The notes beneath the pieces were generated by a model. That model ran no database searches. It was not told where the DNA came from and saw only the letters and a program-made list of their open reading frames with translations. A DNA stretch of 64,000 nucleotides from a virus. The translations under genes and the position numbers were made by a program. The stretch lies in IMG/VR virus record IMGVR_UViG_3300018429_000060, positions 27,307 through 91,306 of that record; one strand, 5' to 3'. Numbering within the stretch: the stretch's first letter is position 1; each line of letters starts with the position of its first letter. Shown one piece after another: positions 1 through 64,000 of the stretch.

Positions 1-371
1 CCAGGCCCGCGCGTTCTTCGACCAGCTTCGGGCGATGATCCCGCCGCCCGCGCACCAGCTCACCGCGTAACCCGGATGGCTGGTTGCTGTCATCGGGCCG
101 GTGACAGCAACCAACCCGTCCTCCCGTGAACCTCCAGCAGCTGGCCCCCCTCTCGTCGTCGTGGCCCGGCGCCGCCGGGTACCGCTGGCGGCCCGACGCC
201 TGAACGACGATGTCCGGCTGTGGCATACTGCTGATCGCCGAGGCGGTGGCCAAGGAAGTGAACCCGACTCTTCTCCGGACGGTGATGGGTCGGGTTTCGC
301 GCCTTCAGTTGTGTTGCAGTGCAGTTTGTGCTTGGGCTCGGCGGTGCGGGGCCGGGCAGGGAGACCCCCTT

Positions 372-605
372 CTAGCGGCCTCGCACCGCGTCCGCGCCGT
401 CCGGCGCGAGAAGCACCTCCTGGGCCAGCAGCCGCGCCCCCAGCTCGCACAGCCGCCGATCCGGCTCCACCAGCACCGCCCGGCGACCCTGCAGCTTCGC
501 CACCAGCCCGGTGGCGCACAGCCCGGCCAGCACCTCCCCCGGCTCCCCCAGATACAGCGTCACCAGGTCGTCGGCGTAGAACGGCCGCGGCCGCCGGCTG
601 CTCAC
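372..605 (-). pseudogene. Internally deleted DNA methyltransferase remnant (77 aa)
   Basis: GTG at 605 overlaps upstream TGA. PFYADDLVTLYLGE resembles the N-terminus and TGLVAKLQGRRAVLVE..CELGARLLAQ the C-terminus of phage N4/N6 MTases; no DPPY or FxGxG. Confidence 0.5.
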
Positions 606-1117
606 GTGGCCACGACGGCGGCGTCCGGTCGCACCGCGAGCGCGTGCCCGTCCGGCCACCAGCCGCACAGCCCGGTGCCGCAGAACACGCCGCCATGCTC
701 CGGGCACCCGGCCCGATACCGGTGCACCGCGGCCACCAGCGAGGGATGCGCCGGCCGGGCCAGGCTGAACGACGCGTGCACCGCGCCCTCGCCGCCGTTC
801 CACAAGCGCCTCACCAGCACGCCCAGGCTCTCGATCGCGGCCGCGATCTCGGCCATCTCGTCCCGTCCTTCCAGCGGGTTCTCGCACCGGTAGGTCCGGC
901 CCGTGCCGATCCAGCGCTGCCCCACGACCTCGACGGAGATGACCGGCAGGTCAGCCCACCCGGCCGGCGCCGCCCGGTAGCGCCGGGCCGCCACCACCGG
1001 CTGCAACCCGGCGCCGTGGTGCTGCAGGATCGCTCCGACGGGCTGCTCCACCTCGTACAACCACCGCAGACCCGCCGCCAGCACCGCCAGTCGACCCTGA
1101 TCAGCCATGTCACGCAT
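602..1117 (-). CDS. Hypothetical protein (C-terminal Cys/His cluster)
   Basis: AGGAG upstream, protein-like composition, coupled to the next ORF. Confidence 0.6.
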   Translation of the reverse strand: MRDMADQGRLAVLAAGLRWLYEVEQPVGAILQHHGAGLQPVVAARRYRAAPAGWADLPVISVEVVGQRWIGTGRTYRCENPLEGRDEMAEIAAAIESLGVLVRRLWNGGEGAVHASFSLARPAHPSLVAAVHRYRAGCPEHGGVFCGTGLCGWWPDGHALAVRPDAAVVAT

Positions 1118-1229
1118 CGTCGTGCTCTGGTGGCTCCTCGTGCCGGATCAACATGCCACCCCGGAAGATCCACACCGCGAAGTGTGATAATCACAAGTAG
1201 ACAGGGTTCGTTGACGGGGAAGAGACGCC

Positions 1230-1772
1230 ATGCCCAGCAGCACGGGCGACAGCACAACCGACACCGATGACGAGAACGACGACCACGACGCGCGGCCGCC
1301 CAGCCCAGGGCGTCTCTACGTTCTCGCGCACCCCCACCATGTGCACGCCGTCCAGCTCACCGCCGACGCCGACTGGTCAGCGGCGGCCCAGTGGTGCAAC
1401 GGGCACCTCATCGAACGCGGCGACGCGCGGATGGTGGTCTTCCGGGACCACCGCTGCCAGGAGGTGTCGGCCCTGCTGGGCGACTGGATCGTCGAGAGCG
1501 ACACGGGGTACTTCGTCCTGCCCGATCAGACCTTCACCATCCACTACGGCACCGGCGGTCTCGAGCTGGACGCCCGGCGCCTGACCGAACTGGGGCAGGT
1601 GGTGCACAAGCTGATGGACGCCCACAGTCGCGCCGAGGAGCCGCTGCGGCCGGTGCGGACCTGGGTTCAGCTCACCGACAGCGAGCGAGCCCTGGCCATC
1701 GTCGTCGCCGAGACGCTGTACCGGCTCGGCGCGGTCACCACCCGCATCCAGAACGCCGGCGGCGCCGCATGA
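1230..1772 (+). CDS. Hypothetical phage-type protein
   Basis: AVQLT..GDWIV..GYFVLPDQTF resembles common small phage proteins; ATGA overlap with the next gene. Confidence 0.65.
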   Translation: MPSSTGDSTTDTDDENDDHDARPPSPGRLYVLAHPHHVHAVQLTADADWSAAAQWCNGHLIERGDARMVVFRDHRCQEVSALLGDWIVESDTGYFVLPDQTFTIHYGTGGLELDARRLTELGQVVHKLMDAHSRAEEPLRPVRTWVQLTDSERALAIVVAETLYRLGAVTTRIQNAGGAA

Positions 1773-2218
1773 CCGCGTCCCCGCGCCGACTCACCTGGTC
1801 GGTCATCGCCGTGTTCGTCATGGCCACCCTCGGCGTCGGCCTCGGTGCCCTGCTCCCCGCCGAGCCACCACCGCCACGCGGACCGTCGGCGTTCGACCCC
1901 GGCGCCGTGCGACCCTCGCCGTCGACGCTGTTCGTCGTCGACCCCGAGCTCGTCGACCCCCAGGCCGACACGTGGGTCGTGGTGATCCGCGACCACCGCG
2001 GCGTCGAGGTGTTCCGCGACGGCACCCACTACCCCGCGGCGGACGGCCTCATCGTCACCTGGCTGTCCAACGCCGACCAGCTGTGGGTGCTGTCCGGGCG
2101 CAGCACGGTGGAACGCATCACCCGCGGGCCCACCGGCTGGGCCAAGGTGCTCGTCCCCCCGGTCGAGCGGCACACCGTGCCACGCGAGATAGCCCGGCAC
2201 CTGCCCGTGTTCGGCTAA
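1769..2218 (+). CDS. Putative secreted/membrane-anchored protein
   Basis: ATG at 1769 overlaps previous stop; N-terminal hydrophobic segment. Confidence 0.6.
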   Translation: MTASPRRLTWSVIAVFVMATLGVGLGALLPAEPPPPRGPSAFDPGAVRPSPSTLFVVDPELVDPQADTWVVVIRDHRGVEVFRDGTHYPAADGLIVTWLSNADQLWVLSGRSTVERITRGPTGWAKVLVPPVERHTVPREIARHLPVFG

Positions 2219-2826
2219 CCGTCGACGGGAGCGACGTCGGGCACGGCCCCCGGCGGCCGCGGCGGCCGACACTCCCCCAGCATGGCCACCAAGGTCAGCG
2301 CCGCCGACGTGTCCATCCCGACCACCGTCACCAGGTGCCGCCGGTAGCCCTCGTCCAGGGCGACGGTCGTCGCCGAGTGCAGCACGTCCATCGCGTGCTT
2401 CTCGGCCTCGGCCGGCGTCCAGCGCCACCACTCGGCCTGGCCCCGCACCTGGCAGTGCAGGTACGGGGCGCCGGTGAACTCGCAGATCCCCGGCCGCAGC
2501 TGCAGCAGGCCCAGCGCGTCGACGTCCAGCGGCGCCCGGTCCGATCGCAGCGACCGCACCTGCTCCCCCACCTGCGGCACCGTCGAGCCGCCGGCGTCGA
2601 CCAGCTGCAGCGCCACCGCAACGTCGAACTCGGCACGAGCCACGGCGTCGACCACCGCCACGGCGTACGCGATCGCTTGCGCGCGAGTGAACGCGGCCAG
2701 CAGGTCGTCGGTGTAGGCGATCGACACGTGGAACACCCCGTCGATCGACCGGTCGGAGCGCACCACGATGGCCGCCAGCTCGCCGTCCGCGCTGCCGGAG
2801 CTGGTGCGGTCAGCAGTTAACGCCAT
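2215..2826 (-). CDS. Hypothetical protein
   Basis: Protein-like frame from ATG 2826 (start uncertain). Confidence 0.6.
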   Translation of the reverse strand: MALTADRTSSGSADGELAAIVVRSDRSIDGVFHVSIAYTDDLLAAFTRAQAIAYAVAVVDAVARAEFDVAVALQLVDAGGSTVPQVGEQVRSLRSDRAPLDVDALGLLQLRPGICEFTGAPYLHCQVRGQAEWWRWTPAEAEKHAMDVLHSATTVALDEGYRRHLVTVVGMDTSAALTLVAMLGECRPPRPPGAVPDVAPVDG

Positions 2827-2973
2827 GTCGGGCAGTGTCGCAGCCGTCGATGGTTGCACGGTCGGGTGACCGGCCGTGCTGTCCGTACCGCGCGGCCGTC
2901 GTCCGGCGATAGAGATCATCACCTACCGTGTCACACCGGTCAGGGGGCTGACCCGTGAAAGGACAATCCCAGC

Positions 2974-3507
2974 GTGAGTGACCGGCCCTTCGTGCCTGGC
3001 CCCTGGTTCGCACAACCGGTGTCGACCGCGTCGACGTCGGTGCAGTCGCCACCGGCGGCCGCGCCACCGGGCCCGCCGGCGGATGCCCTGGTGGCCGCGC
3101 TGGTGGCCACGGCGCCCGTCGCGCCGACGGCCGCCGCTGTATGGGAACCACCCGCAGTCATCGTCCCGGCCCCGGCCGCGGTGATCTGGAGGCGCCCGGC
3201 GCCGGTCCCAGTGAGACGGATCCAACGCCGGCCGCGGGCAGGAAAGGAAGCTCGCTGGATGGTGCTGTACCGAGAACTGCAGACCGTTGCGACCGGCGAC
3301 GTGTTCACCTGGGATCGAATGATCGAGTTACTGAAACTCACCGAGCGGATCTTGCTGTGGCAGGCGTTTGACCGCGCCAAGCGGGAACTCGCGATGGTGC
3401 AGGGGCGAGGGTGCATCTTGGTCTATGGCGTCGGCTACCGGGTCGTCTCCACCGTCCAACAGGCAGCTCCGGCACAGCCGTACCAGCAGCCTCCCGCGCC
3501 CCTGTAA
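2974..3507 (+). CDS. Hypothetical protein, possible winged-helix C-terminus
   Basis: GAAAGGA RBS; Pro/Ala-rich N-terminus; C-terminal VYGVGYRVV wing-like motif. Confidence 0.55.
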   Translation: MSDRPFVPGPWFAQPVSTASTSVQSPPAAAPPGPPADALVAALVATAPVAPTAAAVWEPPAVIVPAPAAVIWRRPAPVPVRRIQRRPRAGKEARWMVLYRELQTVATGDVFTWDRMIELLKLTERILLWQAFDRAKRELAMVQGRGCILVYGVGYRVVSTVQQAAPAQPYQQPPAPL

Positions 3508-3587
3508 GGGACCGTCAGGGAGCCATGGCGGCGCGAGGGGTCGGGCGGACAACCTCGCCGAGAAGGTGCCTGCCCCCAGTCCGCCAG

Positions 3588-4064
3588 CTACGTGGCCGCT
3601 GCCGAGTCCGGTTCGGGCCGCCGCGGCACCGGGATCCCCCGCGCCGCCAGATAGGCGATCAACGCATCCTCGACGACATCCTGGATGTCGACGTCATGTT
3701 CAGCGGCGTAGAGCCGTACCGCCTGGCGCGCGACCCGCGTCATGTTGCAGTTGAACGCCACCATGTCCATGTCGGTGACTGTCGCCGCCGCGGTCCCTCC
3801 CCGGCGCCGGCGGCTCCTCGTCACCGGCGGCGCCAACGTCCCCGCGGTCCCCGTCGCTGTGCCCGAGGGACGAACACCCGCCGTGCGGGCGGTGCGCGGC
3901 CTGGTGGCCGGCTGAGCCGCCGGTACGGGCGGCTCGGCGGTGGCCGGCTCAGCCGGAGCCAGAGCCGGTGCGGGCGCGGGAGCTACCGCGGCCACCGCCG
4001 CGGGGGCTGTCGGGTCCGCCGGGTGGGTCGACGCGAGTGGGCTGACCCGACGCGGTGCGCTCAT
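3588..4064 (-). CDS. Ribbon-helix-helix partition adaptor (type Ib ParB/ParG-like)
   Basis: ATG overlaps parA stop; disordered N-terminus then VAFNCNMTRVARQAVRLYAAEHDVDIQDVVEDALIAYL (RHH pattern). Confidence 0.75.
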   Translation of the reverse strand: MSAPRRVSPLASTHPADPTAPAAVAAVAPAPAPALAPAEPATAEPPVPAAQPATRPRTARTAGVRPSGTATGTAGTLAPPVTRSRRRRGGTAAATVTDMDMVAFNCNMTRVARQAVRLYAAEHDVDIQDVVEDALIAYLAARGIPVPRRPEPDSAAAT

Positions 4065-4897
4065 CCTGCCCGTACCTCCTCGTGCTGGTCCGCCAGCAGG
4101 CGGCCGACGAACCGGCCGTACACCTCGGCCAAGATCCGCAGCTTCGAGTCCGGCGACTGGTCCAGCGCCACCTGCGTGTTGACCGCCGTCTTGATCCCAT
4201 TCCACAGCGGGATGACGTCGGTGTGGTCGTCGGCCGACGCCCACACCGACGCCTCCGGGAAGTGCTGCTGAATCTCACCCAGGTTCAGCTTCTCCTCCTT
4301 GGTGCCTCTCCACCGCGAGATCACCACGCCGGCCCACCGCAGGCTGGGGTTGCTGTACCTCTGCACCTTCGTGATGGTCTCGCGGAGCAGGACCAGTCCG
4401 GCCGCACTCCACCGGTCTGCCTCCATGACGACCAGGACCGAGGTGTTGTCCGTGGCCGCCAGGGCATTGACCAGCAGCTGGCCCAACGCCGGGGCGTTGT
4501 CGACCAGCACCAGGTCGTACTGGTCGATCACCGGTTGCAGCGCCTCCCGCAGCCGGAACTCACGGCCCGACATGGACGCACTGATCATCTGCTCGACGTG
4601 CGCCAGGGCGCCGCTGTTGGTGACCGGGGCGAGATCCACGCCGGGCCAAATCGACTCCACGATGACCTCACGTAACGGGATCGCTCCGTTCGGGTTCAGC
4701 GCGTCAGCGACCGAGATCGTCCCCGGAGCAAGTGGCTCCGTCGCCAGCGCGTCGGTGGTGTTGCCCTGCGGGTCGAGGTCGATGACCAGCACCCTCAGCT
4801 TCTTCACCACCGCCGCACGTGCCAGGTGGACGACAGTCGTCGACTTGCCCACGCCGCCCTTCTGCATGGCGACCACCACAACACGAGCGTGTCTCAT
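4061..4897 (-). CDS. parA: ParA family partition ATPase
   Basis: Deviant Walker A QKGGVGKST, IDLDPQGN, YDLVLVDNAP; RBS GGAAAGGGGAG. Confidence 0.95.
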   Translation of the reverse strand: MRHARVVVVAMQKGGVGKSTTVVHLARAAVVKKLRVLVIDLDPQGNTTDALATEPLAPGTISVADALNPNGAIPLREVIVESIWPGVDLAPVTNSGALAHVEQMISASMSGREFRLREALQPVIDQYDLVLVDNAPALGQLLVNALAATDNTSVLVVMEADRWSAAGLVLLRETITKVQRYSNPSLRWAGVVISRWRGTKEEKLNLGEIQQHFPEASVWASADDHTDVIPLWNGIKTAVNTQVALDQSPDSKLRILAEVYGRFVGRLLADQHEEVRAG

Positions 4898-4942
4898 CGG
4901 AGTCCGCTCCCCTTTCCTGCTCCAGCTCAAACCCCAGCACGC

Positions 4943-5142
4943 GCAATCCTGCATCAGCGCGTCAGCTCCAACGCGTCGACACGCGGAACCACGACCACGC
5001 ACACACGCCAACACCTGGACACGCAGTAGCGCGTCACCGCAGAAGCGCCTCAAGGCACCAGCGCGTCAGCAACAACACGCTGAACGGCCGACACGCATCT
5101 ACCCTGTCCCGCTACCGCACTGTCACGCGTGCACGCTTGAGC
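4943..5142. repeat. Degenerate 8-bp tandem array upstream of parA (putative parS centromere)
   Basis: 25 in-phase octamers, 18 starting with GC and most ending AC/GC (GCATCAGC, GCGTCAGC, GCCAACAC, GCCGACAC ...). Confidence 0.65.
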
Positions 5143-5594
5143 AGTGTAGCGGCTTACTTCTGACCCGCTGTCAGGCGTCAACACTGACGCGTAAATCTGG
5201 CTAATGCAGGTCAGAGGCCAATTTGTGCCACCCAGGGGAGAGGCTGCCACCGAGCAACCACCCACCCAGCTCGGCCTCGGCAACAGCGCAGCTGCCCCTT
5301 GACGTCCTACCTGACCGCCACCGGGGACCAGAGCCACGATAGGGTGGCACCACCGGTGCAGCGGCCGCCCCCCGATGCCTTCCGAGCCGGCCCGGTCGTA
5401 GAGCACCCCCCGTACATACGCTATTTACGGACGTGCCAGGCTGACCCCGTGCCCCCTTCGTCCAGGCGCTTTTCAGGACCTCGACCCGGCCCTGCCCAGG
5501 CTCGCCGGCGCAGCCGCCACGCGGCCCGGCTCAGCTATACGTAGACATTGAGCATGTGAAGCTAGACTAGCCGTGACCTGGGAGGCTACGGCTG

Positions 5595-6752
5595 ATGAGC
5601 GACGACGACACGAACAACCGCCCAGACGCCGGGGGGCTGCCCGGTGAGGTGATCGACGCGGTGGTGGCGCGGGCGGGTTCTGCCCGGACACGGCGGCTTG
5701 TGGACGGTGTGGAGGCGGATTCGACGCGGGCCGGGCGGGTTCGGTACTGGGGCCTGTTCGAGCGGTTCTGTGGCGACTACGGCGGCCGTGGACCGGACGG
5801 CGAGCGGTTGCGCGGGTTGACGGCGTTGCCGGCCGCGCCGGACACGGTGACGGAGTTCGTCGGGTACCTGGCGCACCGTGGGTATGCGCCGGCGACGATT
5901 CAGGCGTGCCTGTCGATCGTGCGGGCGAAGCATCGGATAGCGGGGGAGCCGGTGCCGGACGGCGTGCAGGCGGCGGCCGCGGTCCGCGGTTACGAGGCCG
6001 AGCTGCGTGCCGCCGGGTGGCGACCGAAGCGGTCCGCGCCGGCGCGGACGCGACAGCTGCAGCAGCTGGTGGAGGTCTGCGACCCCATGACGGCCCAGGG
6101 TTTGCGGGATCGGGCGATGGTGCTGCTGGGGTACTCGATCGCGGGCACCAGAACGGCGTTGGCCGCGATGGATATGACCGACCTGACCCCGCTCGACGCC
6201 CGGCAGCACGAGGTGCGGGTCTTTCGTGGCGAGCGACGTGAGCGACGGTTGGTGCCGGTTCCGCACTGGGGGACGCCGGCGCGTGGTCGCTGCGGTGATC
6301 CGCTGTGCCCGCTGTGCGCGACCTTCGCCTGGATCGGGCGCCTGAACGAGGGTGGCGTGCGGCGGGGCGCGTTGTTCCGGCCGGTGGACCGGTCGGGCAA
6401 CATCGCCGGGATCCGCGCGGTGGCCGGCGGACATGACGAGCGGCTGAGTGTGACCGCAGTGAACCTGATCCTGCGACGGTTGCGGCGGCGGGCCGAGCTG
6501 CCGGAGAACGTCACCCCGCACTCGCTGCGGGCCGGGTTCGCGGTCGAGTCGATCGAGCGCGGCGTCGACGAGCGGGACGTGCGTCGCCACGGTGGGTGGG
6601 TGGCGCACTCGACGGCGTTCACGGTTTACACGCGGGGGCTGCTCGACCAGGAGGCCGCGGGGCCGGGCCGGCGTGCCGCTGCGGTGGCCCGGCCGAACCC
6701 GCTGTTGACGATCGCCCGCGACTTGAGGTCGAGCGGGCCGCAGGACGGGTGA
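5595..6752 (+). CDS. Tyrosine recombinase (Cre/XerC-like, probable multimer resolvase)
   Basis: SAM-like N-terminus, LRDRAMVLLG..R, HSLRAGF, GGW..S..F..Y; GGAGG RBS. Confidence 0.9.
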   Translation: MSDDDTNNRPDAGGLPGEVIDAVVARAGSARTRRLVDGVEADSTRAGRVRYWGLFERFCGDYGGRGPDGERLRGLTALPAAPDTVTEFVGYLAHRGYAPATIQACLSIVRAKHRIAGEPVPDGVQAAAAVRGYEAELRAAGWRPKRSAPARTRQLQQLVEVCDPMTAQGLRDRAMVLLGYSIAGTRTALAAMDMTDLTPLDARQHEVRVFRGERRERRLVPVPHWGTPARGRCGDPLCPLCATFAWIGRLNEGGVRRGALFRPVDRSGNIAGIRAVAGGHDERLSVTAVNLILRRLRRRAELPENVTPHSLRAGFAVESIERGVDERDVRRHGGWVAHSTAFTVYTRGLLDQEAAGPGRRAAAVARPNPLLTIARDLRSSGPQDG

Positions 6753-7141
6753 CGCGATTCGCGGTACGCGGTACCGCCGACCGGCGGCACTTTCGGCCCT
6801 GAGACGGCCTGTGCGGAGTTCGGCGGTGGCATCACCCTCGGCGACCGGTGTTGGTGCGGCAGCGGCTGACTGAGGGACCGGGGGGAGTGGTTCCGCCAAT
6901 GATCGTCCAGCGGTGTCGGCCGGGGGCGGTGGCTGGTGGACAGCCCGCTCGCGCGCACGCGCGTACGGGACGTAACCCGTAGCACTCAGGTTGAGCCGAT
7001 CACTTCAGCACGTACGGATCCCAGCGCCAGGTTTCGGTCCGCCGGGGGGCGGGGGGCGGCGGTTCGCCCCCCGCTTTGTTGATCTTCGGCTGTGGATGTT
7101 CGTAGTTGGTGTTTTGCCGTTGGTCTTCTTCTTACTACCCG

Positions 7142-7295
7142 CTCCGTACGTCTGTACTCCAGACGTCTGTACTCCAGACGTCTGTACTCCAGACGTCTGG
7201 AGTACAGACGTACGGAGATCAGTCCTGACCTGCGGTTATCATCGGTCTTCGACTGCACTCCGTACGTGCGGAGACCAGTGCTGACCTGCGGTTAT
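7142..7295. repeat. Iteron/palindrome cluster, putative replication origin
   Basis: CTCCGTAC + 3x GTCTGTACTCCAGAC (7150-7194) + one inverted unit (7195-7209) + GTACGGAG; CTGACCTGCGGTTAT at 7225 and 7281. Confidence 0.7.
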
Positions 7296-7522
7296 AGGGC
7301 GTGGGTTGTGCTTCGAAGTGTAGCTATCCGGCGGCACCGGGCAGGCTCGCCGGCGGGGGAGGAAGATGCGTGCCGCGAATGCATCGAGGTCGGCATCGGC
7401 GCCGGGCGCGGTCCCCGGTCACGGCGAGCGGGCGCGCCAGGAGGCCGGATCCGTCGAGGTCAGCGCCCCCCTGTCCTGACTGTGGCAGGGAGCCAGGTCA
7501 GCTCAGCGGATCGGCACGACGA

Positions 7523-8068
7523 TCAGTGCGTGTCGTGCTCGTCGAGCGGCAGCATGTCCGCCGGGTCTTCCTGCCTGCCAGCAGCCCGACGTCGACGAGC
7601 AGGGCGGTCAGTGGCAGCGCCGGTCTGTGCGGTGACCGATTTGGGCGGTGCGAAGGTGGCGGTCGGGGTTTTCCGGGGCGACCGGGGCTGCCGTGGCCGA
7701 TAGGTGCGTTTGTCCTCGGGGACTGGGAGCGGTTGGAGTTTGAAGTCCATGCCGGTGACCTGTCCCCGACGGTTGCGGGTGTACTCGCGGCAGAGGTATC
7801 CGGCCCGCTCGAGCTCGTACAGCAGGTCCTCGGCGGCGTGCACGCCGCAGCCGCCGGCGTCGGCGATGTCCTGCGCCGAGGTCATCCAGCCGTCGTCGTT
7901 GCTGTTCATCCAGGACCAGGCCCACCGGGCCGCGGGGGACAGGCTGGTGTCACGGATCAGTGCGTTCGGTGATGCGGTCCAGCCGTCGGCTTTGAACGCC
8001 TCGACGTCCTTGGTGATGCGTGCGCGTCGACGGGTCACTGCTGAACCAGCAAGGTGACTGTGTGACAC
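7523..8068 (-). CDS. HTH replication-initiator-like protein (actinophage RepA-type N-domain)
   Basis: NALIRDTSLSPAAR..S..DGW..IA..G..A..LLYELERAGYL.R..R..GQ pattern; adjacent iterons. Start uncertain. Confidence 0.7.
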   Translation of the reverse strand: MSHSHLAGSAVTRRRARITKDVEAFKADGWTASPNALIRDTSLSPAARWAWSWMNSNDDGWMTSAQDIADAGGCGVHAAEDLLYELERAGYLCREYTRNRRGQVTGMDFKLQPLPVPEDKRTYRPRQPRSPRKTPTATFAPPKSVTAQTGAATDRPARRRRAAGRQEDPADMLPLDEHDTH

Positions 8069-8572
8069 AGGATGATCACGTTGTGACGTCCTCCGAGTGG
8101 GGCGTCATACGTGATCGAAGTCCTGGGGTGTCCCCGTTTCCATACAGAGGGGGCACCCGTTAGACTGGGAGACGGTACGACGCAAGGCTTCTTCGTGGTT
8201 GCCGGGCTCGTATTCAGTTGGTTCCGTCGTTCGTCCCGGCCGGGGAGAACGACGGTTGAGCTAGAAGGGACCGGGTCCGGTCCCACGCGACGAGCCCTCG
8301 GCGGTCCCCGATGGGCTCGTTTCGCGTTTCTGGCTCTGTTGTGCGTGTGATCCTAAACCTGTCGGCGGTCACCCTTACGGACCTACCCCACTGTCGGGGG
8401 GTCGCGGCTGGTCCGGCACAGGTTGGCCGGATGGCTGCTCCAGCAAGGGCACACCGGGCCTTCGCCGCTGGTGAGGCGTCGCTGGCCGCCCGTGACGGTG
8501 CGTAGACCGGCTTGTCTCATGAGGGGGACAGGGGCTGTCACCCCGTCGGCGACCGGTGGTCGCGGCGTGGAT

Positions 8573-9415
8573 CTAGCCTCGGGTGCCGCTGGTGTCGGTC
8601 AGCGTGTTGAACCCGGCGCGCAGTCGGGTGCCGATCGCCACGGCCTCTCGGACGATCGGGTCCGGCGATGACGCCGCCGGGCCGTCCTCCCGGAGCAGGA
8701 ACATCGCGTAGGCCACCGTGCCCGCCGACGTGCGGGTCGGCCGCGACGTCATCGCTTCGCCGGCGCCGTCGATGGCCTCAATCAGGAGCCGCCGCTGCTG
8801 CTCGTCGTCGACCAGGGCGGCCAGGTGCTCGCGGTGGTCAACCAGGACCTCGGCCACCCGCAGCAGCTGCGGATGGTGCTCGACAAGCCAGCGGTCAACC
8901 CGGCCGGCGTGCTCGGTCTCGGCGGCGGTGGGCGGGTGTTCGCCGCCGCGGCGCCACCGGGTGGTCAGCAGCTTCCGCCGGTTCCACACCGCCTGGCGGG
9001 ACCAGAGGCCGAGCCAGCGGCCGAACAGGCTCGGCAGGGCGTGCACCTCGTGGCCGGTGTCCAGCACAGCCAGCTCGTGGCGCTGCAGGGCCTGGTCGGC
9101 CTGCTGGCGTAGGTACCGGACCAGCAGGGCCCGGTCGGGCAGCTCGGCGCGGCGGACCTCGTCGGGTACCCGACGGTGCTGGTGCAGGTAGTGCACCACC
9201 GTGGTGACGTCGTCCTCGTCGACGACCGTGCGGGGGTAGTAGTCCAGGTCCGGGTCGTGTGCGGTGCTGCGGAGCCGGCGGATGCGGTCGGCCGCGCACT
9301 GGGCGTCGCTGTCGGACACCGCCGGCACGAGCTCGGTGAGGCGCCGGCGGACCCGGCCGCGGCCGCGGTCCGGTGTGCGGGGCTGCCTCAGCGAGGTCAT
9401 GTCAGTCAGCATCCC
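8573..9415 (-). CDS. Hypothetical protein
   Basis: Protein-like helical frame; start uncertain (9445-9400). Confidence 0.6.
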   Translation of the reverse strand, partial: GMLTDMTSLRQPRTPDRGRGRVRRRLTELVPAVSDSDAQCAADRIRRLRSTAHDPDLDYYPRTVVDEDDVTTVVHYLHQHRRVPDEVRRAELPDRALLVRYLRQQADQALQRHELAVLDTGHEVHALPSLFGRWLGLWSRQAVWNRRKLLTTRWRRGGEHPPTAAETEHAGRVDRWLVEHHPQLLRVAEVLVDHREHLAALVDDEQQRRLLIEAIDGAGEAMTSRPTRTSAGTVAYAMFLLREDGPAASSPDPIVREAVAIGTRLRAGFNTLTDTSGTRG

Positions 9416-9819
9416 ACTCACCATCGTGTGGTGTGGGTGGCCCACTCCTACCCCAAGGCGGTGACGGGTCGCGGCAGTCCGTGTCCGTCGACGGTGCTGT
9501 GGTTAGCGTGATCGACGGGGATGGAGGATCCCGCCTCCACCTAGAACCCGACCGTTGCACGGAGCGCCCAGCGAGCCGCGCAACACCCTCACCGGCCGCC
9601 GTTGGCCGGAACGGTGAGGCGGTTCCCTCCATCCCCGTCCTTCCAGATGGTTCGCGTCACCCTGGCCGGGCACCGACTCCTCAATCCCTCAGCCGGCCAG
9701 GGTGACGTGGCCGCTGGACCCCCGCGGCCGTTGATCACCGCGGCTATGCTCTGGCCAGGCACAGCACAGCCGACTGGCGCACCGGGGCCGGGCACACCCA
9801 GCAGAGGTGTGACCCCCGG

Positions 9820-12800
9820 ATGGCAGTCGAAGGCGGCCCGATCGCGCAAGCCGCGGCCGAGCTCGTCATGGACGTCTCCTCGTTCGGGCCCGACGTCAAG
9901 CGCAAGGTCACCGCCGCGGCGGCGGCCGCGGGCAAGGACTTCGACCGTGAGCTGATCAAGGCCACCCAGCGCACCGGCGGTGTGGTCGGCAACGGCATCT
10001 GGACCAAGGTCGAGGACGGCGCCGGCCGCGGCGGTGTCCGCGCCGGGCAGGAGTTCGACCGGGGGGTGCGGGCGGCGACCCGCCGCACCGGCACCCAGCT
10101 GGGCCGGTCCGGCACCCAGGCCGGGTTCTCCTGGGGCAACGCGTTCAAGACAGCGCTGGCGCTGGTGCTCACCGGTGCGCTGCTGCGTGGGGTGTTCGCG
10201 CCGCTGGAGGCGGTCGGCAAGGGCCTCGGGCTGGCCACCGTCGGCGCCGGCGCCGCGGCCGCCGCGGCGGGGCTGCTGCAGATCGTCGCGGCCGCCGCGC
10301 CGGCCACCGGGGTGCTGCTGCTGATCCCGGCGCTGGCGGTGGCGGCCGGCGCCGGGCTGCTCACCCTGCGGGTGGCCCTGTCCGGGATGGGGGAGGCGTT
10401 CTCGGCTGCCCTGTCCGGTGACCCCCGCAAGTTCGCCGAGGCGATCGAGTCGCTGTCGCCGGCGGCGCGGTTGGTGGCGCAGGAGTTCCAGCGGCTGGTG
10501 CCGGAGCTGCACGACATCCGTGACGCGACCCAGGAGGCGTTCTTCGGGCCGTTGCAGGGGCGGCTGACGGCGATCGCCGCCACCCTGCTGGGTCCGGTCC
10601 GGTCCGGCATGGTCGGCGTCTCGGCGGCCAGCGCCCAGGTGGCGCTCGGCCTCGGTGACATCGCGGCCCAGGCGCCCACCACGGCGCTGGTCGCCGGCGG
10701 CTTCGACCTGGCCCGCCTGGCGGTGGCGGCGCTGCTGCCCGGTGTGCTGGCGATCGTGCTCGGGGTCCGTGACCTCGGGGTGGTGGCGCTGCCGCTGCTG
10801 TCGCAGATGTCGGCGGCCACCGGTGGTGTCGCCGTCCAGTTCGGGCAGTGGCTGTCCGCGATCGCCGCGTCCGGTCAGGCGGTCACCTGGATCCAGCAGG
10901 CGCTGGCCACGCTGGCCCAGTTCGGGCAGCTGCTGCTGCAGGTCGGCGGCATCATCGGGGCCGTCCTGGGCGCCGCCCAGACCTCCGGCGCCGGTGCCCT
11001 GGTGACGCTGACGGAGCTGCTGCACAGCGTCAACGCGTTCCTGTCCGGCACCGCCGGGCAGACCGCGCTGGTCAGCATCTTCACCTCGTTGAGCCAGGTC
11101 GGTGCCGCCCTGTCGCCGGTGCTGACCGCGCTGCTGGTGCAGCTCGGCCTGATCGCCCCGTTCGCCGCCCAGATCGCCGTCGCGCTCGGCCCCGGACTGG
11201 CCTCCGCGGTCGGCTCTCTCGGGCAGGCCCTGGTTGGTCTGGGGCCCGGTTTCGTGGCCATCGCGGCCGGGCTGAGCCAAGGGTTGATCGCCGCCGGCCC
11301 CGGCATCATCGCTCTCGCCGGGGCGCTCGGGATGCTGCTCGGGTCGGTGGGTCCGCTGCTGCCCCAGCTCGGGCTGCTGGTCGGGTTGGTCGCCGGCGTG
11401 CTCGGTCAGGCGCTGGTCAGCGTCACCCCCGCGCTGATCGCCGTCGCCGGGGTGGTGCTGCGGCTGCTCACCGCGGTGGCGCCGCTGATTCCCGTGCTGG
11501 GCCAGCTGGTCGCCGTGGTGGCGGTCGCGCTCGTGCAGGCCCTCGATGCGCTGCTCCCGGCGATCGAGCCGATCGTCGCCGGACTCGTCTCCGGGCTCGC
11601 CCCCGTCCTTCCCGAACTCGCCCGCGCCTTCGCCGGCCTGGTGGCCGCCGTGGCGCCGCTGCTACCGCCGCTCGGTGCGCTGATCGGGTTCGTGCTACGC
11701 CTGGCCGGCATCGCCCTGGCCTTCCAGTTCAAGGGCCTGGCCGACGCGTTCGAGCTGATCGCGGCCGTGATCGGCCCCGTCGTCGCCGGCATCTCCCGGT
11801 TCGTGTCCTACCTGGGGTCGCTGGACTTCGGGGCGATCGCCGCCGGCATCGGCGGTGCGTTCGCCGGCGCCGGCGCCGCGATCCTCGGCTTCTTCCGCGG
11901 CCTGCCCGGCCAGGTCGGGCGGGCGCTGCTCGGCCTCGGCCGCGCCACCGGCAGCGCCTTCACCAGCGCCGGTCAGGCCATCCAGGACTTCCTCACCAGC
12001 CTGCCGGGGATGCTCCTGCGCGGGCTCGCCGGCCTGGGGCGGCTCTGGTTCACCCTGTTCACCAGCGCGCTGCAGCTGGGGCTGCAGGCCATCGGCATCG
12101 GCATCGCGTTGATCATCCAGGCGTTCATCGTGCTGCCGGGGCTGATCGGCCGCGGCCTGGTGGCGCTGCCCGGCGTCATCGCCGGCGCCTTCGCCGCCGC
12201 GTGGCGGCTCGCCGTCGACGCCACCACCGCGGCGGTCGCCGCGATCGTGGCGTGGCTGGCCGGGCTGGGCCGTGACGTCGGGTCGATCCTGTCCGCGCTG
12301 CCCGGCCAGGTCGGCGGGTTCTTCCGCGACGCGTTCGCCTCCGGCAAGGCGTGGGTGCTGGACGGGGTGACCGTCATCGTCGGCTACGTCTCGACCCTGC
12401 CGGGGCGCATCGGCGGGTTCCTGTCCGGGCTGCCCGGCCAGATCGGCGCGATCTTCCGCAACGCGTTCGCCTCCGGCAAGCAGTGGGCGCTGGACGGGGT
12501 CAACACCATCGTCGGCTACATCGCCGGCCTCCCCGGCCGCATCGGCGCCTTCGCCGGGCAGATGTTCGACGCCGGCGCCCGGCTGGGGAGCCGCCTGCTC
12601 GACGGGCTGCGTCAGCTCGGGTCGTTCGTGTCCGGGCTGGGGCGGGCGTTGCTGAACTACGTCATCGACGGCATCAACCGCGGCATCAGCTCGGCCTGGA
12701 AGCTGCCCGGTGCGCCGCCGCAGATCCCCCGCATGGCCAAGGGCGCCATCGTCGACAAGGCCACCCTCGCCCTGCTCGGTGAGGCCGGCCGCGAGGTGGT

Positions 12801-13020
12801 CATCCCGCTGACCAAGCCGGCGCGGGCGGTGCAGCTGGCCGCCGACTCGGGCCTGCTCGACCTGCTCATCCGCCAGGGCGCGCTGCGGCCCCGCGGCGGC
12901 GACGGCGCCGTGCAGCAGGTCGTGATCAACGCCCCGATCACGGTGCAGGCGCCGTACTCCGACCCCGAGCTGGTCGCCCTGGCCACCGTCGACCGGCTGC
13001 TGCGTGAGGCGGAACTGTGA
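9820..13020 (+). CDS. Phage tape measure protein
   Basis: 1066 aa Ala/Gly/Leu amphipathic repeats; C-terminal IPRMAKGAIV..ALLGEAGREVVIPL motif. Confidence 0.92.
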   Translation: MAVEGGPIAQAAAELVMDVSSFGPDVKRKVTAAAAAAGKDFDRELIKATQRTGGVVGNGIWTKVEDGAGRGGVRAGQEFDRGVRAATRRTGTQLGRSGTQAGFSWGNAFKTALALVLTGALLRGVFAPLEAVGKGLGLATVGAGAAAAAAGLLQIVAAAAPATGVLLLIPALAVAAGAGLLTLRVALSGMGEAFSAALSGDPRKFAEAIESLSPAARLVAQEFQRLVPELHDIRDATQEAFFGPLQGRLTAIAATLLGPVRSGMVGVSAASAQVALGLGDIAAQAPTTALVAGGFDLARLAVAALLPGVLAIVLGVRDLGVVALPLLSQMSAATGGVAVQFGQWLSAIAASGQAVTWIQQALATLAQFGQLLLQVGGIIGAVLGAAQTSGAGALVTLTELLHSVNAFLSGTAGQTALVSIFTSLSQVGAALSPVLTALLVQLGLIAPFAAQIAVALGPGLASAVGSLGQALVGLGPGFVAIAAGLSQGLIAAGPGIIALAGALGMLLGSVGPLLPQLGLLVGLVAGVLGQALVSVTPALIAVAGVVLRLLTAVAPLIPVLGQLVAVVAVALVQALDALLPAIEPIVAGLVSGLAPVLPELARAFAGLVAAVAPLLPPLGALIGFVLRLAGIALAFQFKGLADAFELIAAVIGPVVAGISRFVSYLGSLDFGAIAAGIGGAFAGAGAAILGFFRGLPGQVGRALLGLGRATGSAFTSAGQAIQDFLTSLPGMLLRGLAGLGRLWFTLFTSALQLGLQAIGIGIALIIQAFIVLPGLIGRGLVALPGVIAGAFAAAWRLAVDATTAAVAAIVAWLAGLGRDVGSILSALPGQVGGFFRDAFASGKAWVLDGVTVIVGYVSTLPGRIGGFLSGLPGQIGAIFRNAFASGKQWALDGVNTIVGYIAGLPGRIGAFAGQMFDAGARLGSRLLDGLRQLGSFVSGLGRALLNYVIDGINRGISSAWKLPGAPPQIPRMAKGAIVDKATLALLGEAGREVVIPLTKPARAVQLAADSGLLDLLIRQGALRPRGGDGAVQQVVINAPITVQAPYSDPELVALATVDRLLREAEL

Positions 13021-13044
13021 CCCCGCGCAGTGTGAGGAGCGGTC

Positions 13045-14322
13045 ATGTATGACCACTGGCTGACCCTCGGCGGTGTCGAGCTCGTCAACTCCACCCGCGC
13101 CGCCCAGTACGCCGGCGCCCTCGGGATCACCGTGGTGCGGTGCGCCGGCTGCCGCGACATCACCCGCGCCCTGCGCGACGCCCCGTATACGCTGCCCGGC
13201 GACCCGGACAACCCCGCACCCTGGTACGACCCGTCGCTGCCCGAGTCGGCCGGGTTCGCCGGCCTGGTCGGGGTGGAGTTCGAGGGCCTGTCCCGCGGCA
13301 CCGGCGGCCGCCAGACGGTGCCGCTGCTCGGCGCCGGCTCCGCGATCGGCGGGCTGCGCCGCGGCGCTCGGGAGGTGCTGGTCAAGGCGCTCATGCTGGC
13401 CACCACCGACGCCGCCATGTCCTACGGCACCGCCTGGCTGGCGTCGGCGCTGCGCGGGTCGATCTGCCAGACGTCCTGCGTCGCCGACGAGCTGTGCGTG
13501 TTCGCCTACTGCCCCAGCTGCGCCTCCCCGCCGCCGGACCCGCCGGCCTACGACTCGTGCGGGGACGCGGCGCTGCGCACCGTGCTGGACACCGGGCTGC
13601 TCGCCGGCCCGACACCCACCCGCACCCTCACCGTCGGCGGGGGCGTCCTCACCGAGGTCGAGTTCTCGCTGGTGTGCGGGCAGCCGTTCCTGTGGCGGCA
13701 GCCGCGGTACGTGACCGGAACCGGCCAACCCGGTGTGTCGCCGGCGCCGCCGATCGGCCCCGGTGAGGGCTGCGTGGAGAGCATCGACTGCGCCCACGAC
13801 CCGCTGTGTCTGCCGCTGCCGCCGCCGATCCGGCCGCCGGCGCCGCCCAACCCGTGTTTCCCCGGACCGCCGCCGGTGGGCGACACCCGCCGCACCATCG
13901 TGACCGTGCCGCCGGGGCTGCTGCCGCAGTGGTTCGAGAACGTGCCGATCCTGGAGATCCGCACCGGGTCGCTGGCCCTGCGGCGGGTCACGATCCGCTT
14001 CTACTCCAACCCGGCGCTCTATGAGTGCGCCGAGTACGTCGACCCGTGCACCGCCTGCGCCGAGATCAACATCCCGTACCTGCCGCGCGGGGTGGTGTTC
14101 CGCCTGGACGGGCGGCTGGAGCGGGCGACGGTCGACTGCCCCGGCGGCCCCGGCCTCGACGTCGCCGACGTCGAGGTGTTCGGCCCCGGCGGCGGCCTGT
14201 TCGAGTGGCCCATCTTCGAGTGCAACACGTCGCTGTGCATCGAGGTCGTCGTGCAGCAGTCCACCGCGGCGCCGGACTCGCGCATCGACCTGTGGATGGC
14301 CGCCCGAGAGGACGCCGCCTGA
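13045..14322 (+). CDS. Distal tail (Dit-like)/minor tail protein, Cys-rich
   Basis: Follows TMP; WLTLGGVELVN..R, PWYDP..PES..FAG motifs of actinophage minor tails; GAGGAG RBS. Confidence 0.8.
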   Translation: MYDHWLTLGGVELVNSTRAAQYAGALGITVVRCAGCRDITRALRDAPYTLPGDPDNPAPWYDPSLPESAGFAGLVGVEFEGLSRGTGGRQTVPLLGAGSAIGGLRRGAREVLVKALMLATTDAAMSYGTAWLASALRGSICQTSCVADELCVFAYCPSCASPPPDPPAYDSCGDAALRTVLDTGLLAGPTPTRTLTVGGGVLTEVEFSLVCGQPFLWRQPRYVTGTGQPGVSPAPPIGPGEGCVESIDCAHDPLCLPLPPPIRPPAPPNPCFPGPPPVGDTRRTIVTVPPGLLPQWFENVPILEIRTGSLALRRVTIRFYSNPALYECAEYVDPCTACAEINIPYLPRGVVFRLDGRLERATVDCPGGPGLDVADVEVFGPGGGLFEWPIFECNTSLCIEVVVQQSTAAPDSRIDLWMAAREDAA

Positions 14323-15452
14323 TGCTCGGCTGCGCCCAGAACTACGCCGCGGCGATCCACGAACGCGGCGGCCGCCGCCGCGTGGTGACCCTGTCCGGGA
14401 TCACCCGCATCGGGTGGGAACGCAAACTCGACGACTTCTCCGACGCCACCGTGGTGCTGGCCAAAGCGAAGGCCAGTCGCGCCTGTCTGCGCAGCCTGGG
14501 GCCGATCGAGCCGTGGCAGCACGAGGTGTCGCTCTACCGCGACGGGCAGCGGGTGTGGGAGGGGCCGCTGTTCGACTTCGAGGAGAGCCGGGCCTCCATC
14601 ACCCTCACCGCCCGCGATCCGCTGGCCTGGCTCACCCGCCGCGCCCTGCACACCGTGGCGCCGGCCGGGCCGGTCAACGCCGCCGCCTACGCCGACACCG
14701 TCATCCGCGACGCGTTGGGCTACGCCGGGCAGGACCCGAACCTGATCCCGTTCTTGCAGATCACCACGACCAACTCGCCCACCACCCAGCGGGAGACGCA
14801 GCCGTTGACCGTCACCGCCGGCGCCGAGCTGGCCGAGATCGCCAAGGCCGGCCTGGACTACTTCGCCATCGGCCGCAGCATCCACGTGCTGCCCGACCGG
14901 GTCGACTACACGGTGCGGCCCTACCGGCTGCGCGAGGAGCACTTCCTGGCCGACCTCACCGTGCGCAAGGTCGGCTCCGAGGCCGCCACCAAGGCGTACG
15001 TGGTGGGCACCGGGGAGACCGGCGCCGCCCCGGTCGGTGAGTTCGGGGGCCCAGCGGCCGGCTACGGCCTGATCGAGAACGTGTCCACCAGCCAGAACAC
15101 CTCCGACCTGGGGGTGCTCGCCGGGATCGGCGCCAAGGTCGTCGGCTACGGCAACCCGGTGCCCTACACGGTGCTCGTGCCCACCGGCAGCCAACTGTCG
15201 CCGCGCGCCCCGATCGGCATCCCGGACCTCGTCCCCGGCCGGTACATCCAGGTGGCCATCGCCAACTACGCGGTTCCGGTGCTCGCGCTGATGAAGCTCA
15301 ACCAGGTCGGTTGTTCCTGGACCCCGGACACTCCCGAGCAGGTCAGCGTGGCGTTGATCCCCAAGGACGTGTTCGACCTGCCGCCGGCCGAGCTCGCCGA
15401 GCTCGTCGCCGCCGACCACGCCCGCGGCGGTGTGCTGGCCGGTGCGCGGTGA
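14322..15452 (+). CDS. Minor tail protein (baseplate hub/Gp37-like)
   Basis: TGATG coupling; W.RKLDDFSDA, HEVSLYRDGQRVWEGP. Confidence 0.8.
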   Translation: MLGCAQNYAAAIHERGGRRRVVTLSGITRIGWERKLDDFSDATVVLAKAKASRACLRSLGPIEPWQHEVSLYRDGQRVWEGPLFDFEESRASITLTARDPLAWLTRRALHTVAPAGPVNAAAYADTVIRDALGYAGQDPNLIPFLQITTTNSPTTQRETQPLTVTAGAELAEIAKAGLDYFAIGRSIHVLPDRVDYTVRPYRLREEHFLADLTVRKVGSEAATKAYVVGTGETGAAPVGEFGGPAAGYGLIENVSTSQNTSDLGVLAGIGAKVVGYGNPVPYTVLVPTGSQLSPRAPIGIPDLVPGRYIQVAIANYAVPVLALMKLNQVGCSWTPDTPEQVSVALIPKDVFDLPPAELAELVAADHARGGVLAGAR

Positions 15453-15703
15453 TCAAGAGCAGTCCCAACGCGAGCCTGGGCCAGTACGCGGTGCGTGACC
15501 GGCTGCGGGCCCACGCCCGCGCCGCCCAGCCCGCCGGCGCCCGCGCCCCGGCCGCCCCATACGGCGCGGCGCCGCCGGCGGTGGTGGTGATCGGCGACTA
15601 CCGGCTCGACGTCGACCCCGACACCGGCGCGCTGATCGCCGTGCACCAACCCACCGGCCACACCCAGACCCTGTTCGCACCACCGTGGGGAGACCCGACA
15701 TGA
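15449..15703 (+). CDS. Small tail-associated protein
   Basis: GTGA overlap; VVIGDYRLDVDPDTGALIA. Confidence 0.6.
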   Translation: MIKSSPNASLGQYAVRDRLRAHARAAQPAGARAPAAPYGAAPPAVVVIGDYRLDVDPDTGALIAVHQPTGHTQTLFAPPWGDPT

Positions 15704-15743
15704 CGACCCTCGCTCCAGCGCCGACCGCGGGAGGGCGGCGGTA

Positions 15744-17645
15744 ATGGGCCGCTGCGGATGCGCCTCCGGCTGCGGCTGCCGCCACCAGGGCCGCAACGGC
15801 GTCATCACCTCGGGCACCGGCTCGGTCGACTCGCCGATCATCGTCGAGCTGGCCAACCCGATGGACACCATCGGCTGCAACGTCATCATGGACTGCGTCG
15901 GGTCACACCTCGGTGCCGGAATGCGCTACGACCCGGTCACCCACCGCGTCGCGGCGCGGCTGTCCACCGACGGCGGCAACACCCTGGAGTTCGGCACCGA
16001 CAACGGCCTGTTCACCGGCGGCGCCGGCGGCGCCGGCGGCTTCGCCACCGTCCAGTCGCTCGTCGACGCCACCGAACCGGTCGTCGGCAGCGTCTACGGC
16101 GCCGGCTACACGCAGTACCCCGAGGGGCGGCTGGAGAGCTACGAGCAGGCCATGGCCATCGAGCTGCCGCTGATCCAGGTGCCGGTGCGCCGCTCCGCGG
16201 ACCGGCGGCTGTGGGCGGTGCACTACCGCAACCTGGGGTTCTACAACTGGCGCTACGCCGGCCTCATCACCGACGGGTTCGACCAGAAGATGGGCCGCCA
16301 CGTGTGGCTCACCCCCGGCGGTGAACCGACCATCAACCCGGCCACCAGCGAGAAGGGCTTCACCGCCCTGGCCGGGTACATGGGCTACGGCACCCAGGAC
16401 TCCTACGGGCTGGCCACCGTCGCCGACGTCGCCCGCGTCGTGCAGCGCCGCGCGGTGCTGCTGCTGGACGTCCTCGACATCGGCCTCGGTCCCGCCGACA
16501 CCCCCGCGCCGAGCCTCACCTACAGCGCGCTGCGGACGCTGATCCGCCGCATGGGACTGACCGCGTCGGCGATCGTGTGCTCGGAGTGGCCGCTGTCGGC
16601 CACCCCGGCCGAACGCGCGGAGATCCGCGCCGGGCTGCTCGCGCTGCTGTCCGACGGGGTGGCCATCGGCCTGCGGATCATGACCGCGGCGACGGCCGCG
16701 GCGATGACCCCGGCGGCCATGGTCGCCGACGGCTACACCTGGGTGATCGTGCACTACGCGCTGGCCGACACGAACCCGGCGACGGTGAAGGCGTACAAGG
16801 ACGCCGGGCTGCACGTGCTGCTCACCCCAGGGCACCGGCAGTGGCAGTACGAGCTGATGCGCGACGCCACCACGTTCGGCCCCGGCGGGCTGAAGGGCAT
16901 CCTCTGCTCCGACCCGCTGTACTGCGCCGGCGAGCAGTTCGCCCACGTGGTGCGGCGGCCGTTCGTCGACTGGTTCTGGGGCACCCCGGACTACGGCCGC
17001 CACGCGGCCTGGTCCGACGACATCCCCGGCGCGCACGCCCGGTACCGCGGCTACACCAACAGCGGCGAGGGCGGCACCCTCTCGCTGGACGGCAACATCC
17101 TGCTGCCGGGCGATGATCCCTCGTACCGCACCACCGGCTACTACCTGCTCGCCGGAGAGCTCAACCCGATCGCCTGGCCCCAGTACGACCTGGAGGTCGG
17201 GTTCGTCTGGCAGGCGCTGACCACCGACCGGACCCGGTGGATCGCGGTCTGGTTCGGCTCCCCGAACGACCGCGACCTGCGCGAGTGGACGTTGGCGACC
17301 ACTCACACCAAGGGCTACAACCTGCAGCTGACCCAGACCGGCCAATTCGTGCTGGAACGCTACGACGGCGTGGTGGGCGCCGACCCGCCCTACCAGTCGG
17401 TGCTGGTGTGGGAGTCCGGGTGGGGCACCGTCACCCCCGGCGTGCAGTACCGGATCAAGATCCGGGTCCGCGGCGACCGCATCATCGTCGGCCCCGCGTC
17501 GGAGACGAGCTCCGGGCCGGGCACCCGCGCCCTGATGGACACCACGTGGCGCGGTCCCTACCTCTACTTCGGCCGGCATTTCTTCCACAACGCGGACTCG
17601 GTCCGTATCCGCTGGGTGCAACCGGTCATCACCGAGGTCCCGTGA
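15744..17645 (+). CDS. Tail fibre/receptor-binding protein with GDPD-like TIM barrel
   Basis: N-terminal CGCASGCGC and RLSTDGGNTLEFGTDNGLF anchor; PE..LESYEQA..VRRSAD..AVH, GILCSDPLY (degenerate GDPD); beta-rich C-terminus. Confidence 0.7.
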   Translation: MGRCGCASGCGCRHQGRNGVITSGTGSVDSPIIVELANPMDTIGCNVIMDCVGSHLGAGMRYDPVTHRVAARLSTDGGNTLEFGTDNGLFTGGAGGAGGFATVQSLVDATEPVVGSVYGAGYTQYPEGRLESYEQAMAIELPLIQVPVRRSADRRLWAVHYRNLGFYNWRYAGLITDGFDQKMGRHVWLTPGGEPTINPATSEKGFTALAGYMGYGTQDSYGLATVADVARVVQRRAVLLLDVLDIGLGPADTPAPSLTYSALRTLIRRMGLTASAIVCSEWPLSATPAERAEIRAGLLALLSDGVAIGLRIMTAATAAAMTPAAMVADGYTWVIVHYALADTNPATVKAYKDAGLHVLLTPGHRQWQYELMRDATTFGPGGLKGILCSDPLYCAGEQFAHVVRRPFVDWFWGTPDYGRHAAWSDDIPGAHARYRGYTNSGEGGTLSLDGNILLPGDDPSYRTTGYYLLAGELNPIAWPQYDLEVGFVWQALTTDRTRWIAVWFGSPNDRDLREWTLATTHTKGYNLQLTQTGQFVLERYDGVVGADPPYQSVLVWESGWGTVTPGVQYRIKIRVRGDRIIVGPASETSSGPGTRALMDTTWRGPYLYFGRHFFHNADSVRIRWVQPVITEVP

Positions 17646-17671
17646 TCCCCGTTCGGAAGGTGACTACCCCC

Positions 17672-18484
17672 GTGACCCCTCCTGCAACGCGCCGCCGCGC
17701 CAAGACCACCCCGGCGGCGCCGCCGCCGGCCGCGCCGGCGCCGGGTGCCGCCTTGCTGGCCACCATCGCCGGCACCTGGAACCCCGGCGGCGTGCCGGCG
17801 CTCACCGCGCTGACCTATCCCGGCGCCCAGCGCGACGCCACCACCGCGGTGCAGGGCGTGCTAGGCGTCGCCGACTCCCTCATCGACTTCTACCTGGTGG
17901 CCACCCGCCACCCCGGCGGGCCGGTCTACCGCACGCTGTGGCGGCTGCTCGCCAGCTCGTCCGGCCCGACGCTGCGGATCGGCCCGGCCCAGACGCACCC
18001 CTCGCAGCTGTTCCTGTGGTTGACCCTGCGGCCGCTGGGCGAACAGCTGCAGATGGTCGGCGACCTGGCTATGCCGGACATGCCCTACCGCGGTGTCCTC
18101 GCCGAGCTGGTGCCGGCGCTGCTGCTGCGCCACTACTGGGGTCCGGCCGCCCGGCAGATCACCGTCGGCGGTCTCGGCACCGGCACCTTCACCCCGCAGA
18201 CGCTCGGCTGGCGCGACCGGTTCAGCCCCGACGTCGACGTCACCGTTCCCTACGAGCAGCCCGACCTCGCCATGTACTGGTTCGCCCAGCCGCCGGCGAG
18301 CCCACCGCCGGCGTTGTGGCTGGTCACCACCGACGCCGAGCCGGTCGGGTGGAAGGTGTCCTACTGCGTCGAACGGCCCGAGCAGCCGGCCGCCGAGCGG
18401 TGGGACGACCCGGCGCAGCCGGTGCCGCAATTCGACCCGTTGGTGTGGCCCGCAGGGCCGGATCCGAGCCACCCCGGCCCCTAA
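17672..18484 (+). CDS. Hypothetical protein
   Basis: GGAAGG RBS before GTG; protein-like frame. Confidence 0.6.
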   Translation: MTPPATRRRAKTTPAAPPPAAPAPGAALLATIAGTWNPGGVPALTALTYPGAQRDATTAVQGVLGVADSLIDFYLVATRHPGGPVYRTLWRLLASSSGPTLRIGPAQTHPSQLFLWLTLRPLGEQLQMVGDLAMPDMPYRGVLAELVPALLLRHYWGPAARQITVGGLGTGTFTPQTLGWRDRFSPDVDVTVPYEQPDLAMYWFAQPPASPPPALWLVTTDAEPVGWKVSYCVERPEQPAAERWDDPAQPVPQFDPLVWPAGPDPSHPGP

Positions 18485-18495
18485 CATCGGCAGGC

Positions 18496-18939
18496 GTGTG
18501 CGACGACCCGCGCTGCTCCGCGCACCTGCAGACACCGGCGCAGCGCCTGGCGCAGCTGGCCATGCAGATCGGCCGGTCCGGCTGGGCACTGGTGGGCAAC
18601 CTGCCCAGTCCCGAGCACCCGGCCGGGTACGCCTACACCGTCGGGATGACCCCGCGTGGCCTGCCGGAGCTGCTGATGGACGGCGACCCCGAGCACGTGC
18701 GGACGCCGCTGGGCGACCTGGTCGACGCCCTGCTGCTCACCCCGGACGCGTTCGTCGACGGCAACCACGTCCGGGTCATCACCCCTGGCGGTGATCCGTT
18801 CACCGTGCGGCTGGCCGGCCCCACCGAGGCCCTGACCCGCCGGGCCTGCCTGGCGGTCGAGCTCTACGCCTCGCGGCACACGCTCCGGGTGATGGAGGTC
18901 GCGACGGCGATGGTGGCCCTCCCCAACACCGCCGGTTGA
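18496..18939 (+). CDS. DUF4262-like protein
   Basis: I.RSGWALV..YAYTVGMT..GLPELL. Confidence 0.75.
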   Translation: MCDDPRCSAHLQTPAQRLAQLAMQIGRSGWALVGNLPSPEHPAGYAYTVGMTPRGLPELLMDGDPEHVRTPLGDLVDALLLTPDAFVDGNHVRVITPGGDPFTVRLAGPTEALTRRACLAVELYASRHTLRVMEVATAMVALPNTAG

Positions 18940-18987
18940 TCACCGACTATCGTCGGGAACCGGTCAGGGGGCTGACCGGAGGACTTC

Positions 18988-19443
18988 GTGAGTTCGCCCT
19001 GCCCGCCGGCGCCCGCTGCAGCGGGCCCGCCGGTGGTGGTGCTGTCTGGTTGCACCCGCGAGGCCGCGCTGGTGGCTCGCATCGCCGCCGCCGTCGACCA
19101 CGCCGGAGCCCGGCTGCGACTGCCTGACAGCCCCGACCTACCCGAGGACCCGACCTCGGAGGACCTCATCGCCGCCCGCCGGGTCCGCAGCCGTCGGCAG
19201 ATGGACGCCATCGCCGACCCGGCGACGATCGCCGTGGTGGTGGCCAACACCGCTCAGGACGGCCGGCCGAACCACGTCGAGCCGAGCGCGCTGGCCGAGA
19301 TCGCCGTCGCGTTCGCCCACCGCGTGCCGGTGTTCCTGCTGCACGGGCTGCCGCTGCCCTACCTCGACGAGCTCACCGCCTGGGACGTCGTCTGCTTGCA
19401 CGCCGACCTCGACCGGCTGGGCGCCTTGCTCACCGCCGCGTAA
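18988..19443 (+). CDS. Nucleoside deoxyribosyltransferase-like fold protein
   Basis: VVLSG..AI..AVVVAN..HVEPSALAEIAVAF..VPVFLL; GGAGG RBS. Confidence 0.55.
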   Translation: MSSPCPPAPAAAGPPVVVLSGCTREAALVARIAAAVDHAGARLRLPDSPDLPEDPTSEDLIAARRVRSRRQMDAIADPATIAVVVANTAQDGRPNHVEPSALAEIAVAFAHRVPVFLLHGLPLPYLDELTAWDVVCLHADLDRLGALLTAA

Positions 19444-19463
19444 CCAGCCGAAAGGAACCCATC

Positions 19464-19700
19464 GTGGACGCCATCAAGAAGGGCCAACGGGTCACCGGCA
19501 CGGCTCGCGACAAGCTGGCCGCCGACCTCAAGAAGAAGTACGAGAAGGGCGCATCCGTGCGGGCGCTGGCCGACAGCCTCGGCCGCTCCTACGGCTTCGT
19601 GCACCGGATTCTGGCCGAGACCGACGTGACGATGCGGGGCCGCGGTGGCGCCACCCGCACGCGGAAGCCGGCCCGCCCCCACCAGCAGGTGTCCGCGTGA
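19464..19700 (+). CDS. Small HTH DNA-binding protein (HTH_58, Gbn/SCO1839-like)
   Basis: KKGQRVTGTARDKLAADLKKKYEKGASVRALADSLGRSYGFVHRIL..RGRGGATR; GAAAGGA RBS. Confidence 0.85.
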   Translation: MDAIKKGQRVTGTARDKLAADLKKKYEKGASVRALADSLGRSYGFVHRILAETDVTMRGRGGATRTRKPARPHQQVSA

Positions 19701-20731
19701 CCGAACTGCCCGTGGCGTTGCTCAACATCCGCGACGGCTGCCGGGTGTCGTTCGGCGCCTACGACTTCAGTCCGCTGCGGCGGGTGTTCGCCGACGTGGC
19801 CACCCCACCGGCCATCCTGGCGGTCAACGAGGCCAAGGACTGGGGCCTGCACGGCAAACGCGGGTTGCGGCTGGCCGTCGCGGAGCTGCGCCGCATCTTC
19901 GACGTGCCCTATGTGGGGGAGGTGGGGGTCTCACCGCGCGGTCCGGCCGCCCCGGCGCTGGTCTACGACCCGTGCCAGGTGCACGTCGACTTCTGGGGCG
20001 ACCCGAGCCGCACCCTCGACCAGGACGGCTGCCCGCGGTGCGACCCGCCGCGGCCGGCGCTGGTCTATGACCCGCGGCGGGTGCACCTCGACGTCTGGGG
20101 CGAGCGGGGCCTGACCGTCGCCCACGACAAGCACAACCTGGCGCTGTGCCACACCGTCGACGGGCAGCCGTTCGCGGTCCTCGTCGACCACTGGAGCCCG
20201 TTCGACGGCAACGATCGGCTGGCGCGGGCCAAGATCATCACCACCTACGGCCTGTGGGACCAGCCGCTGCTGTTGGCCGGTGACCTGAACGGCACAGCGT
20301 CCGGGCCGCACTGGCCGACCCGCGACTGGCTGGCGTGTCCGTACCAGCTGCGCCACGCCAAGGGTGTGCAGGCCGCCGACAGCAGCTGGTCGGCCGACAC
20401 CAGGGCGGTGGATCAGCTCATCGGCCGGTGGAACCCCGGCATCCGGCGCCGCGACGAGGGCGCCGGGTTCCATGCGGTGCCGGAGCTCGCGCTGGCCCAG
20501 GGCATGGCGGACGCCGAGGCGATGTGCCCCACCAGCGACGTCGGCGAGTACCGGGGCGGCGAGCTGGTCATCGACCTGATGCTGCTGAACCAGGCGTGGG
20601 TCGACGGCGGCGGACTGGTGCCGGGCACCTTCCGGGTGCACCGGCCGCCGCCGGGGTGCGTGTTCCCGGACAGCTGGTTCTTCGACCACTGGCTGACCAC
20701 CGCCACGCTGTTGCTGCGCCGTCGCCGGTAG
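19697..20731 (+). CDS. Endonuclease/exonuclease/phosphatase family protein
   Basis: LLNI, AVNEA, VDHW, LAGDLN, IDLML, FDHW motifs. Confidence 0.8.
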   Translation: MTELPVALLNIRDGCRVSFGAYDFSPLRRVFADVATPPAILAVNEAKDWGLHGKRGLRLAVAELRRIFDVPYVGEVGVSPRGPAAPALVYDPCQVHVDFWGDPSRTLDQDGCPRCDPPRPALVYDPRRVHLDVWGERGLTVAHDKHNLALCHTVDGQPFAVLVDHWSPFDGNDRLARAKIITTYGLWDQPLLLAGDLNGTASGPHWPTRDWLACPYQLRHAKGVQAADSSWSADTRAVDQLIGRWNPGIRRRDEGAGFHAVPELALAQGMADAEAMCPTSDVGEYRGGELVIDLMLLNQAWVDGGGLVPGTFRVHRPPPGCVFPDSWFFDHWLTTATLLLRRRR

Positions 20732-20738
20732 GTAGGTC

Positions 20739-21347
20739 TCAGCCGCCGCGGCCGCGGCGGCCGAGGGCGGCCATGGCGGCCAGGAACGAGGACTCCTCCA
20801 GCTCGTCGGTCCACGTCGGTGGCACGGCGTCGCGGCGGTTGCCGCTGACCGTGAGGTGCGGCGCCGGCTGCCACAGCTCGGCGTCGAGGCGGGCGAAGTC
20901 GCCCTTCTCCACGCACATCGACCGCCGCCACGCGTACACCGCGGCGAGCAGCCGCCCGATCGGCAGCCCGAGCGGGTCCAGGCCCGACGTGGTGGCGCAC
21001 CAGCCGTCGAACACCATCCAGTTGCTGTAGGCGCCGCCGGCCAGCCGCGCCGCGGTGTGGAAGTCGACCCCGCAGGCATGGGTCAGGACCTGCTCGGCGA
21101 CCGCTTCGAGGTCGTCGAGGTCGAACGCGTCGTCCGGGTCACCCAGGCGCCGGGTCAGCCGGCGGGAGCCGTCGCCGGCGAGCAGCTGCGGCACGATCCG
21201 CAGCCACGACCACGGCCGCTCGTACACCAGCGCCTCCAGCCAGACCCGACTGTCCAGCAGCGGCAGCGTGAACTCGTCGTCGTCGAGCGTGAAACACAGC
21301 GGGAACGTCGCCGGTGGACCGTGGTGGGCCAGCGCCAGGTTAGGCAC
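20739..21347 (-). CDS. Probable tail assembly chaperone (second)
   Basis: RRLGDPDDAFDLDDL, W..FDGW..GLDPLGLPIGRLLAAVY; coupled to upstream chaperone-like gene. Confidence 0.6.
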   Translation of the reverse strand: MPNLALAHHGPPATFPLCFTLDDDEFTLPLLDSRVWLEALVYERPWSWLRIVPQLLAGDGSRRLTRRLGDPDDAFDLDDLEAVAEQVLTHACGVDFHTAARLAGGAYSNWMVFDGWCATTSGLDPLGLPIGRLLAAVYAWRRSMCVEKGDFARLDAELWQPAPHLTVSGNRRDAVPPTWTDELEESSFLAAMAALGRRGRGG

Positions 21348-22047
21348 GGCCGCCGGTGCGGGCCGCCGCGCGCCGCTCGGCCCGGTTGGCCGGCCCCGGC
21401 AGCCAGGTCTGGGCGAGCTGGGTGACGAACTCCGCGACGTGCTCCAGATCCAGCTCGTCGTGCTGGGACCGCATCCGGTGCGAGATGACCAGCGCGTCGG
21501 CCGGCTCCAACGCCGAGTCCAGGAACAGACCGATCGCGGCCGCCTGCTGGCCCAGGTTCGCGCCGACGGCGAGGCTGGCCGCGGCGAACAGCAACACGAT
21601 GTCCTTCGGTGGGTGCGCCACGAACCGCACCTCGAGGTCGTCGTGCACCACGGTGATCGACTCGCCGGCCGGCGGCCGCCCCTGGACGGGTTCGACGATC
21701 ACCGGCTCCGGCTGGCCGTCGTCGGGCCAGTTGGTCCACCGGTCGGCCAGGCCGCCGATCAGCAGCAGCGTCTCGTCCAGGGCGACCGGGTCGGCCCGGT
21801 CGATGATCCGCTCGAAGTAGCGGTGGCGCTGCACCGGATCCAGCACGCTGTTGACGAACTGCATGATCGCCTCGGCGCGGTCGGCGTCGCCGACCCCACC
21901 GGCCGCGACCACCTGCGCGAAGTACAGAGTGGCGTCCTTGGGCCGCTGCAGCGTCCACTCGTCGCCGCAGAACACCACCGGCACCGGATGGTGCACGCGG
22001 GTCCGCGCGGGCGTGGTGAAGGTCAGGGTGGTGGTGGCGTTGCTCAC
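21340..22047 (-). CDS. Probable tail assembly chaperone with two tandem domains
   Basis: GTG after GAAGGGG; two copies of (R/P)PKD..F..S.L.P..R..D...L; ends NRAERRAAAR. Confidence 0.6.
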   Translation of the reverse strand: MSNATTTLTFTTPARTRVHHPVPVVFCGDEWTLQRPKDATLYFAQVVAAGGVGDADRAEAIMQFVNSVLDPVQRHRYFERIIDRADPVALDETLLLIGGLADRWTNWPDDGQPEPVIVEPVQGRPPAGESITVVHDDLEVRFVAHPPKDIVLLFAAASLAVGANLGQQAAAIGLFLDSALEPADALVISHRMRSQHDELDLEHVAEFVTQLAQTWLPGPANRAERRAAARTGGRA

Positions 22048-22231
22048 CGGCGGGGCCCTTCTCGGGTGCCGCGCCACCACGATCACGGGGCAGGCGCAGG
22101 CGCGAACACGGGGGTTGCGCCGGCGGCCACTGCGCGCCAGTCCCGGACCTCGCCGAATGCTAGCCGCCAGCGGCCCGCCGCAGCGGGCCCCGACGCGGTG
22201 GCCACCTGCCCCAATACCCCACCGAGCGGTC

Positions 22232-22252
22232 AGTAATCATGATATGATTACT
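22232..22252 (+). promoter_or_regulatory. Class A motif (extended -10 TGATATGAT within palindrome AGTAATCAT-GAT-ATGATTACT)
   Basis: TGATATGATTAC occurs 8 times on the + strand; 19-bp boxes start at 22233, 27416, 52201, 54644, 55956, 58037, 62208, 63254, all intergenic. Confidence 0.8.
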
Positions 22253-22388
22253 AAGTAATACCGCTTTGTGTCAGAGAAAAAGACCAGCCCGCCTACCGCC
22301 GAGGCGGCCTGCGGGCTGATCACCAGTTGAGAAGTCTCCCCGCCCATCCCGGCCCGCAGGGCCAGTCCAAGTGAAAGGAACCTCTCGG

Positions 22389-22898
22389 ATGCGACTCTAC
22401 TCCCCGGCCCGCCTGGTCGTCGACGCCACCAGCTGCCCCGGCGGCGGCCACCCCGGCGCCCGCGACCCCGTCCAGTCCATCACCGGCGCCGGGCGACTGT
22501 TCGGCCGCTGCCGGCACTGCCGCGAGCTGCACCGCATCGTCTTCAAGGGCGGCGCCGCCGGACCGATCGTGCAGCACTTCGAGCCGTACCGGCTGATCCT
22601 GCACCCGGCCGACGGCGACCGGTCGGCGACCCTGGACCCGGTCCACCCGACCGGCCTGGACCCCCTCGGGGTCGGCCTGGTCGCCGCGATCGCCTGGCAC
22701 GACCCCGAGGCGGACCGCATCCGCGCCACCTGGCACGGCGGCCCGCGGCACCGGTCCACCACCCACGCCCTGGCGCCGCGGCTGCTCGATCAGGCGCGCC
22801 CGCACCTCACCTTCACCCAGCAGCACACCCGCGACGGCGACGTGGTCGAGCTGGTCCTGGCCGGCGCCGCCTGGGAGCTGCCGCAGTGGACGCCGTGA
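22389..22898 (+). CDS. Hypothetical protein (CxxC)
   Basis: GAAAGGA RBS; downstream of class A promoter. Confidence 0.65.
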   Translation: MRLYSPARLVVDATSCPGGGHPGARDPVQSITGAGRLFGRCRHCRELHRIVFKGGAAGPIVQHFEPYRLILHPADGDRSATLDPVHPTGLDPLGVGLVAAIAWHDPEADRIRATWHGGPRHRSTTHALAPRLLDQARPHLTFTQQHTRDGDVVELVLAGAAWELPQWTP

Positions 22899-23146
22899 CG
22901 CGCCGGCCCGCGCGGTGTCCTCGGCCATGACCGGCCCGGCACCGGCGGCCGCGTTCGTCATCGAGCCGTTGACCGCCGGTAGGCCGATCACCTGGATCAC
23001 CCCCGACCACCGCCGCGGCGCGGTGTACGTGCGGTGGATCAAGCCCGCCCGCAAGCCGCTGCGGACGGGCCCGCACCAGACCGACGACGACCTCACCCGA
23101 AGCCGCCACCGCACCCCACGCTGAGTGCGTTTCCGCAGGTCAACAC

Positions 23147-23175
23147 TTGTATTTGCGAGCGCAAACGCATAAGAT
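23147..23175 (+). promoter_or_regulatory. Sigma-70-type promoter TTGTAT-N17-TAAGAT in a hairpin
   Basis: 17-bp spacing; TGCGTTT (23126) pairs with AAACGCA (23163). Confidence 0.65.
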
Positions 23176-23261
23176 TGATCATGAAGAAATAGCACAGCCC
23201 CACCCGGCGCGCCTGGAAGCAAAACCGGATGGAGCTGCCCGAACACCCGAAGGAGTCCTGT

Positions 23262-24488
23262 ATGTCAGCCTACGCCGGCACGCCCCAGTTGACGCGCCCG
23301 CTGCAGCCCTACCCCCTGGTCACCGACACCCCCACCGGCGACGTGGAGCCCCCGTTCATCCTCGTCGAGGGCGCCGAGAAGTCGGGCAAGTCGTGGGAGG
23401 TCGCCAAGTTCACCGGCGACCCGCGCATCCTCTACACCTGGTGGATCGAGTGGGGCGAGAAGCCCTGCGCCAAGGAGTACGGCGCCATCCCCGGTGCCCG
23501 CTACGAGGTCGTGCGCCACGACGGCTCGTTCTGGTCGGTGCTGTCGCTGGTCGAGCAGATCACCGAGCTGGCCCGCGCCATGATCACCACCGAGGCCGCG
23601 CCGATGATCGTCATCGACACCATGTCCGGCGAGTGGCGCTCCCTGAAGGACCTCGCGCACCGGCGCACCATGGCCTCGCCCAGTGTGCTGCGCAAGATCG
23701 AGCGCAACCCGGCCGCCGTGGCTGATGCCCACACGATCCACAGCAACACGTGGAACGACGTCATCGACCTGCACTACGAGCTGGTCCGGTTGCTGCAGGG
23801 GTTCCCCGGCGTGGCCGTGATGATCTCCCGCGGTAAGGAGGTCACCGCGTTCGACGACGCCGGCCGCCCGGTCCCCGGCGAGAAGACCTACCGGGTCGAG
23901 GGCCAGAAGGATCTCGCCTTCGACGCGTCGGCCTGGGTGCGGATGTCGCGCGACGGCAACCACAGCGTCGTCGCCGCCCGCTCGGCGCGGGCGCCACGTC
24001 GTCCCAACGCCACCCAGCCCGGCGAGTACCGCGGCCTGGGGTGGCTGGTGTTCGACAAGCTGCAGTACCAGCCGCGGCCTTGGACGCCGCCGCCCGCTGC
24101 TCCCGTGCAGCCCACCGGCCCGGCCCGGCCCCCGGCGGCGTCGCCGCAGGAGCCGCGCACCGTCGGCGGTCGCCAGATGGTCGTGCACGACTGGGCCGCC
24201 GAGCTGGAGCGGGTCAACGGCACCGAGAACCTGCGCGAGCGCTACGACCGCCTCACCGAGCTGTGGTCGGCCGCCAGCCTGGCCAACGCCGGCCAGCCCA
24301 TCCGCGACGAGATCGCCGCCGCCGGCCGCGTCGCCGCGGCCGAGCTGGGCATTCCACCCAAGGAGCCCGGCGCCGCCGCACCGGCTGACACCCCGGACCC
24401 CACCCCGGACACCACCGAGGCCACCGCACCGGCCACCGCACCGGCCGCCGCGGCGACCACCGAGCCGCCGAGCGAGGTGTCGTCATGA
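23262..24488 (+). CDS. AAA_24/Sak4-like ATPase (phage recombination)
   Basis: GAEKSGKS Walker A, IVIDTMS Walker B, VEGQKDLAFD; AAGGAG RBS. Confidence 0.8.
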   Translation: MSAYAGTPQLTRPLQPYPLVTDTPTGDVEPPFILVEGAEKSGKSWEVAKFTGDPRILYTWWIEWGEKPCAKEYGAIPGARYEVVRHDGSFWSVLSLVEQITELARAMITTEAAPMIVIDTMSGEWRSLKDLAHRRTMASPSVLRKIERNPAAVADAHTIHSNTWNDVIDLHYELVRLLQGFPGVAVMISRGKEVTAFDDAGRPVPGEKTYRVEGQKDLAFDASAWVRMSRDGNHSVVAARSARAPRRPNATQPGEYRGLGWLVFDKLQYQPRPWTPPPAAPVQPTGPARPPAASPQEPRTVGGRQMVVHDWAAELERVNGTENLRERYDRLTELWSAASLANAGQPIRDEIAAAGRVAAAELGIPPKEPGAAAPADTPDPTPDTTEATAPATAPAAAATTEPPSEVSS

Positions 24489-25294
24489 CCGCCGCCACCA
24501 CCCGGCGGCCGCGTCGCAGCCGCTACAGCGAGGCCGAGCAGGCCGAACGGGCCGCCCACGACGCCCACGTCAGCGCCGTGGCCGACCAGGTGCTGACCGA
24601 CCCGGCGGCGGTGGCCCAGCTCATCCGCCAGCTCGGCGGCTCCTGCACCTCGCCGCGTGTGCTGCGCTACAGCCTGCGCAACCAGATCCTGGTGCACACC
24701 CAGGCCCGCGACCGCGGCATCGCGCTGGTCGACGTCGACTCGGTGCGCGGTTGGCGCCAACGCGGCCGCGGTGTGCGCCGCGGCGAGCGGGGCCTGCGCA
24801 TCGTCGCGCCCATGGGCACCGACGCCGCCGCCGACACCCCCGAGGGTGCCGAGGCCCAGCCCGCCGACCCCGTTGCCGAGAGCACCGGTCGGCCGCTATT
24901 CCGCATGGTCAGCGTGTTCGACATCTCCCAGACCGACGGCGCCGACAACGCCGCCGACAACGCCGCCGGCAACGCCGGCGGCCCCGAGGAGCTGACCGGG
25001 CACGCGGCCACCACCGCCGACGTCGGCGCGGCCGCGCAGCTGCCCGGCGACATCCACCACACCGCGCTGACCGAGGAGATCACCCGCCGCGAGTACCGCA
25101 TCGTCTGGTCCGTCCGCGACCCCGCCGACCCGGTCACCCCGCTCGACGTCCGGGTGGACCACACCGCGCGGATCGTCGACCTGCCGCACGAGCTGCTGCT
25201 CGGCCCCGACACCGACCGCGCCGCCGGGCTGAGCGTCGGCATGGCGCAGATCCTCACCCACCGCCCCACCGCCACCGGGGCAGGTGCGCGATGA
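24485..25294 (+). CDS. ArdC-like ssDNA-binding N-terminal domain protein
   Basis: YSLRNQILV..Q, W.QRGRGVRRGERGLRIVAP, VFDISQTDG; no HE metalloprotease motif. Confidence 0.85.
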   Translation: MTAATTRRPRRSRYSEAEQAERAAHDAHVSAVADQVLTDPAAVAQLIRQLGGSCTSPRVLRYSLRNQILVHTQARDRGIALVDVDSVRGWRQRGRGVRRGERGLRIVAPMGTDAAADTPEGAEAQPADPVAESTGRPLFRMVSVFDISQTDGADNAADNAAGNAGGPEELTGHAATTADVGAAAQLPGDIHHTALTEEITRREYRIVWSVRDPADPVTPLDVRVDHTARIVDLPHELLLGPDTDRAAGLSVGMAQILTHRPTATGAGAR

Positions 25295-26283
25295 CGATCA
25301 CCATCACCCACACCTACGCCGAGGGCACCCTGCTCGACGGCACCACCAAGCCCGACTTCGCCAAGGGCACCGGCCCGCGGCAGGTGCTCGACACCTACGC
25401 GTGGCGGTGGGGCCACAGCATCGGCTGCTGGTACCAGCGCAACAGCCGCGACCGGCCGGCGTACACGTACCGCATCGAGCGGACCGCCGAGCAGCTGCGC
25501 GAGCTGGGGTTCACCGTCGAGGTGAGCATCGACAACGAGCCGCGGCCGATGTCCGACCAGGAGGCGGCCCGCGCCGACCGCATGGACGGCCGCGCGGCGG
25601 CCCTGCACGACAAGGCCGACCGCCGGGCCAGCGCCGCCGCCGGGCGGCAGGCCGCGGCCGATCAGATCGCCAACAGCATCCCGTTCGGGCAGCCGATCCT
25701 CGTCGGACACCACTCCGAGCGGCGCCACCGCCGCGACCTGGACCGGATGCACACCAACCAGGGCAAGGCGCTGCAGCTCGGCCGCGAGGCCGACCAGGCC
25801 GCCGCCGGCGCGGCCTCGGCCGAACGGCACATGCAGCACCGCTACAACCCGGTCACCGTGGCCAACCGCATCCACGAGCTGCAGGCCGAGCTGCGGCGCT
25901 ACGAGCGGGAGATGGGACCGGAGGCCAGCGAGGCGACGGTGGCGCACTACGAGCCGCTGCGCGCCGACGCCGCTACCCGGCTGCAGCACTGGCAGCAGGT
26001 CCGCGCCGAGCAGATCGCCTCCGGTGAGGTCGTCGAGTACGGACCGGACAACGTCCACGTCGGCGACTGGGTCGGTGGCTGGGGTTCCGGCTGGTACGAG
26101 GTGGCCAAGGTCAACCGCGCCACCGTCACCTGCAACACCCAACGCTCGGCCATGCCGCCCTACCAGTGGCTGACCAACAAGGTGCCCTACCGCCGGATCA
26201 CCGGGCTGCGCACCGCGCAGGACATGGCCACCCGCCGCGCCGCCACGACCGACCCCGCCGAGGCGGGGGGTGAGCGGTCGTGA
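25291..26283 (+). CDS. DUF3560 domain protein
   Basis: IPFGQPILVGHHSERRHRR signature. Confidence 0.9.
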   Translation: MTITITHTYAEGTLLDGTTKPDFAKGTGPRQVLDTYAWRWGHSIGCWYQRNSRDRPAYTYRIERTAEQLRELGFTVEVSIDNEPRPMSDQEAARADRMDGRAAALHDKADRRASAAAGRQAAADQIANSIPFGQPILVGHHSERRHRRDLDRMHTNQGKALQLGREADQAAAGAASAERHMQHRYNPVTVANRIHELQAELRRYEREMGPEASEATVAHYEPLRADAATRLQHWQQVRAEQIASGEVVEYGPDNVHVGDWVGGWGSGWYEVAKVNRATVTCNTQRSAMPPYQWLTNKVPYRRITGLRTAQDMATRRAATTDPAEAGGERS

Positions 26284-26576
26284 GCTGGGACGACCTGTGG
26301 CCCGAGCGCGACGGCCTGGCCTGGGACGGGTCGTGGTCGCCCGGCCTGCTGCCCCGCGGTGAGTCGCCGCCGACGGTCGACCTGGTGTGGCACGAGCACC
26401 AGTGCCCGGACGGCACGCGGGTGGTGTGCGCGTCGCAGTGGATCGCGATGACCCAAACCACCCTCGACCGGTGGTACGTCGGCGAGTACCACATCGCGAC
26501 GTCCTCGCGGGTGCAGGAGAACACCGTGCCGCCCGACTTCGGCTGGGTCGACCAGCAGGCCAGCGTCGCCTCATGA
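26280..26576 (+). CDS. Hypothetical protein
   Basis: GTGA coupling; protein-like. Confidence 0.55.
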   Translation: MSWDDLWPERDGLAWDGSWSPGLLPRGESPPTVDLVWHEHQCPDGTRVVCASQWIAMTQTTLDRWYVGEYHIATSSRVQENTVPPDFGWVDQQASVAS

Positions 26577-26672
26577 GCGGTCAGGGGTGGCGCCGGCCGG
26601 GTCGCCGACGGCGGCGCCACCCCTTCACGATCCCCCGCCGGCGAGAGCCGCGAACCAGAGGAGGTTCCCGCA

Positions 26673-27350
26673 ATGACCACCGCCCCGGACACCTGTCAGG
26701 TCGGAGACCCTGACCCGACCCCGGACATCGCCCCACTGCACGGGATGTGCGGCGCCGAGGACCAGGACTGGACCTGCACCCGGTACGCCGGCCACGCCGG
26801 CAGCCAGCACGTCGCCGGCTGCCTCGGCGTGGTGCGCCACGTCTGGCCCTGGGCGCCCGGTTGGCACCGCGGCCGCGCCCGGATCAGCGCCCGCAGCGAC
26901 GGTGGCGTCACCGTCCTGTGCCCCCTCGGCCACCTCGTCACCGCCGCCGCCCCCGGCCACTGGGCCGGCAGCGACCTGGCCGCGCGCATTGGTTTCGGCT
27001 GGGACGTCGAGTGCACCGGAGCCACCAGCCCACCCCCAACCCCTGTGAGCATCACCCGAGAGGAGAACCCCATGTCCACCGGCATCAGGTGGTCCGACTT
27101 CAGCGACGCCCAGCGCGCCGAGCTGACCACCTACCTCGAGACCGACCCCCGCGGCAAGGCCGTCGCCGACTACGCCGGCGACGACCCCGAGTTCCGGCTG
27201 TGGCTGCTGCGCGTCGACGCGGCCTGCGGCAAGCGCCTTCAGCTGTCGATGTTCGACCTGGCCGACTTCTGCTGGCGCGACGAGTACGACGCCGACGCGG
27301 CGCCCCGTGAGGCGCTGTCCGCCGCGATCGCCGCGGAAGGACTCGGCTGA
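26673..27350 (+). CDS. Hypothetical protein (possible internal start at 27072)
   Basis: GAGGAGG RBS; second GAGGAG + ATG in frame at 27072. Confidence 0.55.
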   Translation: MTTAPDTCQVGDPDPTPDIAPLHGMCGAEDQDWTCTRYAGHAGSQHVAGCLGVVRHVWPWAPGWHRGRARISARSDGGVTVLCPLGHLVTAAAPGHWAGSDLAARIGFGWDVECTGATSPPPTPVSITREENPMSTGIRWSDFSDAQRAELTTYLETDPRGKAVADYAGDDPEFRLWLLRVDAACGKRLQLSMFDLADFCWRDEYDADAAPREALSAAIAAEGLG

Positions 27351-27473
27351 TGACCACCCACCTCCACGGGTTCGCGGACACCCGACCGAGGGTGACTTCA
27401 ACCCCAAACCGAGACGTGCGCATGATATGATTACCTCAATATACCTTTACGCTGTGCTCGGAAAGGACCTCCG

Positions 27474-27911
27474 TTGACCTTCGCCACCTGCACATACACC
27501 GAATACGATCCGGCCACCATGGGTGGCCTGCCTGTGAGGACCACGGTCGGCAACGTCCGATTCAAGCTGCGGTACCCGCTGGAGCACAAGATGCCGGCGA
27601 TCTACCCCGCCCGCACGATCCTGAAGCTCCCGCAGCCGGACTTCACCATCGCCTACCTGGCCGCGCTGACCACCTACGGCGTCGACGGCATCCGCCGCGA
27701 CGCCGCGGCCATCAGGGCCGCCGCCGGCGTCGACGAGTCCACCCGCCTGGTGGCCCTGTGCTTCGACAGGTTGGGTGTTCCGGGGAAGCCGGCGTGGTGT
27801 CACCGGACCCTGTTCGCCCGCTGGTGGACCGAGCAGACCGGTGAGGAGGTCCCCGAGTACGGCGCCGTGCTCACCCCCGAGATCCGCGCCGATCAGCACG
27901 ACCTGTTCTGA
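27474..27911 (+). CDS. DUF488-like protein
   Basis: VALCFD..WCHRTLFARW; GGAAAGGA RBS; class A promoter upstream. Confidence 0.65.
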   Translation: MTFATCTYTEYDPATMGGLPVRTTVGNVRFKLRYPLEHKMPAIYPARTILKLPQPDFTIAYLAALTTYGVDGIRRDAAAIRAAAGVDESTRLVALCFDRLGVPGKPAWCHRTLFARWWTEQTGEEVPEYGAVLTPEIRADQHDLF

Positions 27912-28001
27912 CCTCCGTCGGCCAGGCCGGCGGTTCGCCGCCGGCGCCGCCGACAAAGCGCGACCCATCACGGCCAATCAATGCCCCCAATTCTTTGGTG
28001 A

Positions 28002-28033
28002 AACTGGCATTCAGAAGTGCGGCGGATTAGGAT
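28002..28033 (+). promoter_or_regulatory. Class B promoter AAC-TGGC(A/T)(A/T)-N17-TA(G/A/T)GAT
   Basis: Same architecture with -35 at 28005, 28656, 31358, 32475, 49075 (all N17) and 56647 (N18). Confidence 0.8.
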
Positions 28034-28108
28034 ATTGGTATCACCATCCAGTATCAACCAAAACCAGTTGAGAACCCTATTCCACCCCGGCAATCCTCGA
28101 GAGAATGT

Positions 28109-28603
28109 GTGCCAATGCCTGCCACTGCACTACACGCCCGACTCGACGCGCTGTTGCGCACCGAATCGCAGATGAGCGCGAGACTCCACCAGATGGACGC
28201 CGGCGAGGACGCGGCCGCGCAGGCCAAGGCCGCCGCGCTGGCGGACCGCGCGGAGTTGCACGCCGAGATCGTCACCATCGTGCACCAGCTCGACGCGCTG
28301 CTGCGCACCGCCTGCGTGGCCCCGCCGGCGGCGTGGGTACCTCAGTTCCCGTCGCCGACGAGTGAGGTCGTCGTCCTGCACGTCCCGCTGGTCGGGTACG
28401 ACGCCAAGCTGTTCCTCGCCGGCGTGCGGGCCAGCCAGATCGACCTGACGGTCGTCGACCTGACGAGCCGCTGGACCCACGCCGAGTGGACCGAGCAGCG
28501 CGCCAGGGCTCTGGTCGACAGGTCACCAGCGGCGGCCGCGGCGATCGAGGATTGGTTCGCTCTGGCGGGCGGGCACCTGCACCCCGACCCCGCTGAATCC
28601 TGA
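28109..28603 (+). CDS. Hypothetical protein
   Basis: Protein-like, downstream of class B promoter. Confidence 0.6.
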   Translation: MPMPATALHARLDALLRTESQMSARLHQMDAGEDAAAQAKAAALADRAELHAEIVTIVHQLDALLRTACVAPPAAWVPQFPSPTSEVVVLHVPLVGYDAKLFLAGVRASQIDLTVVDLTSRWTHAEWTEQRARALVDRSPAAAAAIEDWFALAGGHLHPDPAES

Positions 28604-28741
28604 CCCAACGCAATTGCAATTGCCCTGAATAGGGCCGGATAAGCCACTCATTAACTGGCTAATCCGGCCCTATTCCATTAGGATTAGGACATAGCCCGAA
28701 TTGATCCCCCTATTCATTGTGCGCGAATTGAGGTATGCGTC

Positions 28742-29059
28742 ATGGACGTTCTGATCGGCCTGTTCTTCATCTTTGTGGTGCCGGCCATCACTTACTGGCG
28801 TGGGCGGCGCAGCGGCTACCGCCGCCACGCCGCGCAAACCGCCGCGGCGCCGGCCCCCGACGGCACGCTGTGGTGCCAGTGCGGCGGCACCCTCGCCCAC
28901 CACAGCCCGGCCACCGGCCGCTGTGCCCACGTCGTGTACGTCGCCGGGCCCGCCGGCCCCGAACAGCGGGCGTGCACCTGCCAGTGGTTCGTCGACCGCG
29001 CCGACCCGTACTCGCCGCCGCCGCCGGCCTACTCCCCGCCCTTCCCGCCCGCCGCCTGA
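28742..29059 (+). CDS. Small membrane protein with Cys/His cluster
   Basis: GAGG RBS; N-terminal TM; CQC..H..C..CTC. Confidence 0.65.
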   Translation: MDVLIGLFFIFVVPAITYWRGRRSGYRRHAAQTAAAPAPDGTLWCQCGGTLAHHSPATGRCAHVVYVAGPAGPEQRACTCQWFVDRADPYSPPPPAYSPPFPPAA

Positions 29060-29102
29060 CCCCCGAACGACCCCGACAGACCCGACGAGGAGACCCACCG
29101 CC

Positions 29103-29612
29103 ATGACCCGGATCTACGCCCGGCTGCGCATTCTCAGCGGCCCCGACCTCGACGGCGTGCTGGTCGGCCACAGCGGCCGCGCCGCGTTCGAGACCGTTGT
29201 CCGCGCCCGGCGCGGCCTCACCACGTCCATGATCACGCCGGTGCTCACGCGGTTCTCCCGCGTGTACGTGGCGCAGGTGGGCGGCAACAAGGCCGACAAC
29301 ACCGTCGACCTCGCCCTGGAGGCCGGCGGCTACCGCCGGCTCACCCTGCAGGACCTGACCCTCGGCTACCAGCCGCGGGTGCCCCTGTCGCGCCTGGACA
29401 AGACGCTCGCCGCGATCGCCGAGGACTACCCGGTCGGCAGCCCCACCCGGCAGCTCGCCGACGCGCTCGGCGAGGTGCTGGACCTGTGGGCGCTGCACCG
29501 CCGCGAGGGCACCGCCGCGGTTCCGCTGCAGCAGATCGACCAGGTCATCGGCGACCGGCTGCGGCCGCTGTTCCCCGCCTGGTCGCCCGACGACGAGCCG
29601 GGGGGACCGTGA
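29103..29612 (+). CDS. Hypothetical protein
   Basis: GAGGAG RBS, ATG 29103. Confidence 0.65.
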   Translation: MTRIYARLRILSGPDLDGVLVGHSGRAAFETVVRARRGLTTSMITPVLTRFSRVYVAQVGGNKADNTVDLALEAGGYRRLTLQDLTLGYQPRVPLSRLDKTLAAIAEDYPVGSPTRQLADALGEVLDLWALHRREGTAAVPLQQIDQVIGDRLRPLFPAWSPDDEPGGP

Positions 29613-30394
29613 TGGAGGTCGACGAGATGACGTGCGCCCACTGCGGCCGCGTCGGCACCCGCGCGTTCGTGCCGCTGCTGCCCGGCAGCAGCTCCACCTA
29701 CGGACCCTGGCGGTGTCGCTGGGAGCCGGCCTGTATGCGGCGGTGGCAGGCCACGACCGCAGCCCTGGCGCCGGCACCGGCCCCCGTGGATCTGGACGCG
29801 CCCGCCCCACCCGCTGATCCCACCTGGGCGCCTGCGCCTGGCATTCCGTTGGAGGTTCCCGTGACCGATCGCGTACCCGACGCGCTCCCCCCGCACATCA
29901 TGACGGCCGCGCAGCGCTGCCACAGCCGGCTCCTGGACCACGGCTGCGACTTCGGCCTGCTGCTGACCGGCATCGCCACCTGGCAGGTGCGCTACCTGCT
30001 GCCGGCCGCCACGGCCATCAGCATCAACTGGGACGAGCAGGTGCAGCTGCTGGCCGTGCACGCCGGCGACCGCACCCTGTGGCACGTCGACACCGATCCC
30101 GAGGAGCCCCCCGAGGGCGTGCCCGACAGCACGTGGACGGCGGCGCTCGACCGCATCGAGTGGATCCTGCACGACGCGCTGGACAGTGCAGGGCCCCACG
30201 ACCTCGGCTGGCGCCCCCACACCCACGCCGACGGGTGGGAGCTGGAGCTGGCCGTGCACCCCGCCGGCGTGGACGTCCGCGCCGCGGATCTCGCCGCGCT
30301 CGACGAGCTCGCCGCCGCCACCGGCGGCTGGCACCGCCCCCCCGGCCCTGCGCCTGAACCGGCCGCGCCGGGCAGCACCAACACCACCAGTTGA
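29609..30394 (+). CDS. Hypothetical protein (alternative start 29861)
   Basis: GTGA coupling; internal GGAGG + GTG at 29861. Confidence 0.55.
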   Translation: MMEVDEMTCAHCGRVGTRAFVPLLPGSSSTYGPWRCRWEPACMRRWQATTAALAPAPAPVDLDAPAPPADPTWAPAPGIPLEVPVTDRVPDALPPHIMTAAQRCHSRLLDHGCDFGLLLTGIATWQVRYLLPAATAISINWDEQVQLLAVHAGDRTLWHVDTDPEEPPEGVPDSTWTAALDRIEWILHDALDSAGPHDLGWRPHTHADGWELELAVHPAGVDVRAADLAALDELAAATGGWHRPPGPAPEPAAPGSTNTTS

Positions 30395-30403
30395 GGAGCC
30401 CTC

Positions 30404-31282
30404 ATGTCCACCACGACCGTCCGCCGTGGTCGCCGCGCTGCGGTGACCGACGACCGCGTCCGCGAGATCCTGCGCACCGTCCAGATCACCGGCCTGCACC
30501 TCGCCCTGCCGGACCAGCTCGACCCGCGCGAGTACACCGCCGTCAACACGATCCTCACCGCTCTGGGCGGCCGCTGGCATTCCCGGCAGCGCGTCCACGT
30601 GTTCACCGTCGACCCGGCGCCGGCGCTGGCCGCCTACCTCGCCGGCAGCGCCGCGCCACGGCCACCGCAGCCGCCGCGCACCACCGAGGGCTACGTGCCG
30701 ACCCCACCCGCGCTGGCCGCCGAGATCCTGCGCCTGCACACCGACATCGGCGACCTCGACCCGGCCACCGGGGACCAGCTGCGGGTGCTGGAGCCGTCGG
30801 CCGGCGACGGCGTCTTCGTCCACGCCATCCTCGGCGTCGCACCGCGGCCGGTCGCGATCGAGGTGTTGGCGATCGAGCCCAACCCGGAGCGCGCCCGCCT
30901 GATCTGCCGCGACCGGCCGGACCCGAGGGTGACCGTCCTGATCGGCACCCTGGAGCAGTTCTGCCAGGCCCGCCGGACGCGTCTGGCCCACGACGGCCCG
31001 CAGGGCAGCGAGCTGCGCCAGTTCGACCTGGTGGTGATGAACCCGCCGTTCGCCGTCCCCGGCCGGTCCAGTCTGTGGATCGACCACCTCACCCTCGCCT
31101 GGGACCTGCTCGCGCCGGGCGGGACGATGGTGGCGATCGTGCCCGAGTCGCTGGACTATCGCCGCGACCGCCGCCACGACGAGATCCGCGACCTCATCGA
31201 GAGCCACGGCGCGCACCGGCCGCTGGCCCCCGGCGCGTTCACCTCGGTCCACGCCAGGGTGGCGTGGGCCGAGAAGCCCTGA
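30404..31282 (+). CDS. Orphan N6-adenine DNA methyltransferase-like protein
   Basis: YVPTP, VLEPSAGDG (motif I), VVMNPPF (motif IV), LAPGG; no cognate nuclease seen. Confidence 0.85.
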   Translation: MSTTTVRRGRRAAVTDDRVREILRTVQITGLHLALPDQLDPREYTAVNTILTALGGRWHSRQRVHVFTVDPAPALAAYLAGSAAPRPPQPPRTTEGYVPTPPALAAEILRLHTDIGDLDPATGDQLRVLEPSAGDGVFVHAILGVAPRPVAIEVLAIEPNPERARLICRDRPDPRVTVLIGTLEQFCQARRTRLAHDGPQGSELRQFDLVVMNPPFAVPGRSSLWIDHLTLAWDLLAPGGTMVAIVPESLDYRRDRRHDEIRDLIESHGAHRPLAPGAFTSVHARVAWAEKP

Positions 31283-31431
31283 CCCTCTCCCCCGCGCACC
31301 GCCGGAATAGCGCGCAAAACAATTGCGAAAATTGACCCCATAAATGGGTTCATTAACTGGCTATTGGCGCGCCATTGGATTATGATATTGGTATCAGATA
31401 ACGAGCAATAAGACATAGAACGGGAGATGTC

Positions 31432-31617
31432 ATGTACGAGGTTGAGGAGCCCGAGCACTGCGAGGTCTGCGGCCACTTTCACCGTGAGCCGGTCTGTTCC
31501 CCGGAGGCTCCTCTGTTCGCTCCCGGCGAGTCGTGCGGCTCGTACCTCTGCTGCCAGCCCGGCGGGTTCGGCGAGGGTCACCGGCCCGGCCGGTCGTACC
31601 TGCGCTACCAGCCCTGA
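31432..31617 (+). CDS. Small Cys-rich protein
   Basis: GGGAG RBS; directly after class B promoter. Confidence 0.55.
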   Translation: MYEVEEPEHCEVCGHFHREPVCSPEAPLFAPGESCGSYLCCQPGGFGEGHRPGRSYLRYQP

Positions 31618-31842
31618 CCCCCACGAAAGGACGTCATGCACTCCTCCTGCGACCGGGCGCCCATGGCGGGGCGGGAGCCCCGCACCCCGATCTGCTGCCT
31701 CACCCACGACCGCGCCAACTACCGGCGGCGCTCCCGGCGCCGCCAGGGCCGTGAGACCCGTCGCCTGGGCGACGCGGCGATCGCCGCCCGCTCCGCCGCC
31801 CGCTGACCCCCCCGTCGACCAACCCCGGAAGGAGCCCCCGAC

Positions 31843-32031
31843 ATGCGCAACGCCCGCGGCCGCGGTGGTTGGCACCCCGACGCCCCGATGATCACCAGCA
31901 AGCGGACGCTCGACCCCAACCCCAGCGCCGTGAAGCGCATCTCGTCCGCGCTCACCCGCAAGCGGCGCGCGGCCGACAGCCGCGCGGCCCGCCGTGCCCG
32001 CGTCCACCTCACCCGCGCCCACCAGGGCTGA
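31843..32031 (+). CDS. Small basic hypothetical protein
   Basis: GGAAGGAG RBS. Confidence 0.5.
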   Translation: MRNARGRGGWHPDAPMITSKRTLDPNPSAVKRISSALTRKRRAADSRAARRARVHLTRAHQG

Positions 32032-32057
32032 CCGCTCCAGCGAAAGGAGTCCCCATC

Positions 32058-32390
32058 ATGTCCACCCCGATCACCCCGGCGGCCGCGCCGGCGGCCGCGA
32101 GGCTGCTGAGCGGCCCCGAGGTGATGGCCCTCGCCGCGATCATCGCCGCGGCCCAGACCGGCGAGACGGTGGCGCGAGTGGACGCTGCGGAGCCCCGCGC
32201 GGGCGTGACCCGCGGCACCGCCCGCAGCGTCGGCGACCTCAACGGCGTGTTCCTCGCCGCCCACGCCGACGTGCGCGACTCCTACCTACGGGTCACCACC
32301 GACCACGGCTGGGACGTGTTCTGGCCCGTCGCCGAGCTGGCCGCCGAGTACGTGACCGGCGAGTTCGTGATCCGCCCGGCCGCGGTCTGA
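32058..32390 (+). CDS. Hypothetical protein
   Basis: GAAAGGAG RBS, ATG 32058. Confidence 0.65.
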   Translation: MSTPITPAAAPAAARLLSGPEVMALAAIIAAAQTGETVARVDAAEPRAGVTRGTARSVGDLNGVFLAAHADVRDSYLRVTTDHGWDVFWPVAELAAEYVTGEFVIRPAAV

Positions 32391-32548
32391 ACCACCCCCG
32401 CGAAGCGCGAATGGGGCGCCATCAATTGTGAGTGGTACCACACACAATTAATGGCGCCCAATTCCCTTTATAACTGGCATTCACAAGGGCGGTCAATTAG
32501 GATAATGGTGTTAGCAAAAACCACCAAAGAATTGTGAGGAATAGGGCC

Positions 32549-32950
32549 ATGGGCGTAGCACTGTCGGTCGAGGACATCACCGTGCAGGACCTGGACCGCG
32601 CCGACATCGCCGAGGAGTACGCCATGCTCGACGAGTGCGGCGACCTGCCGACCGACGAGGCCAGGACCTACTTCACCCACTACGGGCACCGGGTCTCCAT
32701 CAACCTGGTCGACGCGGCCGGCGAGCACGTCACGCTGGACGCCGACGCGGCCGGGTTGGCCGCGGTGGCCACCGTCGAGGCCGAGGTCAACGCCGCGCTC
32801 GTCGCCGCCGGCGCCGCCAGCGCCGAGCTGGGCTGGGGGTTCTCGGCCTACGCCTTCTGCTCGTGCCCGTGCTCGCCCGGCTTCATCGTCCAGGGCACCG
32901 GCACGCAGAAGACCGCGACCGTGCGGCTGCGGGTCACGCAGTCCGCCTGA
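32549..32950 (+). CDS. Hypothetical protein
   Basis: FSAYAFCSCPCSPGFIV motif seen in small phage proteins; class B promoter upstream. Confidence 0.7.
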   Translation: MGVALSVEDITVQDLDRADIAEEYAMLDECGDLPTDEARTYFTHYGHRVSINLVDAAGEHVTLDADAAGLAAVATVEAEVNAALVAAGAASAELGWGFSAYAFCSCPCSPGFIVQGTGTQKTATVRLRVTQSA

Positions 32951-32954
32951 ACCG

Positions 32955-32991
32955 ATGCCAGGGGGTGAGGCGCCGCCTCACCCCCTGGCAT
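32955..32991 (+). terminator. Perfect 17-bp hairpin after stop codon
   Basis: ATGCCAGGGGGTGAGGC-GCC-GCCTCACCCCCTGGCAT. Confidence 0.6.
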
Positions 32992-33025
32992 TCCGCCGCC
33001 CCCAACCCCAGCAGAGGAGCACCCC

Positions 33026-33338
33026 CATGCCCACCCTGACCGACCCCGCCGCGGGCGCCGAACTCGTCGACTTCGCCGACCCCGACACCTGCCCCGTCGA
33101 CCCCACCGACACCGACCCCGCCTACCTCGCCTTCCTCGCCGAGCTGGTCGCCGACGACCAGCGCGCCGCCGCCCGCCGCGGCACCCCCGCCCCGCGTTCC
33201 TGGGGCGACCGGCTCAGCGCCACCGACTACTTCTGCCCCACCTGCTGGTACGCCGGCCTCGGCGACGGCAGCCACAGCGACACCCACCCGCCCTGCGACC
33301 CGCCCGGCACCGTCCGCGGCCCCTACGACCCCCGGTGA
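33026..33338 (+). CDS. Hypothetical protein
   Basis: GAGGAG RBS. Confidence 0.55.
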
Positions 33339-33646
33339 CCGCCATGACCACCCCGCCCACCCCGCCCACCGAGGTGACCTACGACGTGACCGTCGTCATC
33401 AGCGTCGACTGCGCGAACGGTCCGCTCGCCGCGGCGTTCCGCGGCTGGGACCAGATCACGGCCCTCCAGGCGCCCGTCGTCACCGTCGTGCACCGCCACC
33501 CAGCCGGCGGCGAGCCCACCGAGGTCGACTTCGAGCACTACGACCGCACCTCCGACCCCAGCTGGAGCCACTACGAGGCCACCGGCGAATTCCTTACGCG
33601 ACCCGACGACGATGACGAACCCGCAGAGGCTGGAGACCACCCATGA
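33335..33646 (+). CDS. Hypothetical protein
   Basis: GTGA coupling. Confidence 0.55.
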   Translation: MTAMTTPPTPPTEVTYDVTVVISVDCANGPLAAAFRGWDQITALQAPVVTVVHRHPAGGEPTEVDFEHYDRTSDPSWSHYEATGEFLTRPDDDDEPAEAGDHP

Positions 33647-34137
33647 CCACCCCGACCATCCCGGCCGTCGACCCGGCCGCCCCGACGGCCGCTCAGGCCC
33701 TGCTCCCGGCGTCCGTGGCGCTGCCGACCCACGCCGCCGTCCGCGTCGCCGAGCTGCGCACCCTGCTCCAGCACATCCGCCTGGCCCAGCTCACCACCGC
33801 CGGCGCCGTCGAGCGCTACGTGATCCAGCTGGCCGCGGACCTGGAGTCGACCATCGTCGTGCCGCTGCCCGTGGTGGTGCGCGTCGACGCCGAGAACGGC
33901 CAGGCCACCCTCATCTGCCCCCACCCGCGCTGCGGCGCCGTCGGCTCCATCCACGAGGAGGACCGCGCCGGCCGCTGGAACACCGCCCACGAGGCCGAGG
34001 CAACCCCGGACGGCCGGCTGCGCTGGATCCAGTGGGGCCTGGGCGACAGCAACGGTTTCGAGCACGAGCGCCACTTCTGCGACAGGTGTCTGCGCCCGGT
34101 CACCATCGACGAGACCGTCGAGCACGGCTACCTCTGA
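33643..34137 (+). CDS. Hypothetical zinc-ribbon protein
   Basis: ATGA coupling; CPHPRC..CDRC. Confidence 0.6.
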   Translation: MTTPTIPAVDPAAPTAAQALLPASVALPTHAAVRVAELRTLLQHIRLAQLTTAGAVERYVIQLAADLESTIVVPLPVVVRVDAENGQATLICPHPRCGAVGSIHEEDRAGRWNTAHEAEATPDGRLRWIQWGLGDSNGFEHERHFCDRCLRPVTIDETVEHGYL

Positions 34138-34353
34138 CAGCGCGAAGCCCGGAGTCCCACGACAACGCGGGCGCATCCGGGCCTCTTCGGCCGACTCCGC
34201 GGAACGGCCTACTGGCGAGAACGCTAGCACCGAGCCACCGACGTCACCAACCCATAACCGTGCGTTACCGTGGCCGCGCGGTGGCGGCGTTTCGACAGGA
34301 GCCTGCCAGCTCCGCACCACAACCCGACCAGCGCGAAAGGGGCTCCCACCGGC

Positions 34354-36222
34354 ATGGCTGTCGTCGTCCACGTCTACGGGGTTCCGCCGGTCCTGCACGG
34401 CGAGCGGGTCCGGCTGCCCGCCGAGGTCGACGAGCAGCTGTCCTTGGCGCACTGCCTGCGCGAAGACCTCGTCACGCTGGAGCACCAGCGGCAGGACGCG
34501 GTCACCGCCGTCTGGTCCAGCTACCCGCAGATCGCCGCGATCGAAACCCAGCTCACGGCCGCCGAGACCGAGCTCACCGACCGTTCCGCGGCCGCGGCCG
34601 CGGAACGGTCCGCGGCCCGCAAGAAGGGTCCGACCGAGTCCTCCGAGGCGGTGCGTCAGCTCAAAGCCCGCATCAAGGACCTGCGCAGCCAGCGCCGCAC
34701 CGCCATCGCCGACGCCCACCCGACCGCCACACCGCGGCTCACCGCGATCGCCGACGCCCACCGCGCGGCCATCAAGGCCCTCTACGCCGACTACAGCCAG
34801 GGCCGCGGCCTGTACTGGGCCACCTACAACGACGTCGTTGCCCATCACCAGGTCGCCACCAAGAGGGTCGCGGCCGAACGCAAAGCCGGCCGCCCCGCCA
34901 ACATTCGGCATCACCGCTACGACGGCTCCGGCAGCATCACCGTGCAGCTCCAACGCCAGACCGGCGCACCGCCCCGGCTGCCGGCCACCATCGCCGACGA
35001 GCAGAACGGCCCCTGGCGCAACGTCCTGTACCTGACACCCTGGGTCGACCCCGACACCTGGGCCACCCTGGCGCGGGCCGAGCAGCGCCGCCGCCGCCTC
35101 GGCGTCGTTCGCCTCGACCTCGGCAACAAGCGCCACCTCAGCATCCCGGTGCTGGTCCACCGCATGTTGCCGGCGGACGCCGACATCACCAGCGCCCGGC
35201 TCGTCGTCCGCCGCGTCGCCGGCCACCGCAAGATCGAGCTGCACGTCACCGCCAGGATCAAGGATCCGGTGACCCGCTCCGGCGGGCCGGCCGTCGCCTT
35301 GCACCTCGGCTGGCGCCGCGAGGACGGCGGCGCCGTGCGCGTCGCCACCTGGCGCAGCACCGCCCCTGTCCACGTGCCGGACGACCTCAACGACCTGGTG
35401 CACGCCGACACCGACCACACCGGCACCATCTCCCTGCCCGCGCGCTGGTGGCACCGGGTGTCCACCCAGCCCGAGATGGCGGCCCGACGCGCCACCTCGC
35501 TCAACGACATCCGAGACCAGCTCGTCGCAGCCCTGACCGACAACCCACTCACGATCACCGCAGACGACGAGGACGCTCAGCCGGTCCCGACCGCCGCGGC
35601 GGTCGCGACGTGGCGTTCACCGGCCCGGTTCGCCCACCTCGCACGCACCTGGGCCACCGACTGCCCCGCAGGCCACCAGGCCACCGCCGCCGCCCTGGAA
35701 AACTGGCGACGCAGCGACCGCCGGCTCTGGGAACAGCAGGCGCACGGCACAGCCAATACCCTCGCGGCCCGCGCCGATGCCTACCGACGGACGATGTCCT
35801 GGCTACTGACCGGCGCCAGCCGACTGGTCCTGGACAACACGGCCATCGCCGACCTGGCCCGCCGCGCCGATCCCGCGACAGAGCCCACCCTGCCCACCGC
35901 GGTCACCGACCGGGTGGCCCACCAACGCATCGGCGCCTCACCCGGCCAACTCCGCAGCATCGCCACCACCACAGCGAACTCCTACGGCGTGGCCGTCGCC
36001 GTCATGCCCCACACGGGCATCACCCGCACCCACTACCGATGCGGACACCTCAATCCAGCCGACGACCGCTACTCGGCCGCCCGGATCGTCACCTGCGACG
36101 GCTGCGGTCAGCACTACGACCAGGAATCATCCGCAACCCTCATGCTGCTCGCCGCGAGCGGCGACGTGGCAGCACCCGGCAGCGCCACCGCTCGCAACCC
36201 CGACACCAGCGCACACGCGTAG
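34354..36222 (+). CDS. cas12m: Type V-M CRISPR effector Cas12m (V-U1/C2c4), 622 aa
   Basis: Blocks recalled from Mycolicibacterium Cas12m: QL.LAH.LREDLV, WSSYP, LYWA..N.V..HH, RHHR.DGSG.I.VQLQRQ.GAPPR, VHR.LPADADIT, VALHLGWR (His in RuvC-I), TRTH.RCGH.NPADDRY, CDGCG..YDQ; array directly downstream. Confidence 0.93.
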   Translation: MAVVVHVYGVPPVLHGERVRLPAEVDEQLSLAHCLREDLVTLEHQRQDAVTAVWSSYPQIAAIETQLTAAETELTDRSAAAAAERSAARKKGPTESSEAVRQLKARIKDLRSQRRTAIADAHPTATPRLTAIADAHRAAIKALYADYSQGRGLYWATYNDVVAHHQVATKRVAAERKAGRPANIRHHRYDGSGSITVQLQRQTGAPPRLPATIADEQNGPWRNVLYLTPWVDPDTWATLARAEQRRRRLGVVRLDLGNKRHLSIPVLVHRMLPADADITSARLVVRRVAGHRKIELHVTARIKDPVTRSGGPAVALHLGWRREDGGAVRVATWRSTAPVHVPDDLNDLVHADTDHTGTISLPARWWHRVSTQPEMAARRATSLNDIRDQLVAALTDNPLTITADDEDAQPVPTAAAVATWRSPARFAHLARTWATDCPAGHQATAAALENWRRSDRRLWEQQAHGTANTLAARADAYRRTMSWLLTGASRLVLDNTAIADLARRADPATEPTLPTAVTDRVAHQRIGASPGQLRSIATTTANSYGVAVAVMPHTGITRTHYRCGHLNPADDRYSAARIVTCDGCGQHYDQESSATLMLLAASGDVAAPGSATARNPDTSAHA

Positions 36223-36328
36223 GCTCTCCCCCCAGCCAGCACCGACGCACCTTGAAACCTGAACCTCTAGACCAGCGCTCGCGATGATCTCCATGTGGCC
36301 TGGTCAATCGCGTCTCGTACAGCGAGCT

Positions 36329-36913
36329 GTCGCAACGCCTGCGTCGGGGCCTCGTGCCGACGACGAGTCGATCTGGCGGGAGGCTTGTCGACTCCCGGAG
36401 CTGTCGCAACGCCTGCGTCGGGGCCTCGTGCCGACGACCTCTGCACAAGCGCCGGGACGTGCTCGACACGACCTGGTCGCAACGCCTGCGTCGGGGCCTC
36501 GTGCCGACGACCTCTGCACAAGCGCCGGGACGTGCTCGACACGACCTGGTCGCAACGCCTGCGTCGGGGCGTCGTGCCGACGACGATGCGCCCACAGCCT
36601 GGTCGCACCGCCTGTGTCGGGGCGTCGTGCCGACGACTATGCCCCTTCGTGTGGCGGTGCTGTGGTGGCCGAGTGGTCGCACCGCCTGCGTGGGGGCGTC
36701 GTACCGACGACATGCTGATGAGTGATGTTGGGTCGCGGTGGTGACGTCGCACCGCCTGCGTGGGGGCGTCGTACCGACGACGCGGATGCATCCAGCCGAG
36801 CGCGTTCGCGCTCCAAGTCACACCGCCTGCGTTGGGGCTTCGTACCGACGACACGGTTCTGGTGTCGGTCATACACGGCGCATCGCCTGCGTGGGGGGCG
36901 TCGTGCCGACGAG
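36329..36913 (+). CRISPR. CRISPR array, 9 repeats / 8 spacers
   Basis: 36-nt repeat GTCGCAACGCCTGCGTCGGGGCCTCGTGCCGACGAC at 36329, 36403, 36476; variants at 36549, 36602, 36676, 36746, 36817, 36877. Spacers 38, 37, 37, 17, 38, 34, 35, 24 nt; 3' stem CGTCGG/CCGACG + AC. Confidence 0.97.
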
Positions 36914-36945
36914 ATGTGACACCTCACGGCGCGGTGGCGAGCCGG

Positions 36946-37851
36946 CTAGTGGTGCACGTCGAGGTAGTCGGCGATCATCTGGTCGAGTAGCTGCCACGGC
37001 TTGCCGGGCTCGACGGTTCCCGAGTCCACCGCCGCCTTCAGGGCGCGGGTCAGGGCGGCCGCGGTGGCTGCCGGCACGGTGCGACTGCCCAGCACGACCT
37101 CCAGGCCCACGTGGCCGCGGTGTCGCGGTTCGGTGGACATCGGGTCCAGGTAGCCGTCCTGCAGGTCGGTCAGGTGTCGTTCGGTGAGCGCGACGAGGAT
37201 GCCCATGGCGGTGGCCACGTTGCCCACGTTGTGCGCCGAGTGCGCCGAGGCGAGCGCGTCCAGGGTGGGCTGGTAGTCCTGGTAGGCGGCCAGCCACCGT
37301 TCGTCGGAGGTGCGGCCCAGCTGGTCCAGGGCGTCGCGGGCGGCGTCGGCCTCGCCGGCCAGGAACACCAGGTTCACCGTGTGGAAGGACAGGTTGGCCT
37401 CCGACAGCGGTTCCAGCGCGATCCGATCGAGCAGGTCCAGGGTCTTGTCGTCCAGGCCGGCGTAGGCGCGTTCGTCGATGTCGTCGATGCCGTCGTAGAG
37501 CTGTTTGAGGATGGCCAGGTCGTCGTCGCCCTCGATGGCGTTGTGCGACAGCTGCATCGCTAGCTGCCGCGCCTTGGGTAGGTCGTCGGTGACGAGCAGG
37601 AACCAGGCTTCCTCCAGGTCGGCGGCGATGCCGGCCTGGACTCGGTGGTTGCCCGACAGCACCAGCTCGTGGCCTTCTGCGTACTCGCCGGCGCCGCTGT
37701 AGATGAGCGGGGTGGAGGTGAGGGCGCCGTCGGTGCGGATGTTGGAGACGAGCCGGTCGAACTGTTCCTTGGTCATGTAGCGGGCGTTGACGTCGAGCAG
37801 GGTCAGGTCGGTCAGCCGGCGCCGCACCGGCAGCGGCTCGGACAGCCTCAC
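36946..37851 (-). CDS. ParB/Srx N-terminal domain protein
   Basis: NARYM...FDRLVSNIRTDG, VLSGNHRV, QLSHNAIEG; GTGA coupling. Confidence 0.85.
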   Translation of the reverse strand: MRLSEPLPVRRRLTDLTLLDVNARYMTKEQFDRLVSNIRTDGALTSTPLIYSGAGEYAEGHELVLSGNHRVQAGIAADLEEAWFLLVTDDLPKARQLAMQLSHNAIEGDDDLAILKQLYDGIDDIDERAYAGLDDKTLDLLDRIALEPLSEANLSFHTVNLVFLAGEADAARDALDQLGRTSDERWLAAYQDYQPTLDALASAHSAHNVGNVATAMGILVALTERHLTDLQDGYLDPMSTEPRHRGHVGLEVVLGSRTVPAATAAALTRALKAAVDSGTVEPGKPWQLLDQMIADYLDVHH

Positions 37852-38288
37852 CGCAACGGTCCCCGCACCACGCCGGCGGCCTCGTCGACGATCACCAGGT
37901 CGGCCGACAGTCCCTTGATCGGACCCGGCTGCCGTGGTCGCACCGCCGCGGCGTACTCGGCGGCGGCCACCGCCGCCAGCAGGCGCGGCCGGTCCTGCTC
38001 GGTGTCGCCGTAGATGGCCACCGCGCCGTCGACCAGCTGCACGCGCCATCCGTCGCCCGACCACACCACCCCACCCGGCTCGTCCGGCTCCGGCAGCAGC
38101 GCCTGCGACTGACTGATCAGCCGCACGGCGTGGCTCATCTGCTGCCCGGCGGCCTGCAGCGCCGGCACCAGCTGGCCCAGCCACGCGGCCACCTCGCCCA
38201 GCGACGCCACCAGCTCCCGCTGCAGCCGGCCGTGCGTCTCGTCCGGGTCGGAGGTGTCGTCCGGGTCGGTGTCGGGGAAGCCGGTCAT
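37848..38288 (-). CDS. Hypothetical protein with terminase Walker-B-like tail
   Basis: AGGAG RBS; ends IKGLSADLVIVDEAA. Confidence 0.6.
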   Translation of the reverse strand: MTGFPDTDPDDTSDPDETHGRLQRELVASLGEVAAWLGQLVPALQAAGQQMSHAVRLISQSQALLPEPDEPGGVVWSGDGWRVQLVDGAVAIYGDTEQDRPRLLAAVAAAEYAAAVRPRQPGPIKGLSADLVIVDEAAGVVRGPLR

Positions 38289-38878
38289 AGTGCGACTCCT
38301 GCGTGTTGGTCGTGCATGATGTCGCCGGTCCACAGCGCGAGCTCGGCGGCCAGGACGAGGTCGTCGTGGCCGGTGGACGCCTCGTGCTTCTGGTAGCCGG
38401 TGCTGGTGGGCCGGGCGCGGAACCGGCCGAGCTGGTCCCCGAACGCCCGCGCGTTGGGCAGCTCCGGGGGGATGGTCACGCCGCGTTGTTCCAGGGCGAC
38501 CTGCAGCACCTCGGTCAGACGGTGCTTGCCCACGACGTACTCGTCGGGGTTGCTGTGGGTCAGGGTGCGGCCGGAGCTGATGCTGACCGCCACGATGTGC
38601 AGGTCCGGGCCGGCCTTGCGGGCCATCTCGACGACCGCGGCGCCGATGCCGGTGGCGTCGATGGTGGCGACCACCGGGTAGCCGGCGTCGACGAGCTCCT
38701 GGGCGACGGTGACCAGCAGGTCGGCCAGCTGCTGGTACGGGGTGCCGAGCTCGATGTTGCCGATGGAGAGCAGGTCCCACAGCGGCCGGTGCGAGTTCGG
38801 CCGCAGCCCCACGGTGCGCAGCGCGGCGAGCGCCGCCGGGTCCTGCTCCTTGCCGACGTCGAGGCCGAGCGAGATCAC
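38285..38878 (-). CDS. Stand-alone terminase large subunit nuclease (RNase H-like) domain
   Basis: LGLDVGKEQD, IDATGIG, HDDLVLA..LA.W: acidic catalytic set intact. Confidence 0.85.
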   Translation of the reverse strand: MISLGLDVGKEQDPAALAALRTVGLRPNSHRPLWDLLSIGNIELGTPYQQLADLLVTVAQELVDAGYPVVATIDATGIGAAVVEMARKAGPDLHIVAVSISSGRTLTHSNPDEYVVGKHRLTEVLQVALEQRGVTIPPELPNARAFGDQLGRFRARPTSTGYQKHEASTGHDDLVLAAELALWTGDIMHDQHAGVAL

Positions 38879-39159
38879 CGGCCGTCCCCGGCGAGGTCGG
38901 CGCCGTAGCCGCTCAGGGCGTGCTGCAGGGTCAACCAGTGGCCGGTGTCGCGGGCGGCGGCGACCCCGAGGGCGGCGCGGATCATGGTGGCGGCCAGCCG
39001 TTCGTCGCTCAGGTCACCGACCAGGTTCCCCGACGCCGTCAGGTGGGTGCCGTGGTTGTCGCAGATCGTGACGTGCACCATCAGCATCGGCTCGGTGCCG
39101 TCGTCGTCGTGGTGGTTCTCGACGGTGATCGGCACGTCGGTCCTCGAGGTCGTGGTCAC
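38875..39159 (-). CDS. Hypothetical protein
   Basis: GTGA coupling at both ends. Confidence 0.6.
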   Translation of the reverse strand: MTTTSRTDVPITVENHHDDDGTEPMLMVHVTICDNHGTHLTASGNLVGDLSDERLAATMIRAALGVAAARDTGHWLTLQHALSGYGADLAGDGR

Positions 39160-40547
39160 CGCGCCACCCCGGTCACCACCACCGGCCCCGCCGCCGCGTC
39201 GGCGGCCGTGGGGGTGAGGTGGGTGTGTTTGGCCTGCCACAGCTCCAGCGCCTCCGCGAGCGTCCACTGTCCGAGTGGCCCGCCGTACTGCAGCTGGTAG
39301 GTGTGGATGCCGTCGTCGCAGGGTTTGCGGCTGGTCAGTTTCACGCCGGGGATGCCGCGGCCGTACTTGGCCGACGTCGGGTTGTTGGTGAACGCCGTGG
39401 TGGCCCAGCCGAGGACCCGCTTGGACAGGGCCCGCTGCACCAGCAGCTGCGCCTCGTGGCTGATCGCGGCCATCACCACGAGCTTGGACAGCCGCCGCCA
39501 CTTCGACGGGGCGACCGCGAAGTCGGACATCAGGTAGGCGTCCAGCCCGAACTTCGGCGGCAGGTACCCGAACGCCCCGATGATCTTGCCGCCGGTGGAC
39601 ACCGCGCAGGAGAACAGCGGCGCGCCGGGGGCGATGCCCCGTCCCAGGTAGGCCGAGCGCAGCCCGTTGAACTGCGGTCCGGTCAGCGGGTGCAGCCGCA
39701 GGTCCTCACCGAGGTCGTCCTCGGGTGCCAGCCGGGCCATCAGCACCGGTTCGGTCTTCTGGTGCGGGCCGACGTAGCGGGCGATGCCCGGCTGGGCGAA
39801 CACCCAGATCGGCATCGCCCGCGGCCCGGTCTGCACGAACCCGACGCGGTAGGGCTCCAGCTGCGGCAGCTGGTAGTGCAGCCCGAGCAGCCAGTGCGGC
39901 CGGTCGATGACCAGCTGGATGATCTCGTTCTTGCCGTCGTCGTCCAGGATCTCGTAGGACGGCTCCGGCCAGTCGAAGTGGTCCTCGATGCCCTTGAACA
40001 TGGTCTCGTAGCCGGCCGCCCAGAACGGCGGGAACGACGCCACCGGCGCCTCCGGCGGGGCCTGCCGCAGGTACTCGCGCACGTCGCGGGCGTCGAACGA
40101 GGACAGCCGCAGCGTCGCCCTGGCGAGCTTGGCCACCGTGTCGGCGTGCAGGGTCGGCCACTGGTCACGGTAGGCGGCCACCATCCGCCGGTGGTAGGCG
40201 CCGGTCTTGCCGACGAAGGAGAACCAGCGGGTGCCCAGCATCAGCGTGGCCAGGGTGCCGATGCCGTCGTCGAGGTAGTCGTAGAGCCAGGACAGCTCCT
40301 CGACGAACTCGTCCTTGACGGTGAACGGCACCGGCTGCCCGGCGAACTGCCACCCCAGGGCGCACGAGTACGGGTTCACGTCGTTGGAGTGCAGCCGGAA
40401 CTCCCGCTCCGGGCAGGTCCCGGCCAGGGTGCGTTCGATGGTCAGGTTCCCGGAGCAGCCCACATAGACGTCGGCGCCGGCCGGCCACAGCCGGGCGTGC
40501 TGGGCGACGATGCTGCGCATCTCGGCCGGGATGGTGCCCTGGAACAC
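39156..40547 (-). CDS. Putative DNA-modification protein (MTase-like N-domain + GNAT/Mom-like C-domain)
   Basis: GGAGG RBS + GTG; VYVGCSGN, LHSND, SFPPF (atypical motif IV); C-terminal GKIIGAFGY..YLMSDF..RLSKLV..TTAFT..SAKY GNAT-like pattern. ORF secure, function inferred. Confidence 0.65.
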   Translation of the reverse strand: MFQGTIPAEMRSIVAQHARLWPAGADVYVGCSGNLTIERTLAGTCPEREFRLHSNDVNPYSCALGWQFAGQPVPFTVKDEFVEELSWLYDYLDDGIGTLATLMLGTRWFSFVGKTGAYHRRMVAAYRDQWPTLHADTVAKLARATLRLSSFDARDVREYLRQAPPEAPVASFPPFWAAGYETMFKGIEDHFDWPEPSYEILDDDGKNEIIQLVIDRPHWLLGLHYQLPQLEPYRVGFVQTGPRAMPIWVFAQPGIARYVGPHQKTEPVLMARLAPEDDLGEDLRLHPLTGPQFNGLRSAYLGRGIAPGAPLFSCAVSTGGKIIGAFGYLPPKFGLDAYLMSDFAVAPSKWRRLSKLVVMAAISHEAQLLVQRALSKRVLGWATTAFTNNPTSAKYGRGIPGVKLTSRKPCDDGIHTYQLQYGGPLGQWTLAEALELWQAKHTHLTPTAADAAAGPVVVTGVAR

Positions 40548-40624
40548 GCTCGGGCCTCCGCAGCACAAATCTGGGCTGGGGCGCCCGGCCACGGATGCCA
40601 GTCGACGCACAACAACGGTGAGTG

Positions 40625-40696
40625 AGCGCCGGCACGGCCTCGAACCGCCCCTACCGCCTGGAATGGCGGTCGTGCTACCAGCTACACCACCAGCGC
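40625..40696 (-). tRNA. tRNA-Gly(UCC)-like RNA, non-canonical
   Basis: GCGCUGG UG GUGU-AGCUGGUA-GCAC G ACCGC-CAUUCCAG-GCGGU AGG GGCGG-UUCGAGG-CCGUG CCGGCGC U: cloverleaf, G1-C72/C2-G71/G3-C70, U73; 8-nt anticodon loop, imperfect T stem, no encoded CCA. Confidence 0.8.
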
Positions 40697-40819
40697 ATGA
40701 CTCGTCGCGGATGGTAACGCACCGCAGGTCAGGCTGCCCCTAGACTCCCCGGTGACGATCACCGGGCCTGGCGCACATGGCCGCCGGAAGCACTCGTGCT
40801 TTCGGGAGGGCCCGCCGGC

Positions 40820-41488
40820 GTGTCGACGACCTTCCGTTACGCCTCCGGCCGGGACATGTGGGACCGGCAGCTGGGTGAGCCGGCCGAGGAATACGACTGG
40901 TTCCTGCACTGGCGCAACGAGGCCCACCGCCGCACCTACGTGGCCACCGCGCTGAAGTTCGGGATCAGCCCGGTCACGGTGACGCGGGTCGCGAAACAGA
41001 ACCGCTGGCCCGAACGGCTGCTGGCGTGGAAGGCCGACAACTCGCGGCTGCTGCACGAGCGGTTCACCGATCTGCTCGAACAGTCGATGGTGCCGTTCGC
41101 GCAGGGCATGGTGCGGATGGCCGCCCACACCGCCCGCGCCCCGCTGGACAAGATCCCGGCCGATCGGGCGATGACCGCGTTCGCCGCGGCCCTGCGGGTG
41201 ATCAAGGAACCGGGCATCGCGGACCTCATCCGCATCTCGGCTGCGTCCGGGATGGCCAACCGCGAGATCGACCTCGCCGCGGTCATCCTCGACCGGCTGG
41301 CCGCACAGTTCCCCGAGGCCCACGACGCGGTCCTGGACGCACTGGACGCCGCCACCCAGAACCCCGCCGGGCCGCTGGTCCTCGACGCCGCCCCCGTCCC
41401 GGCCGCCGTCCCCGCCGGCGCCGGCGGCGCTGTCGACGGTGGTGTCGACGACGGGGACGACTGCGTGATCGACCCAGGGAACGGCTGA
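40820..41488 (+). CDS. Terminase small subunit-like protein
   Basis: WDRQLGE..EYDWF, HTH, RW.ER..AW; directly upstream of the terL ATPase. Confidence 0.7.
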   Translation: MSTTFRYASGRDMWDRQLGEPAEEYDWFLHWRNEAHRRTYVATALKFGISPVTVTRVAKQNRWPERLLAWKADNSRLLHERFTDLLEQSMVPFAQGMVRMAAHTARAPLDKIPADRAMTAFAAALRVIKEPGIADLIRISAASGMANREIDLAAVILDRLAAQFPEAHDAVLDALDAATQNPAGPLVLDAAPVPAAVPAGAGGAVDGGVDDGDDCVIDPGNG

Positions 41489-41492
41489 CCCC

Positions 41493-42317
41493 ATGGCGTC
41501 CGTCACGGTGCTCTCGGAGTTCCTGGCCCGTCGCGACCCGGCCCGGATGATGCGCCAGGCCGGGATGCCCCCCGACACGTGGCAGTCCACCCTGCTGCGC
41601 CGCCGACCGCACCGGGCGCTGGTCACCACCTCCCGGCAGGCCGGCAAGAGCAGCGTCGCCGGCGCGATGGGCCTGCACCGCGCCGCCGAGAAGCCCCGCC
41701 AGACCATCGTCGCCGTCTCGCCCACCCAGCGGCAGTCCGCGCTGCTGGTGTCGAAGGTCCGCCGCTACGCTCAGGCGCTCGGGCTGCAGCTGGCCCGCGA
41801 CAACACCCTGTCGCTGGAGCTGGCCAACGAGTCCGTCGTGTACGCGCTGCCCGGCCACCCGGACACCGTCCGCGGCTACTCCCCCGACCTGCTGATCATC
41901 GACGAGGCCGCGTACACCACCGAAGCGCTCTACACCGCGTGCCTGCCGATGCTCGCCGCCACCGGCGGCGACCTCATCGCCATCTCCACCCCGAACGGCA
42001 AACAGGGCTGGTACTGGGCCGAGTGGTCCGGGCAGGGCGCACCGGGCTGGATGAAGATCCAGGTCCCCTACACCCGCATCCGGCGCATCAGCGCCGAGTT
42101 CATCACCTCCCAGCGGGCGTCGATGTCGCGGGAGCGGTTCTCCACCGAGTACGAGTGCGCGTTCAACTCCTCCACGTTCGGCCTGTTCAACGCCGGCGAC
42201 CTGGCCGCCGCGCTGCAGGCCGAGCCGATGGCGGCCGGCGGCGGTGGCCTGCCCGACGCGCGGGAGATCATGCGCCGCAACCGGGACCGGTTCGCCGCCG
42301 GGCAGGCCGCCTCATGA
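41493..42317 (+). CDS. Terminase large subunit, ATPase domain only
   Basis: PDTWQ, SRQAGKS, SPTQRQS, RGYSPDLLIIDEAA, ISTPNG, F.TEYECAF; stops at 274 aa. Confidence 0.92.
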   Translation: MASVTVLSEFLARRDPARMMRQAGMPPDTWQSTLLRRRPHRALVTTSRQAGKSSVAGAMGLHRAAEKPRQTIVAVSPTQRQSALLVSKVRRYAQALGLQLARDNTLSLELANESVVYALPGHPDTVRGYSPDLLIIDEAAYTTEALYTACLPMLAATGGDLIAISTPNGKQGWYWAEWSGQGAPGWMKIQVPYTRIRRISAEFITSQRASMSRERFSTEYECAFNSSTFGLFNAGDLAAALQAEPMAAGGGGLPDAREIMRRNRDRFAAGQAAS

Positions 42318-43141
42318 GCACCCCGCCGCTGGCGCCGCGGCAGCAGCGCACCGACGCCCCCGCCGGCCCCGACGCCCGCGTCCTGGCCCTGGACATCGGC
42401 CTCTACGGGCACCTCGGGTCGATCAGCTCGATGTTCTGGTACCAGCGCGGTGGGCTGCTCCACGCCCACCAGGCGCAGCTGCTGCCCGAGGGTGCGACCC
42501 TGCTGGACCAGCTGGACATCCTGGAGGCGACCGCCGCCTCCTACGAGGAGTACCGGCGGATCAGCCCGGTGGTGGTCCTCGGTGTCACCGTGCTGTCGCC
42601 GGTCGGCCGCCGCGAGGTCCGCGGCCACCTGGAGTCCTGGTTCAACCCGCCGTGGCGGCGGCGCCTGGTGGCCATCGGGGACTACGCCGGCGAGCACATC
42701 GCCGTCCGCGGCCTGGTCTCCCGCAAGAAGCTGCGGGACCTGATCTCGACCCGGCTGACCGAGCACACCCTCACGCTCACCCCCGAGCAGCACGACGCCG
42801 TCGCCCTCTACACCGGCCGCCGGGAGAAACCCGGCCGCGACCCGGACGACGAGTGGCGCACCGACGAGGTCGACGCGGTCGCCCTGCCGGTGGCGCTGTC
42901 CTGCCTCGGCGCGACGGCGCTGCTGCCGGCGCCGATGCCCACCCCGCAGCAACGCCAACGCGACCTCGAGCGCGCGATGCGCGCCTGGCAGGTGCAGCTG
43001 GACCTGTCCAACGACGACGCCTGGGACCGCGCCGTGCGCCACGGCCACCCGCACCACCAGACCACCGCCGCTGTCAGCGGCGCCGTGCCCATGCCCGACC
43101 GGTCCACCCCGACCTTCGGCAGCCTGCGATGGAAGGACTGA
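42314..43141 (+). CDS. Degenerate terminase nuclease-like protein
   Basis: VLALDIG, VSRKKLRDLI, EWR.DEVDAVALPVAL echo the terL C-domain; several acidic residues altered. Confidence 0.55.
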   Translation: MSTPPLAPRQQRTDAPAGPDARVLALDIGLYGHLGSISSMFWYQRGGLLHAHQAQLLPEGATLLDQLDILEATAASYEEYRRISPVVVLGVTVLSPVGRREVRGHLESWFNPPWRRRLVAIGDYAGEHIAVRGLVSRKKLRDLISTRLTEHTLTLTPEQHDAVALYTGRREKPGRDPDDEWRTDEVDAVALPVALSCLGATALLPAPMPTPQQRQRDLERAMRAWQVQLDLSNDDAWDRAVRHGHPHHQTTAAVSGAVPMPDRSTPTFGSLRWKD

Positions 43142-43143
43142 CC

Positions 43144-44808
43144 GTGCGCCTCATGAGCAAGGTGACGGACCTGCTGCGGTGGGCCACCCCCGCCGCACCG
43201 GCCGCGCCCGAACCGCCGGCGTGGACCCCGCCGCCGCTGTCCACCGCGGCCGCCCTGCCCGTGCCGGCCATCTACCGGCCGGTGGTCGCCGCGGCCGCGA
43301 GCGCCGCCCTGGCCACCGCCACCACCTACGCCGGCGTCGCCACCGGCGCCCGTACCGGCGCGGGTGTGCTCACCGCGGCCGTCCCGACCGCCGGCGACAT
43401 CGGCGCCGTCACCGCCTCCCGACTGCCTCGCGCCCTGCAACCACCGCGGCCGCGGGAGTGGCAGGAACGCGCCTGGGCGGCCTGGCGGCACTGCGGCGAG
43501 GCCCGCCAGGCCGTCGAGTGGATCTGCAACAACCTGTCCCGCTGCCACCTCTACATCGGCGACGTCGACCCCGCCAGCGCCGGCGACCCCAAACCCGCCG
43601 CCACCCCCGGCCTGGCCGGCGACATCCTCGCCGAGCTGCACAACGGCCGTCTCGGGCAGAGCGCCATGCTGGCCCGCCTGGGGCTGCACCTGCTGGTGCC
43701 CGGCGAGAGCTGGCTCGCCGGCTACCCCCGCCCACCCGCCGCCGGCGGCACCGCCGCCGGCGATGACGGGCAACCGGCCACCCAGTGGAGCGTGCTGTCG
43801 CGCCGCGAGTGGTCCGAGGTCACCGACACCCACATCCGGTTCAAGCTCGCCGACCACCCCAACCCCGGCGCCGACGGCTGGGTCACCTTCGCCTCCGACG
43901 AGGTCGTGCTCATCCCGATCTACGTCCCCGACGCCGAGGACGCCACCACGGCCACCAGCGCGTTCGAGGCCGCACTGGACACCCTTGACGAGTTGTTCGG
44001 CCTGTCGCGGCGCGTCGCCGTCGACATCAAGTCGCGGCTGGCCGGCGCCGGGGCACTGCCCATCCCCGAGTCGGCCACCCTGCCCACGCCGGGCGCCTCC
44101 GACGGCCTCAACGGCCTGCACGGCGACCCGTTCGTCGCCGCGTTCGCCCGCGCCGCCAAGACCGCCATCCAGAATCCCGACGACGTGGCCGCGCTGCTGC
44201 CGATCTTCTTCCGGGTGCCCGACGAGTCGTTGACCGGCAACGGCTTCAAGCTGATCACCTTCGCCACCCCGTTCGACGCCCAGGTGCCGGTGCTGCGCCA
44301 GGACGCCCGCCGCACCCTGGCCGCCGACCTGAACATCCCGGCCAGCATCGTGCTCGGCGTCGAGGACCTGAACCACTGGTCGATGTGGGGCGTCACCGAG
44401 GACGCCCTGAAGTCCCACATGGGACCGCTGGCGGCGATCATCTGCACCCAGCTGACCATCAAGGTGCTGTGGCCGGCGCTGCGCGCCGCCGGCGAGACCG
44501 ACGTCGAGAAGCGCTGCATCTGGTGGGATCCGTCCGAGGTCGTGCTGCGCCCGGACGGCTCCACCGTCGCGCTCACCGCGCACCGCGACGGCGTCATCGG
44601 CGGCAAGGCCACCCGCCGCGAGATCGGCTTCTCCGAGGAAGACGCCCCCACCGCCGAGGAGACCGCGGCCCGCGCCGCCGCCAACCAGCCCCCACCGGCC
44701 GGCGCCCAGGGTGAGGACGGCGGGCAGGCCACCCCGTCGCAGCGGCCCAACCCACCCGCCGACGACGGCGACAGCACCCCCGACGGCACCCCACCCGCCC
44801 AGCAGTAA
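43144..44808 (+). CDS. Phage portal protein (actinophage type)
   Basis: WQERAW..GEARQ..W..N.LSR, L.VPGE.WL, SRLAGAG, NHWSMW. Confidence 0.85.
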   Translation: MRLMSKVTDLLRWATPAAPAAPEPPAWTPPPLSTAAALPVPAIYRPVVAAAASAALATATTYAGVATGARTGAGVLTAAVPTAGDIGAVTASRLPRALQPPRPREWQERAWAAWRHCGEARQAVEWICNNLSRCHLYIGDVDPASAGDPKPAATPGLAGDILAELHNGRLGQSAMLARLGLHLLVPGESWLAGYPRPPAAGGTAAGDDGQPATQWSVLSRREWSEVTDTHIRFKLADHPNPGADGWVTFASDEVVLIPIYVPDAEDATTATSAFEAALDTLDELFGLSRRVAVDIKSRLAGAGALPIPESATLPTPGASDGLNGLHGDPFVAAFARAAKTAIQNPDDVAALLPIFFRVPDESLTGNGFKLITFATPFDAQVPVLRQDARRTLAADLNIPASIVLGVEDLNHWSMWGVTEDALKSHMGPLAAIICTQLTIKVLWPALRAAGETDVEKRCIWWDPSEVVLRPDGSTVALTAHRDGVIGGKATRREIGFSEEDAPTAEETAARAAANQPPPAGAQGEDGGQATPSQRPNPPADDGDSTPDGTPPAQQ

Positions 44809-44892
44809 CCCCCTCCACCAGCGCATCGTGAGCAAACCTCACGACGCGGCGTGGTGCTGCTCGGCGAACCACTGTTAACCGAGAGGAATACG

Positions 44893-46374
44893 GTGAAACC
44901 AGCCTCCGACCCCGCCGGCCGTGGCGCCGTGGTGCTGGATCACCCTCGCCTCGTCGGCCTCAAACGCACCGCCGCCGGCCTCGCCCTGCCCCGCTCCGTC
45001 GACTTCCTGGAGCCACCCGAGCGGCTGCTGGAGCTGCCCACCGCCACCACCCCGGACGTGCTCGACGAGATCGTGTTCGGCTGGCTCGCCGAGCACTTCG
45101 CCGTCAGCACCAAGACCGGCACGACGTACTGCTCCTGCATGTCGGTGTACCTGCCGTGGTGCTCGGCCGAGACCGTCGACCCGCTGCTGATCACCCGCCC
45201 GCAGGCGTCGCGGTTCGCCGGCTGGCTCGCCCAGGCCGCCTCCGGCGTCACCGACCGCGTGCGCTCACCGTCGCGGCGCAACCAGATCCTCTCGGCGTGC
45301 TCGTCGCTGGTCGAGTACGCCATCGACGCCGACGTGCGCCCCACCGCGTTCCCCAACCCGTTCGCCCGCGTGAAGCGCCCGGTGGTCGACCGCCACCCCA
45401 AGGCCGGCGTGCCGCTGACCGTGTCCCACGTCAACCAGCTGATCCTGTCCGCGCGGGCCGACCACCTGCTCGGCGGCGTGCTGGGCAAGCTGCTCGTCGC
45501 CATGATGGCCAGGCTCGGGCTGCGCCCCGGTGACGTGTGCCGGCTGAACCTGGGCGGCGTCGCGGACGACGCCCACGGCTCCTACCAGCTGTCGGTGCCG
45601 GTCAAGGGCGGCCGGCTGCTGTCGCGGTGGCTACCCGCCGACATGGCCAGCGACTTCTACACCTACGCCCACCGGGTGCGCGTCGCCCCCGACCACGACG
45701 GCCGCCCGGATCCGCTCGGCGTCGACCCGCTGTTCGTGCACCCGCGGCGCCGGCGGCGCCTCAACACCGACGACGTGCTGCGCCTGGTGCGCCGCTCCCA
45801 GCTGGCCGCGCGGGTGCTGCCGTCGAGCCGGGTGTGCCCGCGGGACCTGCGGCCGTTCTTCAACACCCTCGCGCGGGCGCAGGGCGCGACGCTGGAGGAA
45901 CGCCAGGTCGGCCTCGGCCACGCCAGCGCGAAGACCACCGAGCTGTACGACCGCACGGTGTGGGCGCGCGAGCACGACCCGGCCATCCGGGTCAGCGCCG
46001 CGTTCGACGACTACCCGGCCGAGACCCGCCTCGGTCAGCTCGTCCCCGACCGCCGCTGGGCGCCGCCGGTGCAGGCCGGCTGTGACTGCACCCCACAGTG
46101 GCCGCAATTGCACGTCGACCTGTCCCCCGTCGGTGTCGACCAGACCGCGGTGTGCGAGATCACCGAGCAGCACGAACCCGGCGTGCACCAGCTGCAGCCC
46201 TACTGCCGCCGCTGCCGCGTCGCCTACCCCGGCCCGTTCCGCGTGGCCCGCGTCCTGGACGACCCGCACGGCCGGTTCCTCGACGAGGCCCGCGCGGGGC
46301 TCACCGACGCCGCCCTGTACCCGGAAGCTGTCAACCGCCGCGAGGAACGCCGACGCCGCGACGACACCACCTAG
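44893..46374 (+). CDS. Tyrosine recombinase/integrase with C-terminal Cys-rich extension
   Basis: LGLRPGDV, VKGG, PRDLR, LGHASAKTTELYD; tail CDC..CRRC. Confidence 0.9.
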   Translation: MKPASDPAGRGAVVLDHPRLVGLKRTAAGLALPRSVDFLEPPERLLELPTATTPDVLDEIVFGWLAEHFAVSTKTGTTYCSCMSVYLPWCSAETVDPLLITRPQASRFAGWLAQAASGVTDRVRSPSRRNQILSACSSLVEYAIDADVRPTAFPNPFARVKRPVVDRHPKAGVPLTVSHVNQLILSARADHLLGGVLGKLLVAMMARLGLRPGDVCRLNLGGVADDAHGSYQLSVPVKGGRLLSRWLPADMASDFYTYAHRVRVAPDHDGRPDPLGVDPLFVHPRRRRRLNTDDVLRLVRRSQLAARVLPSSRVCPRDLRPFFNTLARAQGATLEERQVGLGHASAKTTELYDRTVWAREHDPAIRVSAAFDDYPAETRLGQLVPDRRWAPPVQAGCDCTPQWPQLHVDLSPVGVDQTAVCEITEQHEPGVHQLQPYCRRCRVAYPGPFRVARVLDDPHGRFLDEARAGLTDAALYPEAVNRREERRRRDDTT

Positions 46375-46694
46375 GGCGGCGGGCCGGTAACAGCGCCGAG
46401 CGCGACCAGCCCCACAGGTCGCCGACCGTCTGGGCCTGCACGTGACTGTGACGGCGCGGTGACCGAGCTGTACTGACTGGCGTGCCCTCGGCCGCTGTTA
46501 TTCTGCCGGAACCGGGCGCTGCGCCGTCCGGGGCCGGAACCGCCTTAGCGGGCGGCAGACCGCCACAGGGCTCAGTGCCCAGCGCACAGACCACCCTCTG
46601 CGACGTGTTGCGGGGGGTGGTTCTGCAACTCCAGTCAGCTTGTCGCCGCGCGGCCGTCGCGGCCGCGGTCGGTCTCGACACCTAGGCTGGCCGG

Positions 46695-47228
46695 GTGCTG
46701 TTCGCGGATCCGAGCCTGGACAACCTGCTCGACCTCACGCAGCAGGTCGACGAGATCGCCCCTGCCGCGTGCGGCCCCGTGCACTACCAGGACGGCGAAT
46801 TCCGCTGGCTGGTCACCACACCGCCGCAGGCGTGGCCCCCGCACCGTCCGGACGGACTGGGGCGCCGTATCGGCGAACACCTGTACGCCATGGCCAGCAG
46901 GGCGGGACCGTCGTCGCTGCGCGAGCTGAGGGATCTCCTCGATCTGCGCGGGTGGTTGTTCGCCGGCACGGCCGTGTCCGTGGACAACCCCTGGCCGGCC
47001 AGCGAAGGCAGCCTCGCCGATCATCCCGACCAGCGACCGGTCCTGTTGTGCCTGTACCTCGACCAGGAGAACGGGACGCTGACCCAGCGGATGAACTTCG
47101 CCGACGGCGCGGTCGACCTGCAGACCATCGACCGCCCGGAGGCCGGGTGGCTGCCGGAGCGCGGCACGCTCCCGGCGGCTCTGGACCTCATGCGCGCCGC
47201 CGCGGGTCCGGCCCGCGCCGGACGCTGA
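46695..47228 (+). CDS. Hypothetical protein
   Basis: Protein-like frame. Confidence 0.55.
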   Translation: MLFADPSLDNLLDLTQQVDEIAPAACGPVHYQDGEFRWLVTTPPQAWPPHRPDGLGRRIGEHLYAMASRAGPSSLRELRDLLDLRGWLFAGTAVSVDNPWPASEGSLADHPDQRPVLLCLYLDQENGTLTQRMNFADGAVDLQTIDRPEAGWLPERGTLPAALDLMRAAAGPARAGR

Positions 47229-47244
47229 GGCAGGATTGTGCGGC

Positions 47245-47604
47245 ATGGCCAGCGACGTGCCGGAACACGACGGAAGCGACACGCAGATCAACCGCCTGAT
47301 CACCGCCCGGCAACACCTAGAGCGGGCCGTCGCTACCGTGCTGCGGGAGGCCGCCGACGTGCACAGGCTGGACATCTGCGGCACCGACGAACTGCCCGCG
47401 GCCCTGTCCGCGCTGGAATCGGCCGACTACGTCGACAGCGAGGAAGACGCGGCCCGCTGGGTCTCCCGCGCGTTCACCGCCTACCCGACCGGGCTGCTGA
47501 CCGCCGGCGCCAGCGACCTCGAGGTGGCCCTGTGTGGCGCCGTCATGATGCTCCGCTCGGCACTGGTCGAACTCGACGAGGCCAAGCAAGTAGGCCCACC
47601 CTGA
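47245..47604 (+). CDS. Hypothetical protein
   Basis: Acidic helical ORF, AGGA RBS. Confidence 0.55.
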   Translation: MASDVPEHDGSDTQINRLITARQHLERAVATVLREAADVHRLDICGTDELPAALSALESADYVDSEEDAARWVSRAFTAYPTGLLTAGASDLEVALCGAVMMLRSALVELDEAKQVGPP

Positions 47605-47681
47605 TGTCAGCGCTGATGCGAATTACTGACGCTGACCGCCGACGGGTCGCCGTGGGCCCGTCCGCGAGGTAGCGCCCCCGG

Positions 47682-48110
47682 ATGGTCGAGCAAGGAGCCG
47701 CCGGCGGGGCTGAGGGCGCAGACGACGTCGACGCGGCGCAGCTGATCGACACGGAGATCACGCGGGCCGTCGGCGTGGAGCTGAAAGCCGCCCGGTTGGC
47801 CGTCGGGATGTCCCGCGAGGACCTGGCCTCCCAGCTCAGGTCGCCGGTGCACGCCCGCACGATCGCCAGCTACGAGCAGGGGTCGCGGCACTGCACGGTG
47901 CCGCAGTTCGTCGACATCTGCCAGGTGATCGGCCGGGATCCCGCGGAGCTGCTGGAGCGGATCCTGATGCGCGCCGACCTCGGTCTGGCGCCGCAGCTGC
48001 GGTCCCCTGTCCGGTGCCCTGCCTGTGGGGGACGGTGTCCCAACTGTGGGGGGACCGTCGATCCCACCTACCTGGCACTGGGCACGATAACCAGCGTTAT
48101 CGAGCACTAG
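47682..48110 (+). CDS. XRE-family HTH regulator with C-terminal zinc ribbon
   Basis: LKAARLAVGMSREDLA..TIASYEQGSR; CPAC..CPNC. Confidence 0.85.
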   Translation: MVEQGAAGGAEGADDVDAAQLIDTEITRAVGVELKAARLAVGMSREDLASQLRSPVHARTIASYEQGSRHCTVPQFVDICQVIGRDPAELLERILMRADLGLAPQLRSPVRCPACGGRCPNCGGTVDPTYLALGTITSVIEH

Positions 48111-48135
48111 TGGATCTAGGAAGGGTGGGCTCACG

Positions 48136-48459
48136 ATGAGCGGCGAACCGCCGGCCGCCGGCCCGGTCGACGAGGAGTCCGACCGCCCGCGACCCATCTG
48201 CTCGTGCCCCGGCCATGACGAGCAACACTGGACCCTCACCGCCCTGGCCCAGCTGCTGCGCGACCTCGACCGCTGCGACCACGGCCGCCACGAGGGTGAC
48301 TCGTGCTTCGACTGCCCCCAGGGCACGTCGACGGGCAACCCGCGGATGCCCGTCGGTCAGCGGATCGGCACCACCGTCCACGGCCGCGCCATCGTCATGC
48401 CGCCCCGCGGTGAACGACACGACCGCCGCTCCTGGACCCAGCCGCCGCCCGCTGGCTGA
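48136..48459 (+). CDS. Hypothetical Cys/His protein
   Basis: DLDRCDHGRHEGDSCFDC, GNP..GQRIGTT. Confidence 0.65.
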   Translation: MSGEPPAAGPVDEESDRPRPICSCPGHDEQHWTLTALAQLLRDLDRCDHGRHEGDSCFDCPQGTSTGNPRMPVGQRIGTTVHGRAIVMPPRGERHDRRSWTQPPPAG

Positions 48460-48745
48460 CCGCGGCCGGCTGATCAGCCGGCCGCGACACCGTCATGCCC
48501 ACACCTGCTCGCCGGGTGTGGGCACGTGGCTGTCGAGGCACCACAAGCAGGGTGGCCGCGCCGAGGTCATCGTGCGTTCGATACGGGACACCCTGGCGAG
48601 GGTGATGAAGGCGACCGCCGCGGCGACGTCCGCCACGGCGTAGGTGGTCGGGGTCCGTGTCGAGGAACGCCGCTGCTGCCAGGACTCCGAAGAAGGCCGC
48701 CAGCACGTACAGCAGCGCCTCGGCCACCGCCCGGCCACTGATCAC
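48395..48745 (-). CDS. Putative small membrane protein
   Basis: Hydrophobic N-terminus; a second TM-like segment lies in another frame (48493-48738), possible frameshift. Confidence 0.35.
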   Translation of the reverse strand: MISGRAVAEALLYVLAAFFGVLAAAAFLDTDPDHLRRGGRRRGGRLHHPRQGVPYRTHDDLGAATLLVVPRQPRAHTRRAGVGMTVSRPADQPAAVSQRAAAGSRSGGRVVHRGAA

Positions 48746-48969
48746 GGGGCATCGGTGCGGGGGCCGCAGCCGGCCGAGCGGGCGGCGGCCACCAGCCGGG
48801 CTTCCAGCTCCGGCGCGGACAGCGCGCTCACGTCGCCGAGGTCGATGAGCACGGGGTCACCGCCATCGGGGGTGACTCGGATCGTCGTGGCCCGGTCGTC
48901 CATGCCGGTGGGGGTCACGACCGCCACCGTCACGGTGCGCCTGCCTGGTTGGCCGTCCATGGTGCCCAT
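48742..48969 (-). CDS. Hypothetical protein
   Basis: Protein-like; GTGA coupling. Confidence 0.45.
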   Translation of the reverse strand: MGTMDGQPGRRTVTVAVVTPTGMDDRATTIRVTPDGGDPVLIDLGDVSALSAPELEARLVAAARSAGCGPRTDAP

Positions 48970-49173
48970 CATCGCGCGCCGGCGCACGACCCCGAATCCG
49001 GTACCGAATTCGGCGTCGCCCCCGACGTCGCGAATGGGCTATTTCGATCCCGTGTAAATCGACGCCTTTCGAACTGGCAATTGCGGGTACTGTCAATTAA
49101 GATTAGTGGTAGCAACAAAGCATCAAACCAGTTGAGAAGCGCCATTCCCATTGTGAGAGTGAAAGGACCTGTC

Positions 49174-50190
49174 ATGTCCGCCGATGTCGATTCAATGTTC
49201 AGCGTTCGCGAGGTGCCCTGGCACCGCGAGGGCATCGTCGTCCAGGAGTACCCCGGTACGTGGGCCGAGGCGCGCGAGCTCGCCGGCCTCGGCTGGGAGC
49301 CGCGGGTCGAGGGCCAGTACCGGCTCGTCGGCGTCAACGAGGACGGCACCCCGCACTTCGAGGAGGTGCCGGACTACAAGTACGTCGTCCACGGCGGCAC
49401 CAACGCCATCCTCCACTCGGCCACCAGCACCTACGAGCTGATCAGCCACGAGGACATGGGCGCGATCGTCGAGGCGATCCTGGAGACCCCGGAGGTCCGG
49501 TACGAGACCGCCGGCTCGCTCGGCGGCGGCAAGCGGGTGTGGGCGCTGGCCCAGCTCGGCGACCTCGTCGAGCTGCCGGGCGACCCGTCGCCCACCCGGC
49601 GGTACCTCGCGCTGATGAACAGCCACAACGAGACGTCCTCGCTGCGGGCCCTGGGGACGGGGGTGCGGATCGTGTGCGCGAACACCTGGCACGCCGCCGA
49701 CGTCGGCGCCGAGCGCTCCGGCACTGCGTACGCGTTCAAGCACACCAAGAACTGGAAGCTGCGGGTCAAGGAGGCCCGCGCCGCCGTCACCGCGGTGCAC
49801 GCCCATCACGACAAGTACATCGAGCGGGCGCGGGCGCTGCTGGCGATCCGGGTGACCAGCGCCCAGGTCGACGAGTTCATCAACGCGTTCGCCGTGGAGC
49901 GCACGCTGATGAACACCAACGTCCGCCGGGGCGACCTGGAGCAGTACCTGGCCGCGAAGCCCTACGTGGCCACCGGGATGGCCTCCACCGTGGCGTCGCT
50001 GCGGTCGATCATCGCGTCGCCGACCTGCGCGGGGCTGGAGCCGACGGCGTACCAGCTGGTGCAGGCCGCCGGCGAGTTCGCCGACCACGGGCGGCCGGCG
50101 CAGACGCCGGAGACCCACTTCACCCGCACCATGATCAACATCGAGCCGATGAAGAAGGTGGCGACCCAGCTGGTCCGCGCCTACGCCTGA
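49174..50190 (+). CDS. DUF932 (LGT_TIGR03299) family phage/plasmid protein
   Basis: MFSVREVPWH, ETAGSLGGGKRVW, NSH, VRIVCANT, KHT. Confidence 0.9.
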   Translation: MSADVDSMFSVREVPWHREGIVVQEYPGTWAEARELAGLGWEPRVEGQYRLVGVNEDGTPHFEEVPDYKYVVHGGTNAILHSATSTYELISHEDMGAIVEAILETPEVRYETAGSLGGGKRVWALAQLGDLVELPGDPSPTRRYLALMNSHNETSSLRALGTGVRIVCANTWHAADVGAERSGTAYAFKHTKNWKLRVKEARAAVTAVHAHHDKYIERARALLAIRVTSAQVDEFINAFAVERTLMNTNVRRGDLEQYLAAKPYVATGMASTVASLRSIIASPTCAGLEPTAYQLVQAAGEFADHGRPAQTPETHFTRTMINIEPMKKVATQLVRAYA

Positions 50191-50266
50191 CCCCGCCGGT
50201 GTCCGGGGGGTGGCGCCACCGGCGCCACCCCGGACACCATCACCCCCTCGCAGAGATGAGCACCCG

Positions 50267-50473
50267 ATGACCACCGCCACCGCCGGCGACCCCGGCGTCC
50301 TCGACGTCCACATCCAGATCCAGCAGCCCGACACCGCAGGCGGGCCGACCATCGCCAGCTACCACAACGGCACCGACATCCACACCGTCGACCTGGCCGC
50401 CGTCGACGCCGCCTGGATGGCCGCGCTGCACGCCGCCCTGGAGCGCGTCGAGAACCTGTTCCTCGTCGTCTGA
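50267..50473 (+). CDS. Small hypothetical protein
   Basis: ATG after intergenic hairpin. Confidence 0.5.
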   Translation: MTTATAGDPGVLDVHIQIQQPDTAGGPTIASYHNGTDIHTVDLAAVDAAWMAALHAALERVENLFLVV

Positions 50474-50756
50474 CCGGCTCCCATCCGCACGTGCTCCAGG
50501 GCCGCCGTCGAGCCGCCCGGCACGTGCCGGCGGGGTGCTGCCAGCCGCTCCCAGGCTGACAGCACCCCGCCGCTCGGCGTTGCGGTACCGTCCGGGCCAG
50601 GGACGGTGCGCGCTCCATTGCGGCAACCCGGTGTCACGCACCACGGTTCGATCGAAGCGACACCACTCCGCGCGCCGTCCCCCTCCTCGCCCCCCGCCGC
50701 GCCGGCCGCCGGGCCGGGCCGGGTGAAGCCCCTTACCTCGCGCCGCCGCGGCGTGG

Positions 50757-51524
50757 TTGCATCGACCAGCGCAACCCTCGCGGCCCGACCGCGACGACAC
50801 CACGGTGGCCGCGCTGCACGAGATGGTGATGACCATGTTCCGCCCGGCCGGGGCGCCGCTGCAGCTGCGCTGCCCGGCCACCACGGCGTTTCAGCAGCTG
50901 TGGCAGGTCACCACCGAGACGATGTCGTCGGCCTGGTGTGACCGGTTCGCCGCCGACTACGCGCGGTTCCTGTGCGCGACGATCCGCGAGATCCAGACCC
51001 GGCACCAGGTCCTCGATCGCGACAGCTACCTGGCGTTGCGCCGCGAGACCGGCGGCGTGCTGCACCTCACCGACCAGATCGAGTGGGTCGGCCGGTTCGA
51101 GCTGCCGCCGCAGGTGGCCACCCAGCCGACGATCACCGAGCTGCGGTCGGTGGTGGCCGACGTCGTGGCCTGGATCAACGACGTGCAGTCGGTGGAGCGG
51201 GAGCTGGCCCGCGGCGACCGGACGCACAACCTGGTGCTGGTGGTCGAGGCCGACCGGGGCTGCGGCCGCGAGCAGGCGATCGCCGAGGTGGTGGCGATGA
51301 CCACGCTGGCACTGCGCCGGGTCGACGAGCTCGTCGACGCGGTGTCGGCGCTGTGCGGCCAGCTGGGCCTGGCGGGCGAGTACCGCCGGCGGGTCGAGCG
51401 CTACGTGGTGGGCTGCCAGGACGTGATCGCCGGCTACTACGACTGGTCGGGGCGGTCGTCGCGCTACGGGCCGCCGGCCGGCGCCGCGCCGGTGGTCGAC
51501 GACCTGCTCACCAGCGGTGCGTGA
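50757..51524 (+). pseudogene. Class I terpene synthase, N-terminally truncated
   Basis: YLALRRETGG (pyrophosphate sensor R), NDVQSVERE (NSE), HNLVLV, WSGRSSRY; no DDxxD helix. Confidence 0.7.
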
Positions 51525-51547
51525 CTGTCGGTCATCGTCGATAGGCT

Positions 51548-52000
51548 GTGCGTGTGCAGACCGATCACGAGCAGCAGCTGCTGGCCGACCGTGTCCAGCG
51601 TTGGCGTGCCGCGGGCCTGATGGTCGTCGAGCTGCCCGACGGCAGCGGTGTCGAGTTCCCGCTGGGTGACGGGGCCAGGCTGATCTTCCGCCCGCACTGC
51701 GGTGAGCGTGGTCAGACCTGGCTGGTGTGGACCGAGGCGCAGCCGGTCGCCCCCGCCGCCGACGGGGCCGACGCCGGCGACGGGCTCACTCCCGCCGCCG
51801 TGCTGGTGGAGGTGGACCGCGAGGTCGAGCTGACCGGGCTGGACGTGCCCGCGGCGGTCGGCGCGCTGCTGGTGATCCACGCCAGTGGGCATCCGCGGCA
51901 GCTGGACGCGATGCACCGGGCGTTGGTGAGCGGCACCGACGCCGCCGAGTACCACCTCGGCGCCGGCCGGCTCGGCGCCCGGCACATCTATCCGGCCTGA
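51548..52000 (+). CDS. Hypothetical protein
   Basis: Protein-like frame. Confidence 0.5.
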   Translation: MRVQTDHEQQLLADRVQRWRAAGLMVVELPDGSGVEFPLGDGARLIFRPHCGERGQTWLVWTEAQPVAPAADGADAGDGLTPAAVLVEVDREVELTGLDVPAAVGALLVIHASGHPRQLDAMHRALVSGTDAAEYHLGAGRLGARHIYPA

Positions 52001-52250
52001 AATTCCCCGGCGGCGACGATGCGCGATTCGTGAAAGTGCGTCTGCCGGCCTGTAGTTGGTGATTGTTAGTGGGCATCGTGGGTGTCCGCGAGTCGCGAGG
52101 CCAGGTGACCTGGGGCAAGGCCGGGAGCCTGGCCTTTCGCCTGTCCGCGGGGTGGTAATGGGGCGTTAATGGCGCCGGTAACCATTCCCACAAATGGTAG
52201 GTAATTGTGATATGATTACTGTACCAGTTGAGAGCAAAGGACCACTCCCC

Positions 52251-52967
52251 ATGCACAGCGTCATTCTTCGGCTCTACGACCACGGCCGTTATCGCTTCGA
52301 CCCGCTGCCCGCGGTGGCGCTGCCCACCCACATCGCGGCGAACCAGGTACGCCCGCCCGCCGCCCAGCTCGGCGTCGAGCCCGGCACGACCGTCCAGGCC
52401 GTCGTCCGCGACGAGACCGGCGCCGAGATCGACTGGGCGCTGGTCTCAGCCGTGGCCGCCGACCCCAACGTCACCCTGCCCGCCGCGACCCCGATGCACC
52501 GCGCGGACATCGTGGACTGGATCGACCCCACCGCCGCGACGCCGCTGGGCGGGGTGCTCACCGCCCCCAGCGTCACCCTGTCCATCGGCGAGCTCACCCC
52601 TGGCGGCGTCCCCGGTGTCGCCGGCGTGATCACCGGTGTGCGGTTCAGCCACACCGCGACCTGCCTCGGCTGCGGCACCTGCACCGCCGTCTACACCGAC
52701 GGCGGGGAGATCCGCGCCGGCCTGCAGCTGTGCGACCGCCGCACCGCGCGCTGGTACTACCGCGAGCACGTGCAGGCCGAGCCGCTGCTGCCCGACACCT
52801 GCCTGAACCCGGCCTGCGGCCGCACCGACTGGCCGTTCCGCGGCAGCGAGGTCCTGGTGGGCATCGCCGGCGCGGCCACCCGCGAGCTGATCAACGACAT
52901 CTGGTCCGCCGCCCGCGTGAAGCACCCCGAGCAGGCCGCGCTGGCCGACCAGCACGCCGCCCGCTGA
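52251..52967 (+). CDS. Hypothetical zinc-binding protein
   Basis: AAAGGA RBS; CLGC, CLNPAC; class A promoter. Confidence 0.65.
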   Translation: MHSVILRLYDHGRYRFDPLPAVALPTHIAANQVRPPAAQLGVEPGTTVQAVVRDETGAEIDWALVSAVAADPNVTLPAATPMHRADIVDWIDPTAATPLGGVLTAPSVTLSIGELTPGGVPGVAGVITGVRFSHTATCLGCGTCTAVYTDGGEIRAGLQLCDRRTARWYYREHVQAEPLLPDTCLNPACGRTDWPFRGSEVLVGIAGAATRELINDIWSAARVKHPEQAALADQHAAR

Positions 52968-53009
52968 CCCCCACCACCCGCAAGGCCCCCGAGAGAGGAC
53001 ACGCCGATC

Positions 53010-53351
53010 ATGACCATGACCCTGCTGGACGAGGTGACCGAGACCGGTGCCGGCGGTCGCCAGCGCTACAGCCTGACCCGCGTCTACCGCAGCGAGACCG
53101 GCCTCACCGTGCGCGTGGACGTGCGCCGCGACTGCTACGAGCACCAGTCGAGCGCCGTCGCGGAGCTGCTGACCCTCGGCGCCGGTTGGCGCCCGCTGCT
53201 GGACACGCCGCCGGGCGGCTGGTTCCTCGACACCGACCGCCCCGGCACCCACAACCGGTCCGCCACCACCGACGGTGTCCTGGCCCAGCTCGGGCCGGTC
53301 GCCGACGCGCTGGTCGACCGCGCGGCGATCGTGCTGGCGGACCTCCGATGA
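53010..53351 (+). CDS. Hypothetical protein
   Basis: GAGAGGA RBS; VRVDVRRDCYEHQSSAVAE. Confidence 0.65.
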   Translation: MTMTLLDEVTETGAGGRQRYSLTRVYRSETGLTVRVDVRRDCYEHQSSAVAELLTLGAGWRPLLDTPPGGWFLDTDRPGTHNRSATTDGVLAQLGPVADALVDRAAIVLADLR

Positions 53352-53674
53352 GCGCGGTGACCGCCACGCCGGCACTGGACGGCGTGGCGGCCCCGCTGGG
53401 CGAGCTGGCCGACATCCAGTACTCCAGCCCCAGCGGGCGTTTCGTCAGCAGCAGCTGGCTGCCCGCCGACCAGCTGGCCGTCGGCCAGCTGGTCCGCGAC
53501 GCCGGCGGCTGGGCCGTGATCACCGCCGTCGGGGTGGCCCCGGTGCCGGCCGTGCGGCTGCTCACCCATACCGGCGACACCGTGCACACCCTCGCGCCCG
53601 GCGGACTCGAGGTCCGCTCCGACGGCCACATCGACCCCTCGACCCTCCCGACCCCCGGAGCCGGCCATGTGTGA
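53348..53674 (+). CDS. Hypothetical protein
   Basis: ATGA coupling. Confidence 0.55.
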   Translation: MSAVTATPALDGVAAPLGELADIQYSSPSGRFVSSSWLPADQLAVGQLVRDAGGWAVITAVGVAPVPAVRLLTHTGDTVHTLAPGGLEVRSDGHIDPSTLPTPGAGHV

Positions 53675-53918
53675 ACCCGAACTCGACCGCGCGGAGCTGG
53701 AGCTCGCCTACAACGTGACGCTGCCCGCCCGGTTCATCCCGACCGAGGTGTTCCCCGGCATCGACGGCGGCGCCGGCGGTGACGGCGGTGAGTGCACCGT
53801 CGTCGCCGGCATCGACGCCGGCGGTGCGGCCCTGTTCTGCCTGACCTGCGAGGCGTCCGGGATCGCCGAGGGTCTGCTCGACCACGACGCCGTCCAGAAC
53901 TGGCACTCCTGCCTCTGA
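53667..53918 (+). CDS. Hypothetical protein
   Basis: GGAG RBS; overlap with previous gene. Confidence 0.55.
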   Translation: MCEPELDRAELELAYNVTLPARFIPTEVFPGIDGGAGGDGGECTVVAGIDAGGAALFCLTCEASGIAEGLLDHDAVQNWHSCL

Positions 53919-53942
53919 CCCTGAAAGGGGACCGTGATCCGC

Positions 53943-54605
53943 ATGTCCGACCCGAAGGCCACCACGGCGCCGACCGCGCCGGAGCTGGCCGAGACGATCC
54001 TCGCGGTACTCGACGCTGCAGCCTGGCCGCTGTCCACCACGGAGGTGGCCGACGCCGTCCAGGAGCGGGTGCGCCGGCGCCACGGCGCAACCGAGATCGC
54101 GCAGCAGCTGCGCCGGCTGCCCACCGTGAGCGGCGTGAAGGGCGCCGAGGCGGCCGCTGTCCACGTGCCGGCGCCGGACGCGCGCCGCTGGTACTGGTCC
54201 ACTCCCGAGACCCTGCGGCGGGCCCAGGCCAACCACGACGCCGTGCAGGCCCTGTCGGCGGCCGCGTTCGCCGCACACGAGCTGCTGCGGCCGGTCGCCC
54301 GTGACCACGGCGGCTCCGTCTGGTGCAGCGCGCGGCTCGTCGGCCTGACCTGGTCGGCCGAGCACATCGACGTGCTGCTGGGGGCGTTGCGCGCCGGTGG
54401 GGTGCTCCCCCGGCCGCTGTGCGACGCCTGCTACCGGGAGGCCACCGGTGGGCCGGCGCGGTGTGAGGACGGCTGCTGCCGCGACCTGGACCACACCGGC
54501 ACCTGCTTCCTGACCGGCTACGGCGGCGAGTCCTGCGACCGGTGCGGCGCGGTCGGTCGGCTCAGTGTCGCCGCGATGGCCGACGGCGCCCCTTACCCCC
54601 TCTGA
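53943..54605 (+). CDS. Hypothetical protein (wHTH-like N-terminus, Cys-rich C-terminus)
   Basis: ILAVL..PLSTTEVA; multiple CxxC. Confidence 0.6.
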   Translation: MSDPKATTAPTAPELAETILAVLDAAAWPLSTTEVADAVQERVRRRHGATEIAQQLRRLPTVSGVKGAEAAAVHVPAPDARRWYWSTPETLRRAQANHDAVQALSAAAFAAHELLRPVARDHGGSVWCSARLVGLTWSAEHIDVLLGALRAGGVLPRPLCDACYREATGGPARCEDGCCRDLDHTGTCFLTGYGGESCDRCGAVGRLSVAAMADGAPYPL

Positions 54606-54695
54606 CCTGGGAAAACGCTGCCCCCAAACGACCAGTACGGTAAGTAAGTGTGATATGATTACCGTATCAACCAAGAAATACCACGGAGGTTCTGC

Positions 54696-55103
54696 ATGTC
54701 CGCACCCACCGCACCCACCGCCTGGTACCACGGCCGGGCCCACCGCGCCGGCGAGACCGCCCAGGTGCTCGTCACCGACCACCCCGAGCCCGGCGCCGGC
54801 ACCGTGCTGCGCGCCGTGATCCACATCCCCCGGCACTCGCCCACCGGCATGGCCTGGGGCTACCTCGGCTCCGGCGCGGCCGACCTCGCGCTCTCCGTCC
54901 TCGTCGACGCGGTGTGGCAGGGCCAGCCGCCCTGCCCCTGCGTCCTGGAGAACCGGTCGATCGACGGCGCCTGCCTGGACTGCGGCACCCCGCGGCTGCC
55001 CTACCAGGAGTTCAAGGAGCAGTTCGTCGCCACCTGGCCCGAGGACGGCGCCTGGGCGCTGCCCGCGGCCGAGCTCCGCGCGTGGCTGACGGAGCCTCGG
55101 TGA
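54696..55103 (+). CDS. DUF6166-like protein
   Basis: HSPTGMAWGYLGSGAADLALSVL, YQEFK..FVA. Confidence 0.75.
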   Translation: MSAPTAPTAWYHGRAHRAGETAQVLVTDHPEPGAGTVLRAVIHIPRHSPTGMAWGYLGSGAADLALSVLVDAVWQGQPPCPCVLENRSIDGACLDCGTPRLPYQEFKEQFVATWPEDGAWALPAAELRAWLTEPR

Positions 55104-55873
55104 CCACCGAGACCACGACCGACGTTCCCGCCGCCGCCGGCGGCGGGAACGTCGCCGCCCGGCTCGCCCGGCTGCGCGCGGTCGCGGCCGCCGAGGCCGC
55201 CGCCGGCGACGGCACCCCACTGGCCGAGCACGGCCAACTCTGCGGCGGCTACATCGACGGCCGCATGGTGCACATCCACCTCGACGCCGACGGCACCCTG
55301 GTCATCGACGTCGAGACCGAGTACACCGACCGGCCGAAGCCGATCGTCGTCGTCCACAACGACGAGGAGGTGTGGACCGGCGCGACCCCGGTGCACCCCG
55401 AGCCCGCCCACGGTGACGAGGGACAGCCAGCCATGACGACCGGCGACCCGCCCGCCCCGACGGCCGACCAGGCCCCCGTCGCGGCGCGAGCCCGGCCGGC
55501 GCAGGGCTGGGCCACCTACGGCTGGATCGTCACCAGGGACGTCCTCGCCGAGGACCCCGAGCACGCCGCCGGCTCCAGCGTCGGCGTCATGGGCCCGCGC
55601 ACCATCGACCCCGCGATCGAGGCCCGCCTGATCGCCGGGGAGGGCCGCCGGTGGCGGACCCTGTTCGACGTCGACTACGACGGCCACCCGCGCGAGGAGC
55701 GGGTGGCGCACGAGGGCCGGTACCTGGAGTGCGACGAGGACGACCTCGACGGCCGCGACCAGCGCGACGCCGGAGGGGAGGGCTTCGCCCCGCTGTGGGA
55801 CTTCTCCCAACCCGACTCCGGCGCGGTGGAGATCGAGTACTACACCGAGGCCGGCGAGTGGGAGACGCTGTAG
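55100..55873 (+). CDS. Hypothetical protein (possible internal start 55433)
   Basis: GTGA coupling; ends FAPLWDF..PDSGAVEIEY..WETL. Confidence 0.6.
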   Translation: MTTETTTDVPAAAGGGNVAARLARLRAVAAAEAAAGDGTPLAEHGQLCGGYIDGRMVHIHLDADGTLVIDVETEYTDRPKPIVVVHNDEEVWTGATPVHPEPAHGDEGQPAMTTGDPPAPTADQAPVAARARPAQGWATYGWIVTRDVLAEDPEHAAGSSVGVMGPRTIDPAIEARLIAGEGRRWRTLFDVDYDGHPREERVAHEGRYLECDEDDLDGRDQRDAGGEGFAPLWDFSQPDSGAVEIEYYTEAGEWETL

Positions 55874-55890
55874 CGCGCGATGACCGGAAA

Positions 55891-55934
55891 GAAATGGGCG
55901 CCGACAATTCACCCGTCGGCGCCCATTTCCTTTT
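55891..55934 (+). terminator. Intrinsic terminator-like hairpin
   Basis: GAAATGGGCGCCGAC / GTCGGCGCCCATTTC followed by CTTTT. Confidence 0.65.
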
Positions 55935-56005
55935 CCACTATTCACCGAGCGCGACGTGATCATGATATGATTACCATATCAGCCCGAAAGAAAGGGGACT
56001 TCGTC

Positions 56006-56602
56006 ATGCCCGTCGCCACCGCACCCACCGCACCCACCGCGCCCGCCGGCACCGAGACCGAGCGCGAGGCGGCCCAGCTGCAGCGTGCTGTCGCACACCT
56101 CGAGGCGGTGATCGCCGCGGCGAAGCAGCGCACCCCGAACCGGCGCACCTCCACCCTCACCACCGCCACCGTGGACCTGCCCGCGCCCTACGCCAAGGAG
56201 CAGCGACTGCTGCTCGGCCAGGTCGCCGCAGCCCAGTGCGTCATGGCCGTCGGCACCGGCACCGTCGCCGCCACCGAGTACCGCCGCGGCGCCTCCGCGC
56301 TGCTGCTGGGCTTCGCCCCCGACGTCACCCGCACCCAGCAGCGCTACACCGTGGTGCTCGCGGCCGCGGTCGCCGCGATGCGCGCGGCCACCCCGGCCGC
56401 CGGCGAGGACGTCGCCACCTACCGCAGCTCGTTCCTGCTGGGCTTCCGTCTCGGCCTCGCCGGCACCTTCGACCAGGAGACGGTCACCACCGCGGTGGCC
56501 ACCCCCGAGGCCAAGGCCAGCGGCGTGTGGCTGCGCTCCACCGGCAGCGGCGCCTGGGCCGGCTACACCGCCGGCCGCGCCTTCCTCGCCACCCCGGAAT
56601 AG
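56006..56602 (+). CDS. Paralogue of the C-terminal domain of the DUF2786 protein
   Basis: PYAKE..LLG.VA, GF..D, ATYRSS.LLGFR shared with 58108-58842. Confidence 0.7.
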   Translation: MPVATAPTAPTAPAGTETEREAAQLQRAVAHLEAVIAAAKQRTPNRRTSTLTTATVDLPAPYAKEQRLLLGQVAAAQCVMAVGTGTVAATEYRRGASALLLGFAPDVTRTQQRYTVVLAAAVAAMRAATPAAGEDVATYRSSFLLGFRLGLAGTFDQETVTTAVATPEAKASGVWLRSTGSGAWAGYTAGRAFLATPE

Positions 56603-56721
56603 GGCAGGAACACACCAATAATAGCGACCAAAACAGGCCCAACAAATGGCCTTAAGGGCGCAATTATTGATATGATCAATGGGTCGAACAAAAGCGAATT
56701 CATCGAGTTGAGGAGAAGGAC

Positions 56722-57018
56722 ATGGCCGGTTTCGTCGTCACTGTTCAGATGGCACAGCGCGAACTCGGAGTGGGCGACATCAGGGTATTCGGCCCGTTCG
56801 CCGAGCGCTCGGAGGCCGAGACGTTCGCCGAACTCTGCGACACCTTCGGCCTGGGCTACCAGGACTGGGATCCGAGCTACGTCACCTGCACCAGCATCTC
56901 CGAGATCGAGCCCGCCACCGTGGCCGACCTGGCCCGGCACTTCGACCTCGCCACCGAGGACGGCGACGGCAACCCCGTCACGGACACCCAGGGCAACCCC
57001 GTCGCCGCCCACGCCTAA
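56722..57018 (+). CDS. Hypothetical acidic protein
   Basis: GAGGAGAAGG RBS; promoter upstream. Confidence 0.7.
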   Translation: MAGFVVTVQMAQRELGVGDIRVFGPFAERSEAETFAELCDTFGLGYQDWDPSYVTCTSISEIEPATVADLARHFDLATEDGDGNPVTDTQGNPVAAHA

Positions 57019-57078
57019 CCGGGTGCGCGCGGGGGCTTGTCCCCGCGCGCACCCGCCCACCCGTGAGAGGACCCGATC

Positions 57079-57576
57079 ATGACCCGCCCCACCGACTTGG
57101 AGATGTCCCAGCTGCTGCTCACCCGCCAGCTCGACCTCGTCCGCGCCGCCGGCTACCCCATCACGAGCGGCCTGTTCGCCACGCGCACCCCGACCGAGCT
57201 GCGCCTGCTGCAGCTGGCCGGCGAGCTGGCCACCGCGATCGCCCTGGAGCAGCAGGCCAGAGCCGGCGCCGTGCCCGTCACCGTCTACGACGCCACCACC
57301 GGCGTCGACCTCGTCGTCGACGCGGCCCTGCTGACCGACCACGTGACCGCCTGCCGGGCGGTCCTCACCACCGCGGCGGGCGACGCGGCCGCCGCGCCCG
57401 AGCCGACGGCGCAGGAGCGGCAGTTCCGCGAGCTGGCCCTGGTGGCCGCCGGACAGGCGCAGGCCATCGCCGAGAACACCGTGACCGGTTCCCGCTCCGG
57501 CGCCGTGGCGCGGCTGGCCTGCAACGTCACCACCCTGACCGCCTGGTCACAACCCGGCGCCGACGGTGCCCGGTGA
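57079..57576 (+). CDS. Hypothetical protein
   Basis: GAGAGGA RBS. Confidence 0.6.
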   Translation: MTRPTDLEMSQLLLTRQLDLVRAAGYPITSGLFATRTPTELRLLQLAGELATAIALEQQARAGAVPVTVYDATTGVDLVVDAALLTDHVTACRAVLTTAAGDAAAAPEPTAQERQFRELALVAAGQAQAIAENTVTGSRSGAVARLACNVTTLTAWSQPGADGAR

Positions 57577-57947
57577 GCGGCCGCGACGCCGACGGCGCGC
57601 GGATCGCCCAGGACCGCGCGTGGGCCGACAGCGTCCGCGACCACGTCGACGCCGGCGCCAGGGACCTCGGCCACACCCTGGCGTGGGAGCTCGGACCGTG
57701 TGCGCTGGTACCGGGCCACGCCTACCACTGGGTCGGCGTGTGTGGGGACTGCGGGGCGACGGCCAGCGCCAGCGCCGGGTCGAGCTCCTGCCCCGGTGTC
57801 CGCGACGCCCGCCACGAGCGGTGCAGTGGGCCCGGCACGGCGCTGCTCACCCAGATCGAGACCGACCGCGTCCGTGAGCTGATGGCCGCCGCCGTGGTGG
57901 AGTTCGTCGCCGAGCTGCTGGCCGGCCCGGACCCGACCGGCGAGTAA
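57573..57947 (+). CDS. Hypothetical protein
   Basis: GTGA coupling; CGDC. Confidence 0.5.
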   Translation: MSGRDADGARIAQDRAWADSVRDHVDAGARDLGHTLAWELGPCALVPGHAYHWVGVCGDCGATASASAGSSSCPGVRDARHERCSGPGTALLTQIETDRVRELMAAAVVEFVAELLAGPDPTGE

Positions 57948-58107
57948 CCCACCTCCCGCTCCCTGGGCGGCGCGCCCCCCGTCGCGGGTGCTCCATCCCG
58001 CCTCTGACCTGCACAGATACCACACTGAGCGGGTAAGTAACTGTGATATGATTACCGTATCAACCAGTTGAGAAGTCCCATTCGCCCCCCGTGGAAGGAA
58101 CACCAGG

Positions 58108-58842
58108 GTGTCCAACACAACCAAGATCCTCAACAGGATCCGGGTCATGCTGGCCAAGGCCGAAAGCACCGAGTTCGCGGAGGAACGCGACTCGCTCACC
58201 GAGCGCGCCGAGCAGCTGATGCAGCGCTACGCCATCGACGAGGCGATGCTCACCGCCGAAACCGGCGCCGACCCCACCACCATCACCACCCGCAACATCC
58301 AGCTGATCGCGCCCTACGCCAAGGAACGCGGCTTCCTGCTGGGCACCGTCGCCAAGCATCACGACGTCCGTCTCGTCCTGGACTACAGCGCCGGCTGGGC
58401 CCGCGGCCACGCGTTCGCCATCCTCGTCGGCTTCCCCGCCGACCTGGAACTGGTCGACATGCTCTACACGTCGCTGACGATCCAGGCGGTCAGCGCCCTG
58501 GTCCGTATCGAGGTGCCGCCGCTGCCCAGCGGCCGCAAGCAGGACAAGGCCACCTACCGCTCGTCCTGGCTGCTCGGGTTCCGCACCGCGGTCGGGCACC
58601 GGCTGGCCGCGGCGCGCAGCACCGCGACCGAGGAGACCCCCGCCGGCCCGGTCAGCACCGCGCTGGTGCTGGCCGACCGCGCGGCCCTGGTCGACCGCCG
58701 GATGGCCGAGCTGTACCCCGACACCCACGCCGTGAAGGCCCGCAGCCGCGGCACGGGCCGCACCGCCGGCTACCAGAGCGGCCTCACCGCCGACCTCGGT
58801 CAGCCCCGCATCCAGCACGACAGCCGGGCACTGACCGGCTGA
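58108..58842 (+). CDS. DUF2786 domain protein
   Basis: ILNRIRVMLAKAEST..EE..AEQLMQRYAID. Confidence 0.88.
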   Translation: MSNTTKILNRIRVMLAKAESTEFAEERDSLTERAEQLMQRYAIDEAMLTAETGADPTTITTRNIQLIAPYAKERGFLLGTVAKHHDVRLVLDYSAGWARGHAFAILVGFPADLELVDMLYTSLTIQAVSALVRIEVPPLPSGRKQDKATYRSSWLLGFRTAVGHRLAAARSTATEETPAGPVSTALVLADRAALVDRRMAELYPDTHAVKARSRGTGRTAGYQSGLTADLGQPRIQHDSRALTG

Positions 58843-58906
58843 CCCCGCGCGGGGCCACCCCCACCACGGGGTGGCCCCGCCCTCGTCTGAGAGGACCCCA
58901 TCCCCC

Positions 58907-60421
58907 GTGACCACCACCCAGCCGGCGCTGCGGCCCACCGCGGAGCAGCAGGCCATCATCGACGCCTGCCGAGACGGCCACGACCTCGTCATCGAGGCCG
59001 GCGCCGGCACCGGCAAGACCTCCACCCTCAAGATGGCCAGCCGCTCCATGCGCGGCGCCGGCCTCTACCTCGCCTACAACAAGGTCACCGCCGTCGAGGC
59101 CAAGGCCGCGTTCCCCGACACTGTCGACTGCCGCACCGCCCACTCCCTGGCCTTCCACGCCGTCGGCCGCCGCTACACCGGGCGCATGGACACCGCCCGG
59201 CAGACCGGCCGCGACCTGGCGGACATCCTCGGTGTGCACCGCGGCGTCACCCTCGACACGGCCGGCCTCGTCAAGCTCGGCCGCGGCCAGCTCGCCCGCC
59301 TCGGCGTGGCCACCGTGTCGCAGTTCTGCATGTCCGCCCGCCGCGAGATCACCGTGGCGGACGTCCCCGCGGTCAACGGCGTCGAGGGCGACGCCCGCGA
59401 GGTCCTGCAGCGGCTGGTGCTGCCGATCGCGCGCACGGCGTGGGAGGACCTGCAGCACGACGACCGCAGCGGCCGCGGCCGGCTGCGGTTCCTCCACGAC
59501 CACTACCTCAAGCTGTGGCAGCTCACCGGTCCGCGGCTGCCGGTGGACTACCTGCTGTTCGACGAGGCCCAGGACGCCAACCCGGTGATCGAGGCCGTCG
59601 TCCGCGCCCAGGGGCACCTGCAGACCGTGGCAGTAGGCGACTCGTGTCAACAGCTCTACGCGTGGCGCGGGGCCGTGGACGCGCTGTCGCGGTTCGACGC
59701 CGACCTGCGGTTGTACCTGTCGCAGTCGTGGCGGTTCGGCACCGAGATCGCCGACGAGGCCAACAAGTGGCTGACCGTCGCCGGCGCCACGATGCGCCTG
59801 GTCGGCGCCCCCGGCCAGCGCGGCCGCATCGGCGAGATCAGCGGCTGGCCCGCCGCCATCCTGTGCCGCAGCAACGCCGAGACGGTGCGCCAGGCCCTGG
59901 CCGGCCTCGCCGCCGGCCTGCGCGTCGCCATCGCCGGCGGCGGCACCAGCATCCGCGGCCTCGCCGTCGCGTGCCTGGAGCTCAAGGACGGCCGGGGCAC
60001 CAGCCACCCCGAGCTGTTCGCGTTCAACACCTGGGGCGAGGTGCAGGACTACGTCGAGGAGGCCGACGACGCCGGCGAGCTGCGCACCTTCGTCACGCTG
60101 ATCGACGAGCACGGCGCCGAGGAGGTGATCGCCGCCATGGACCAGCTCGTCGACGAGGAGCCAGCCCGCCGCGGCCGCGGGTACTCCGGGCGGCCGTGGT
60201 CCGCACCCGACGTGGTGGTGTCCACCGGGCACAAGGCGAAGGGCCGCGAGTGGCAGTCGGTGCGGATCGGCGACGACTTCCAGGAGCCCGTCGAGGCCGA
60301 CGGCCGCCCGGCGCCGATCAGCCGGGCGGACGCCAACCTGGCCTACGTGGCTGTCACCCGCGCCCGCCGCGAGCTGGACCGCGGCCCCCTGGCCTACATC
60401 GACGGCCGCGTCGGCGCCTGA
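58907..60421 (+). CDS. UvrD/REP-like SF1 helicase
   Basis: PTAEQ, AGAGTGKT, DEAQD, VGD..QQLY.WRGA, LSQSWRFG, T.HKAKGREW, YVAVTRA. Confidence 0.93.
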   Translation: MTTTQPALRPTAEQQAIIDACRDGHDLVIEAGAGTGKTSTLKMASRSMRGAGLYLAYNKVTAVEAKAAFPDTVDCRTAHSLAFHAVGRRYTGRMDTARQTGRDLADILGVHRGVTLDTAGLVKLGRGQLARLGVATVSQFCMSARREITVADVPAVNGVEGDAREVLQRLVLPIARTAWEDLQHDDRSGRGRLRFLHDHYLKLWQLTGPRLPVDYLLFDEAQDANPVIEAVVRAQGHLQTVAVGDSCQQLYAWRGAVDALSRFDADLRLYLSQSWRFGTEIADEANKWLTVAGATMRLVGAPGQRGRIGEISGWPAAILCRSNAETVRQALAGLAAGLRVAIAGGGTSIRGLAVACLELKDGRGTSHPELFAFNTWGEVQDYVEEADDAGELRTFVTLIDEHGAEEVIAAMDQLVDEEPARRGRGYSGRPWSAPDVVVSTGHKAKGREWQSVRIGDDFQEPVEADGRPAPISRADANLAYVAVTRARRELDRGPLAYIDGRVGA

Positions 60422-61253
60422 CCCCCGGCGATCGCAACCGCCACAGCCCGACAGGGCCGTGGCGGTGCACCTGCCGTGATGCGGTATCAATCCACCGTGC
60501 GAATTAGGAGATATGTGACGTGACAATCACAAAAAGGGCCGAAGGCGTTCGGCATCCACCGCGTGCAGAACACCACCCAGCCTGCCACCACCGAAGCCGA
60601 CCACGCCGCGCTGAGCTGCAGCTGCGGCGGCCTCACCCGCACCTACCCCGGACTCGACCACGTGCGCCTCATCACACTCCCCTCCCTCCCGCCACGCGCA
60701 CCACGACGAGACGCAAGCCAATCCAGAATGGTTCGAGGGAACGGCACCCCTCTGGTGTGCTCGGTTGGCGGGGGACGCCAGGGGCGGCGCCGTGTCGCGA
60801 GCATCAGCGGCGCTGGTGGTCGACTCCCGTTGCGGGGTGTGACTGGTGCGGCGGCAGTGGCACCTGGACCGACACCAACGGCGATAAGTGGCCGTGCATC
60901 AAGTGTCGATCGGGCAAGGACGGAACCGACAACTAGTCGCGTAGTGGGCAGCGGCGTGCGGCGCCGCGACGTGATCGACGGCCGCGTTGGCGCTTGACCC
61001 TCGACGCCCCCACCGCCACAGCCCCGATCAGGCCGTGGCGGTGCACCCATGTCCGGCCCGCGGTGCGGTATCAATCATCGTGCGGACTAGGAGATATGTA
61101 ACGTGAAAATCACAAGAAAGCGCATGACGCTGGACTCGTTCGGAGTCCACAGCGTGCAGATCAGCGTGCAGTCCGCCACCGCGACCGCCGCCGACCACGT
61201 CGCGCTGCGCTGCAGCTGCGACTGCCTCACCCGCACCTACCCCGGACTCGACC
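60398..61253 (+). repeat. Imperfect direct duplication (60398-60659 and 60974-61253)
   Basis: Both copies carry ATCGACGGCCGCG..GGCGC.TGACCC, ACCGCCACAGCCC, GCGGTATCAATC, TAGGAGATATGT.ACGTGA.AATCACAA, CCTCACCCGCACCTACCCCGGACTCGACC. Confidence 0.9.
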
Positions 61254-62155
61254 CGGCCGAGGCCAGGACCGAGGCCGACGACCATGTGCGCCCGCTCGCC
61301 CGCGCGCTCCTCGGCAACCTGGGGCCCATCGACCTCGCCACTGCCCTGCACGTGGGGGCCCGCTGCGGCGCCGAGCGGGCCGCGATCACGCTGCTCGTCG
61401 AGCACCGGTCCTGGCTGGGCTGGCAGCACAGCGTCCGCGACTACGCCGAGGGCCATTGGGACGACCGGTTCCAGTTCGCCGTCCGCATCGACTGGGCCGA
61501 ACTGCTGATCGGGGTGCGCCACCGGAAGCTGAGTGGCCCGGCGAAGGACGTGGCGGTGTTGCTGTGCGCGGCCAGCGTCGCCGGCGACGCCCCGATCCTG
61601 CTCAACGACCTGCTGGTCAGCATCGCCGCACCGATGAGGGTCCACGTCCATGCCGCGCTGAGGGAGCTGCTGGATCCCACGTCCACCCCGTCCGCGGACC
61701 CGGAGACGATCGACATCGCCACCGCGGTGTTCTACAAGGTCGATGTCGACACGGCGCCGTTGGCGACGTCGGCCGACGTCGACGTGTCCGAGTTGACTCG
61801 GGCGTTGGCCGTCGGGACTCAGGGCACGACCACCGAGGGCGCCGCGGTGCGGCTGCTGCTGTTGCACGGGGTGTGGCCGCGCCGGCCGTCCTGGCGGCGC
61901 TACGTCGCCTACGGCGATGACGCCAGCCACCGCCGTTCCGGGCTGGTGGCGCGGATCATGTGGCCCGAGCTGGTGGAGCACATGGCGGCCGGTGAGGTCG
62001 TCGGGCACCCGTCGGACCTGGCGGTGCTGTCCCTCGCCGCGACGCTGGCCGGTGCCCAGGCGGTGTCGTTGGGCGCGGTGCTGCCCGTGCTCGACTGGCG
62101 GGCCGCCGGTCTGGTGGATCGGGTGATGCGGGACCTGCTCGGGCTGCGCTGGTAG
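61103..62155 (+). CDS. Hypothetical protein with two tandem homologous domains
   Basis: AA..LL..H..W..I.W.EL..AVL..AA..AG occurs twice; AGGAG RBS. Confidence 0.7.
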   Translation: MKITRKRMTLDSFGVHSVQISVQSATATAADHVALRCSCDCLTRTYPGLDPAEARTEADDHVRPLARALLGNLGPIDLATALHVGARCGAERAAITLLVEHRSWLGWQHSVRDYAEGHWDDRFQFAVRIDWAELLIGVRHRKLSGPAKDVAVLLCAASVAGDAPILLNDLLVSIAAPMRVHVHAALRELLDPTSTPSADPETIDIATAVFYKVDVDTAPLATSADVDVSELTRALAVGTQGTTTEGAAVRLLLLHGVWPRRPSWRRYVAYGDDASHRRSGLVARIMWPELVEHMAAGEVVGHPSDLAVLSLAATLAGAQAVSLGAVLPVLDWRAAGLVDRVMRDLLGLRW

Positions 62156-62495
62156 CGATGCCGGTGGTGGCTCACTACGGCGGCCGCCGACACCACAGCA
62201 GTGGTCGCACATCATGATATGATTACCCGTCGGGGTGGGGTTGTCGTCCCGTGACGCCCCCGTCGGCCCGCCACCCCCGGTCGACGCCACCTCCCGCGAC
62301 TGCCTAGCATCGCCGCCCATGCGGCCCGCCGCATGATCACCCAGTTGAGGAGACCCACTGTCCACCCAGGTGGTTGACCCCGCCTGGCCCCCGGTCACCC
62401 GGCCCGGCCGCCGCCAGCGGTCCGGGCCATGGCCCACGGCGCACCCCGCCGAGGGATGCCGGCCGGGGCACGCCCAGTTGAGGAGAGACCACCCC

Positions 62496-63176
62496 ATGCC
62501 CCCCAGGCTCGCCGCCACGGCCCGCCGCGTCGACGGCACTCCCGTCCTTCGCGTCGACGTGCCGTTCCTGTACGACCTGGACCGGGCCGCCACCACCCTG
62601 GCCGCCCTGTTCGCCCGCGAACCGTTGCGCACCGGGATCCACGCGCTCGTCGACGGCCTCACCGCCGCCGTCCAGGACCCGCGGCTGCGCGACCCCGCCT
62701 ACCTGCACGAGCACGCCCACCCCAACGGCGTCGCCGCCTACCGCCGCCGACTCGTCGAGCTGAACGTCTTCCCGACCCCCGAGGTGCGGGCCGCGATGCT
62801 GGAGGAGCTGCGCCAGGCGCAGGCGTCCGAACGCGGCAGCGGCGAGCGGACACCGCCGGCGGTGGGTGCCGTCCAGACCCGGCAGCCGCGGCTGTGGTCC
62901 AAGCACGAACGCGACGACGGCGAACCGGTGGTGCGGGTGGAGTGCTCGCACTTCTTCGACCTCGACGAGGTCGCCACCGTGCTGGCGCTGCTGCACCCCG
63001 GCGAGACGCGGTTCAGCCAGCGACTGGTCCGCGGGGCGCTGCAGCAGGCGACCGCCGACGGTCTGCTGCAGCGCCGCCACCGCGTGGCGGCCGCCGACCC
63101 GACGATCGTGCAGGCGTACCGGACGAGGCTGACCGAGGCCGACATCTTCCCCCGCGACGGCGACGAGGGCGCCTGA
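62496..63176 (+). CDS. Hypothetical protein with two tandem homologous domains
   Basis: DG.PV.RV....DLD..AT.LA.L..AYR.RL.E...FP occurs twice; GAGGAG RBS. Confidence 0.7.
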   Translation: MPPRLAATARRVDGTPVLRVDVPFLYDLDRAATTLAALFAREPLRTGIHALVDGLTAAVQDPRLRDPAYLHEHAHPNGVAAYRRRLVELNVFPTPEVRAAMLEELRQAQASERGSGERTPPAVGAVQTRQPRLWSKHERDDGEPVVRVECSHFFDLDEVATVLALLHPGETRFSQRLVRGALQQATADGLLQRRHRVAAADPTIVQAYRTRLTEADIFPRDGDEGA

Positions 63177-63308
63177 GCGCCCGCCGTCGGCGATCGGCGG
63201 CCCGGCCGCCTGCGGTGATCCCGTGCCGGCTTCTGCACCCCTCCGACTGGTAGGAAAACGTGATATGATTACTGAGTAATACCAACCAGTTGAGAAAGGC
63301 CCCACCTC

Positions 63309-63680
63309 ATGTCCGTGAAGCCCGCCCCGGTGACCGAGCCGGTCACCGCCGAACAGGCGATGGCCGCGCTCGACGCCATCCTCGGCCAGTTCGCCACCCA
63401 CATCGCCGCCGGCGGCCCTCCTCCCGCCGCCGTCGCCCAGTACGACGGCACGCCGCACTGGGCGATCCTCTGGGTCGACGGCCCACTCGACTGGGCCCAC
63501 AGCGCGTTCGTCGGCGGCGTCGACGAGGAGGTCGCCGCCGAGCTCGGCGACTTCCCCGGCGTGCCGGCCGAGACCGCCGCTGCCGCCGCCACCATCGCCG
63601 CCGTCCCGGTACCGGAGGGCGTGTTCGCCGAACCGATCACCGGCTCCGTCCTCGGCCTGTACCCCGACGGGCACCGCTGA
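63309..63680 (+). CDS. Hypothetical protein
   Basis: GAAAGG RBS; GVFAEP..SVLGLYP; class A promoter. Confidence 0.7.
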   Translation: MSVKPAPVTEPVTAEQAMAALDAILGQFATHIAAGGPPPAAVAQYDGTPHWAILWVDGPLDWAHSAFVGGVDEEVAAELGDFPGVPAETAAAAATIAAVPVPEGVFAEPITGSVLGLYPDGHR

Positions 63681-64000
63681 TGGGCGGCATCAGCTTCACC
63701 GTCGCGCAGGACGGCCTCGACATGGCGGCGGCGTTCGAGGCCGCCCGCCAGACCGCCGCGCACCACCGCGGGTGGGCCGAGGACAGCGGCACCATCGCCA
63801 CCAAGCAGCACCCGGTGCTCGTCCACGACGGTCCGCCGCTGCCCGCGGCCGCGGCCCACGAGCTGGCCCAGCGCCTGCTCGCCGAGTTCGACGGCGTGCT
63901 CGGCGACCACTACAGCCCGCAGGCCGGCGCGATCCCTGTGGCGGCCGTCGACGGCGGTCCGATCACTGGGTGGCTGTTCGTCGGCTGGGCCAACGACTAG
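63680..64000 (+). CDS. Hypothetical protein
   Basis: TGATG coupling; SGTIATK..GWLFVGWA. Confidence 0.7.
   Translation: MGGISFTVAQDGLDMAAAFEAARQTAAHHRGWAEDSGTIATKQHPVLVHDGPPLPAAAAHELAQRLLAEFDGVLGDHYSPQAGAIPVAAVDGGPITGWLFVGWAND

Follow-up and report, generated by a model that had tools for sequence, protein, structure and literature searches.

The described systems closest to the locus analyzed here are two type V-M CRISPR effectors, MmCas12m2 of Mycolicibacterium mucogenicum (8hhl/8hhm/8hio; Wu 2022; Omura 2023, PMC10442227) and GoCas12m of Gordonia otitidis (PDB 8pm4; Bigelyte 2024, PMC11013384). GoCas12m interferes with plasmids and phages by binding alone, and binding-based interference without cutting has been shown for Cas12m proteins of the H-D-D, D-E-D, and N-D-D types (PMC11013384). 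Type V-M systems have been reported to be enriched on plasmids and to occur in some prophages (PMC11656645, Koonin and Makarova). We compared these systems with a locus found in a 64,000-nt stretch of viral DNA (here referred to as the window), which corresponds to positions 27,307 to 91,306 of the 91,306-bp IMG/VR record IMGVR_UViG_3300018429_000060. Coordinates are those of the window, and the locus has the following features.

34354..36222, + strand: cas12m, type V-M effector, Cas12m2-like, 622 aa (phmmer against the PDB, alignment A2)
36223..36328, + strand: leader, 106 nt (sequence; alignment of five leaders)
36329..36913, + strand: CRISPR array, 9 repeats and 8 spacers (repeat search, covariance model)
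36342..36362, + strand: crRNA-handle helix CGTCGG...CCGACG, with repeat 1 as the example (covariation)

We consider it likely that these features make up an intact type V-M locus (cas12m, leader, and array) that is an accessory cassette of a temperate actinophage and works as a non-cutting exclusion device.

The effector and its RuvC site

The original prediction described a 622-aa effector, and this open reading frame was confirmed with a full-length match to Cas12m. When the protein was compared with characterized Cas12m by phmmer against the PDB, the best match was GoCas12m 8pm4 (6.9e-131), and the MmCas12m2 structures 8hhl and 8hio matched at 9.5e-130 and 1.3e-129, giving E values of about 1e-130 to three solved structures. 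Each of these alignments spans residues ~47-630 of a 650-aa form of the protein, the product of an alternative GTG start at 34270. The ATG start of the 622-aa form is consistent with the family N-terminus MxVxVYxYGV and agrees with a database protein of 622 aa that is identical to the window Cas12m. Identity to the Gordonia otitidis protein is 43% (alignment A2), and the 125 database relatives found at E<=1e-10 are all ~600 aa in length. In a FastTree phylogeny, read without regard to support values, the window protein and those from IMG/VR contigs L008 and L009 share a subclade that is sister to the Gordonia/Mycobacterium group.

A weak Pfam match to Cas12f1-like_TNB and weak matches to TnpB families could be taken to mean that the protein is an IS200/IS605-type TnpB nuclease with a repeat-rich flank and that no CRISPR effector is present. 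Such weak matches arise because Cas12 and TnpB share ancestry. TnpB structures matched the window protein at E 0.63 over 57 residues, whereas the Cas12m matches are full-length at 1e-130, and the NCBIfam guided_TnpB model scored 11.2 bits, short of its cut-off of 100. TnpB is ~400 aa long with a D-E-D triad; the window protein is 622 aa long, contains a REC2 insertion, and carries His at RuvC-I, and its flank is a regular repeat-spacer array. The PDB and NCBIfam comparisons thus rule out the TnpB reading, which we regard as exceedingly improbable.

A histidine in the motif VALHLGWR had been predicted to replace the RuvC-I aspartate, and it does align with the RuvC-I His (H322) of GoCas12m. The complete triad is H317-D494-E591, aligned to H322-D497-D590 of GoCas12m (A2); the RuvC-I His therefore stands, but the published H-D-D pattern does not, with Glu E591 as the third residue. 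D494 is conserved; among 40 aligned relatives, the second position is Asp in 33, and the third position is Asp in 37 and Glu in 2. The H-D-E triad differs from the published H-D-D by a conservative change. The zinc-ribbon TNB domain at the C-terminus is conserved, including its ligands CxH...CxxC. As a separate observation, His occupies the RuvC-I position in 37/40 relatives and is a family trait, not a peculiarity of the window gene.

We also examined, by pairwise alignment, residues whose roles in MmCas12m2 have been described (PMC10442227). The window protein has the same amino acid at every one of them, namely the PAM contacts Y141, W152, N156, and Q197, the crRNA contacts H269, R270, R237, and R241, and R111 and R112 of the NTS pocket. 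Because the four PAM-reading residues are kept, we predict a 5'-TTN PAM for the window Cas12m. These comparisons indicate that the locus is a minimal type V-M (Cas12m2-like) system, of a family already known from plasmids and prophages.

Leader, array, and repeat structure

The 106-bp leader and the 9-repeat array of the original prediction were both recovered. The leader carries, in order, the motifs GCTCGCG, C(A/T)GGTCA, and GCGAGC, the last adjoining repeat 1, and an alignment of leaders showed these motifs to be common to five related V-M loci; a simple scan found no sigma-70 consensus promoter. A search with the 28-nt repeat core, allowing <=3 mismatches, returned 8 matches, all on the + strand within the array (0.00 expected from shuffles). 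With a covariance model, the nine repeats scored 36-55 bits, while nothing else in the 91 kb exceeded 20.6 bits, the score of the next-best match, which lies antisense within a gene; matches outside the array occur on both strands. The array had no match in Rfam.

The predicted repeat structure, a 3' stem (CGTCGG/CCGACG) followed by AC and a 5' CGCC able to pair with loop GGC(G), is present, and the stem is backed by covariation. Across 18 repeats from 5 loci, 5 of the 6 pairs of the handle helix (columns 14-19/29-34) co-vary with both sides changed, and 98% of helix cells are paired, a figure that falls to 33-49% on sliding the partner column. Just 3' of the helix, the conserved A(-2)C(-1) at 36363-36364 are the last two bases of repeat 1, and the 5' CGCC faces the loop GGC(G), with an invariant GCC/GGC pseudoknot arm. 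Thermodynamic folding of single repeats gave z of about 0, a test that carries no information for so GC-rich a sequence. The crRNA in the MmCas12m2 cryo-EM structure has the same handle architecture (PMC10442227), and the window repeat is homologous to repeats beside relatives of the effector in IMG/VR contigs and on a Mycobacterium plasmid. We assign the repeat to the Cas12m2 repeat family.

Eight of the repeats are 36 nt long, and the ninth is a degenerate 37-mer. The spacers measure 38, 37, 37, 17, 38, 34, 35, and 24 nt; spacer 3 is a duplicate of spacer 2, and the fourth (17 nt) and eighth (24 nt) are short. The repeats drift stepwise with distance from the leader, and in repeats 6 and 7 the handle helix contains a G-G mismatch. 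Given the degraded distal repeats, the duplicated spacer, and the two short spacers, a portion of the array may not be functional. The same features, along with the replacement of the third RuvC residue by Glu and a lack of spacer targets in the searched databases (see below), could indicate a decaying relic, in which a cassette taken from a plasmid or host is non-functional and its array erodes in the absence of an adaptation module. However, decay of distal repeats is normal in active CRISPR arrays, which counts against this reading, and the helix is perfect in the five leader-proximal repeats. The 622-aa frame is also open, with a host-like third-codon-position G+C of 0.90, all functional residues that we checked are kept, and the 17-nt spacer still fits the 17-bp heteroduplex of MmCas12m2 (PMC10442227). 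We therefore consider a relic unlikely.

The carrier and the proposed function

In IMG/VR, the carrier record is labelled a provirus, 75% complete, and derives from a longer contig of 122 kb. The following genes in the window bear on its identity.

4061-5053: ParA-type partition ATPase
9820-13020: tape measure gene
15744-17645: tail-fibre-like gene, upstream of the cassette
40796-41488: small terminase, downstream of the cassette
41493-42317: TerL ATPase, downstream of the cassette
42244-44808: portal (portal-like part of the ORF), downstream of the cassette

With a MuF-like protein, and with major head and major tail genes that lie further left in the record, the set of phage morphogenesis and packaging genes is complete. 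The carrier also encodes ParB-N-like proteins and two tyrosine-recombinase-like genes, and no plasmid replication module or replication initiator was recognized among the genes scanned. The carrier had been called phage-plasmid-like; the phage part of this description holds, while the plasmid part is tentative. The carrier is a temperate siphovirus-like actinobacterial phage of high G+C content (72%), and the Cas12m cassette is an accessory positioned between phage genes. Streptomonospora plasmid phiM2, a phage-plasmid of 90 kb, was rejected as a candidate relative of the carrier; only 4 of ~95 genes are in common, and phiM2 lacks cas12m.

As originally noted for the window, no adaptation genes accompany the effector, and this holds across the whole 91,306-bp record, where a six-frame search found no Pfam match to Cas1, Cas2, or Cas4 at E<=1. 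The reported absence of a tracrRNA-like anti-repeat also agrees with our searches by sequence, as neither the repeat core nor the covariance model found an anti-repeat or minus-strand repeat match in the window.

Comparing the spacers by BLASTn had been suggested, and it yielded a credible target for none of them. When the array was compared by BLASTN with 50,697 phage and 72,556 plasmid records, every match had E>=0.2, and exact searches of IMG/VR with the 22-24 PAM-proximal nucleotides of five spacers gave no match. There was no cross-targeting between the window phage and the spacers of related viral arrays. Two candidates were discarded. Spacer 2 recurrently matched genes annotated as TraM-recognition/T4 coupling proteins, which we judged to be chance because the matches lie at non-homologous positions (~codon 191 in Rathayibacter, ~codon 528 in Streptomyces) and can be aligned only with gaps. 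A 22-nt match of spacer 1 in a 1.1-kb metagenome contig was also judged to be chance; its flank is GCC and not TTN, it diverges past 22 nt, and the G+C content of the contig is visibly far below the 72% of the window.

Binding without cutting would also suit a self- or host-directed regulator, in which Cas12m would take part in the control of lysogeny by acting on genes or transcripts of the phage or on genes of the host. Against this, the covariance model found no solitary repeats scattered elsewhere in the 91 kb, and there are no self-targets, spacer matches to the element itself being <=13-14 nt. We regard such a regulator as very unlikely.

We return to the exclusion device. By analogy with MmCas12m2 and GoCas12m, the leader would drive + strand transcription of the array, and the pre-crRNA would be trimmed by Cas12m itself to a 36-nt 5' handle plus guide. 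If it behaves as its orthologues do, the complex would recognize 5'-TTN-flanked dsDNA, form an R-loop of ~17 bp, and stay on the target without cutting, so that transcription or replication of the target is blocked. In a prophage, this would be a programmable means of keeping out rival phages or plasmids without cutting. If spacers are still being acquired, they would depend on Cas1-Cas2 supplied in trans by the host or another element. Since no spacer has a credible target, a role in competition between mobile elements or in host silencing, as originally proposed, is something that we infer. We suggest, tentatively, that the H-D-E Cas12m is a binding-only, reprogrammable repressor that lets the lysogen exclude rivals sequence-specifically without DNA damage and whose array is refreshed in trans via a leader that phage- and plasmid-borne V-M loci have in common.

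The locus is a well-documented type V-M case inside a phage with recognizable virion genes, and it bears on non-cutting CRISPR in conflict among mobile elements. Its effector comes from a subclade sister to the characterized Gordonia/Mycobacterium proteins, has Glu at the third RuvC position, and adds one more orthologue (622 aa, predicted TTN PAM) to panels for CRISPRi or base editors. The suggestion of a new compact scaffold is weak, as 622 aa is not below MmCas12m2 (596 aa) or GoCas12m (607 aa).

Comparison with known systems

Like MmCas12m2, the window protein has a His at RuvC-I and an Asp at RuvC-II, and the two loci share a 36-nt repeat, a pseudoknot handle ending in AC, and the lack of a tracrRNA and of adaptation genes. 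In contrast, the two proteins differ at about half of their residues, Glu stands in the window protein for the third RuvC Asp, R126 and R245 of MmCas12m2 are Leu (with Arg neighbors) in the window protein, and the handle helix is offset by one nucleotide from the Mm numbering. The carriers also differ, with MmCas12m2 encoded on a mycobacterial replicon and the window locus in a phage/provirus. GoCas12m shares the H-D-x triad class and has a PAM of the 5'-TTN class.

The described plasmid and prophage V-M systems likewise consist of effector and array only, are borne by mobile elements, and are presumed to act in competition between elements (PMC11656645). The Cas12m of myxophage MV-1 (preprint 10.64898/2026.09.14.751636) also has eight spacers without identifiable targets, but it has the canonical D-E-D triad and MV-1 infects Myxobacteria, whereas the window locus is H-D-E in a high-GC actinobacterial phage.

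No homologue turned up in 400 other Actinomycetota species genomes. In IMG/VR, at least 12 viral contigs carry Cas12m relatives. Contigs L008-L013 share almost no genes with the window carrier beyond the locus, apart from portal family phrog_776 in the L008 record and a tape-measure homologue in L011. Array size varies, from degenerate mini-arrays flanking the gene in L008 to 30 repeats in L010 and L012. The effectors of these contigs are 36-49% identical to that of the window and are accompanied by the same repeat family and the same leader motifs; with these relatives, Cas12m2-type loci recur in actinobacterial viruses and not only on plasmids.

Identity of the effector and its active site

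The locus comprises an effector gene, a leader and a CRISPR array of subtype V-M:

34354-36222, + strand: cas12m, open frame of 622 aa
36223-36328: leader, 106 nt, between the cas12m stop codon and repeat 1
36329-36913, + strand: CRISPR array of nine direct repeats, eight of 36 nt and the last a degenerate 37-mer

The open frame also allows a GTG start at 34270 (650 aa); we chose ATG 34354 because GAAAGGGG lies 5' of it, because it fits the family N-terminus MxVxVYxYGV and because the database has an identical 622-aa entry. Pfam and NCBIfam returned only sub-threshold TNB/TnpB signals for the protein. Clustering with TnpB was named in the original prediction as a result that would refute a Cas12m, and comparison with the PDB favored Cas12m: the protein aligned end to end with GoCas12m of Gordonia otitidis (8pm4; 6.9e-131) and MmCas12m2 of Mycolicibacterium mucogenicum (8hhl and 8hio; ~1e-129), whereas TnpB structures aligned at an E value of 0.63 over only 57 residues, which settles the question against TnpB. 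A large protein database holds relatives in 125 clusters (E ≤ 1e-10), nearly all of ~600 aa, the closest non-identical one at 57% identity. Judged from sequence, the locus agrees with V-M on each criterion that can be tested in this way.

The GoCas12m RuvC triad, H322-D497-D590 (PMC11013384), was transferred onto the window protein through a 40-sequence alignment, giving H317, D494 and E591. The RuvC-I His that had been singled out is present, but it is a family trait and not distinctive to this protein, because the column is H in 37/40 sequences. The second column is D in 33/40 and the third D in 37/40; the third-position Glu (E in only 2/40) is the unusual residue, a conservative change. In a pairwise alignment with 8hio, where letters at the residues named in PMC10442227 agree with the chain numbering, the MmCas12m2 residues assigned there to PAM contacts (Y141, W152, N156, Q197), crRNA contacts (H269, R270), backbone contacts (R237, R241) and the non-target-strand pocket (R111, R112) are identical in the window protein, whereas R126 and R245 are replaced by Leu with Arg residues adjacent. 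Because both characterized H-D-D enzymes read 5'-TTN, the same PAM is predicted here by analogy.

Repeat fold, leader and absent components

Both the 106-nt leader and the nine-repeat array were confirmed as predicted. A 28-nt repeat core (≤3 mismatches) occurs in eight copies, all on the + strand within the array, and in none of 100 shuffles. The eight spacers measure 38, 37, 37, 17, 38, 34, 35 and 24 nt, spacer 3 being an exact duplicate of spacer 2. The same repeat family is found in arrays 3' of Cas12m relatives on a Mycobacterium intracellulare plasmid and on six contigs from IMG/VR.

Folding individual repeats by minimum free energy does not discriminate at this base composition. In a gapless alignment of 18 repeats from five loci, covariation supported the proposed 3' stem, CGTCGG/CCGACG followed by AC: 98% of cells in columns 14-19/29-34 are paired, and five of the six pairs change on both sides. 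This covariation was reached by 0/500 shuffles, and sliding the partner column lowered pairing to 33-49%. The suggested pairing of a 5' GCC with the loop GGC also held, as an invariant arm (columns 9-11 with 20-22); because this arm and the first helix cross, the repeat folds as an H-type pseudoknot. A comparison by eye with the M. intracellulare repeat adds four more compensatory pairs in the first helix. At its 3' end the repeat has A(-2)C(-1), with the G of the non-canonical G:A pair just before them; MmCas12m2 crRNA has the same architecture by cryo-EM (PMC10442227), from which the window repeat is offset by one nucleotide.

Repeats 1 to 3 are identical, 4 and 5 retain a perfect handle helix (5 through a U-G wobble), in 6 and 7 the helix contains a G-G mismatch, 8 shows a wobble pair and 9 is degenerate, drift rising stepwise with distance from the leader. 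Drift in this direction is what ageing of an array usually produces, and an eroding relic is the less likely reading of a cassette with such repeats and an open effector frame. Five V-M leaders share GCTCGCG, then C(A/T)GGTCA, then GCGAGC adjoining repeat 1, the last four on viral contigs with Cas12m relatives:

window 36223-36328
L009:11760-11880
L010:7295-7418
L011:11860-11992
L013:7540-7664

These motifs support a leader at the cas12m end of the array and an array transcribed on the + strand. They could represent a hairpin, promoter or integration signal; the outer two are mutual reverse complements.

Six-frame Pfam searches detected no Cas1, Cas2 or Cas4, so that their absence, first noticed in the window, holds across the entire record. 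A tracrRNA-like anti-repeat, also reported as absent, was searched for and none was found. With filters off over the whole record (about 91-93 kb), a repeat covariance model scored the nine array repeats at 36-55 bits and gave no convincing solitary repeat outside the array, the remainder being two-stranded noise below one sequence:

53799-53830, - strand: sole repeat-like hit beyond the array, scoring 20.6 bits (rough E 0.009)

Its loop is short by 4 nt and it lies antisense within a small gene; it is probably due to chance.

Phage carrier and relatives

The window (G+C, 72%) makes up the rightmost 64 kb of a 91,306-bp record classed as "provirus" in IMG/VR, with a CheckV completeness of 75% and a 122-kb parent contig. 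The element carries:

9820-13020: tape measure gene, upstream of the cassette
upstream of the cassette in the window: tail-fiber-like gene
36946-40610, - strand: operon with a ParB-N-like protein and a phage DAM-like/GNAT protein, directly downstream of the array
beyond this operon, downstream of the cassette: small terminase, TerL ATPase and portal
farther left along the record: genes for a MuF-like protein, major head and major tail
also in the element: ParA-type ATPase and two tyrosine-recombinase-like genes

Because the cassette lies among tape measure, tail, terminase, portal and head genes, the carrier is a phage. On whether it is a phage-plasmid, a ParA-type ATPase is present, the IMG/VR label is provirus, and no replication initiator was recognized among the genes scanned. 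The Streptomonospora litoralis phage-plasmid phiM2 (90 kb) has four genes in common with the element and lacks cas12m; its neighboring genes (L020:48879-50000, L021:1-1112) show 57% to the ParB-N-like and 65% identity to the DAM-like/GNAT protein. Beyond those four genes the two elements are unrelated, and phiM2 was rejected as a relative of the carrier.

The head, tail and packaging modules stand in non-canonical order across the 91-kb record. The long portal ORF (42244-44808) matches only positions 39-445 of phrog_776, and a 145-aa ORF far from it (L033; 6849-7286 of the whole record, G000) resembles the portal C-terminus (phrog_776 504-618). A 255-aa phage gene (50757-51524, + strand; Pfam Terpene_syn_C_2, 7.6e-32) is terpene-synthase-like, an unusual phage cargo.

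A profile-derived scan of IMG/VR recovered 12 viral contigs with Cas12m relatives. One (L008; effector 49% identical) has the same portal family as the window, ~7.5 kb downstream of Cas12m, and another (L011) has a tape-measure homologue. In topology-only FastTree analysis, the window protein clusters with Logan and IMG sequences, next to a sister clade holding L008 and L009 and separate from the Gordonia/Mycobacterium clade of the characterized enzymes. No homologue was found in 400 other sampled Actinomycetota species genomes, which fits a gene traveling on mobile elements. On L008, degenerate repeats flank cas12m (9771-9909 and 12001-12092; 51-56-nt period, spacers of ~15-20 nt). Two viral contigs from different metagenomes (L010:7412-9653, L012:7469-9710) carry the same 30-repeat V-M array with nearly all spacers identical, large although no adaptation genes were seen nearby.

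Spacer matches and likely role

The proposed spacer comparison, run against phage and plasmid collections and IMG/VR, found no target: neither the phage nor the plasmid collections gave significant matches, and five spacers had no exact match in IMG/VR. Spacer 1 shares its first 22 nt exactly with a 1.1-kb metagenome contig (L022:899-920), but the 5' flank there is GCC, not TTN, and the contig has a G+C visibly far below that of the window; the match is probably fortuitous. There was no self-targeting, nor cross-targeting with related viral arrays, and a self- or host-directed regulator is a less likely role for this Cas12m.

Because no spacer target was found, the biological role rests on analogy. 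Experiments have shown that H-D-D, D-E-D and N-D-D Cas12m effectors bind PAM-flanked DNA without cutting, self-process pre-crRNA independently of RuvC, and block plasmids and phages through a transcription/replication roadblock (PMC10442227, PMC11013384). A review (PMC11656645) describes V-M systems as strongly enriched on plasmids and as occurring in some prophages, with a presumed role in inter-element competition. The window Cas12m would likewise bind PAM-flanked DNA without cutting, on behalf of the prophage, and the locus would most likely be a non-damaging exclusion device. The original identification of the locus was largely right; the targets and the plasmid-like lifestyle suggested with it are conjectural.

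A myxophage Cas12m has been reported as the first phage case (2026 preprint 10.64898/2026.09.14.751636); its site is D-E-D, whereas that of the window protein is H-D-E. The locus adds a member to the already known V-M kind, with two small points of note, this H-D-E site and a leader conserved across five loci.

Follow-up and report, generated by a model that had tools for sequence, protein, structure and literature searches.

The window, a 64,000-nucleotide stretch (positions 27,307 to 91,306) of the virus record IMGVR_UViG_3300018429_000060, carries a non-canonical tRNA-Gly-like gene and, behind it on the same strand, five genes (A to E; Table 1), which are joined by 4-nt stop/start overlaps according to the GC-frame plot and the sequence. 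Gene A starts with a GTG (40547) behind a GGAGG, 77 nt after U73 of the tRNA. The preliminary description of this layout, with an upstream TACCAT, the 77-nt spacing to a 463-aa gene and an overlapping run of four further genes ending in a ParB-N protein, was confirmed.

Table 1. Features of the locus, in window coordinates.
Feature	Coordinates	Strand	Basis or remark
TACCAT, possible -10 (TANNNT) box	40711..40716	(-)	14 nt upstream of tRNA 5' end
Non-canonical tRNA-Gly-like gene	40624..40696	(-)	ARAGORN 'tRNA-???'; comparative model R1
Gene A, 463 aa, Dam-like methyltransferase fold and GNAT fold	39156..40547	(-)	PF22555 and PF22559
Dam-like domain of A, residues about 1-272	39732..40547	(-)	structural matches; alignment A1
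GNAT domain of A, residues about 280-445	39213..39710	(-)	model pLDDT 89; alignment A3
Gene B, 94 aa, no known family, lineage-specific	38875..39159	(-)	GC-frame plot; GTGA overlap with A
Gene C, 197 aa, stand-alone, TerL RNaseH-like nuclease domain-like, lineage-specific	38285..38878	(-)	
Gene D, 146 aa, no convincing family, lineage-specific	37848..38288	(-)	GC-frame plot
Gene E, 301 aa, ParB/Srx N-domain-like	36946..37851	(-)	phrog_7405; Atlas clusters; motifs

The tRNA-Gly-like element and the operon

The element reads as a cloverleaf of 72-73 nt and is both the single tRNA that ARAGORN reports over the whole window, with a two-base anticodon 'tc', and the only tRNA of the 91-kb provirus record. 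Its acceptor stem (GCGCUGG/CCGGCGC) provides G1-C72, C2-G71, G3-C70 and a U5.G68 pair and is followed by U73, C35 and C36 are retained, the D arm (G10-C25, A14, G18G19) and the D and T loops are normal, and CCA is not encoded. The anticodon arm, ACCGC-CAUUCCAG-GCGGU, forms an 8-nt loop on a 5-bp stem under the covariance model built here, or alternatively a 6-nt loop on a 6-bp stem according to ARAGORN and the minimum-energy fold, and the T arm (GGCGG/UUCGAGG/CCGUG) contains G49.G65 and G50.U64. The glycine identity elements, odd anticodon loop and odd T stem described previously were all recovered in this way; the oddities could alternatively represent early decay of the window copy. The Rfam tRNA model did not report the window RNA even at E<=10, the sole match being mascRNA at 14.9 bits, while model R1, built from 52 homologous RNAs, scores it at 61 bits (E 6e-9), a match by construction since the window RNA is one of the 52. 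The folding energy of the single window sequence is not unusual for its G+C content (z = -1.1), so the case for a real RNA rests on the comparative evidence presented below. At the position aligned with TACCAT, loci L022 and L087 carry TACGCT and TATGAT, respectively; a sigma-70 consensus scan found no promoter, and TACCAT is hence a tentative -10 element at best.

Gene A (PF22555 at 4e-92, PF22559 at 2.7e-50, phrog_7858 at 2e-88; AlphaFold2 model with pLDDT 83.6) is comprised of two domains. In VIA the Dam-like domain matches E. coli Dam best (2ore, Z 12.6), then T4 Dam (12.2) and DpnM (11.4), alpha-group N6-adenine DNA methyltransferases in which motifs I and II, the insert and motif IV follow one another in the same order and at the same spacing; the Pfam Dam family did not match gene A at E<=0.01. 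Motifs I (VGCSGN) and II (HSND), which bind SAM, are conserved, and A may therefore possess some methyl- or SAM-dependent activity. The domain differs from Dam and DpnM by its fusion to a GNAT domain and by its motif IV, FPPF/Y instead of DPPY (SFPPF in the window), with an invariant Phe (F172 in alignment A1) in place of Asp. The GNAT fold anticipated for the C-terminal half was indeed found, and Mu Mom (8bv8_B; Z 11.2 over 140 aligned residues, rmsd 3.0) is one of its two best structural matches, together with 1y9k (Z 11.4), which places Mom in a tie with generic acetyl-CoA GNATs. RLSKL occupies the site of the Q/RxxGxG/A of CoA-using GNATs (A3), and the CoA pyrophosphate-loop motif is absent. 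Kinship with Mom thus holds for the fold and fails for family membership: no sequence similarity was detected by Pfam search or by hhalign (probability 0.2), and the model lacks the essential HTH-like insertion of Mom.

Gene E matches phrog_7405 (6.5e-60) and ParB-like PHROGs (1e-5 to 1e-7), has 29 of its 30 nearest Atlas clusters in the PF02195-carrying set (top score 0.98), and displays the invariant motifs NA(R), SG(N)HR and HN. Homologues of E are present in 164 of 165 related loci and directly adjoin A in 137; the ParB-like protein is a conserved partner of A. Gene C matches phrog_27743 (7e-23), a TerL PHROG (2e-3) and Terminase_6C (E 0.09), with 26 of its 30 nearest Atlas clusters in the PF17289-carrying set (top score 0.97), and is found in only five of the 165 loci. 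Homologues of B and of D, the latter having weak matches only in family searches, were not found in any of these loci. The conserved unit is therefore composed of the tRNA, the fusion enzyme and the ParB-like protein; the terminase-nuclease gene, which the preliminary description had counted as part of the operon, and any link to packaging, which it had suggested, are lineage-specific and not a feature of the family.

Linkage and selection pattern of the RNA across phages

Among 161 assessable homologous loci, spanning 34-70% protein identity and including cultured phages, 98 possess a tRNA-Gly-like gene that precedes the enzyme gene in the same orientation by at most 300 nt. A linked copy almost always has this upstream position, 18-240 nt from the start codon. 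Seven further loci have such a gene nearby: farther upstream, right after the ParB-like gene, or adjoining on the opposite strand. When a second scan was centred on the most distant members, all 41 typed tRNAs were Gly, in loci of 29-70% G+C, and additional degenerate copies were recovered by the covariance model. Mapped onto the protein tree, the RNA occurs in almost every deep clade and requires 11 state changes, compared to about 45 in shuffles; co-occurrence of RNA and enzyme, raised as a question by the preliminary description, was thus found across deep divergence. In Mycobacterium phage Jeon a tRNA-Gly(tcc) is annotated 37 nt ahead of the enzyme homologue, and Gordonia phage Clawz carries an unannotated copy (49.9 bits). 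As whole Streptomycetaceae chromosomes (8-11 Mb) yield only about 20-30 model matches each at E<=0.01, other tRNA types included, chance adjacency is negligible. About a third of the enzyme homologues are without a nearby tRNA, and in a 36-member Streptomyces clade no tRNA-Gly-like gene was found within 180 kb; the enzyme family can thus do without a private tRNA.

The alignment of homologous RNAs displays covariation in all four helices, with compensatory changes at 17 of 21 pairs. In a second alignment, which was fitted to the model and is thereby biased towards structure, 98.5% of the cells pair, versus 66% in shuffles and 33-49% with partners slid. Counted over 77 distinct module RNAs, G1C2G3/C70G71C72/U73 are invariant (77/77) and C35C36 are kept in 76; these bases match published GlyRS determinants (PMC7826273), and every typed module tRNA has an NCC anticodon. 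Position 34 is relaxed (U, C, A or G, with A in 14), U33 is present in 57, U8 in 48, A14 in 51, the D-loop GG in 32, purine-37 in 65, and C32 and G38 in about 80%, while the anticodon loop departs from 7 nt in nine. These positions are canonical or near-canonical in host tRNA-Gly genes (n=11), all of which keep U8, A14, U33, A37, A38 and the loop length, and ten of which keep the acceptor identity set, the D-loop GG and the T-loop TT. The Rfam tRNA model detected three of 14 module RNAs, and 16 host tRNAs in control loci at 53-73 bits. Many module copies encode CCA, and many appear canonical enough to decode.

Proposed function and alternatives

That Mu Mom uses glycyl-tRNA, as previously stated, is correct: Mom moves glycine from Gly-tRNAGly to the N6-adenine of dsDNA (Silva et al. 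2026, PMC13219725). Like Mom (PF25680, PDB 8BV8), A is a GNAT-fold phage enzyme, and the same transfer, serving restriction evasion, is proposed for it; A carries a whole fused Dam-like domain instead of the HTH-like DNA-binding insertion, and most members of its family come with a tRNA gene of their own as well as a ParB-like partner, whereas Mom uses a host tRNA. Non-proteogenic tRNA-Gly species are known to supply Fem transferases and evade EF-Tu (PMC7826273). The S. aureus tRNA-Gly species for FmhB/FemA/FemB keep the GlyRS determinants with diverged D/T arms (PMC7826273), and are reserved for GNAT-related aminoacyl transferases and not the ribosome, as proposed for the phage RNA. They are chromosomal, function in peptidoglycan synthesis and have a normal anticodon loop, in contrast to a virus-encoded tRNA that is linked to a presumably DNA-directed enzyme and drifts at U33, position 34 and loop length. 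The A-E pairing, known here from gene linkage, resembles that of the thymine dioxygenases 5mYOX176/ParB176, of another enzyme superfamily, where the DNA-modifying enzyme of a phage is activated on dsDNA by its ParB-like protein, which has no obvious partition role (PMC13229309). A and E belong clearly to PF22555 (DAM-like-phage1), PF22559 (GNAT-phage-like) and PHROGs 7858 and 7405, uncharacterised families whose matched entries record neither a function nor a linked tRNA, and a literature search found no paper describing a kit of tRNA-Gly, Dam-like/GNAT fusion and ParB-like protein.

Starting from what was directly observed, namely how the genes are ordered and coupled, the folds and motifs of the domains and, for the RNA, conservation, identity elements and covariation, we propose, with a probability of roughly 0.6, that the RNA is a private, non-translational Gly-tRNA donor for a Mom-like DNA modification of presumed chemistry, target and product. 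A promoter just 5' of the tRNA would yield a single transcript of tRNA and operon, from which host tRNA-processing enzymes would excise the tRNA, with CCA added by the host. Since it retains the glycine identity elements of bacteria, the tRNA would be charged by host GlyRS. Its unusual anticodon loop and T stem, joined in relatives by abnormal D/T loops, U33 and position 37, would keep the tRNA largely off EF-Tu and the ribosome, thereby reserving a glycyl-tRNA pool for the enzyme. The Dam-like domain, which appears to have lost the polar motif-IV residue required for methyl transfer, would bind dsDNA and flip a target adenine into the aromatic FPPF pocket, and the GNAT domain would move glycine from the tRNA 3' end onto the base, giving N6-glycyl-dA, perhaps rearranging to N6-carbamoylmethyl-dA. 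The ParB-like protein may act as activator or DNA loader, and the modified DNA would resist host restriction. The model thus predicts that the RNA is glycylated and binds EF-Tu weakly, and both the DNA target and the anti-restriction role are likewise its predictions.

The least improbable alternative, though an unlikely one, is that the tRNA gives glycine to an acceptor or product unlike that of Mom: another base, a nucleotide precursor, a protein, or a two-step SAM plus glycine product. The protein acceptors considered were the ParB-like partner and a packaging protein. A GNAT domain outside the Mom family, the conserved SAM-pocket motifs and the extra genes B-D in the operon of the window lineage would suit such a reaction, but B-D are missing from almost all relatives, and the Dam-like fusion and the ParB/Srx pairing in 164/165 loci point to DNA adenine. 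Slightly less probable still is that A is an ordinary SAM-dependent anti-restriction m6A methyltransferase with an unrelated GNAT domain, the tRNA-Gly being a translational helper that shares its promoter. The database source name of A, 'putative antirestriction adenine methyltransferase', a Dam fold that retains motifs I and II, the frequency of tRNAs in phages and the fully canonical appearance of several module tRNAs agree with this; however, the invariant Phe of motif IV stands where all N6-methyltransferases have D, N or S, the linked tRNAs are glycine only across hosts of 29 to 70% G+C, charging determinants are invariant, in contrast to relaxed features of decoding (U33, position 34 with A34 among its states, loop length, purine-37, G18G19), and the provirus record has no other tRNA.

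We consider it quite improbable that the element is a cis-acting leader (RNase P/Z site, stabiliser or mRNA regulator), as its near-constant upstream position could suggest, or a substrate of the enzyme for TacT-like acetylation or methylation, given that TacT-type GNAT toxins act on Gly-tRNAGly according to work cited in PMC13219725. A processing signal requires a tRNA shape only, not invariant G1C2G3/U73 and C35C36, nor would a leader explain the encoded CCA or the copies that follow the ParB-like gene or lie on the other strand, and there is no evident rationale for a phage bearing a toxin-like enzyme plus its own substrate. Hardly any weight is given to an integration-site remnant or a replacement for a disrupted host tRNA gene (tRNA-dependent lysogeny), even though actinophages commonly integrate into tRNA-Gly genes, some bring replacement tRNAs (PMC10865867), and an integrase gene lies at 44809-46374, 4 kb from the element. 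The cloverleaf is full-length, TerS, TerL and portal genes stand between it and the integrase, and in linear phage genomes it is located next to A and away from any integrase (at about 50.7 of 60.9 kb in Jeon and about 13 of 57.7 kb in Clawz); moreover, Table 2 of PMC10865867 lists the phages with a tRNA of their own under attB tRNAs for Lys, Ile2 or Leu and in no case Gly, and decoding would be required of any replacement.

We thus favour the private glycyl-tRNA donor, and on balance regard the conserved unit as a three-part phage DNA-modification kit of private tRNA-Gly, fusion enzyme A and ParB-like E. With the same trio present in over a hundred phages, tRNA-borne glycine is predicted to be probably attached to phage DNA.

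Organization of the locus and its tRNA-Gly-like gene

The provirus record comprises 91,306 nt with a G+C content of approximately 72%; the window represents its right-hand 64 kb and carries genes for a tape-measure protein, a portal, an integrase and a helicase. In genes A to E, the third-position G+C signal switches frame exactly at the 4-nt stop/start overlaps, as seen from the GC-frame plot and the sequence. The gap between this operon and the divergent terminase operon measures 248 nt and contains the tRNA-Gly-like gene. The large terminase appears to be split between an ATPase-only TerL on the plus strand and a stand-alone Terminase_6C-like nuclease, gene C, on the minus strand. NCBIfam gave no matches for proteins A to E.

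Features of the window around genes A to E
Feature	Coordinates	Strand	Remarks
Stretch of about 600 nt, located downstream of E	36220-36850		neither strand shows a clear coding signal in third-position G+C, in contrast to the remainder of the window
Gene E	37851-36946	-	301 aa; ParB/Srx-like
Gene D	38288-37848	-	146 aa
Gene C	38878-38285	-	197 aa; stand-alone terminase-nuclease-like, Terminase_6C-like
Gene B	39159-38875	-	94 aa
Gene A	40547-39156	-	463 aa; GTG start
tRNA-Gly-like gene	40624-40696	-	ARAGORN 'tRNA-???', two-base anticodon; only tRNA that ARAGORN finds in the window
Small-terminase-like gene	40796-41488	+	divergent from the A-E operon
Large-terminase gene (ATPase-only TerL)	41493-42317	+	274 aa; phrog_7579; divergent from the A-E operon
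Portal ORF	42340-44808	+	about 360 unexplained N-terminal residues ahead of the portal match
Integrase-like gene	44809-46374	+	phrog_1 at 3.5e-19; directly 3' of the portal gene, an unusual place inside the packaging/head module

The sequence features that the preliminary description had listed for this RNA (the pairs G1-C72, C2-G71 and G3-C70, U73, UCC in the anticodon loop, G49.G65 and G50.U64) are all present, and the TACCAT box 14 nt upstream of the tRNA can be read in the sequence, as can the 77 nt that separate the tRNA from the GTG start of A. By direct reading, the bacterial GlyRS identity set, G1-C72, C2-G71, G3-C70, U73, C35 and C36 (determinant list in PMC7826273), is complete. The D and T loops are normal, and the deviations concern the length of the anticodon loop and the base of the T stem. 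The anticodon loop reads either as CAUUCCAG, 8 nt with a 5-bp stem, or as AUUCCA, 6 nt with a 6-bp stem that includes an extra C-G pair, and never as 7 nt; the T stem is not fully paired, with a mismatch at G49.G65 and a wobble at G50.U64. The one-base insertion before U33 was also found in three other distinct sequences (loci L114, L044 and L006, around homologues of A), and the 49:65 pair is likewise broken in L003 and L004, which carry the two closest relatives of the window's RNA.

On a 141-nt slice, the Rfam tRNA model RF00005 (gathering score 29 bits) gave no match even at E<=10, the best Rfam match being mascRNA with 14.9 bits, while ASdes and Twister-sister were likewise sub-threshold. 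The missing tRNA match is a measure of non-canonicity, not of the absence of an RNA. The folding energy of the single sequence is unremarkable for its G+C content (z = -1.1), a consensus scan of 40400-40900 found neither a sigma-70 promoter nor a terminator, and a blastn search of phage records with the intergenic sequence returned no match.

Conservation and drift of the RNA beside homologues of A

Homologues of A were collected from phage records, IMG/VR and GTDB genomes. The 15 from phage records all belong to Mycobacterium and Gordonia phages and show 47-49% identity. The A homologue of Mycobacterium phage Jeon, gene 68, is preceded by an annotated tRNA-Gly(tcc), with 37 nt between the two, and Gordonia phage Clawz possesses in the same place an unannotated relative of the RNA, which is missed by ARAGORN and scores 49.9 bits on the covariance model. 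This model, built from 52 of the RNAs beside A homologues (module RNAs), was used together with ARAGORN to search 165 loci. A tRNA-Gly-like gene is located at most 300 nt upstream of the A homologue and on the same strand in 98 of the 161 assessable loci; seven further loci have a copy farther upstream, approximately 900 nt downstream (past the ParB-like gene) or directly alongside on the opposite strand, and 56 have no tRNA-Gly-like copy by the A homologue. A further scan focused on the most distantly related homologues (identity 30-41%, G+C of the loci 29-70%), with a representative search that listed the best 150 of 924 matches. All 41 typed tRNAs were tRNA-Gly here, and the covariance model found additional degenerate copies in these loci.

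Compensatory changes occur in 17 of the 21 pairs, with all four helices covarying. Pairing is possible in 98.5% of cells, versus 66% in shuffles and 33-49% with the partners slid, counts that lean towards structure because the alignment was fitted to the model. We consider this comparative evidence decisive for a real RNA. When mapped onto a tree built from 148 distinct enzymes, the RNA turns up in almost all deep clades, with 11 changes of state versus approximately 45 in shuffles. Most absences correspond to one 36-member Streptomyces clade, for which no tRNA-Gly-like gene was found within 180 kb (two complete genomes). Since a third of the family is without it, the private tRNA is an accessory.

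Several loci show other arrangements of the upstream region. Approximately 35 tRNA-less Streptomyces loci (L049-L085; e.g. L050:3850-3995) display a different conserved leader instead, composed of GATAGGTGACAT, a 7-bp hairpin CUGCGCU...AGCGCAG with GGUUCC in its loop, and a G+C-rich terminator-like hairpin ahead of the RBS; this leader could be what remains of the tRNA, or could have taken its place in a regulatory role. The Kutzneria viridogrisea locus (L022:3770-4000), compared with 40548-40740 of the window, has kept the GCGTTACGCT promoter-like block and the divergent terminase genes, with most of the tRNA deleted, which looks like a recent loss event. Two tandem private tRNA-Gly copies are found upstream of the enzyme gene in some metagenomic phages (L128:1478-1624 and L163:3245-3406). 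The most divergent private tRNAs, from phage contigs of 29-33% G+C (L259:2863-2930 and L245:763-829; 31-36 bits on the model), begin GCA...UGC and have A3-U70 in place of G3-C70, ACC in the loop and very short T arms.

The module RNAs (77 distinct sequences) were compared with 11 host genes for tRNA-Gly, taken from three module-carrying Streptomycetaceae chromosomes, which serve as stand-ins for the window's own host.

Sequence features of module RNAs and host tRNA-Gly genes
Position or feature	Module RNAs	Host tRNA-Gly
G1C2G3/C70G71C72U73	77/77	10/11
C35C36	76/77	11/11
Position 34	U 49, A 14, C 11, G 3	U 4, G 4, C 3
U33	57/77	11/11
U8	48/77	11/11
A14	51/77	11/11
GG in D loop	32/77	10/11
Purine at 37	65/77	11/11
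Anticodon loop not 7 nt	9/77	0/11
T54-T55 (TT)	56/77	10/11
Positions 32/38	C32 in 61, G38 in 63	U32 in 9, C32 in 2; A38 in 11
Pair 49:65	mostly C-G or G-C	G.U in 11
Pair 51:63	A-U in 41	G-C in 8

The invariant positions of the module RNAs are the published GlyRS determinants (PMC7826273), and the drifting ones are those that matter for folding and decoding; a Watson-Crick C32-G38 pair is possible in most module copies. The Rfam tRNA threshold was reached by three of 14 module RNAs, and 16 host tRNAs were reported at 53-73 bits in control loci. Such a combination of drift and invariance would be expected for an RNA selected for glycine charging but not for decoding.

An atypical tRNA-like gene was noted on Streptomycetaceae chromosomes (L178:1501-1573, L179:1501-1573 and L174:1501-1573), with Rfam tRNA scores of 53-58 bits, where the remaining reported tRNAs reach 65-73. 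Of these genes, at least two are tRNA-Gly(UCC) with an extra T-stem base, and in one the T loop reads UGCAAUC and the D loop is without GG; they might be cell-wall (non-proteogenic) tRNA-Gly genes or another copy of a mobile element's tRNA.

The Dam-like/GNAT enzyme and its ParB-like partner

Protein A matched PF22555 'DAM-like-phage1' (4e-92, 308.8 bits) and PF22559 'GNAT-phage-like' (2.7e-50, 170.8 bits) at a cut-off of 27, and is by these profile scores a clear member of both, which are uncharacterised Pfam families. The sources name its relatives 'putative antirestriction adenine methyltransferase'. Some homologues (P0058, P0069, P0074, P0078, P0079 and P0101; approximately 700-712 aa) are about 250 aa longer and are named Hint-domain proteins by the sources, one of them carrying PF14528, which suggests that inteins are inserted in them.

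In the AlphaFold2 model of A (pLDDT 83.6), residues 1-255 have as best matches E. coli Dam (2ore, Z 12.6), T4 Dam (1q0s, 12.2) and DpnM (2dpm, 11.4). The A family retains motif I (VGCSGN) as well as motif II (HSND). After the fourth strand (169-171) the family has FPPF/Y, with F172, P173 and F175 invariant, and the catalytic (D/N/S)PP(Y/F/W) was not found; E. coli Dam has D181-P-P-Y where A has F-P-P-F/Y, an equivalence based on the fold match and spacing rather than on residue-level superposition. The D/N/S residue of motif IV is needed for methyl transfer by N6-adenine methyltransferases. Its lack in A argues for a Dam-like domain with a role in base flipping or targeting rather than in methylation. 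More speculatively, it might be A76 of the charged tRNA, and not SAM, that occupies the adenosine-binding pocket kept by this domain. A PDB sequence search with the profile of A homologues returned CaMKII matches, which were dismissed as spurious since they came through a PPF-x-W-P-x-P stretch.

The C-domain of A folded alone (pLDDT 89) is a GNAT fold; this GNAT domain on its own defines 924 clusters at 50% identity. With VIA-align, Mom of phage Mu (8bv8_B) was the second-best of 48,161 chains for this domain (Z 11.2, rmsd 3.0, 140 residues aligned) and the best GNAT for the whole protein (Z 10.8), a match tied with those of ordinary acetyltransferases and generic GNATs. Foldseek with the whole A model listed generic GNAT and MTase matches and not Mom, and the top 50 structural matches listed for the GNAT domain included no Fem-type aminoacyl-tRNA transferase. 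At the sequence level, A yields only PF22555 and PF22559 in Pfam, and not the Mom family PF25680, which Mu Mom itself matches at 2e-75. Since hhalign of the A profile gave a probability of 0.2 versus Mom and no signal versus E. coli Dam, the relations of A to both enzymes are ones of fold only. Mom has an essential HTH-like DNA-binding insertion (residues ~175-209; PMC13219725), whereas in the GNAT domain model of A no helices are inserted between the final strands; DNA binding could be provided by the Dam-like domain instead. CoA-using GNATs carry Q/RxxGxG/A, in the place of which the A family has RLSKL. Residues of the GNAT core in A include S341 and D342 of an SDF motif, K355, Y395 and R397.

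Pfam gave no match for E at E<=1. Protein E matched ParB-type PHROGs at 1e-5 to 1e-7, 29 of its 30 nearest Atlas clusters are in the set carrying PF02195, and the annotation of its Clawz homologue names a ParB-like nuclease domain; judged from these matches, it is probably a ParB/Srx-like protein. A homologue of E is present in 164 of the 165 loci and directly adjoins A in 137. Gene C was found in only five of these related loci and genes B and D in none, so the conserved system is the trio of tRNA, A and E, and the coupling to packaging that the preliminary description had thought possible turns out to be a peculiarity of this lineage.

Proposed function and its alternatives

The best explanation, to which we assign a probability of roughly 0.6, is a Mom-like transfer of glycine to DNA adenine with the private tRNA as donor. 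The tRNA and the operon would be on one transcript, from which host enzymes would process the tRNA and add CCA; charged by the host GlyRS, it would engage poorly with EF-Tu and the ribosome. The dead Dam fold would flip out an adenine, onto which the GNAT domain would move the glycine, the candidate adducts being N6-carbamoylmethyl-dA and N6-glycyl-dA (dA + 57.02 Da). The ParB-like protein would assist on dsDNA, as a phage ParB-like protein activates its cognate DNA dioxygenase on this substrate (PMC13229309), and the modified DNA would resist restriction. The anatomy and conservation of the system are those described here, and we infer all of the chemistry from Mom (PMC13219725) and from staphylococcal non-proteogenic tRNA-Gly (PMC7826273). 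The accessory status of the private tRNA has a parallel in Mom, which works with a host tRNA.

Donation of glycine by the tRNA with an acceptor or product other than that of the Mom reaction is an alternative that seems unlikely to us. An ordinary m6A methylase accompanied by an ordinary translational tRNA, in keeping with the source names, is slightly less probable again, motif IV arguing for a role other than methylation and the drift pattern for an RNA not selected for decoding. We regard it as very improbable that the RNA, for all its usual position upstream of the enzyme gene, is a cis-acting leader, or that the tRNA is the enzyme's substrate; some copies lie downstream or on the other strand. 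The ideas of an att-site remnant and of a tRNA that complements lysogeny were considered for this integrase-carrying provirus and rejected, and are given almost no weight.

To our knowledge, Mu Mom, an enzyme that uses a tRNA borrowed from the host, is the one case of tRNA-dependent DNA hypermodification described to date. A full-text literature search found no paper on the PF22555+PF22559 fusion family or its linked tRNA, and the Mom paper (PMC13219725) mentions neither. Beyond Mom-like glycine transfer as such, we put forward tentatively, at slightly below even odds, that the phage tRNA serves outside translation, as an aminoacyl cofactor dedicated to an enzyme that is transcribed together with it and is composed of a catalytically dead, adenine-flipping Dam fold and a glycine-loading GNAT domain. 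It would represent the first virus-encoded non-translational tRNA and the second independently evolved system of tRNA-dependent DNA aminoacylation.

The glycine-transfer reading is open to direct test in the cultured phages Jeon and Taptic (M. smegmatis) and Clawz (Gordonia). If it is true, the annotation 'antirestriction adenine methyltransferase' would be corrected, and there would be an explanation for a group of 'odd' tRNA genes in phages, which standard finders miss or label as undetermined. Hypermodification of DNA through tRNA would be widespread among phages that infect actinobacteria and members of other phyla, its chemistry having emerged in another GNAT family, one joined to a disabled Dam fold, and phages would insulate DNA modification from translation by means of their own decoding-impaired tRNA.

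What the first reader, a model, noticed from the sequence alone, without database searches (positions are those of the whole stretch)
38285..44808. Terminase large subunit split over divergent operons, with two nuclease-domain paralogues
Seen: terS, a 274-aa ATPase-only terL, a degenerate nuclease-like gene and portal on +. An intact-looking RNase H-like terminase nuclease (GLDVG/DATGIG/HDDLV) is a separate gene on -, inside the tRNA/modification operon. Each has its own coupled start, so this does not look like a simple frameshift. Known: TerL is normally one ATPase-nuclease polypeptide. Inference: a multi-subunit packaging motor in which cutting is separately regulated, with the degenerate copy acting as portal adaptor or inhibitor.
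Basis: partly seen in the sequence, partly recalled or inferred. Interest (0 to 1): 0.7.

Follow-up and report, generated by a model that had tools for sequence, protein, structure and literature searches.

The report
Three-gene phage terminase, two nuclease folds
This actinobacterial prophage encodes its DNA-packaging enzyme, normally one protein, as three conserved genes: a motor ATPase, an altered nuclease-like protein beside it, and an intact nuclease on the opposite strand. That offers a natural way to separate the structural and the cutting roles of the terminase nuclease domain.

Summary
On the + strand, terS (40796-41488), a 274-aa ATPase-only TerL (41493-42317), a 275-aa ORF (42314-43141) and the portal are closely spaced; the ATPase/orfX junction is an ATGA overlap. 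A 197-aa gene on the - strand (38285-38878) carries every catalytic residue of the G20c terminase nuclease.

The 275-aa ORF ("orfX") has no sequence relatives outside its own clade. Its AlphaFold model (pLDDT 88) matches terminase nuclease domains first (G20c Z 14; the top 14 hits are all TerL nucleases). An invariant Gly replaces the metal-B aspartate.

This is neither a frameshift nor decay:
- The same layout, with ATGA/GTGA overlaps, occurs in three relatives at 64-76% identity.
- About 38 homologues of each piece exist.
- dN/dS of orfX is no higher than that of portal or ATPase.

The wider TerL family is usually split. Of about 160 loci, 88 have ATPase plus an adjacent nuclease gene, some on small plasmids. 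In the ATPase tree the fused Thermus/Meiothermus phage TerLs are the sister group, with moderate support.

Roles are inferred, not shown: orfX as a non-catalytic structural or portal-side subunit, and the minus-strand nuclease as the cutter. No paper describing this was found. The scan has noted the same design before on other DNA (e1-5931766). It is a new variant of a known kind.

The parts
40796..41488 (+). terS-like gene (start 40796 or 40820). Its stop lies 4 nt before the ATPase start.
   Evidence: phrog_6299 terminase small subunit, E 2.8e-6. Conserved upstream of the ATPase in L086-L088. Junction sequence.
41493..42317 (+). TerL-N: ATPase-only large terminase subunit, 274 aa, with intact Walker A (G51 K52) and Walker B/catalytic Glu (D137 E138).
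   Evidence: Terminase_6N 45.1 bits against a cut-off of 22; phrog_7579 E 6e-40. More than 100 homologues of 230-300 aa. Invariant motif columns in A1. It is the only TerL ATPase in the 91-kb record.
42314..43141 (+). orfX: TerL-nuclease-fold paralogue, 275 aa. The motif I Asp is kept (D27). The motif II (metal-B) Asp is replaced by invariant G90. It has a conserved helical C-terminal extension of about 70 aa. An ATGA overlap joins it to the ATPase gene.
   Evidence: AF2 pLDDT 88, pTM 0.82. VIA-align: the top 14 hits are all TerL nucleases, best G20c 5m1f at Z 14.0. Foldseek and ESM Atlas neighbours are terminase nucleases. hhalign to the nuclease family is collinear over 179 columns, E 4e-4. 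There are 38 homologues at 51-70% identity.
43144..44808 (+). Portal protein. The start is uncertain (43129 ATG, 43144 GTG or 43153 ATG); a GGAAGGA motif lies 6 nt before 43144.
   Evidence: phrog_776 portal, E 9.6e-92. 25-33% identity to actinophage portals. Junction sequence.
38285..38878 (-). TerL-C: stand-alone canonical terminase nuclease, 197 aa, with the full catalytic set (D7, D13, D74, H171, D172, D173).
   Evidence: AF2 pLDDT 94. Foldseek top hit is the G20c TerL nuclease, E 1e-7. The profile hits 5m1f and 5tge at E 1e-12, with catalytic residues aligned. 28% identity to the C-terminus of the Thermus phage Riverbug TerL. Homologues sit directly after the ATPase gene in 88 loci.
36946..40547 (-). 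Five-gene minus-strand operon that holds the nuclease, each junction a 4-bp overlap. Order of transcription: Dam-like/GNAT-like (39156-40547), a 94-aa ORF (38875-39159), the nuclease, a 146-aa ORF (37848-38288), and a ParB-N-like gene (36946-37851).
   Evidence: PF22555 E 4e-92 and PF22559 E 3e-50; phrog_7405 E 6.5e-60. Gene calls and overlaps. The order ParB-nuclease-Dam/GNAT is conserved in L086-L088.
44851..46374 (+). Tyrosine-recombinase-like gene immediately after the portal (context).
   Evidence: phrog_1 integrase, E 3e-19; Pfam Phage_integrase only E 0.0025. Conserved after the portal in L086-L088.

Best explanation
Shown: a clade of temperate siphovirus-like prophages of Pseudonocardiaceae-type actinobacteria (relatives in Kutzneria, Saccharothrix, Amycolatopsis and Prauserella) encodes the large terminase as three separately translated, conserved proteins.
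1. TerL-N is an intact packaging ATPase.
2. orfX is a fast-diverged copy of the terminase nuclease fold. It lacks the metal-B aspartate, has gained a conserved helical tail, and is translationally coupled between the ATPase and portal genes.
3. TerL-C is a canonical nuclease with every catalytic residue. It lies in the divergently transcribed operon with ParB-like and Dam-like/GNAT genes.

The design belongs to a large TerL family in which ATPase and nuclease are usually two adjacent coupled genes.

Inferred mechanism: the motor ring is built from TerL-N together with orfX. orfX takes over the non-catalytic jobs of the nuclease domain, such as contact with the portal or procapsid and holding DNA or the ring. 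The free TerL-C nuclease joins in trans to cut concatemers at the start and end of packaging. Its supply is set by a different promoter.
For: - Gene calls and coupled starts.
- ATPase family and intact motifs.
- TerL-C equals the G20c-type nuclease by sequence profile (E 1e-12). D7/D74/D173 align with D294/D347/D429, which mutagenesis shows are indispensable. The fold agrees.
- orfX has the TerL-nuclease fold: Z 14.0 to 5m1f, 14 terminase nucleases ahead of any other fold; ESM Atlas neighbours agree.
- The hhalign map is D27=D7 and G90=D74. G90 and T92 are invariant in 38 sequences.
- Conservation: the same order and 4-bp overlaps in L086, L087 and L088. At least 15 contig lengths recur in all three homologue lists, which suggests, but does not prove, that those contigs carry all three genes.
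- Selection: omega of orfX is 0.40-0.60, against 0.48-0.64 for the ATPase and 0.43-0.76 for the portal.
- There is one copy of each piece and no other TerL in the 91-kb record.
- Family context: 88 split-adjacent loci, 22 of 80 non-redundant pairs with a 4-bp overlap, and 119 of 133 nuclease domains with D-D-D.
- Precedent for a kept but inactive nuclease fold in a packaging motor: phi29 gp16 CTD (PMC7672431).
Against: - No experiment or complex model ties orfX to the ATPase or the portal. Its role is inferred from position, fold and the missing Asp.
- orfX keeps D27 and conserved acidic residues at 184/185/187, plus invariant His33/50/52 and Glu71/79. A non-canonical active site therefore cannot be excluded.
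- Sequence-level homology of orfX to the nuclease family is weak (hhalign probability 35%).
- The dN/dS values are inflated and compressed by about 97% GC3, so they only show that orfX is no less constrained than its neighbours.
- The operon partners of the nuclease (ParB-like, Dam-like/GNAT) leave room for a non-packaging role.
- The IMG/VR record is estimated to be 75% complete, so a further terminase outside it is not excluded.
Confidence: 0.55

Rival explanations
1. orfX is the working packaging nuclease, with a non-canonical active site. The minus-strand TerL-C nuclease has been recruited to another job alongside the ParB-like and Dam-like/GNAT proteins, for example resolving branched replication intermediates, degrading host DNA, or acting in a DNA-modification pathway.
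For: - orfX sits where the nuclease gene sits in 88 related loci and is coupled to the ATPase and portal genes.
- It keeps D27 and a conserved acidic cluster WRxD[ED]xDA, plus invariant His and Glu residues.
- TerL-C is embedded in a coupled operon of DNA-modification-type genes.
- UniRef names the Kutzneria orthologue of orfX 'RuvC-like resolvase'.
Against: - The metal-B Asp is an invariant Gly, and the equivalent D347N change nearly abolishes G20c nuclease activity.
- TerL-C, not orfX, is the sequence orthologue of the nuclease domain of the sister fused TerLs and of the adjacent split genes, and it keeps all catalytic residues.
- Resolvases score lower than terminase nucleases against the orfX model (Z 8.6-9.3 against 10-14).
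Confidence: 0.2
2. ATPase and orfX are joined into one TerL-like chain by programmed -1 ribosomal frameshifting or another recoding event, so only the extra nuclease is truly separate.
For: orfX lies in the -1 frame relative to the ATPase gene. That frame is open from 41579 onward. The two products together would be 549 aa, the size of a TerL.
Against: - There is no in-frame X_XXY_YYZ heptamer in the last 150 nt of the ATPase gene in any of the four loci.
- All four keep an ATGA or GTGA stop-start overlap with otherwise unrelated junction sequence.
- The N-terminus of orfX and the C-terminus of the ATPase vary in length among homologues.
- In the wider family the nuclease gene lies in all three relative frames.
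- Long open alternative frames are expected at 72% GC.
Confidence: 0.05
3. The arrangement is a sequencing or assembly frameshift, or a decaying terminase in a defective prophage.
For: The record is a provirus estimated to be 75% complete. The nearest isolated phages have a fused 415-417-aa TerL.
Against: - The layout is the same in independent assemblies at 64-76% identity.
- There are about 38 homologues of each piece, without truncation.
- Catalytic motifs are intact.
- orfX has no similarity to a shifted TerL C-terminus.
- The constraint on orfX is comparable to that on the portal.
Confidence: 0.02

Closest known systems
One-chain large terminases of Thermus/Meiothermus phages (G20c and P74-26 TerL, PDB 5m1f/5tge; Thermus phage Riverbug, Meiothermus phages MMP17 and MMP7)
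   Same: - The ATPase is 43-46% identical to Riverbug and MMP17 TerL.
- TerL-C aligns to the G20c and P74-26 nuclease with all catalytic residues.
- The ATPase tree puts the Riverbug/MMP17-type fused clade next to the window clade, SH-aLRT 91.
- Both nuclease-fold models match G20c best.
   Different: Those enzymes are single 415-485-aa chains, with the nuclease fused and one nuclease fold. Here there are three genes, two nuclease folds, and the active one on the other strand.
Two-gene (ATPase + adjacent nuclease) members of the same TerL family, in prophage-like loci, MAGs and small plasmids (e.g. Salinibacter ruber pSR11, a 16.3-kb Streptomyces virginiae plasmid)
   Same: Homologous ATPase-only and stand-alone nuclease genes. 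Translational coupling is frequent. The nuclease catalytic residues are kept.
   Different: There the nuclease follows the ATPase directly and no orfX exists. orfX is confined to the window's clade. No paper on this family was found.
phi29 gp16 C-terminal domain (vestigial nuclease)
   Same: An RNase H/terminase-nuclease fold kept in a packaging motor after loss of catalytic residues. It is proposed to bind DNA and to attach the motor to the procapsid (PMC7672431).
   Different: phi29 has no active nuclease at all and its vestigial domain is fused to the ATPase. Here the altered fold is a separate protein and coexists with an intact nuclease.
The scan's earlier finding e1-5931766 (another genome) and e1-4443250 (another lineage)
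   Same: e1-5931766 describes the same three-piece layout in an actinobacterial phage. e1-4443250 describes a separate nuclease plus a conserved inactive copy.
   Different: They concern different DNA. These are AI notes, not publications, and were not re-tested here beyond my own analysis of this window.

Membership tests
Large terminase ATPase domain (Terminase_6N / T4 gp17-type): gene 41493-42317 | Profile match over the curated cut-off | tested here: met
   PF03237 45.1 bits against a cut-off of 22. 46 bits in the six-frame search. phrog_7579 E 6e-40.
Large terminase ATPase domain (Terminase_6N / T4 gp17-type): gene 41493-42317 | Walker A lysine and Walker B Asp plus catalytic Glu | tested here: met
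   G51, K52, D137 and E138 are invariant in 31 aligned homologues.
Canonical TerL (one chain, ATPase followed by nuclease) | Nuclease domain fused C-terminally in the same polypeptide | tested here: not met
   The ORF ends at residue 274 with TGA. The same is true in L086-L088 and in more than 100 homologues of 230-300 aa.
Terminase nuclease domain (RNase H/RuvC-like, G20c type): gene 38285-38878 (-) | Fold of the terminase nuclease | tested here: met
   AF2 pLDDT 94. Foldseek top hits are the G20c, E217, HCMV, P74-26 and SPP1 TerL nucleases, E 1e-7 to 1e-5.
Terminase nuclease domain (RNase H/RuvC-like, G20c type): gene 38285-38878 (-) | Three metal-binding aspartates (G20c D294, D347, D429) | tested here: met
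   D7, D74 and D173 align to them in the profile-to-5m1f alignment and are invariant in 39 sequences. Their role in G20c comes from PMC5389553.
Terminase nuclease domain (RNase H/RuvC-like, G20c type): gene 38285-38878 (-) | Pfam Terminase_6C over the gathering score | tested here: not met
   13.2 bits against a cut-off of 22.6, and no six-frame hit. The family-specific profile reaches PDB terminases at E 1e-12, so this is a sensitivity limit of the Pfam model, not evidence against membership.
Terminase nuclease domain: orfX 42314-43141 | Fold of the terminase nuclease | tested here: met
   AF2 pLDDT 88. VIA-align gives Z 14.0 to 5m1f (157 aa, rmsd 3.5). Ranks 1-14 are all TerL nucleases, and the next fold scores Z 9.6. 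ESM Atlas structure neighbours are all Terminase_6C/3C.
Terminase nuclease domain: orfX 42314-43141 | Complete catalytic carboxylate set | tested here: not met
   The motif II position is invariant Gly90, with no acidic residue at 89-92. Motif I D27 is kept. The register of motif III is ambiguous (D184, E185 or D187).
Terminase nuclease domain: orfX 42314-43141 | Detectable sequence homology to terminase nucleases | tested here: inconclusive
   - hhalign: probability 35%, E 4e-4, collinear over 179 columns.
- No Pfam, PHROG or PDB sequence hit.
- The profile finds only its own cluster among 1.84 billion representatives.
RuvC-type Holliday-junction resolvase (the name UniRef gives an orfX orthologue) | Best structural match to RuvC/Ydc2/poxvirus resolvases and a D-E-D-D tetrad | tested here: inconclusive
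   Resolvases match at Z 8.6-9.3, below all 14 terminase nucleases.
Portal protein: about 43144-44808 | Profile match to a portal family | tested here: met
   phrog_776 E 9.6e-92. tblastn finds annotated portals in 875 actinophage records.

The most novel reading that the evidence does not exclude
orfX is a dedicated non-catalytic stand-in for the nuclease domain. It builds the portal-proximal tier of the packaging motor together with the ATPase. The true nuclease is a free subunit, made from a different promoter, that engages only to start and finish packaging. Translocation and cutting would then be physically and temporally uncoupled in a natural system. The same principle, an active cutter plus a kept inactive copy, may have arisen more than once among split terminases.
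Probability: 0.35. Interest if true: 0.75.

Novelty: new variant of a known kind. Interest (0 to 1): 0.58.

Why it matters
How the terminase nuclease is kept silent during translocation and switched on at headful or cos sites is still debated. So is which of its jobs are structural (portal docking, DNA grip) and which are catalytic.

In this natural system the ATPase, an inactive-looking nuclease fold and an active nuclease are separate proteins. Each could be deleted, titrated or mutated on its own.

One host, Kutzneria viridogrisea DSM 43850, is a cultured strain that carries the prophage.

The work also shows that two-gene terminases are the common state of a large, unstudied TerL family. 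That family spans bacteria, archaea and small plasmids, which matters for annotation and for terminase-sensing defence systems.

Tried and rejected
- **Frameshift artefact or decay.** Rejected on conservation and intact motifs.
- **-1 frameshift fusion.** No slippery site in four loci.
- **Sequence annotation of orfX.** Pfam, PHROGs, PDB sequence profile, phmmer/hmmsearch with the nuclease HMM, and a profile search of 1.84 billion representatives gave nothing beyond its own clade.
- **Link to the 'RuvC-like resolvase' of cluster-B-type mycobacteriophages (OrangeOswald gene 8).** It lies between TerL and portal on the opposite strand, but hhalign and HMM gave no relation to either nuclease-fold gene.
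- **Isolated phages with the split form.** Of 50,697 records, only three fused relatives were found.
- **A second terminase in the 91-kb record.** None found.
- **Literature.** Searches for split or two-gene terminases and terminase pseudonucleases returned no relevant paper.
- **dN/dS.** It is of limited value at about 97% GC3.


Full report
**Setting.** The window is 72% GC. It is the 3' 64 kb of a 91,306-base IMG/VR provirus record that CheckV estimates to be 75% complete. The record is a real tailed phage.
- It has a MuF/protease-type head morphogenesis protein, a major head protein (phrog_777), a major tail protein, a head-tail adaptor, a tape measure and minor tail proteins.
- The packaging genes lie about 30 kb from the head genes. 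They are followed by a tyrosine-recombinase-like gene, an HTH regulator, a DUF932 protein and a terpene-synthase-like gene, not by head genes.

**Check of the observation.** GC3 frame plots and a GC3-based gene call give five coupled genes on the minus strand and a coupled run on the plus strand.
- Minus strand: 40547→39156, 39159→38875, 38878→38285, 38288→37848 and 37851→36946.
- Plus strand: terS 40796/40820-41488, ATPase 41493-42317, orfX 42314-43141, portal about 43144-44808.
- The ATPase ORF ends in TCA TGA, and the ATG of orfX overlaps that stop.
- The nuclease gene starts with a GTG that overlaps the upstream stop.
- Family assignments: Terminase_6N for the ATPase (45 bits against a cut-off of 22); phrog_7579, a 239-position ATPase-only 'terminase large subunit' family, at E 6e-40; phrog_776 portal; phrog_6299 terS; PF22555+PF22559 for the Dam-like/GNAT gene; phrog_7405 with ParB-like hits for 36946-37851.

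**The minus-strand gene is the true terminase nuclease.**
- It is 28% identical to the C-terminal part of the fused TerL of Thermus phage Riverbug (E 2e-7).
- A profile of 39 homologues hits the G20c and P74-26 TerL nuclease crystal sequences at E about 1e-12.
- In that alignment D7, D13, D74 and H171-D172-D173 fall on G20c D294, D300, D347 and H427-D428-D429. D294, D347 and D429 are indispensable in G20c (PMC5389553).
- These columns are invariant in the family.
- The AF2 model (pLDDT 94) matches G20c first by Foldseek.

**orfX is a second nuclease fold with an incomplete active site.**
- Sequence methods see nothing outside its clade. There was no Pfam, PHROG or PDB sequence hit, and only its own cluster turned up among 1.84 billion representatives.
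- Its 38 homologues, all of the Saccharothrix/Kutzneria/Amycolatopsis/Prauserella type, are 51-70% identical with 48 invariant columns.
- The AF2 model is confident (pLDDT 88, pTM 0.82). It has the β1-β2-β3-α-β4-α-β5 RNase H order, followed by a long helix and three further helices.
- An exhaustive structural comparison puts 14 terminase nuclease domains first (Z 14.0 to 10.0, G20c best). Generic RNase H/ASKHA folds and resolvases follow at Z 9.6 or less. Foldseek and the ESM Atlas agree.
- Profile-profile alignment to the nuclease family is collinear over 179 columns, though weak (probability 35%, E 4e-4). It maps D27 to motif I, invariant G90 to the metal-B Asp, and the conserved WRxD[ED]xDA to the HDD motif with an uncertain register.
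- So the fold is shown, the loss of one canonical ligand is shown, and inactivity is inferred.

**Not an artefact.**
- Three independent relatives have the same genes in the same order: an IMG/VR contig, the Kutzneria viridogrisea DSM 43850 chromosome, and a 64.9-kb contig that appears to be from Prauserella sediminis, judged by matching contig length. ATPase identity is 76, 72 and 64%.
- All three have ATGA or GTGA overlaps at the ATPase/orfX junction, and none has an in-frame slippery heptamer.
- At least 15 contig lengths recur in all three homologue lists, suggesting those contigs hold all three genes.
- Nei-Gojobori omega is 0.40-0.60 for orfX, 0.48-0.64 for the ATPase, 0.46-0.73 for the nuclease and 0.43-0.76 for the portal.
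- The absolute omega values are unreliable because third positions are about 97% GC. They do show that orfX is no less constrained than essential neighbours.
- The record holds one ATPase, one nuclease and one orfX, and no other terminase.

**Family context.** A degenerate-pattern search with an ATPase alignment returned 160 loci from Planctomycetota, Acidobacteriota, Chloroflexota, Actinomycetota, Pseudomonadota, methanogenic archaea and viral contigs.
- In 88 loci a stand-alone nuclease gene follows the ATPase gene.
- In 14 loci the two are fused.
- In 41 loci a longer chain carries a C-terminus that my nuclease HMM does not see.
- In 14 loci the nuclease lies elsewhere. Among these only the window clade has it on the opposite strand, about 3 kb upstream.
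- Of 80 non-redundant adjacent pairs, 59 are within 20 nt of each other and 22 share the 4-bp overlap.
- 119 of 133 nuclease domains keep D-D-D.
- Split pairs also sit on small plasmids without capsid genes: Salinibacter ruber pSR11 (11.2 kb, with a P4-type primase and ParA) and a 16.3-kb Streptomyces virginiae plasmid.
- Of 401 genomes from the order that contains Kutzneria, nine carry the ATPase: six split-adjacent, two fused and one of the orfX type.
- Among 50,697 deposited phage genomes, only three relatives exist and all are fused: Riverbug, MMP17 and MMP7.
- In the ATPase tree the window clade (support 100) is sister to that fused clade (SH-aLRT 91). Both lie inside a mostly split radiation, and the architecture label needs at least 4-9 changes. 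Fusion and fission have therefore happened repeatedly.
- Tandem extra nuclease genes occur in other members: up to seven in one Planctomycetota MAG. In L097 and L160 the second copy has Lys at motif I. Duplication followed by loss of catalysis is thus a plausible origin for orfX, but it is not shown.

**Mechanism.**
- Shown: three separate, conserved, coupled genes; an intact ATPase; an intact nuclease; and an altered nuclease fold with an added conserved helical tail, lying between the ATPase and the portal.
- Inferred: orfX keeps the structural roles of the nuclease domain, as proposed for the vestigial nuclease of phi29 gp16 (PMC7672431).
- Inferred: TerL-C cuts in trans, and its divergent operon allows separate dosing or timing.
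- The main rival reverses the roles. It cannot be excluded, because orfX keeps several invariant acidic and histidine residues.

**Novelty.**
- No paper on two-gene terminases of this family, or on a terminase with a separate inactive nuclease paralogue, was found in the searchable library.
- Databases carry only automatic names: 'terminase family protein', 'Terminase large subunit gp17-like C-terminal domain-containing protein' and 'RuvC-like resolvase'.
- The scan itself has already reported the same three-piece design on other DNA (e1-5931766) and several other split terminases.
- I class it as a new variant of a known kind.

Noticed in passing
L010:10722-15640 (Planctomycetota MAG); also L011, L028, L034 (three copies each) and L008, L012, L041, L094, L097, L160 (two copies each): Arrays of stand-alone terminase-nuclease genes follow the ATPase gene, with up to seven in tandem. 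Most have intact D-D-D motifs. In L097 and L160 the second copy has Lys at motif I. I have no explanation for why a packaging module would carry many active nuclease paralogues.
   Followed up: partly
L170 (Salinibacter ruber pSR11) 3217-5258; L171 (Streptomyces virginiae plasmid) 10745-13043: The small-ORF / ATPase / nuclease trio sits on 11-16-kb plasmids that have primase, ParA or integrase genes but no capsid genes. In L016 and L021 it lies next to recombinases with no portal nearby. This suggests satellite-like elements that bring their own terminase.
   Followed up: partly
window 37848-38288 (-): A 146-aa ORF between the nuclease and ParB-like genes ends in LSADLVIVDEAAG, close to the Walker B stretch of the ATPase (SPDLLIIDEAAY). 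It gives marginal hits to phrog_7579 and to the ATPase HMM (E about 0.01). It is absent from L086-L088, as is the 94-aa ORF at 38875-39159. It may be a relic of the rearrangement.
   Followed up: partly
window 44851-46374 (+): A 507-aa tyrosine-recombinase-like gene lies directly after the portal and is conserved there in L086-L088. The Pfam match is weak (E 0.0025), while phrog_1 gives E 3e-19.
   Followed up: no
window 40624-40696 (-): ARAGORN calls a tRNA-like gene with an undetermined, two-base anticodon at the head of the minus-strand operon. Another first-stage note (e1-5964580) covers it.
   Followed up: no
window 50805-51524 (+) and 49195-50190 (+): A terpene-synthase-like gene (PF19086, E 1e-31) and a DUF932 gene, both with very high GC3, lie inside the prophage downstream of the packaging module.
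   Followed up: no
G000:C1 7460-20305 versus window 40796-44808: Terminase and portal genes are separated from the MuF/protease, capsid and tail genes by tens of kilobases of accessory genes. This is unusual for a siphovirus head module.
   Followed up: partly
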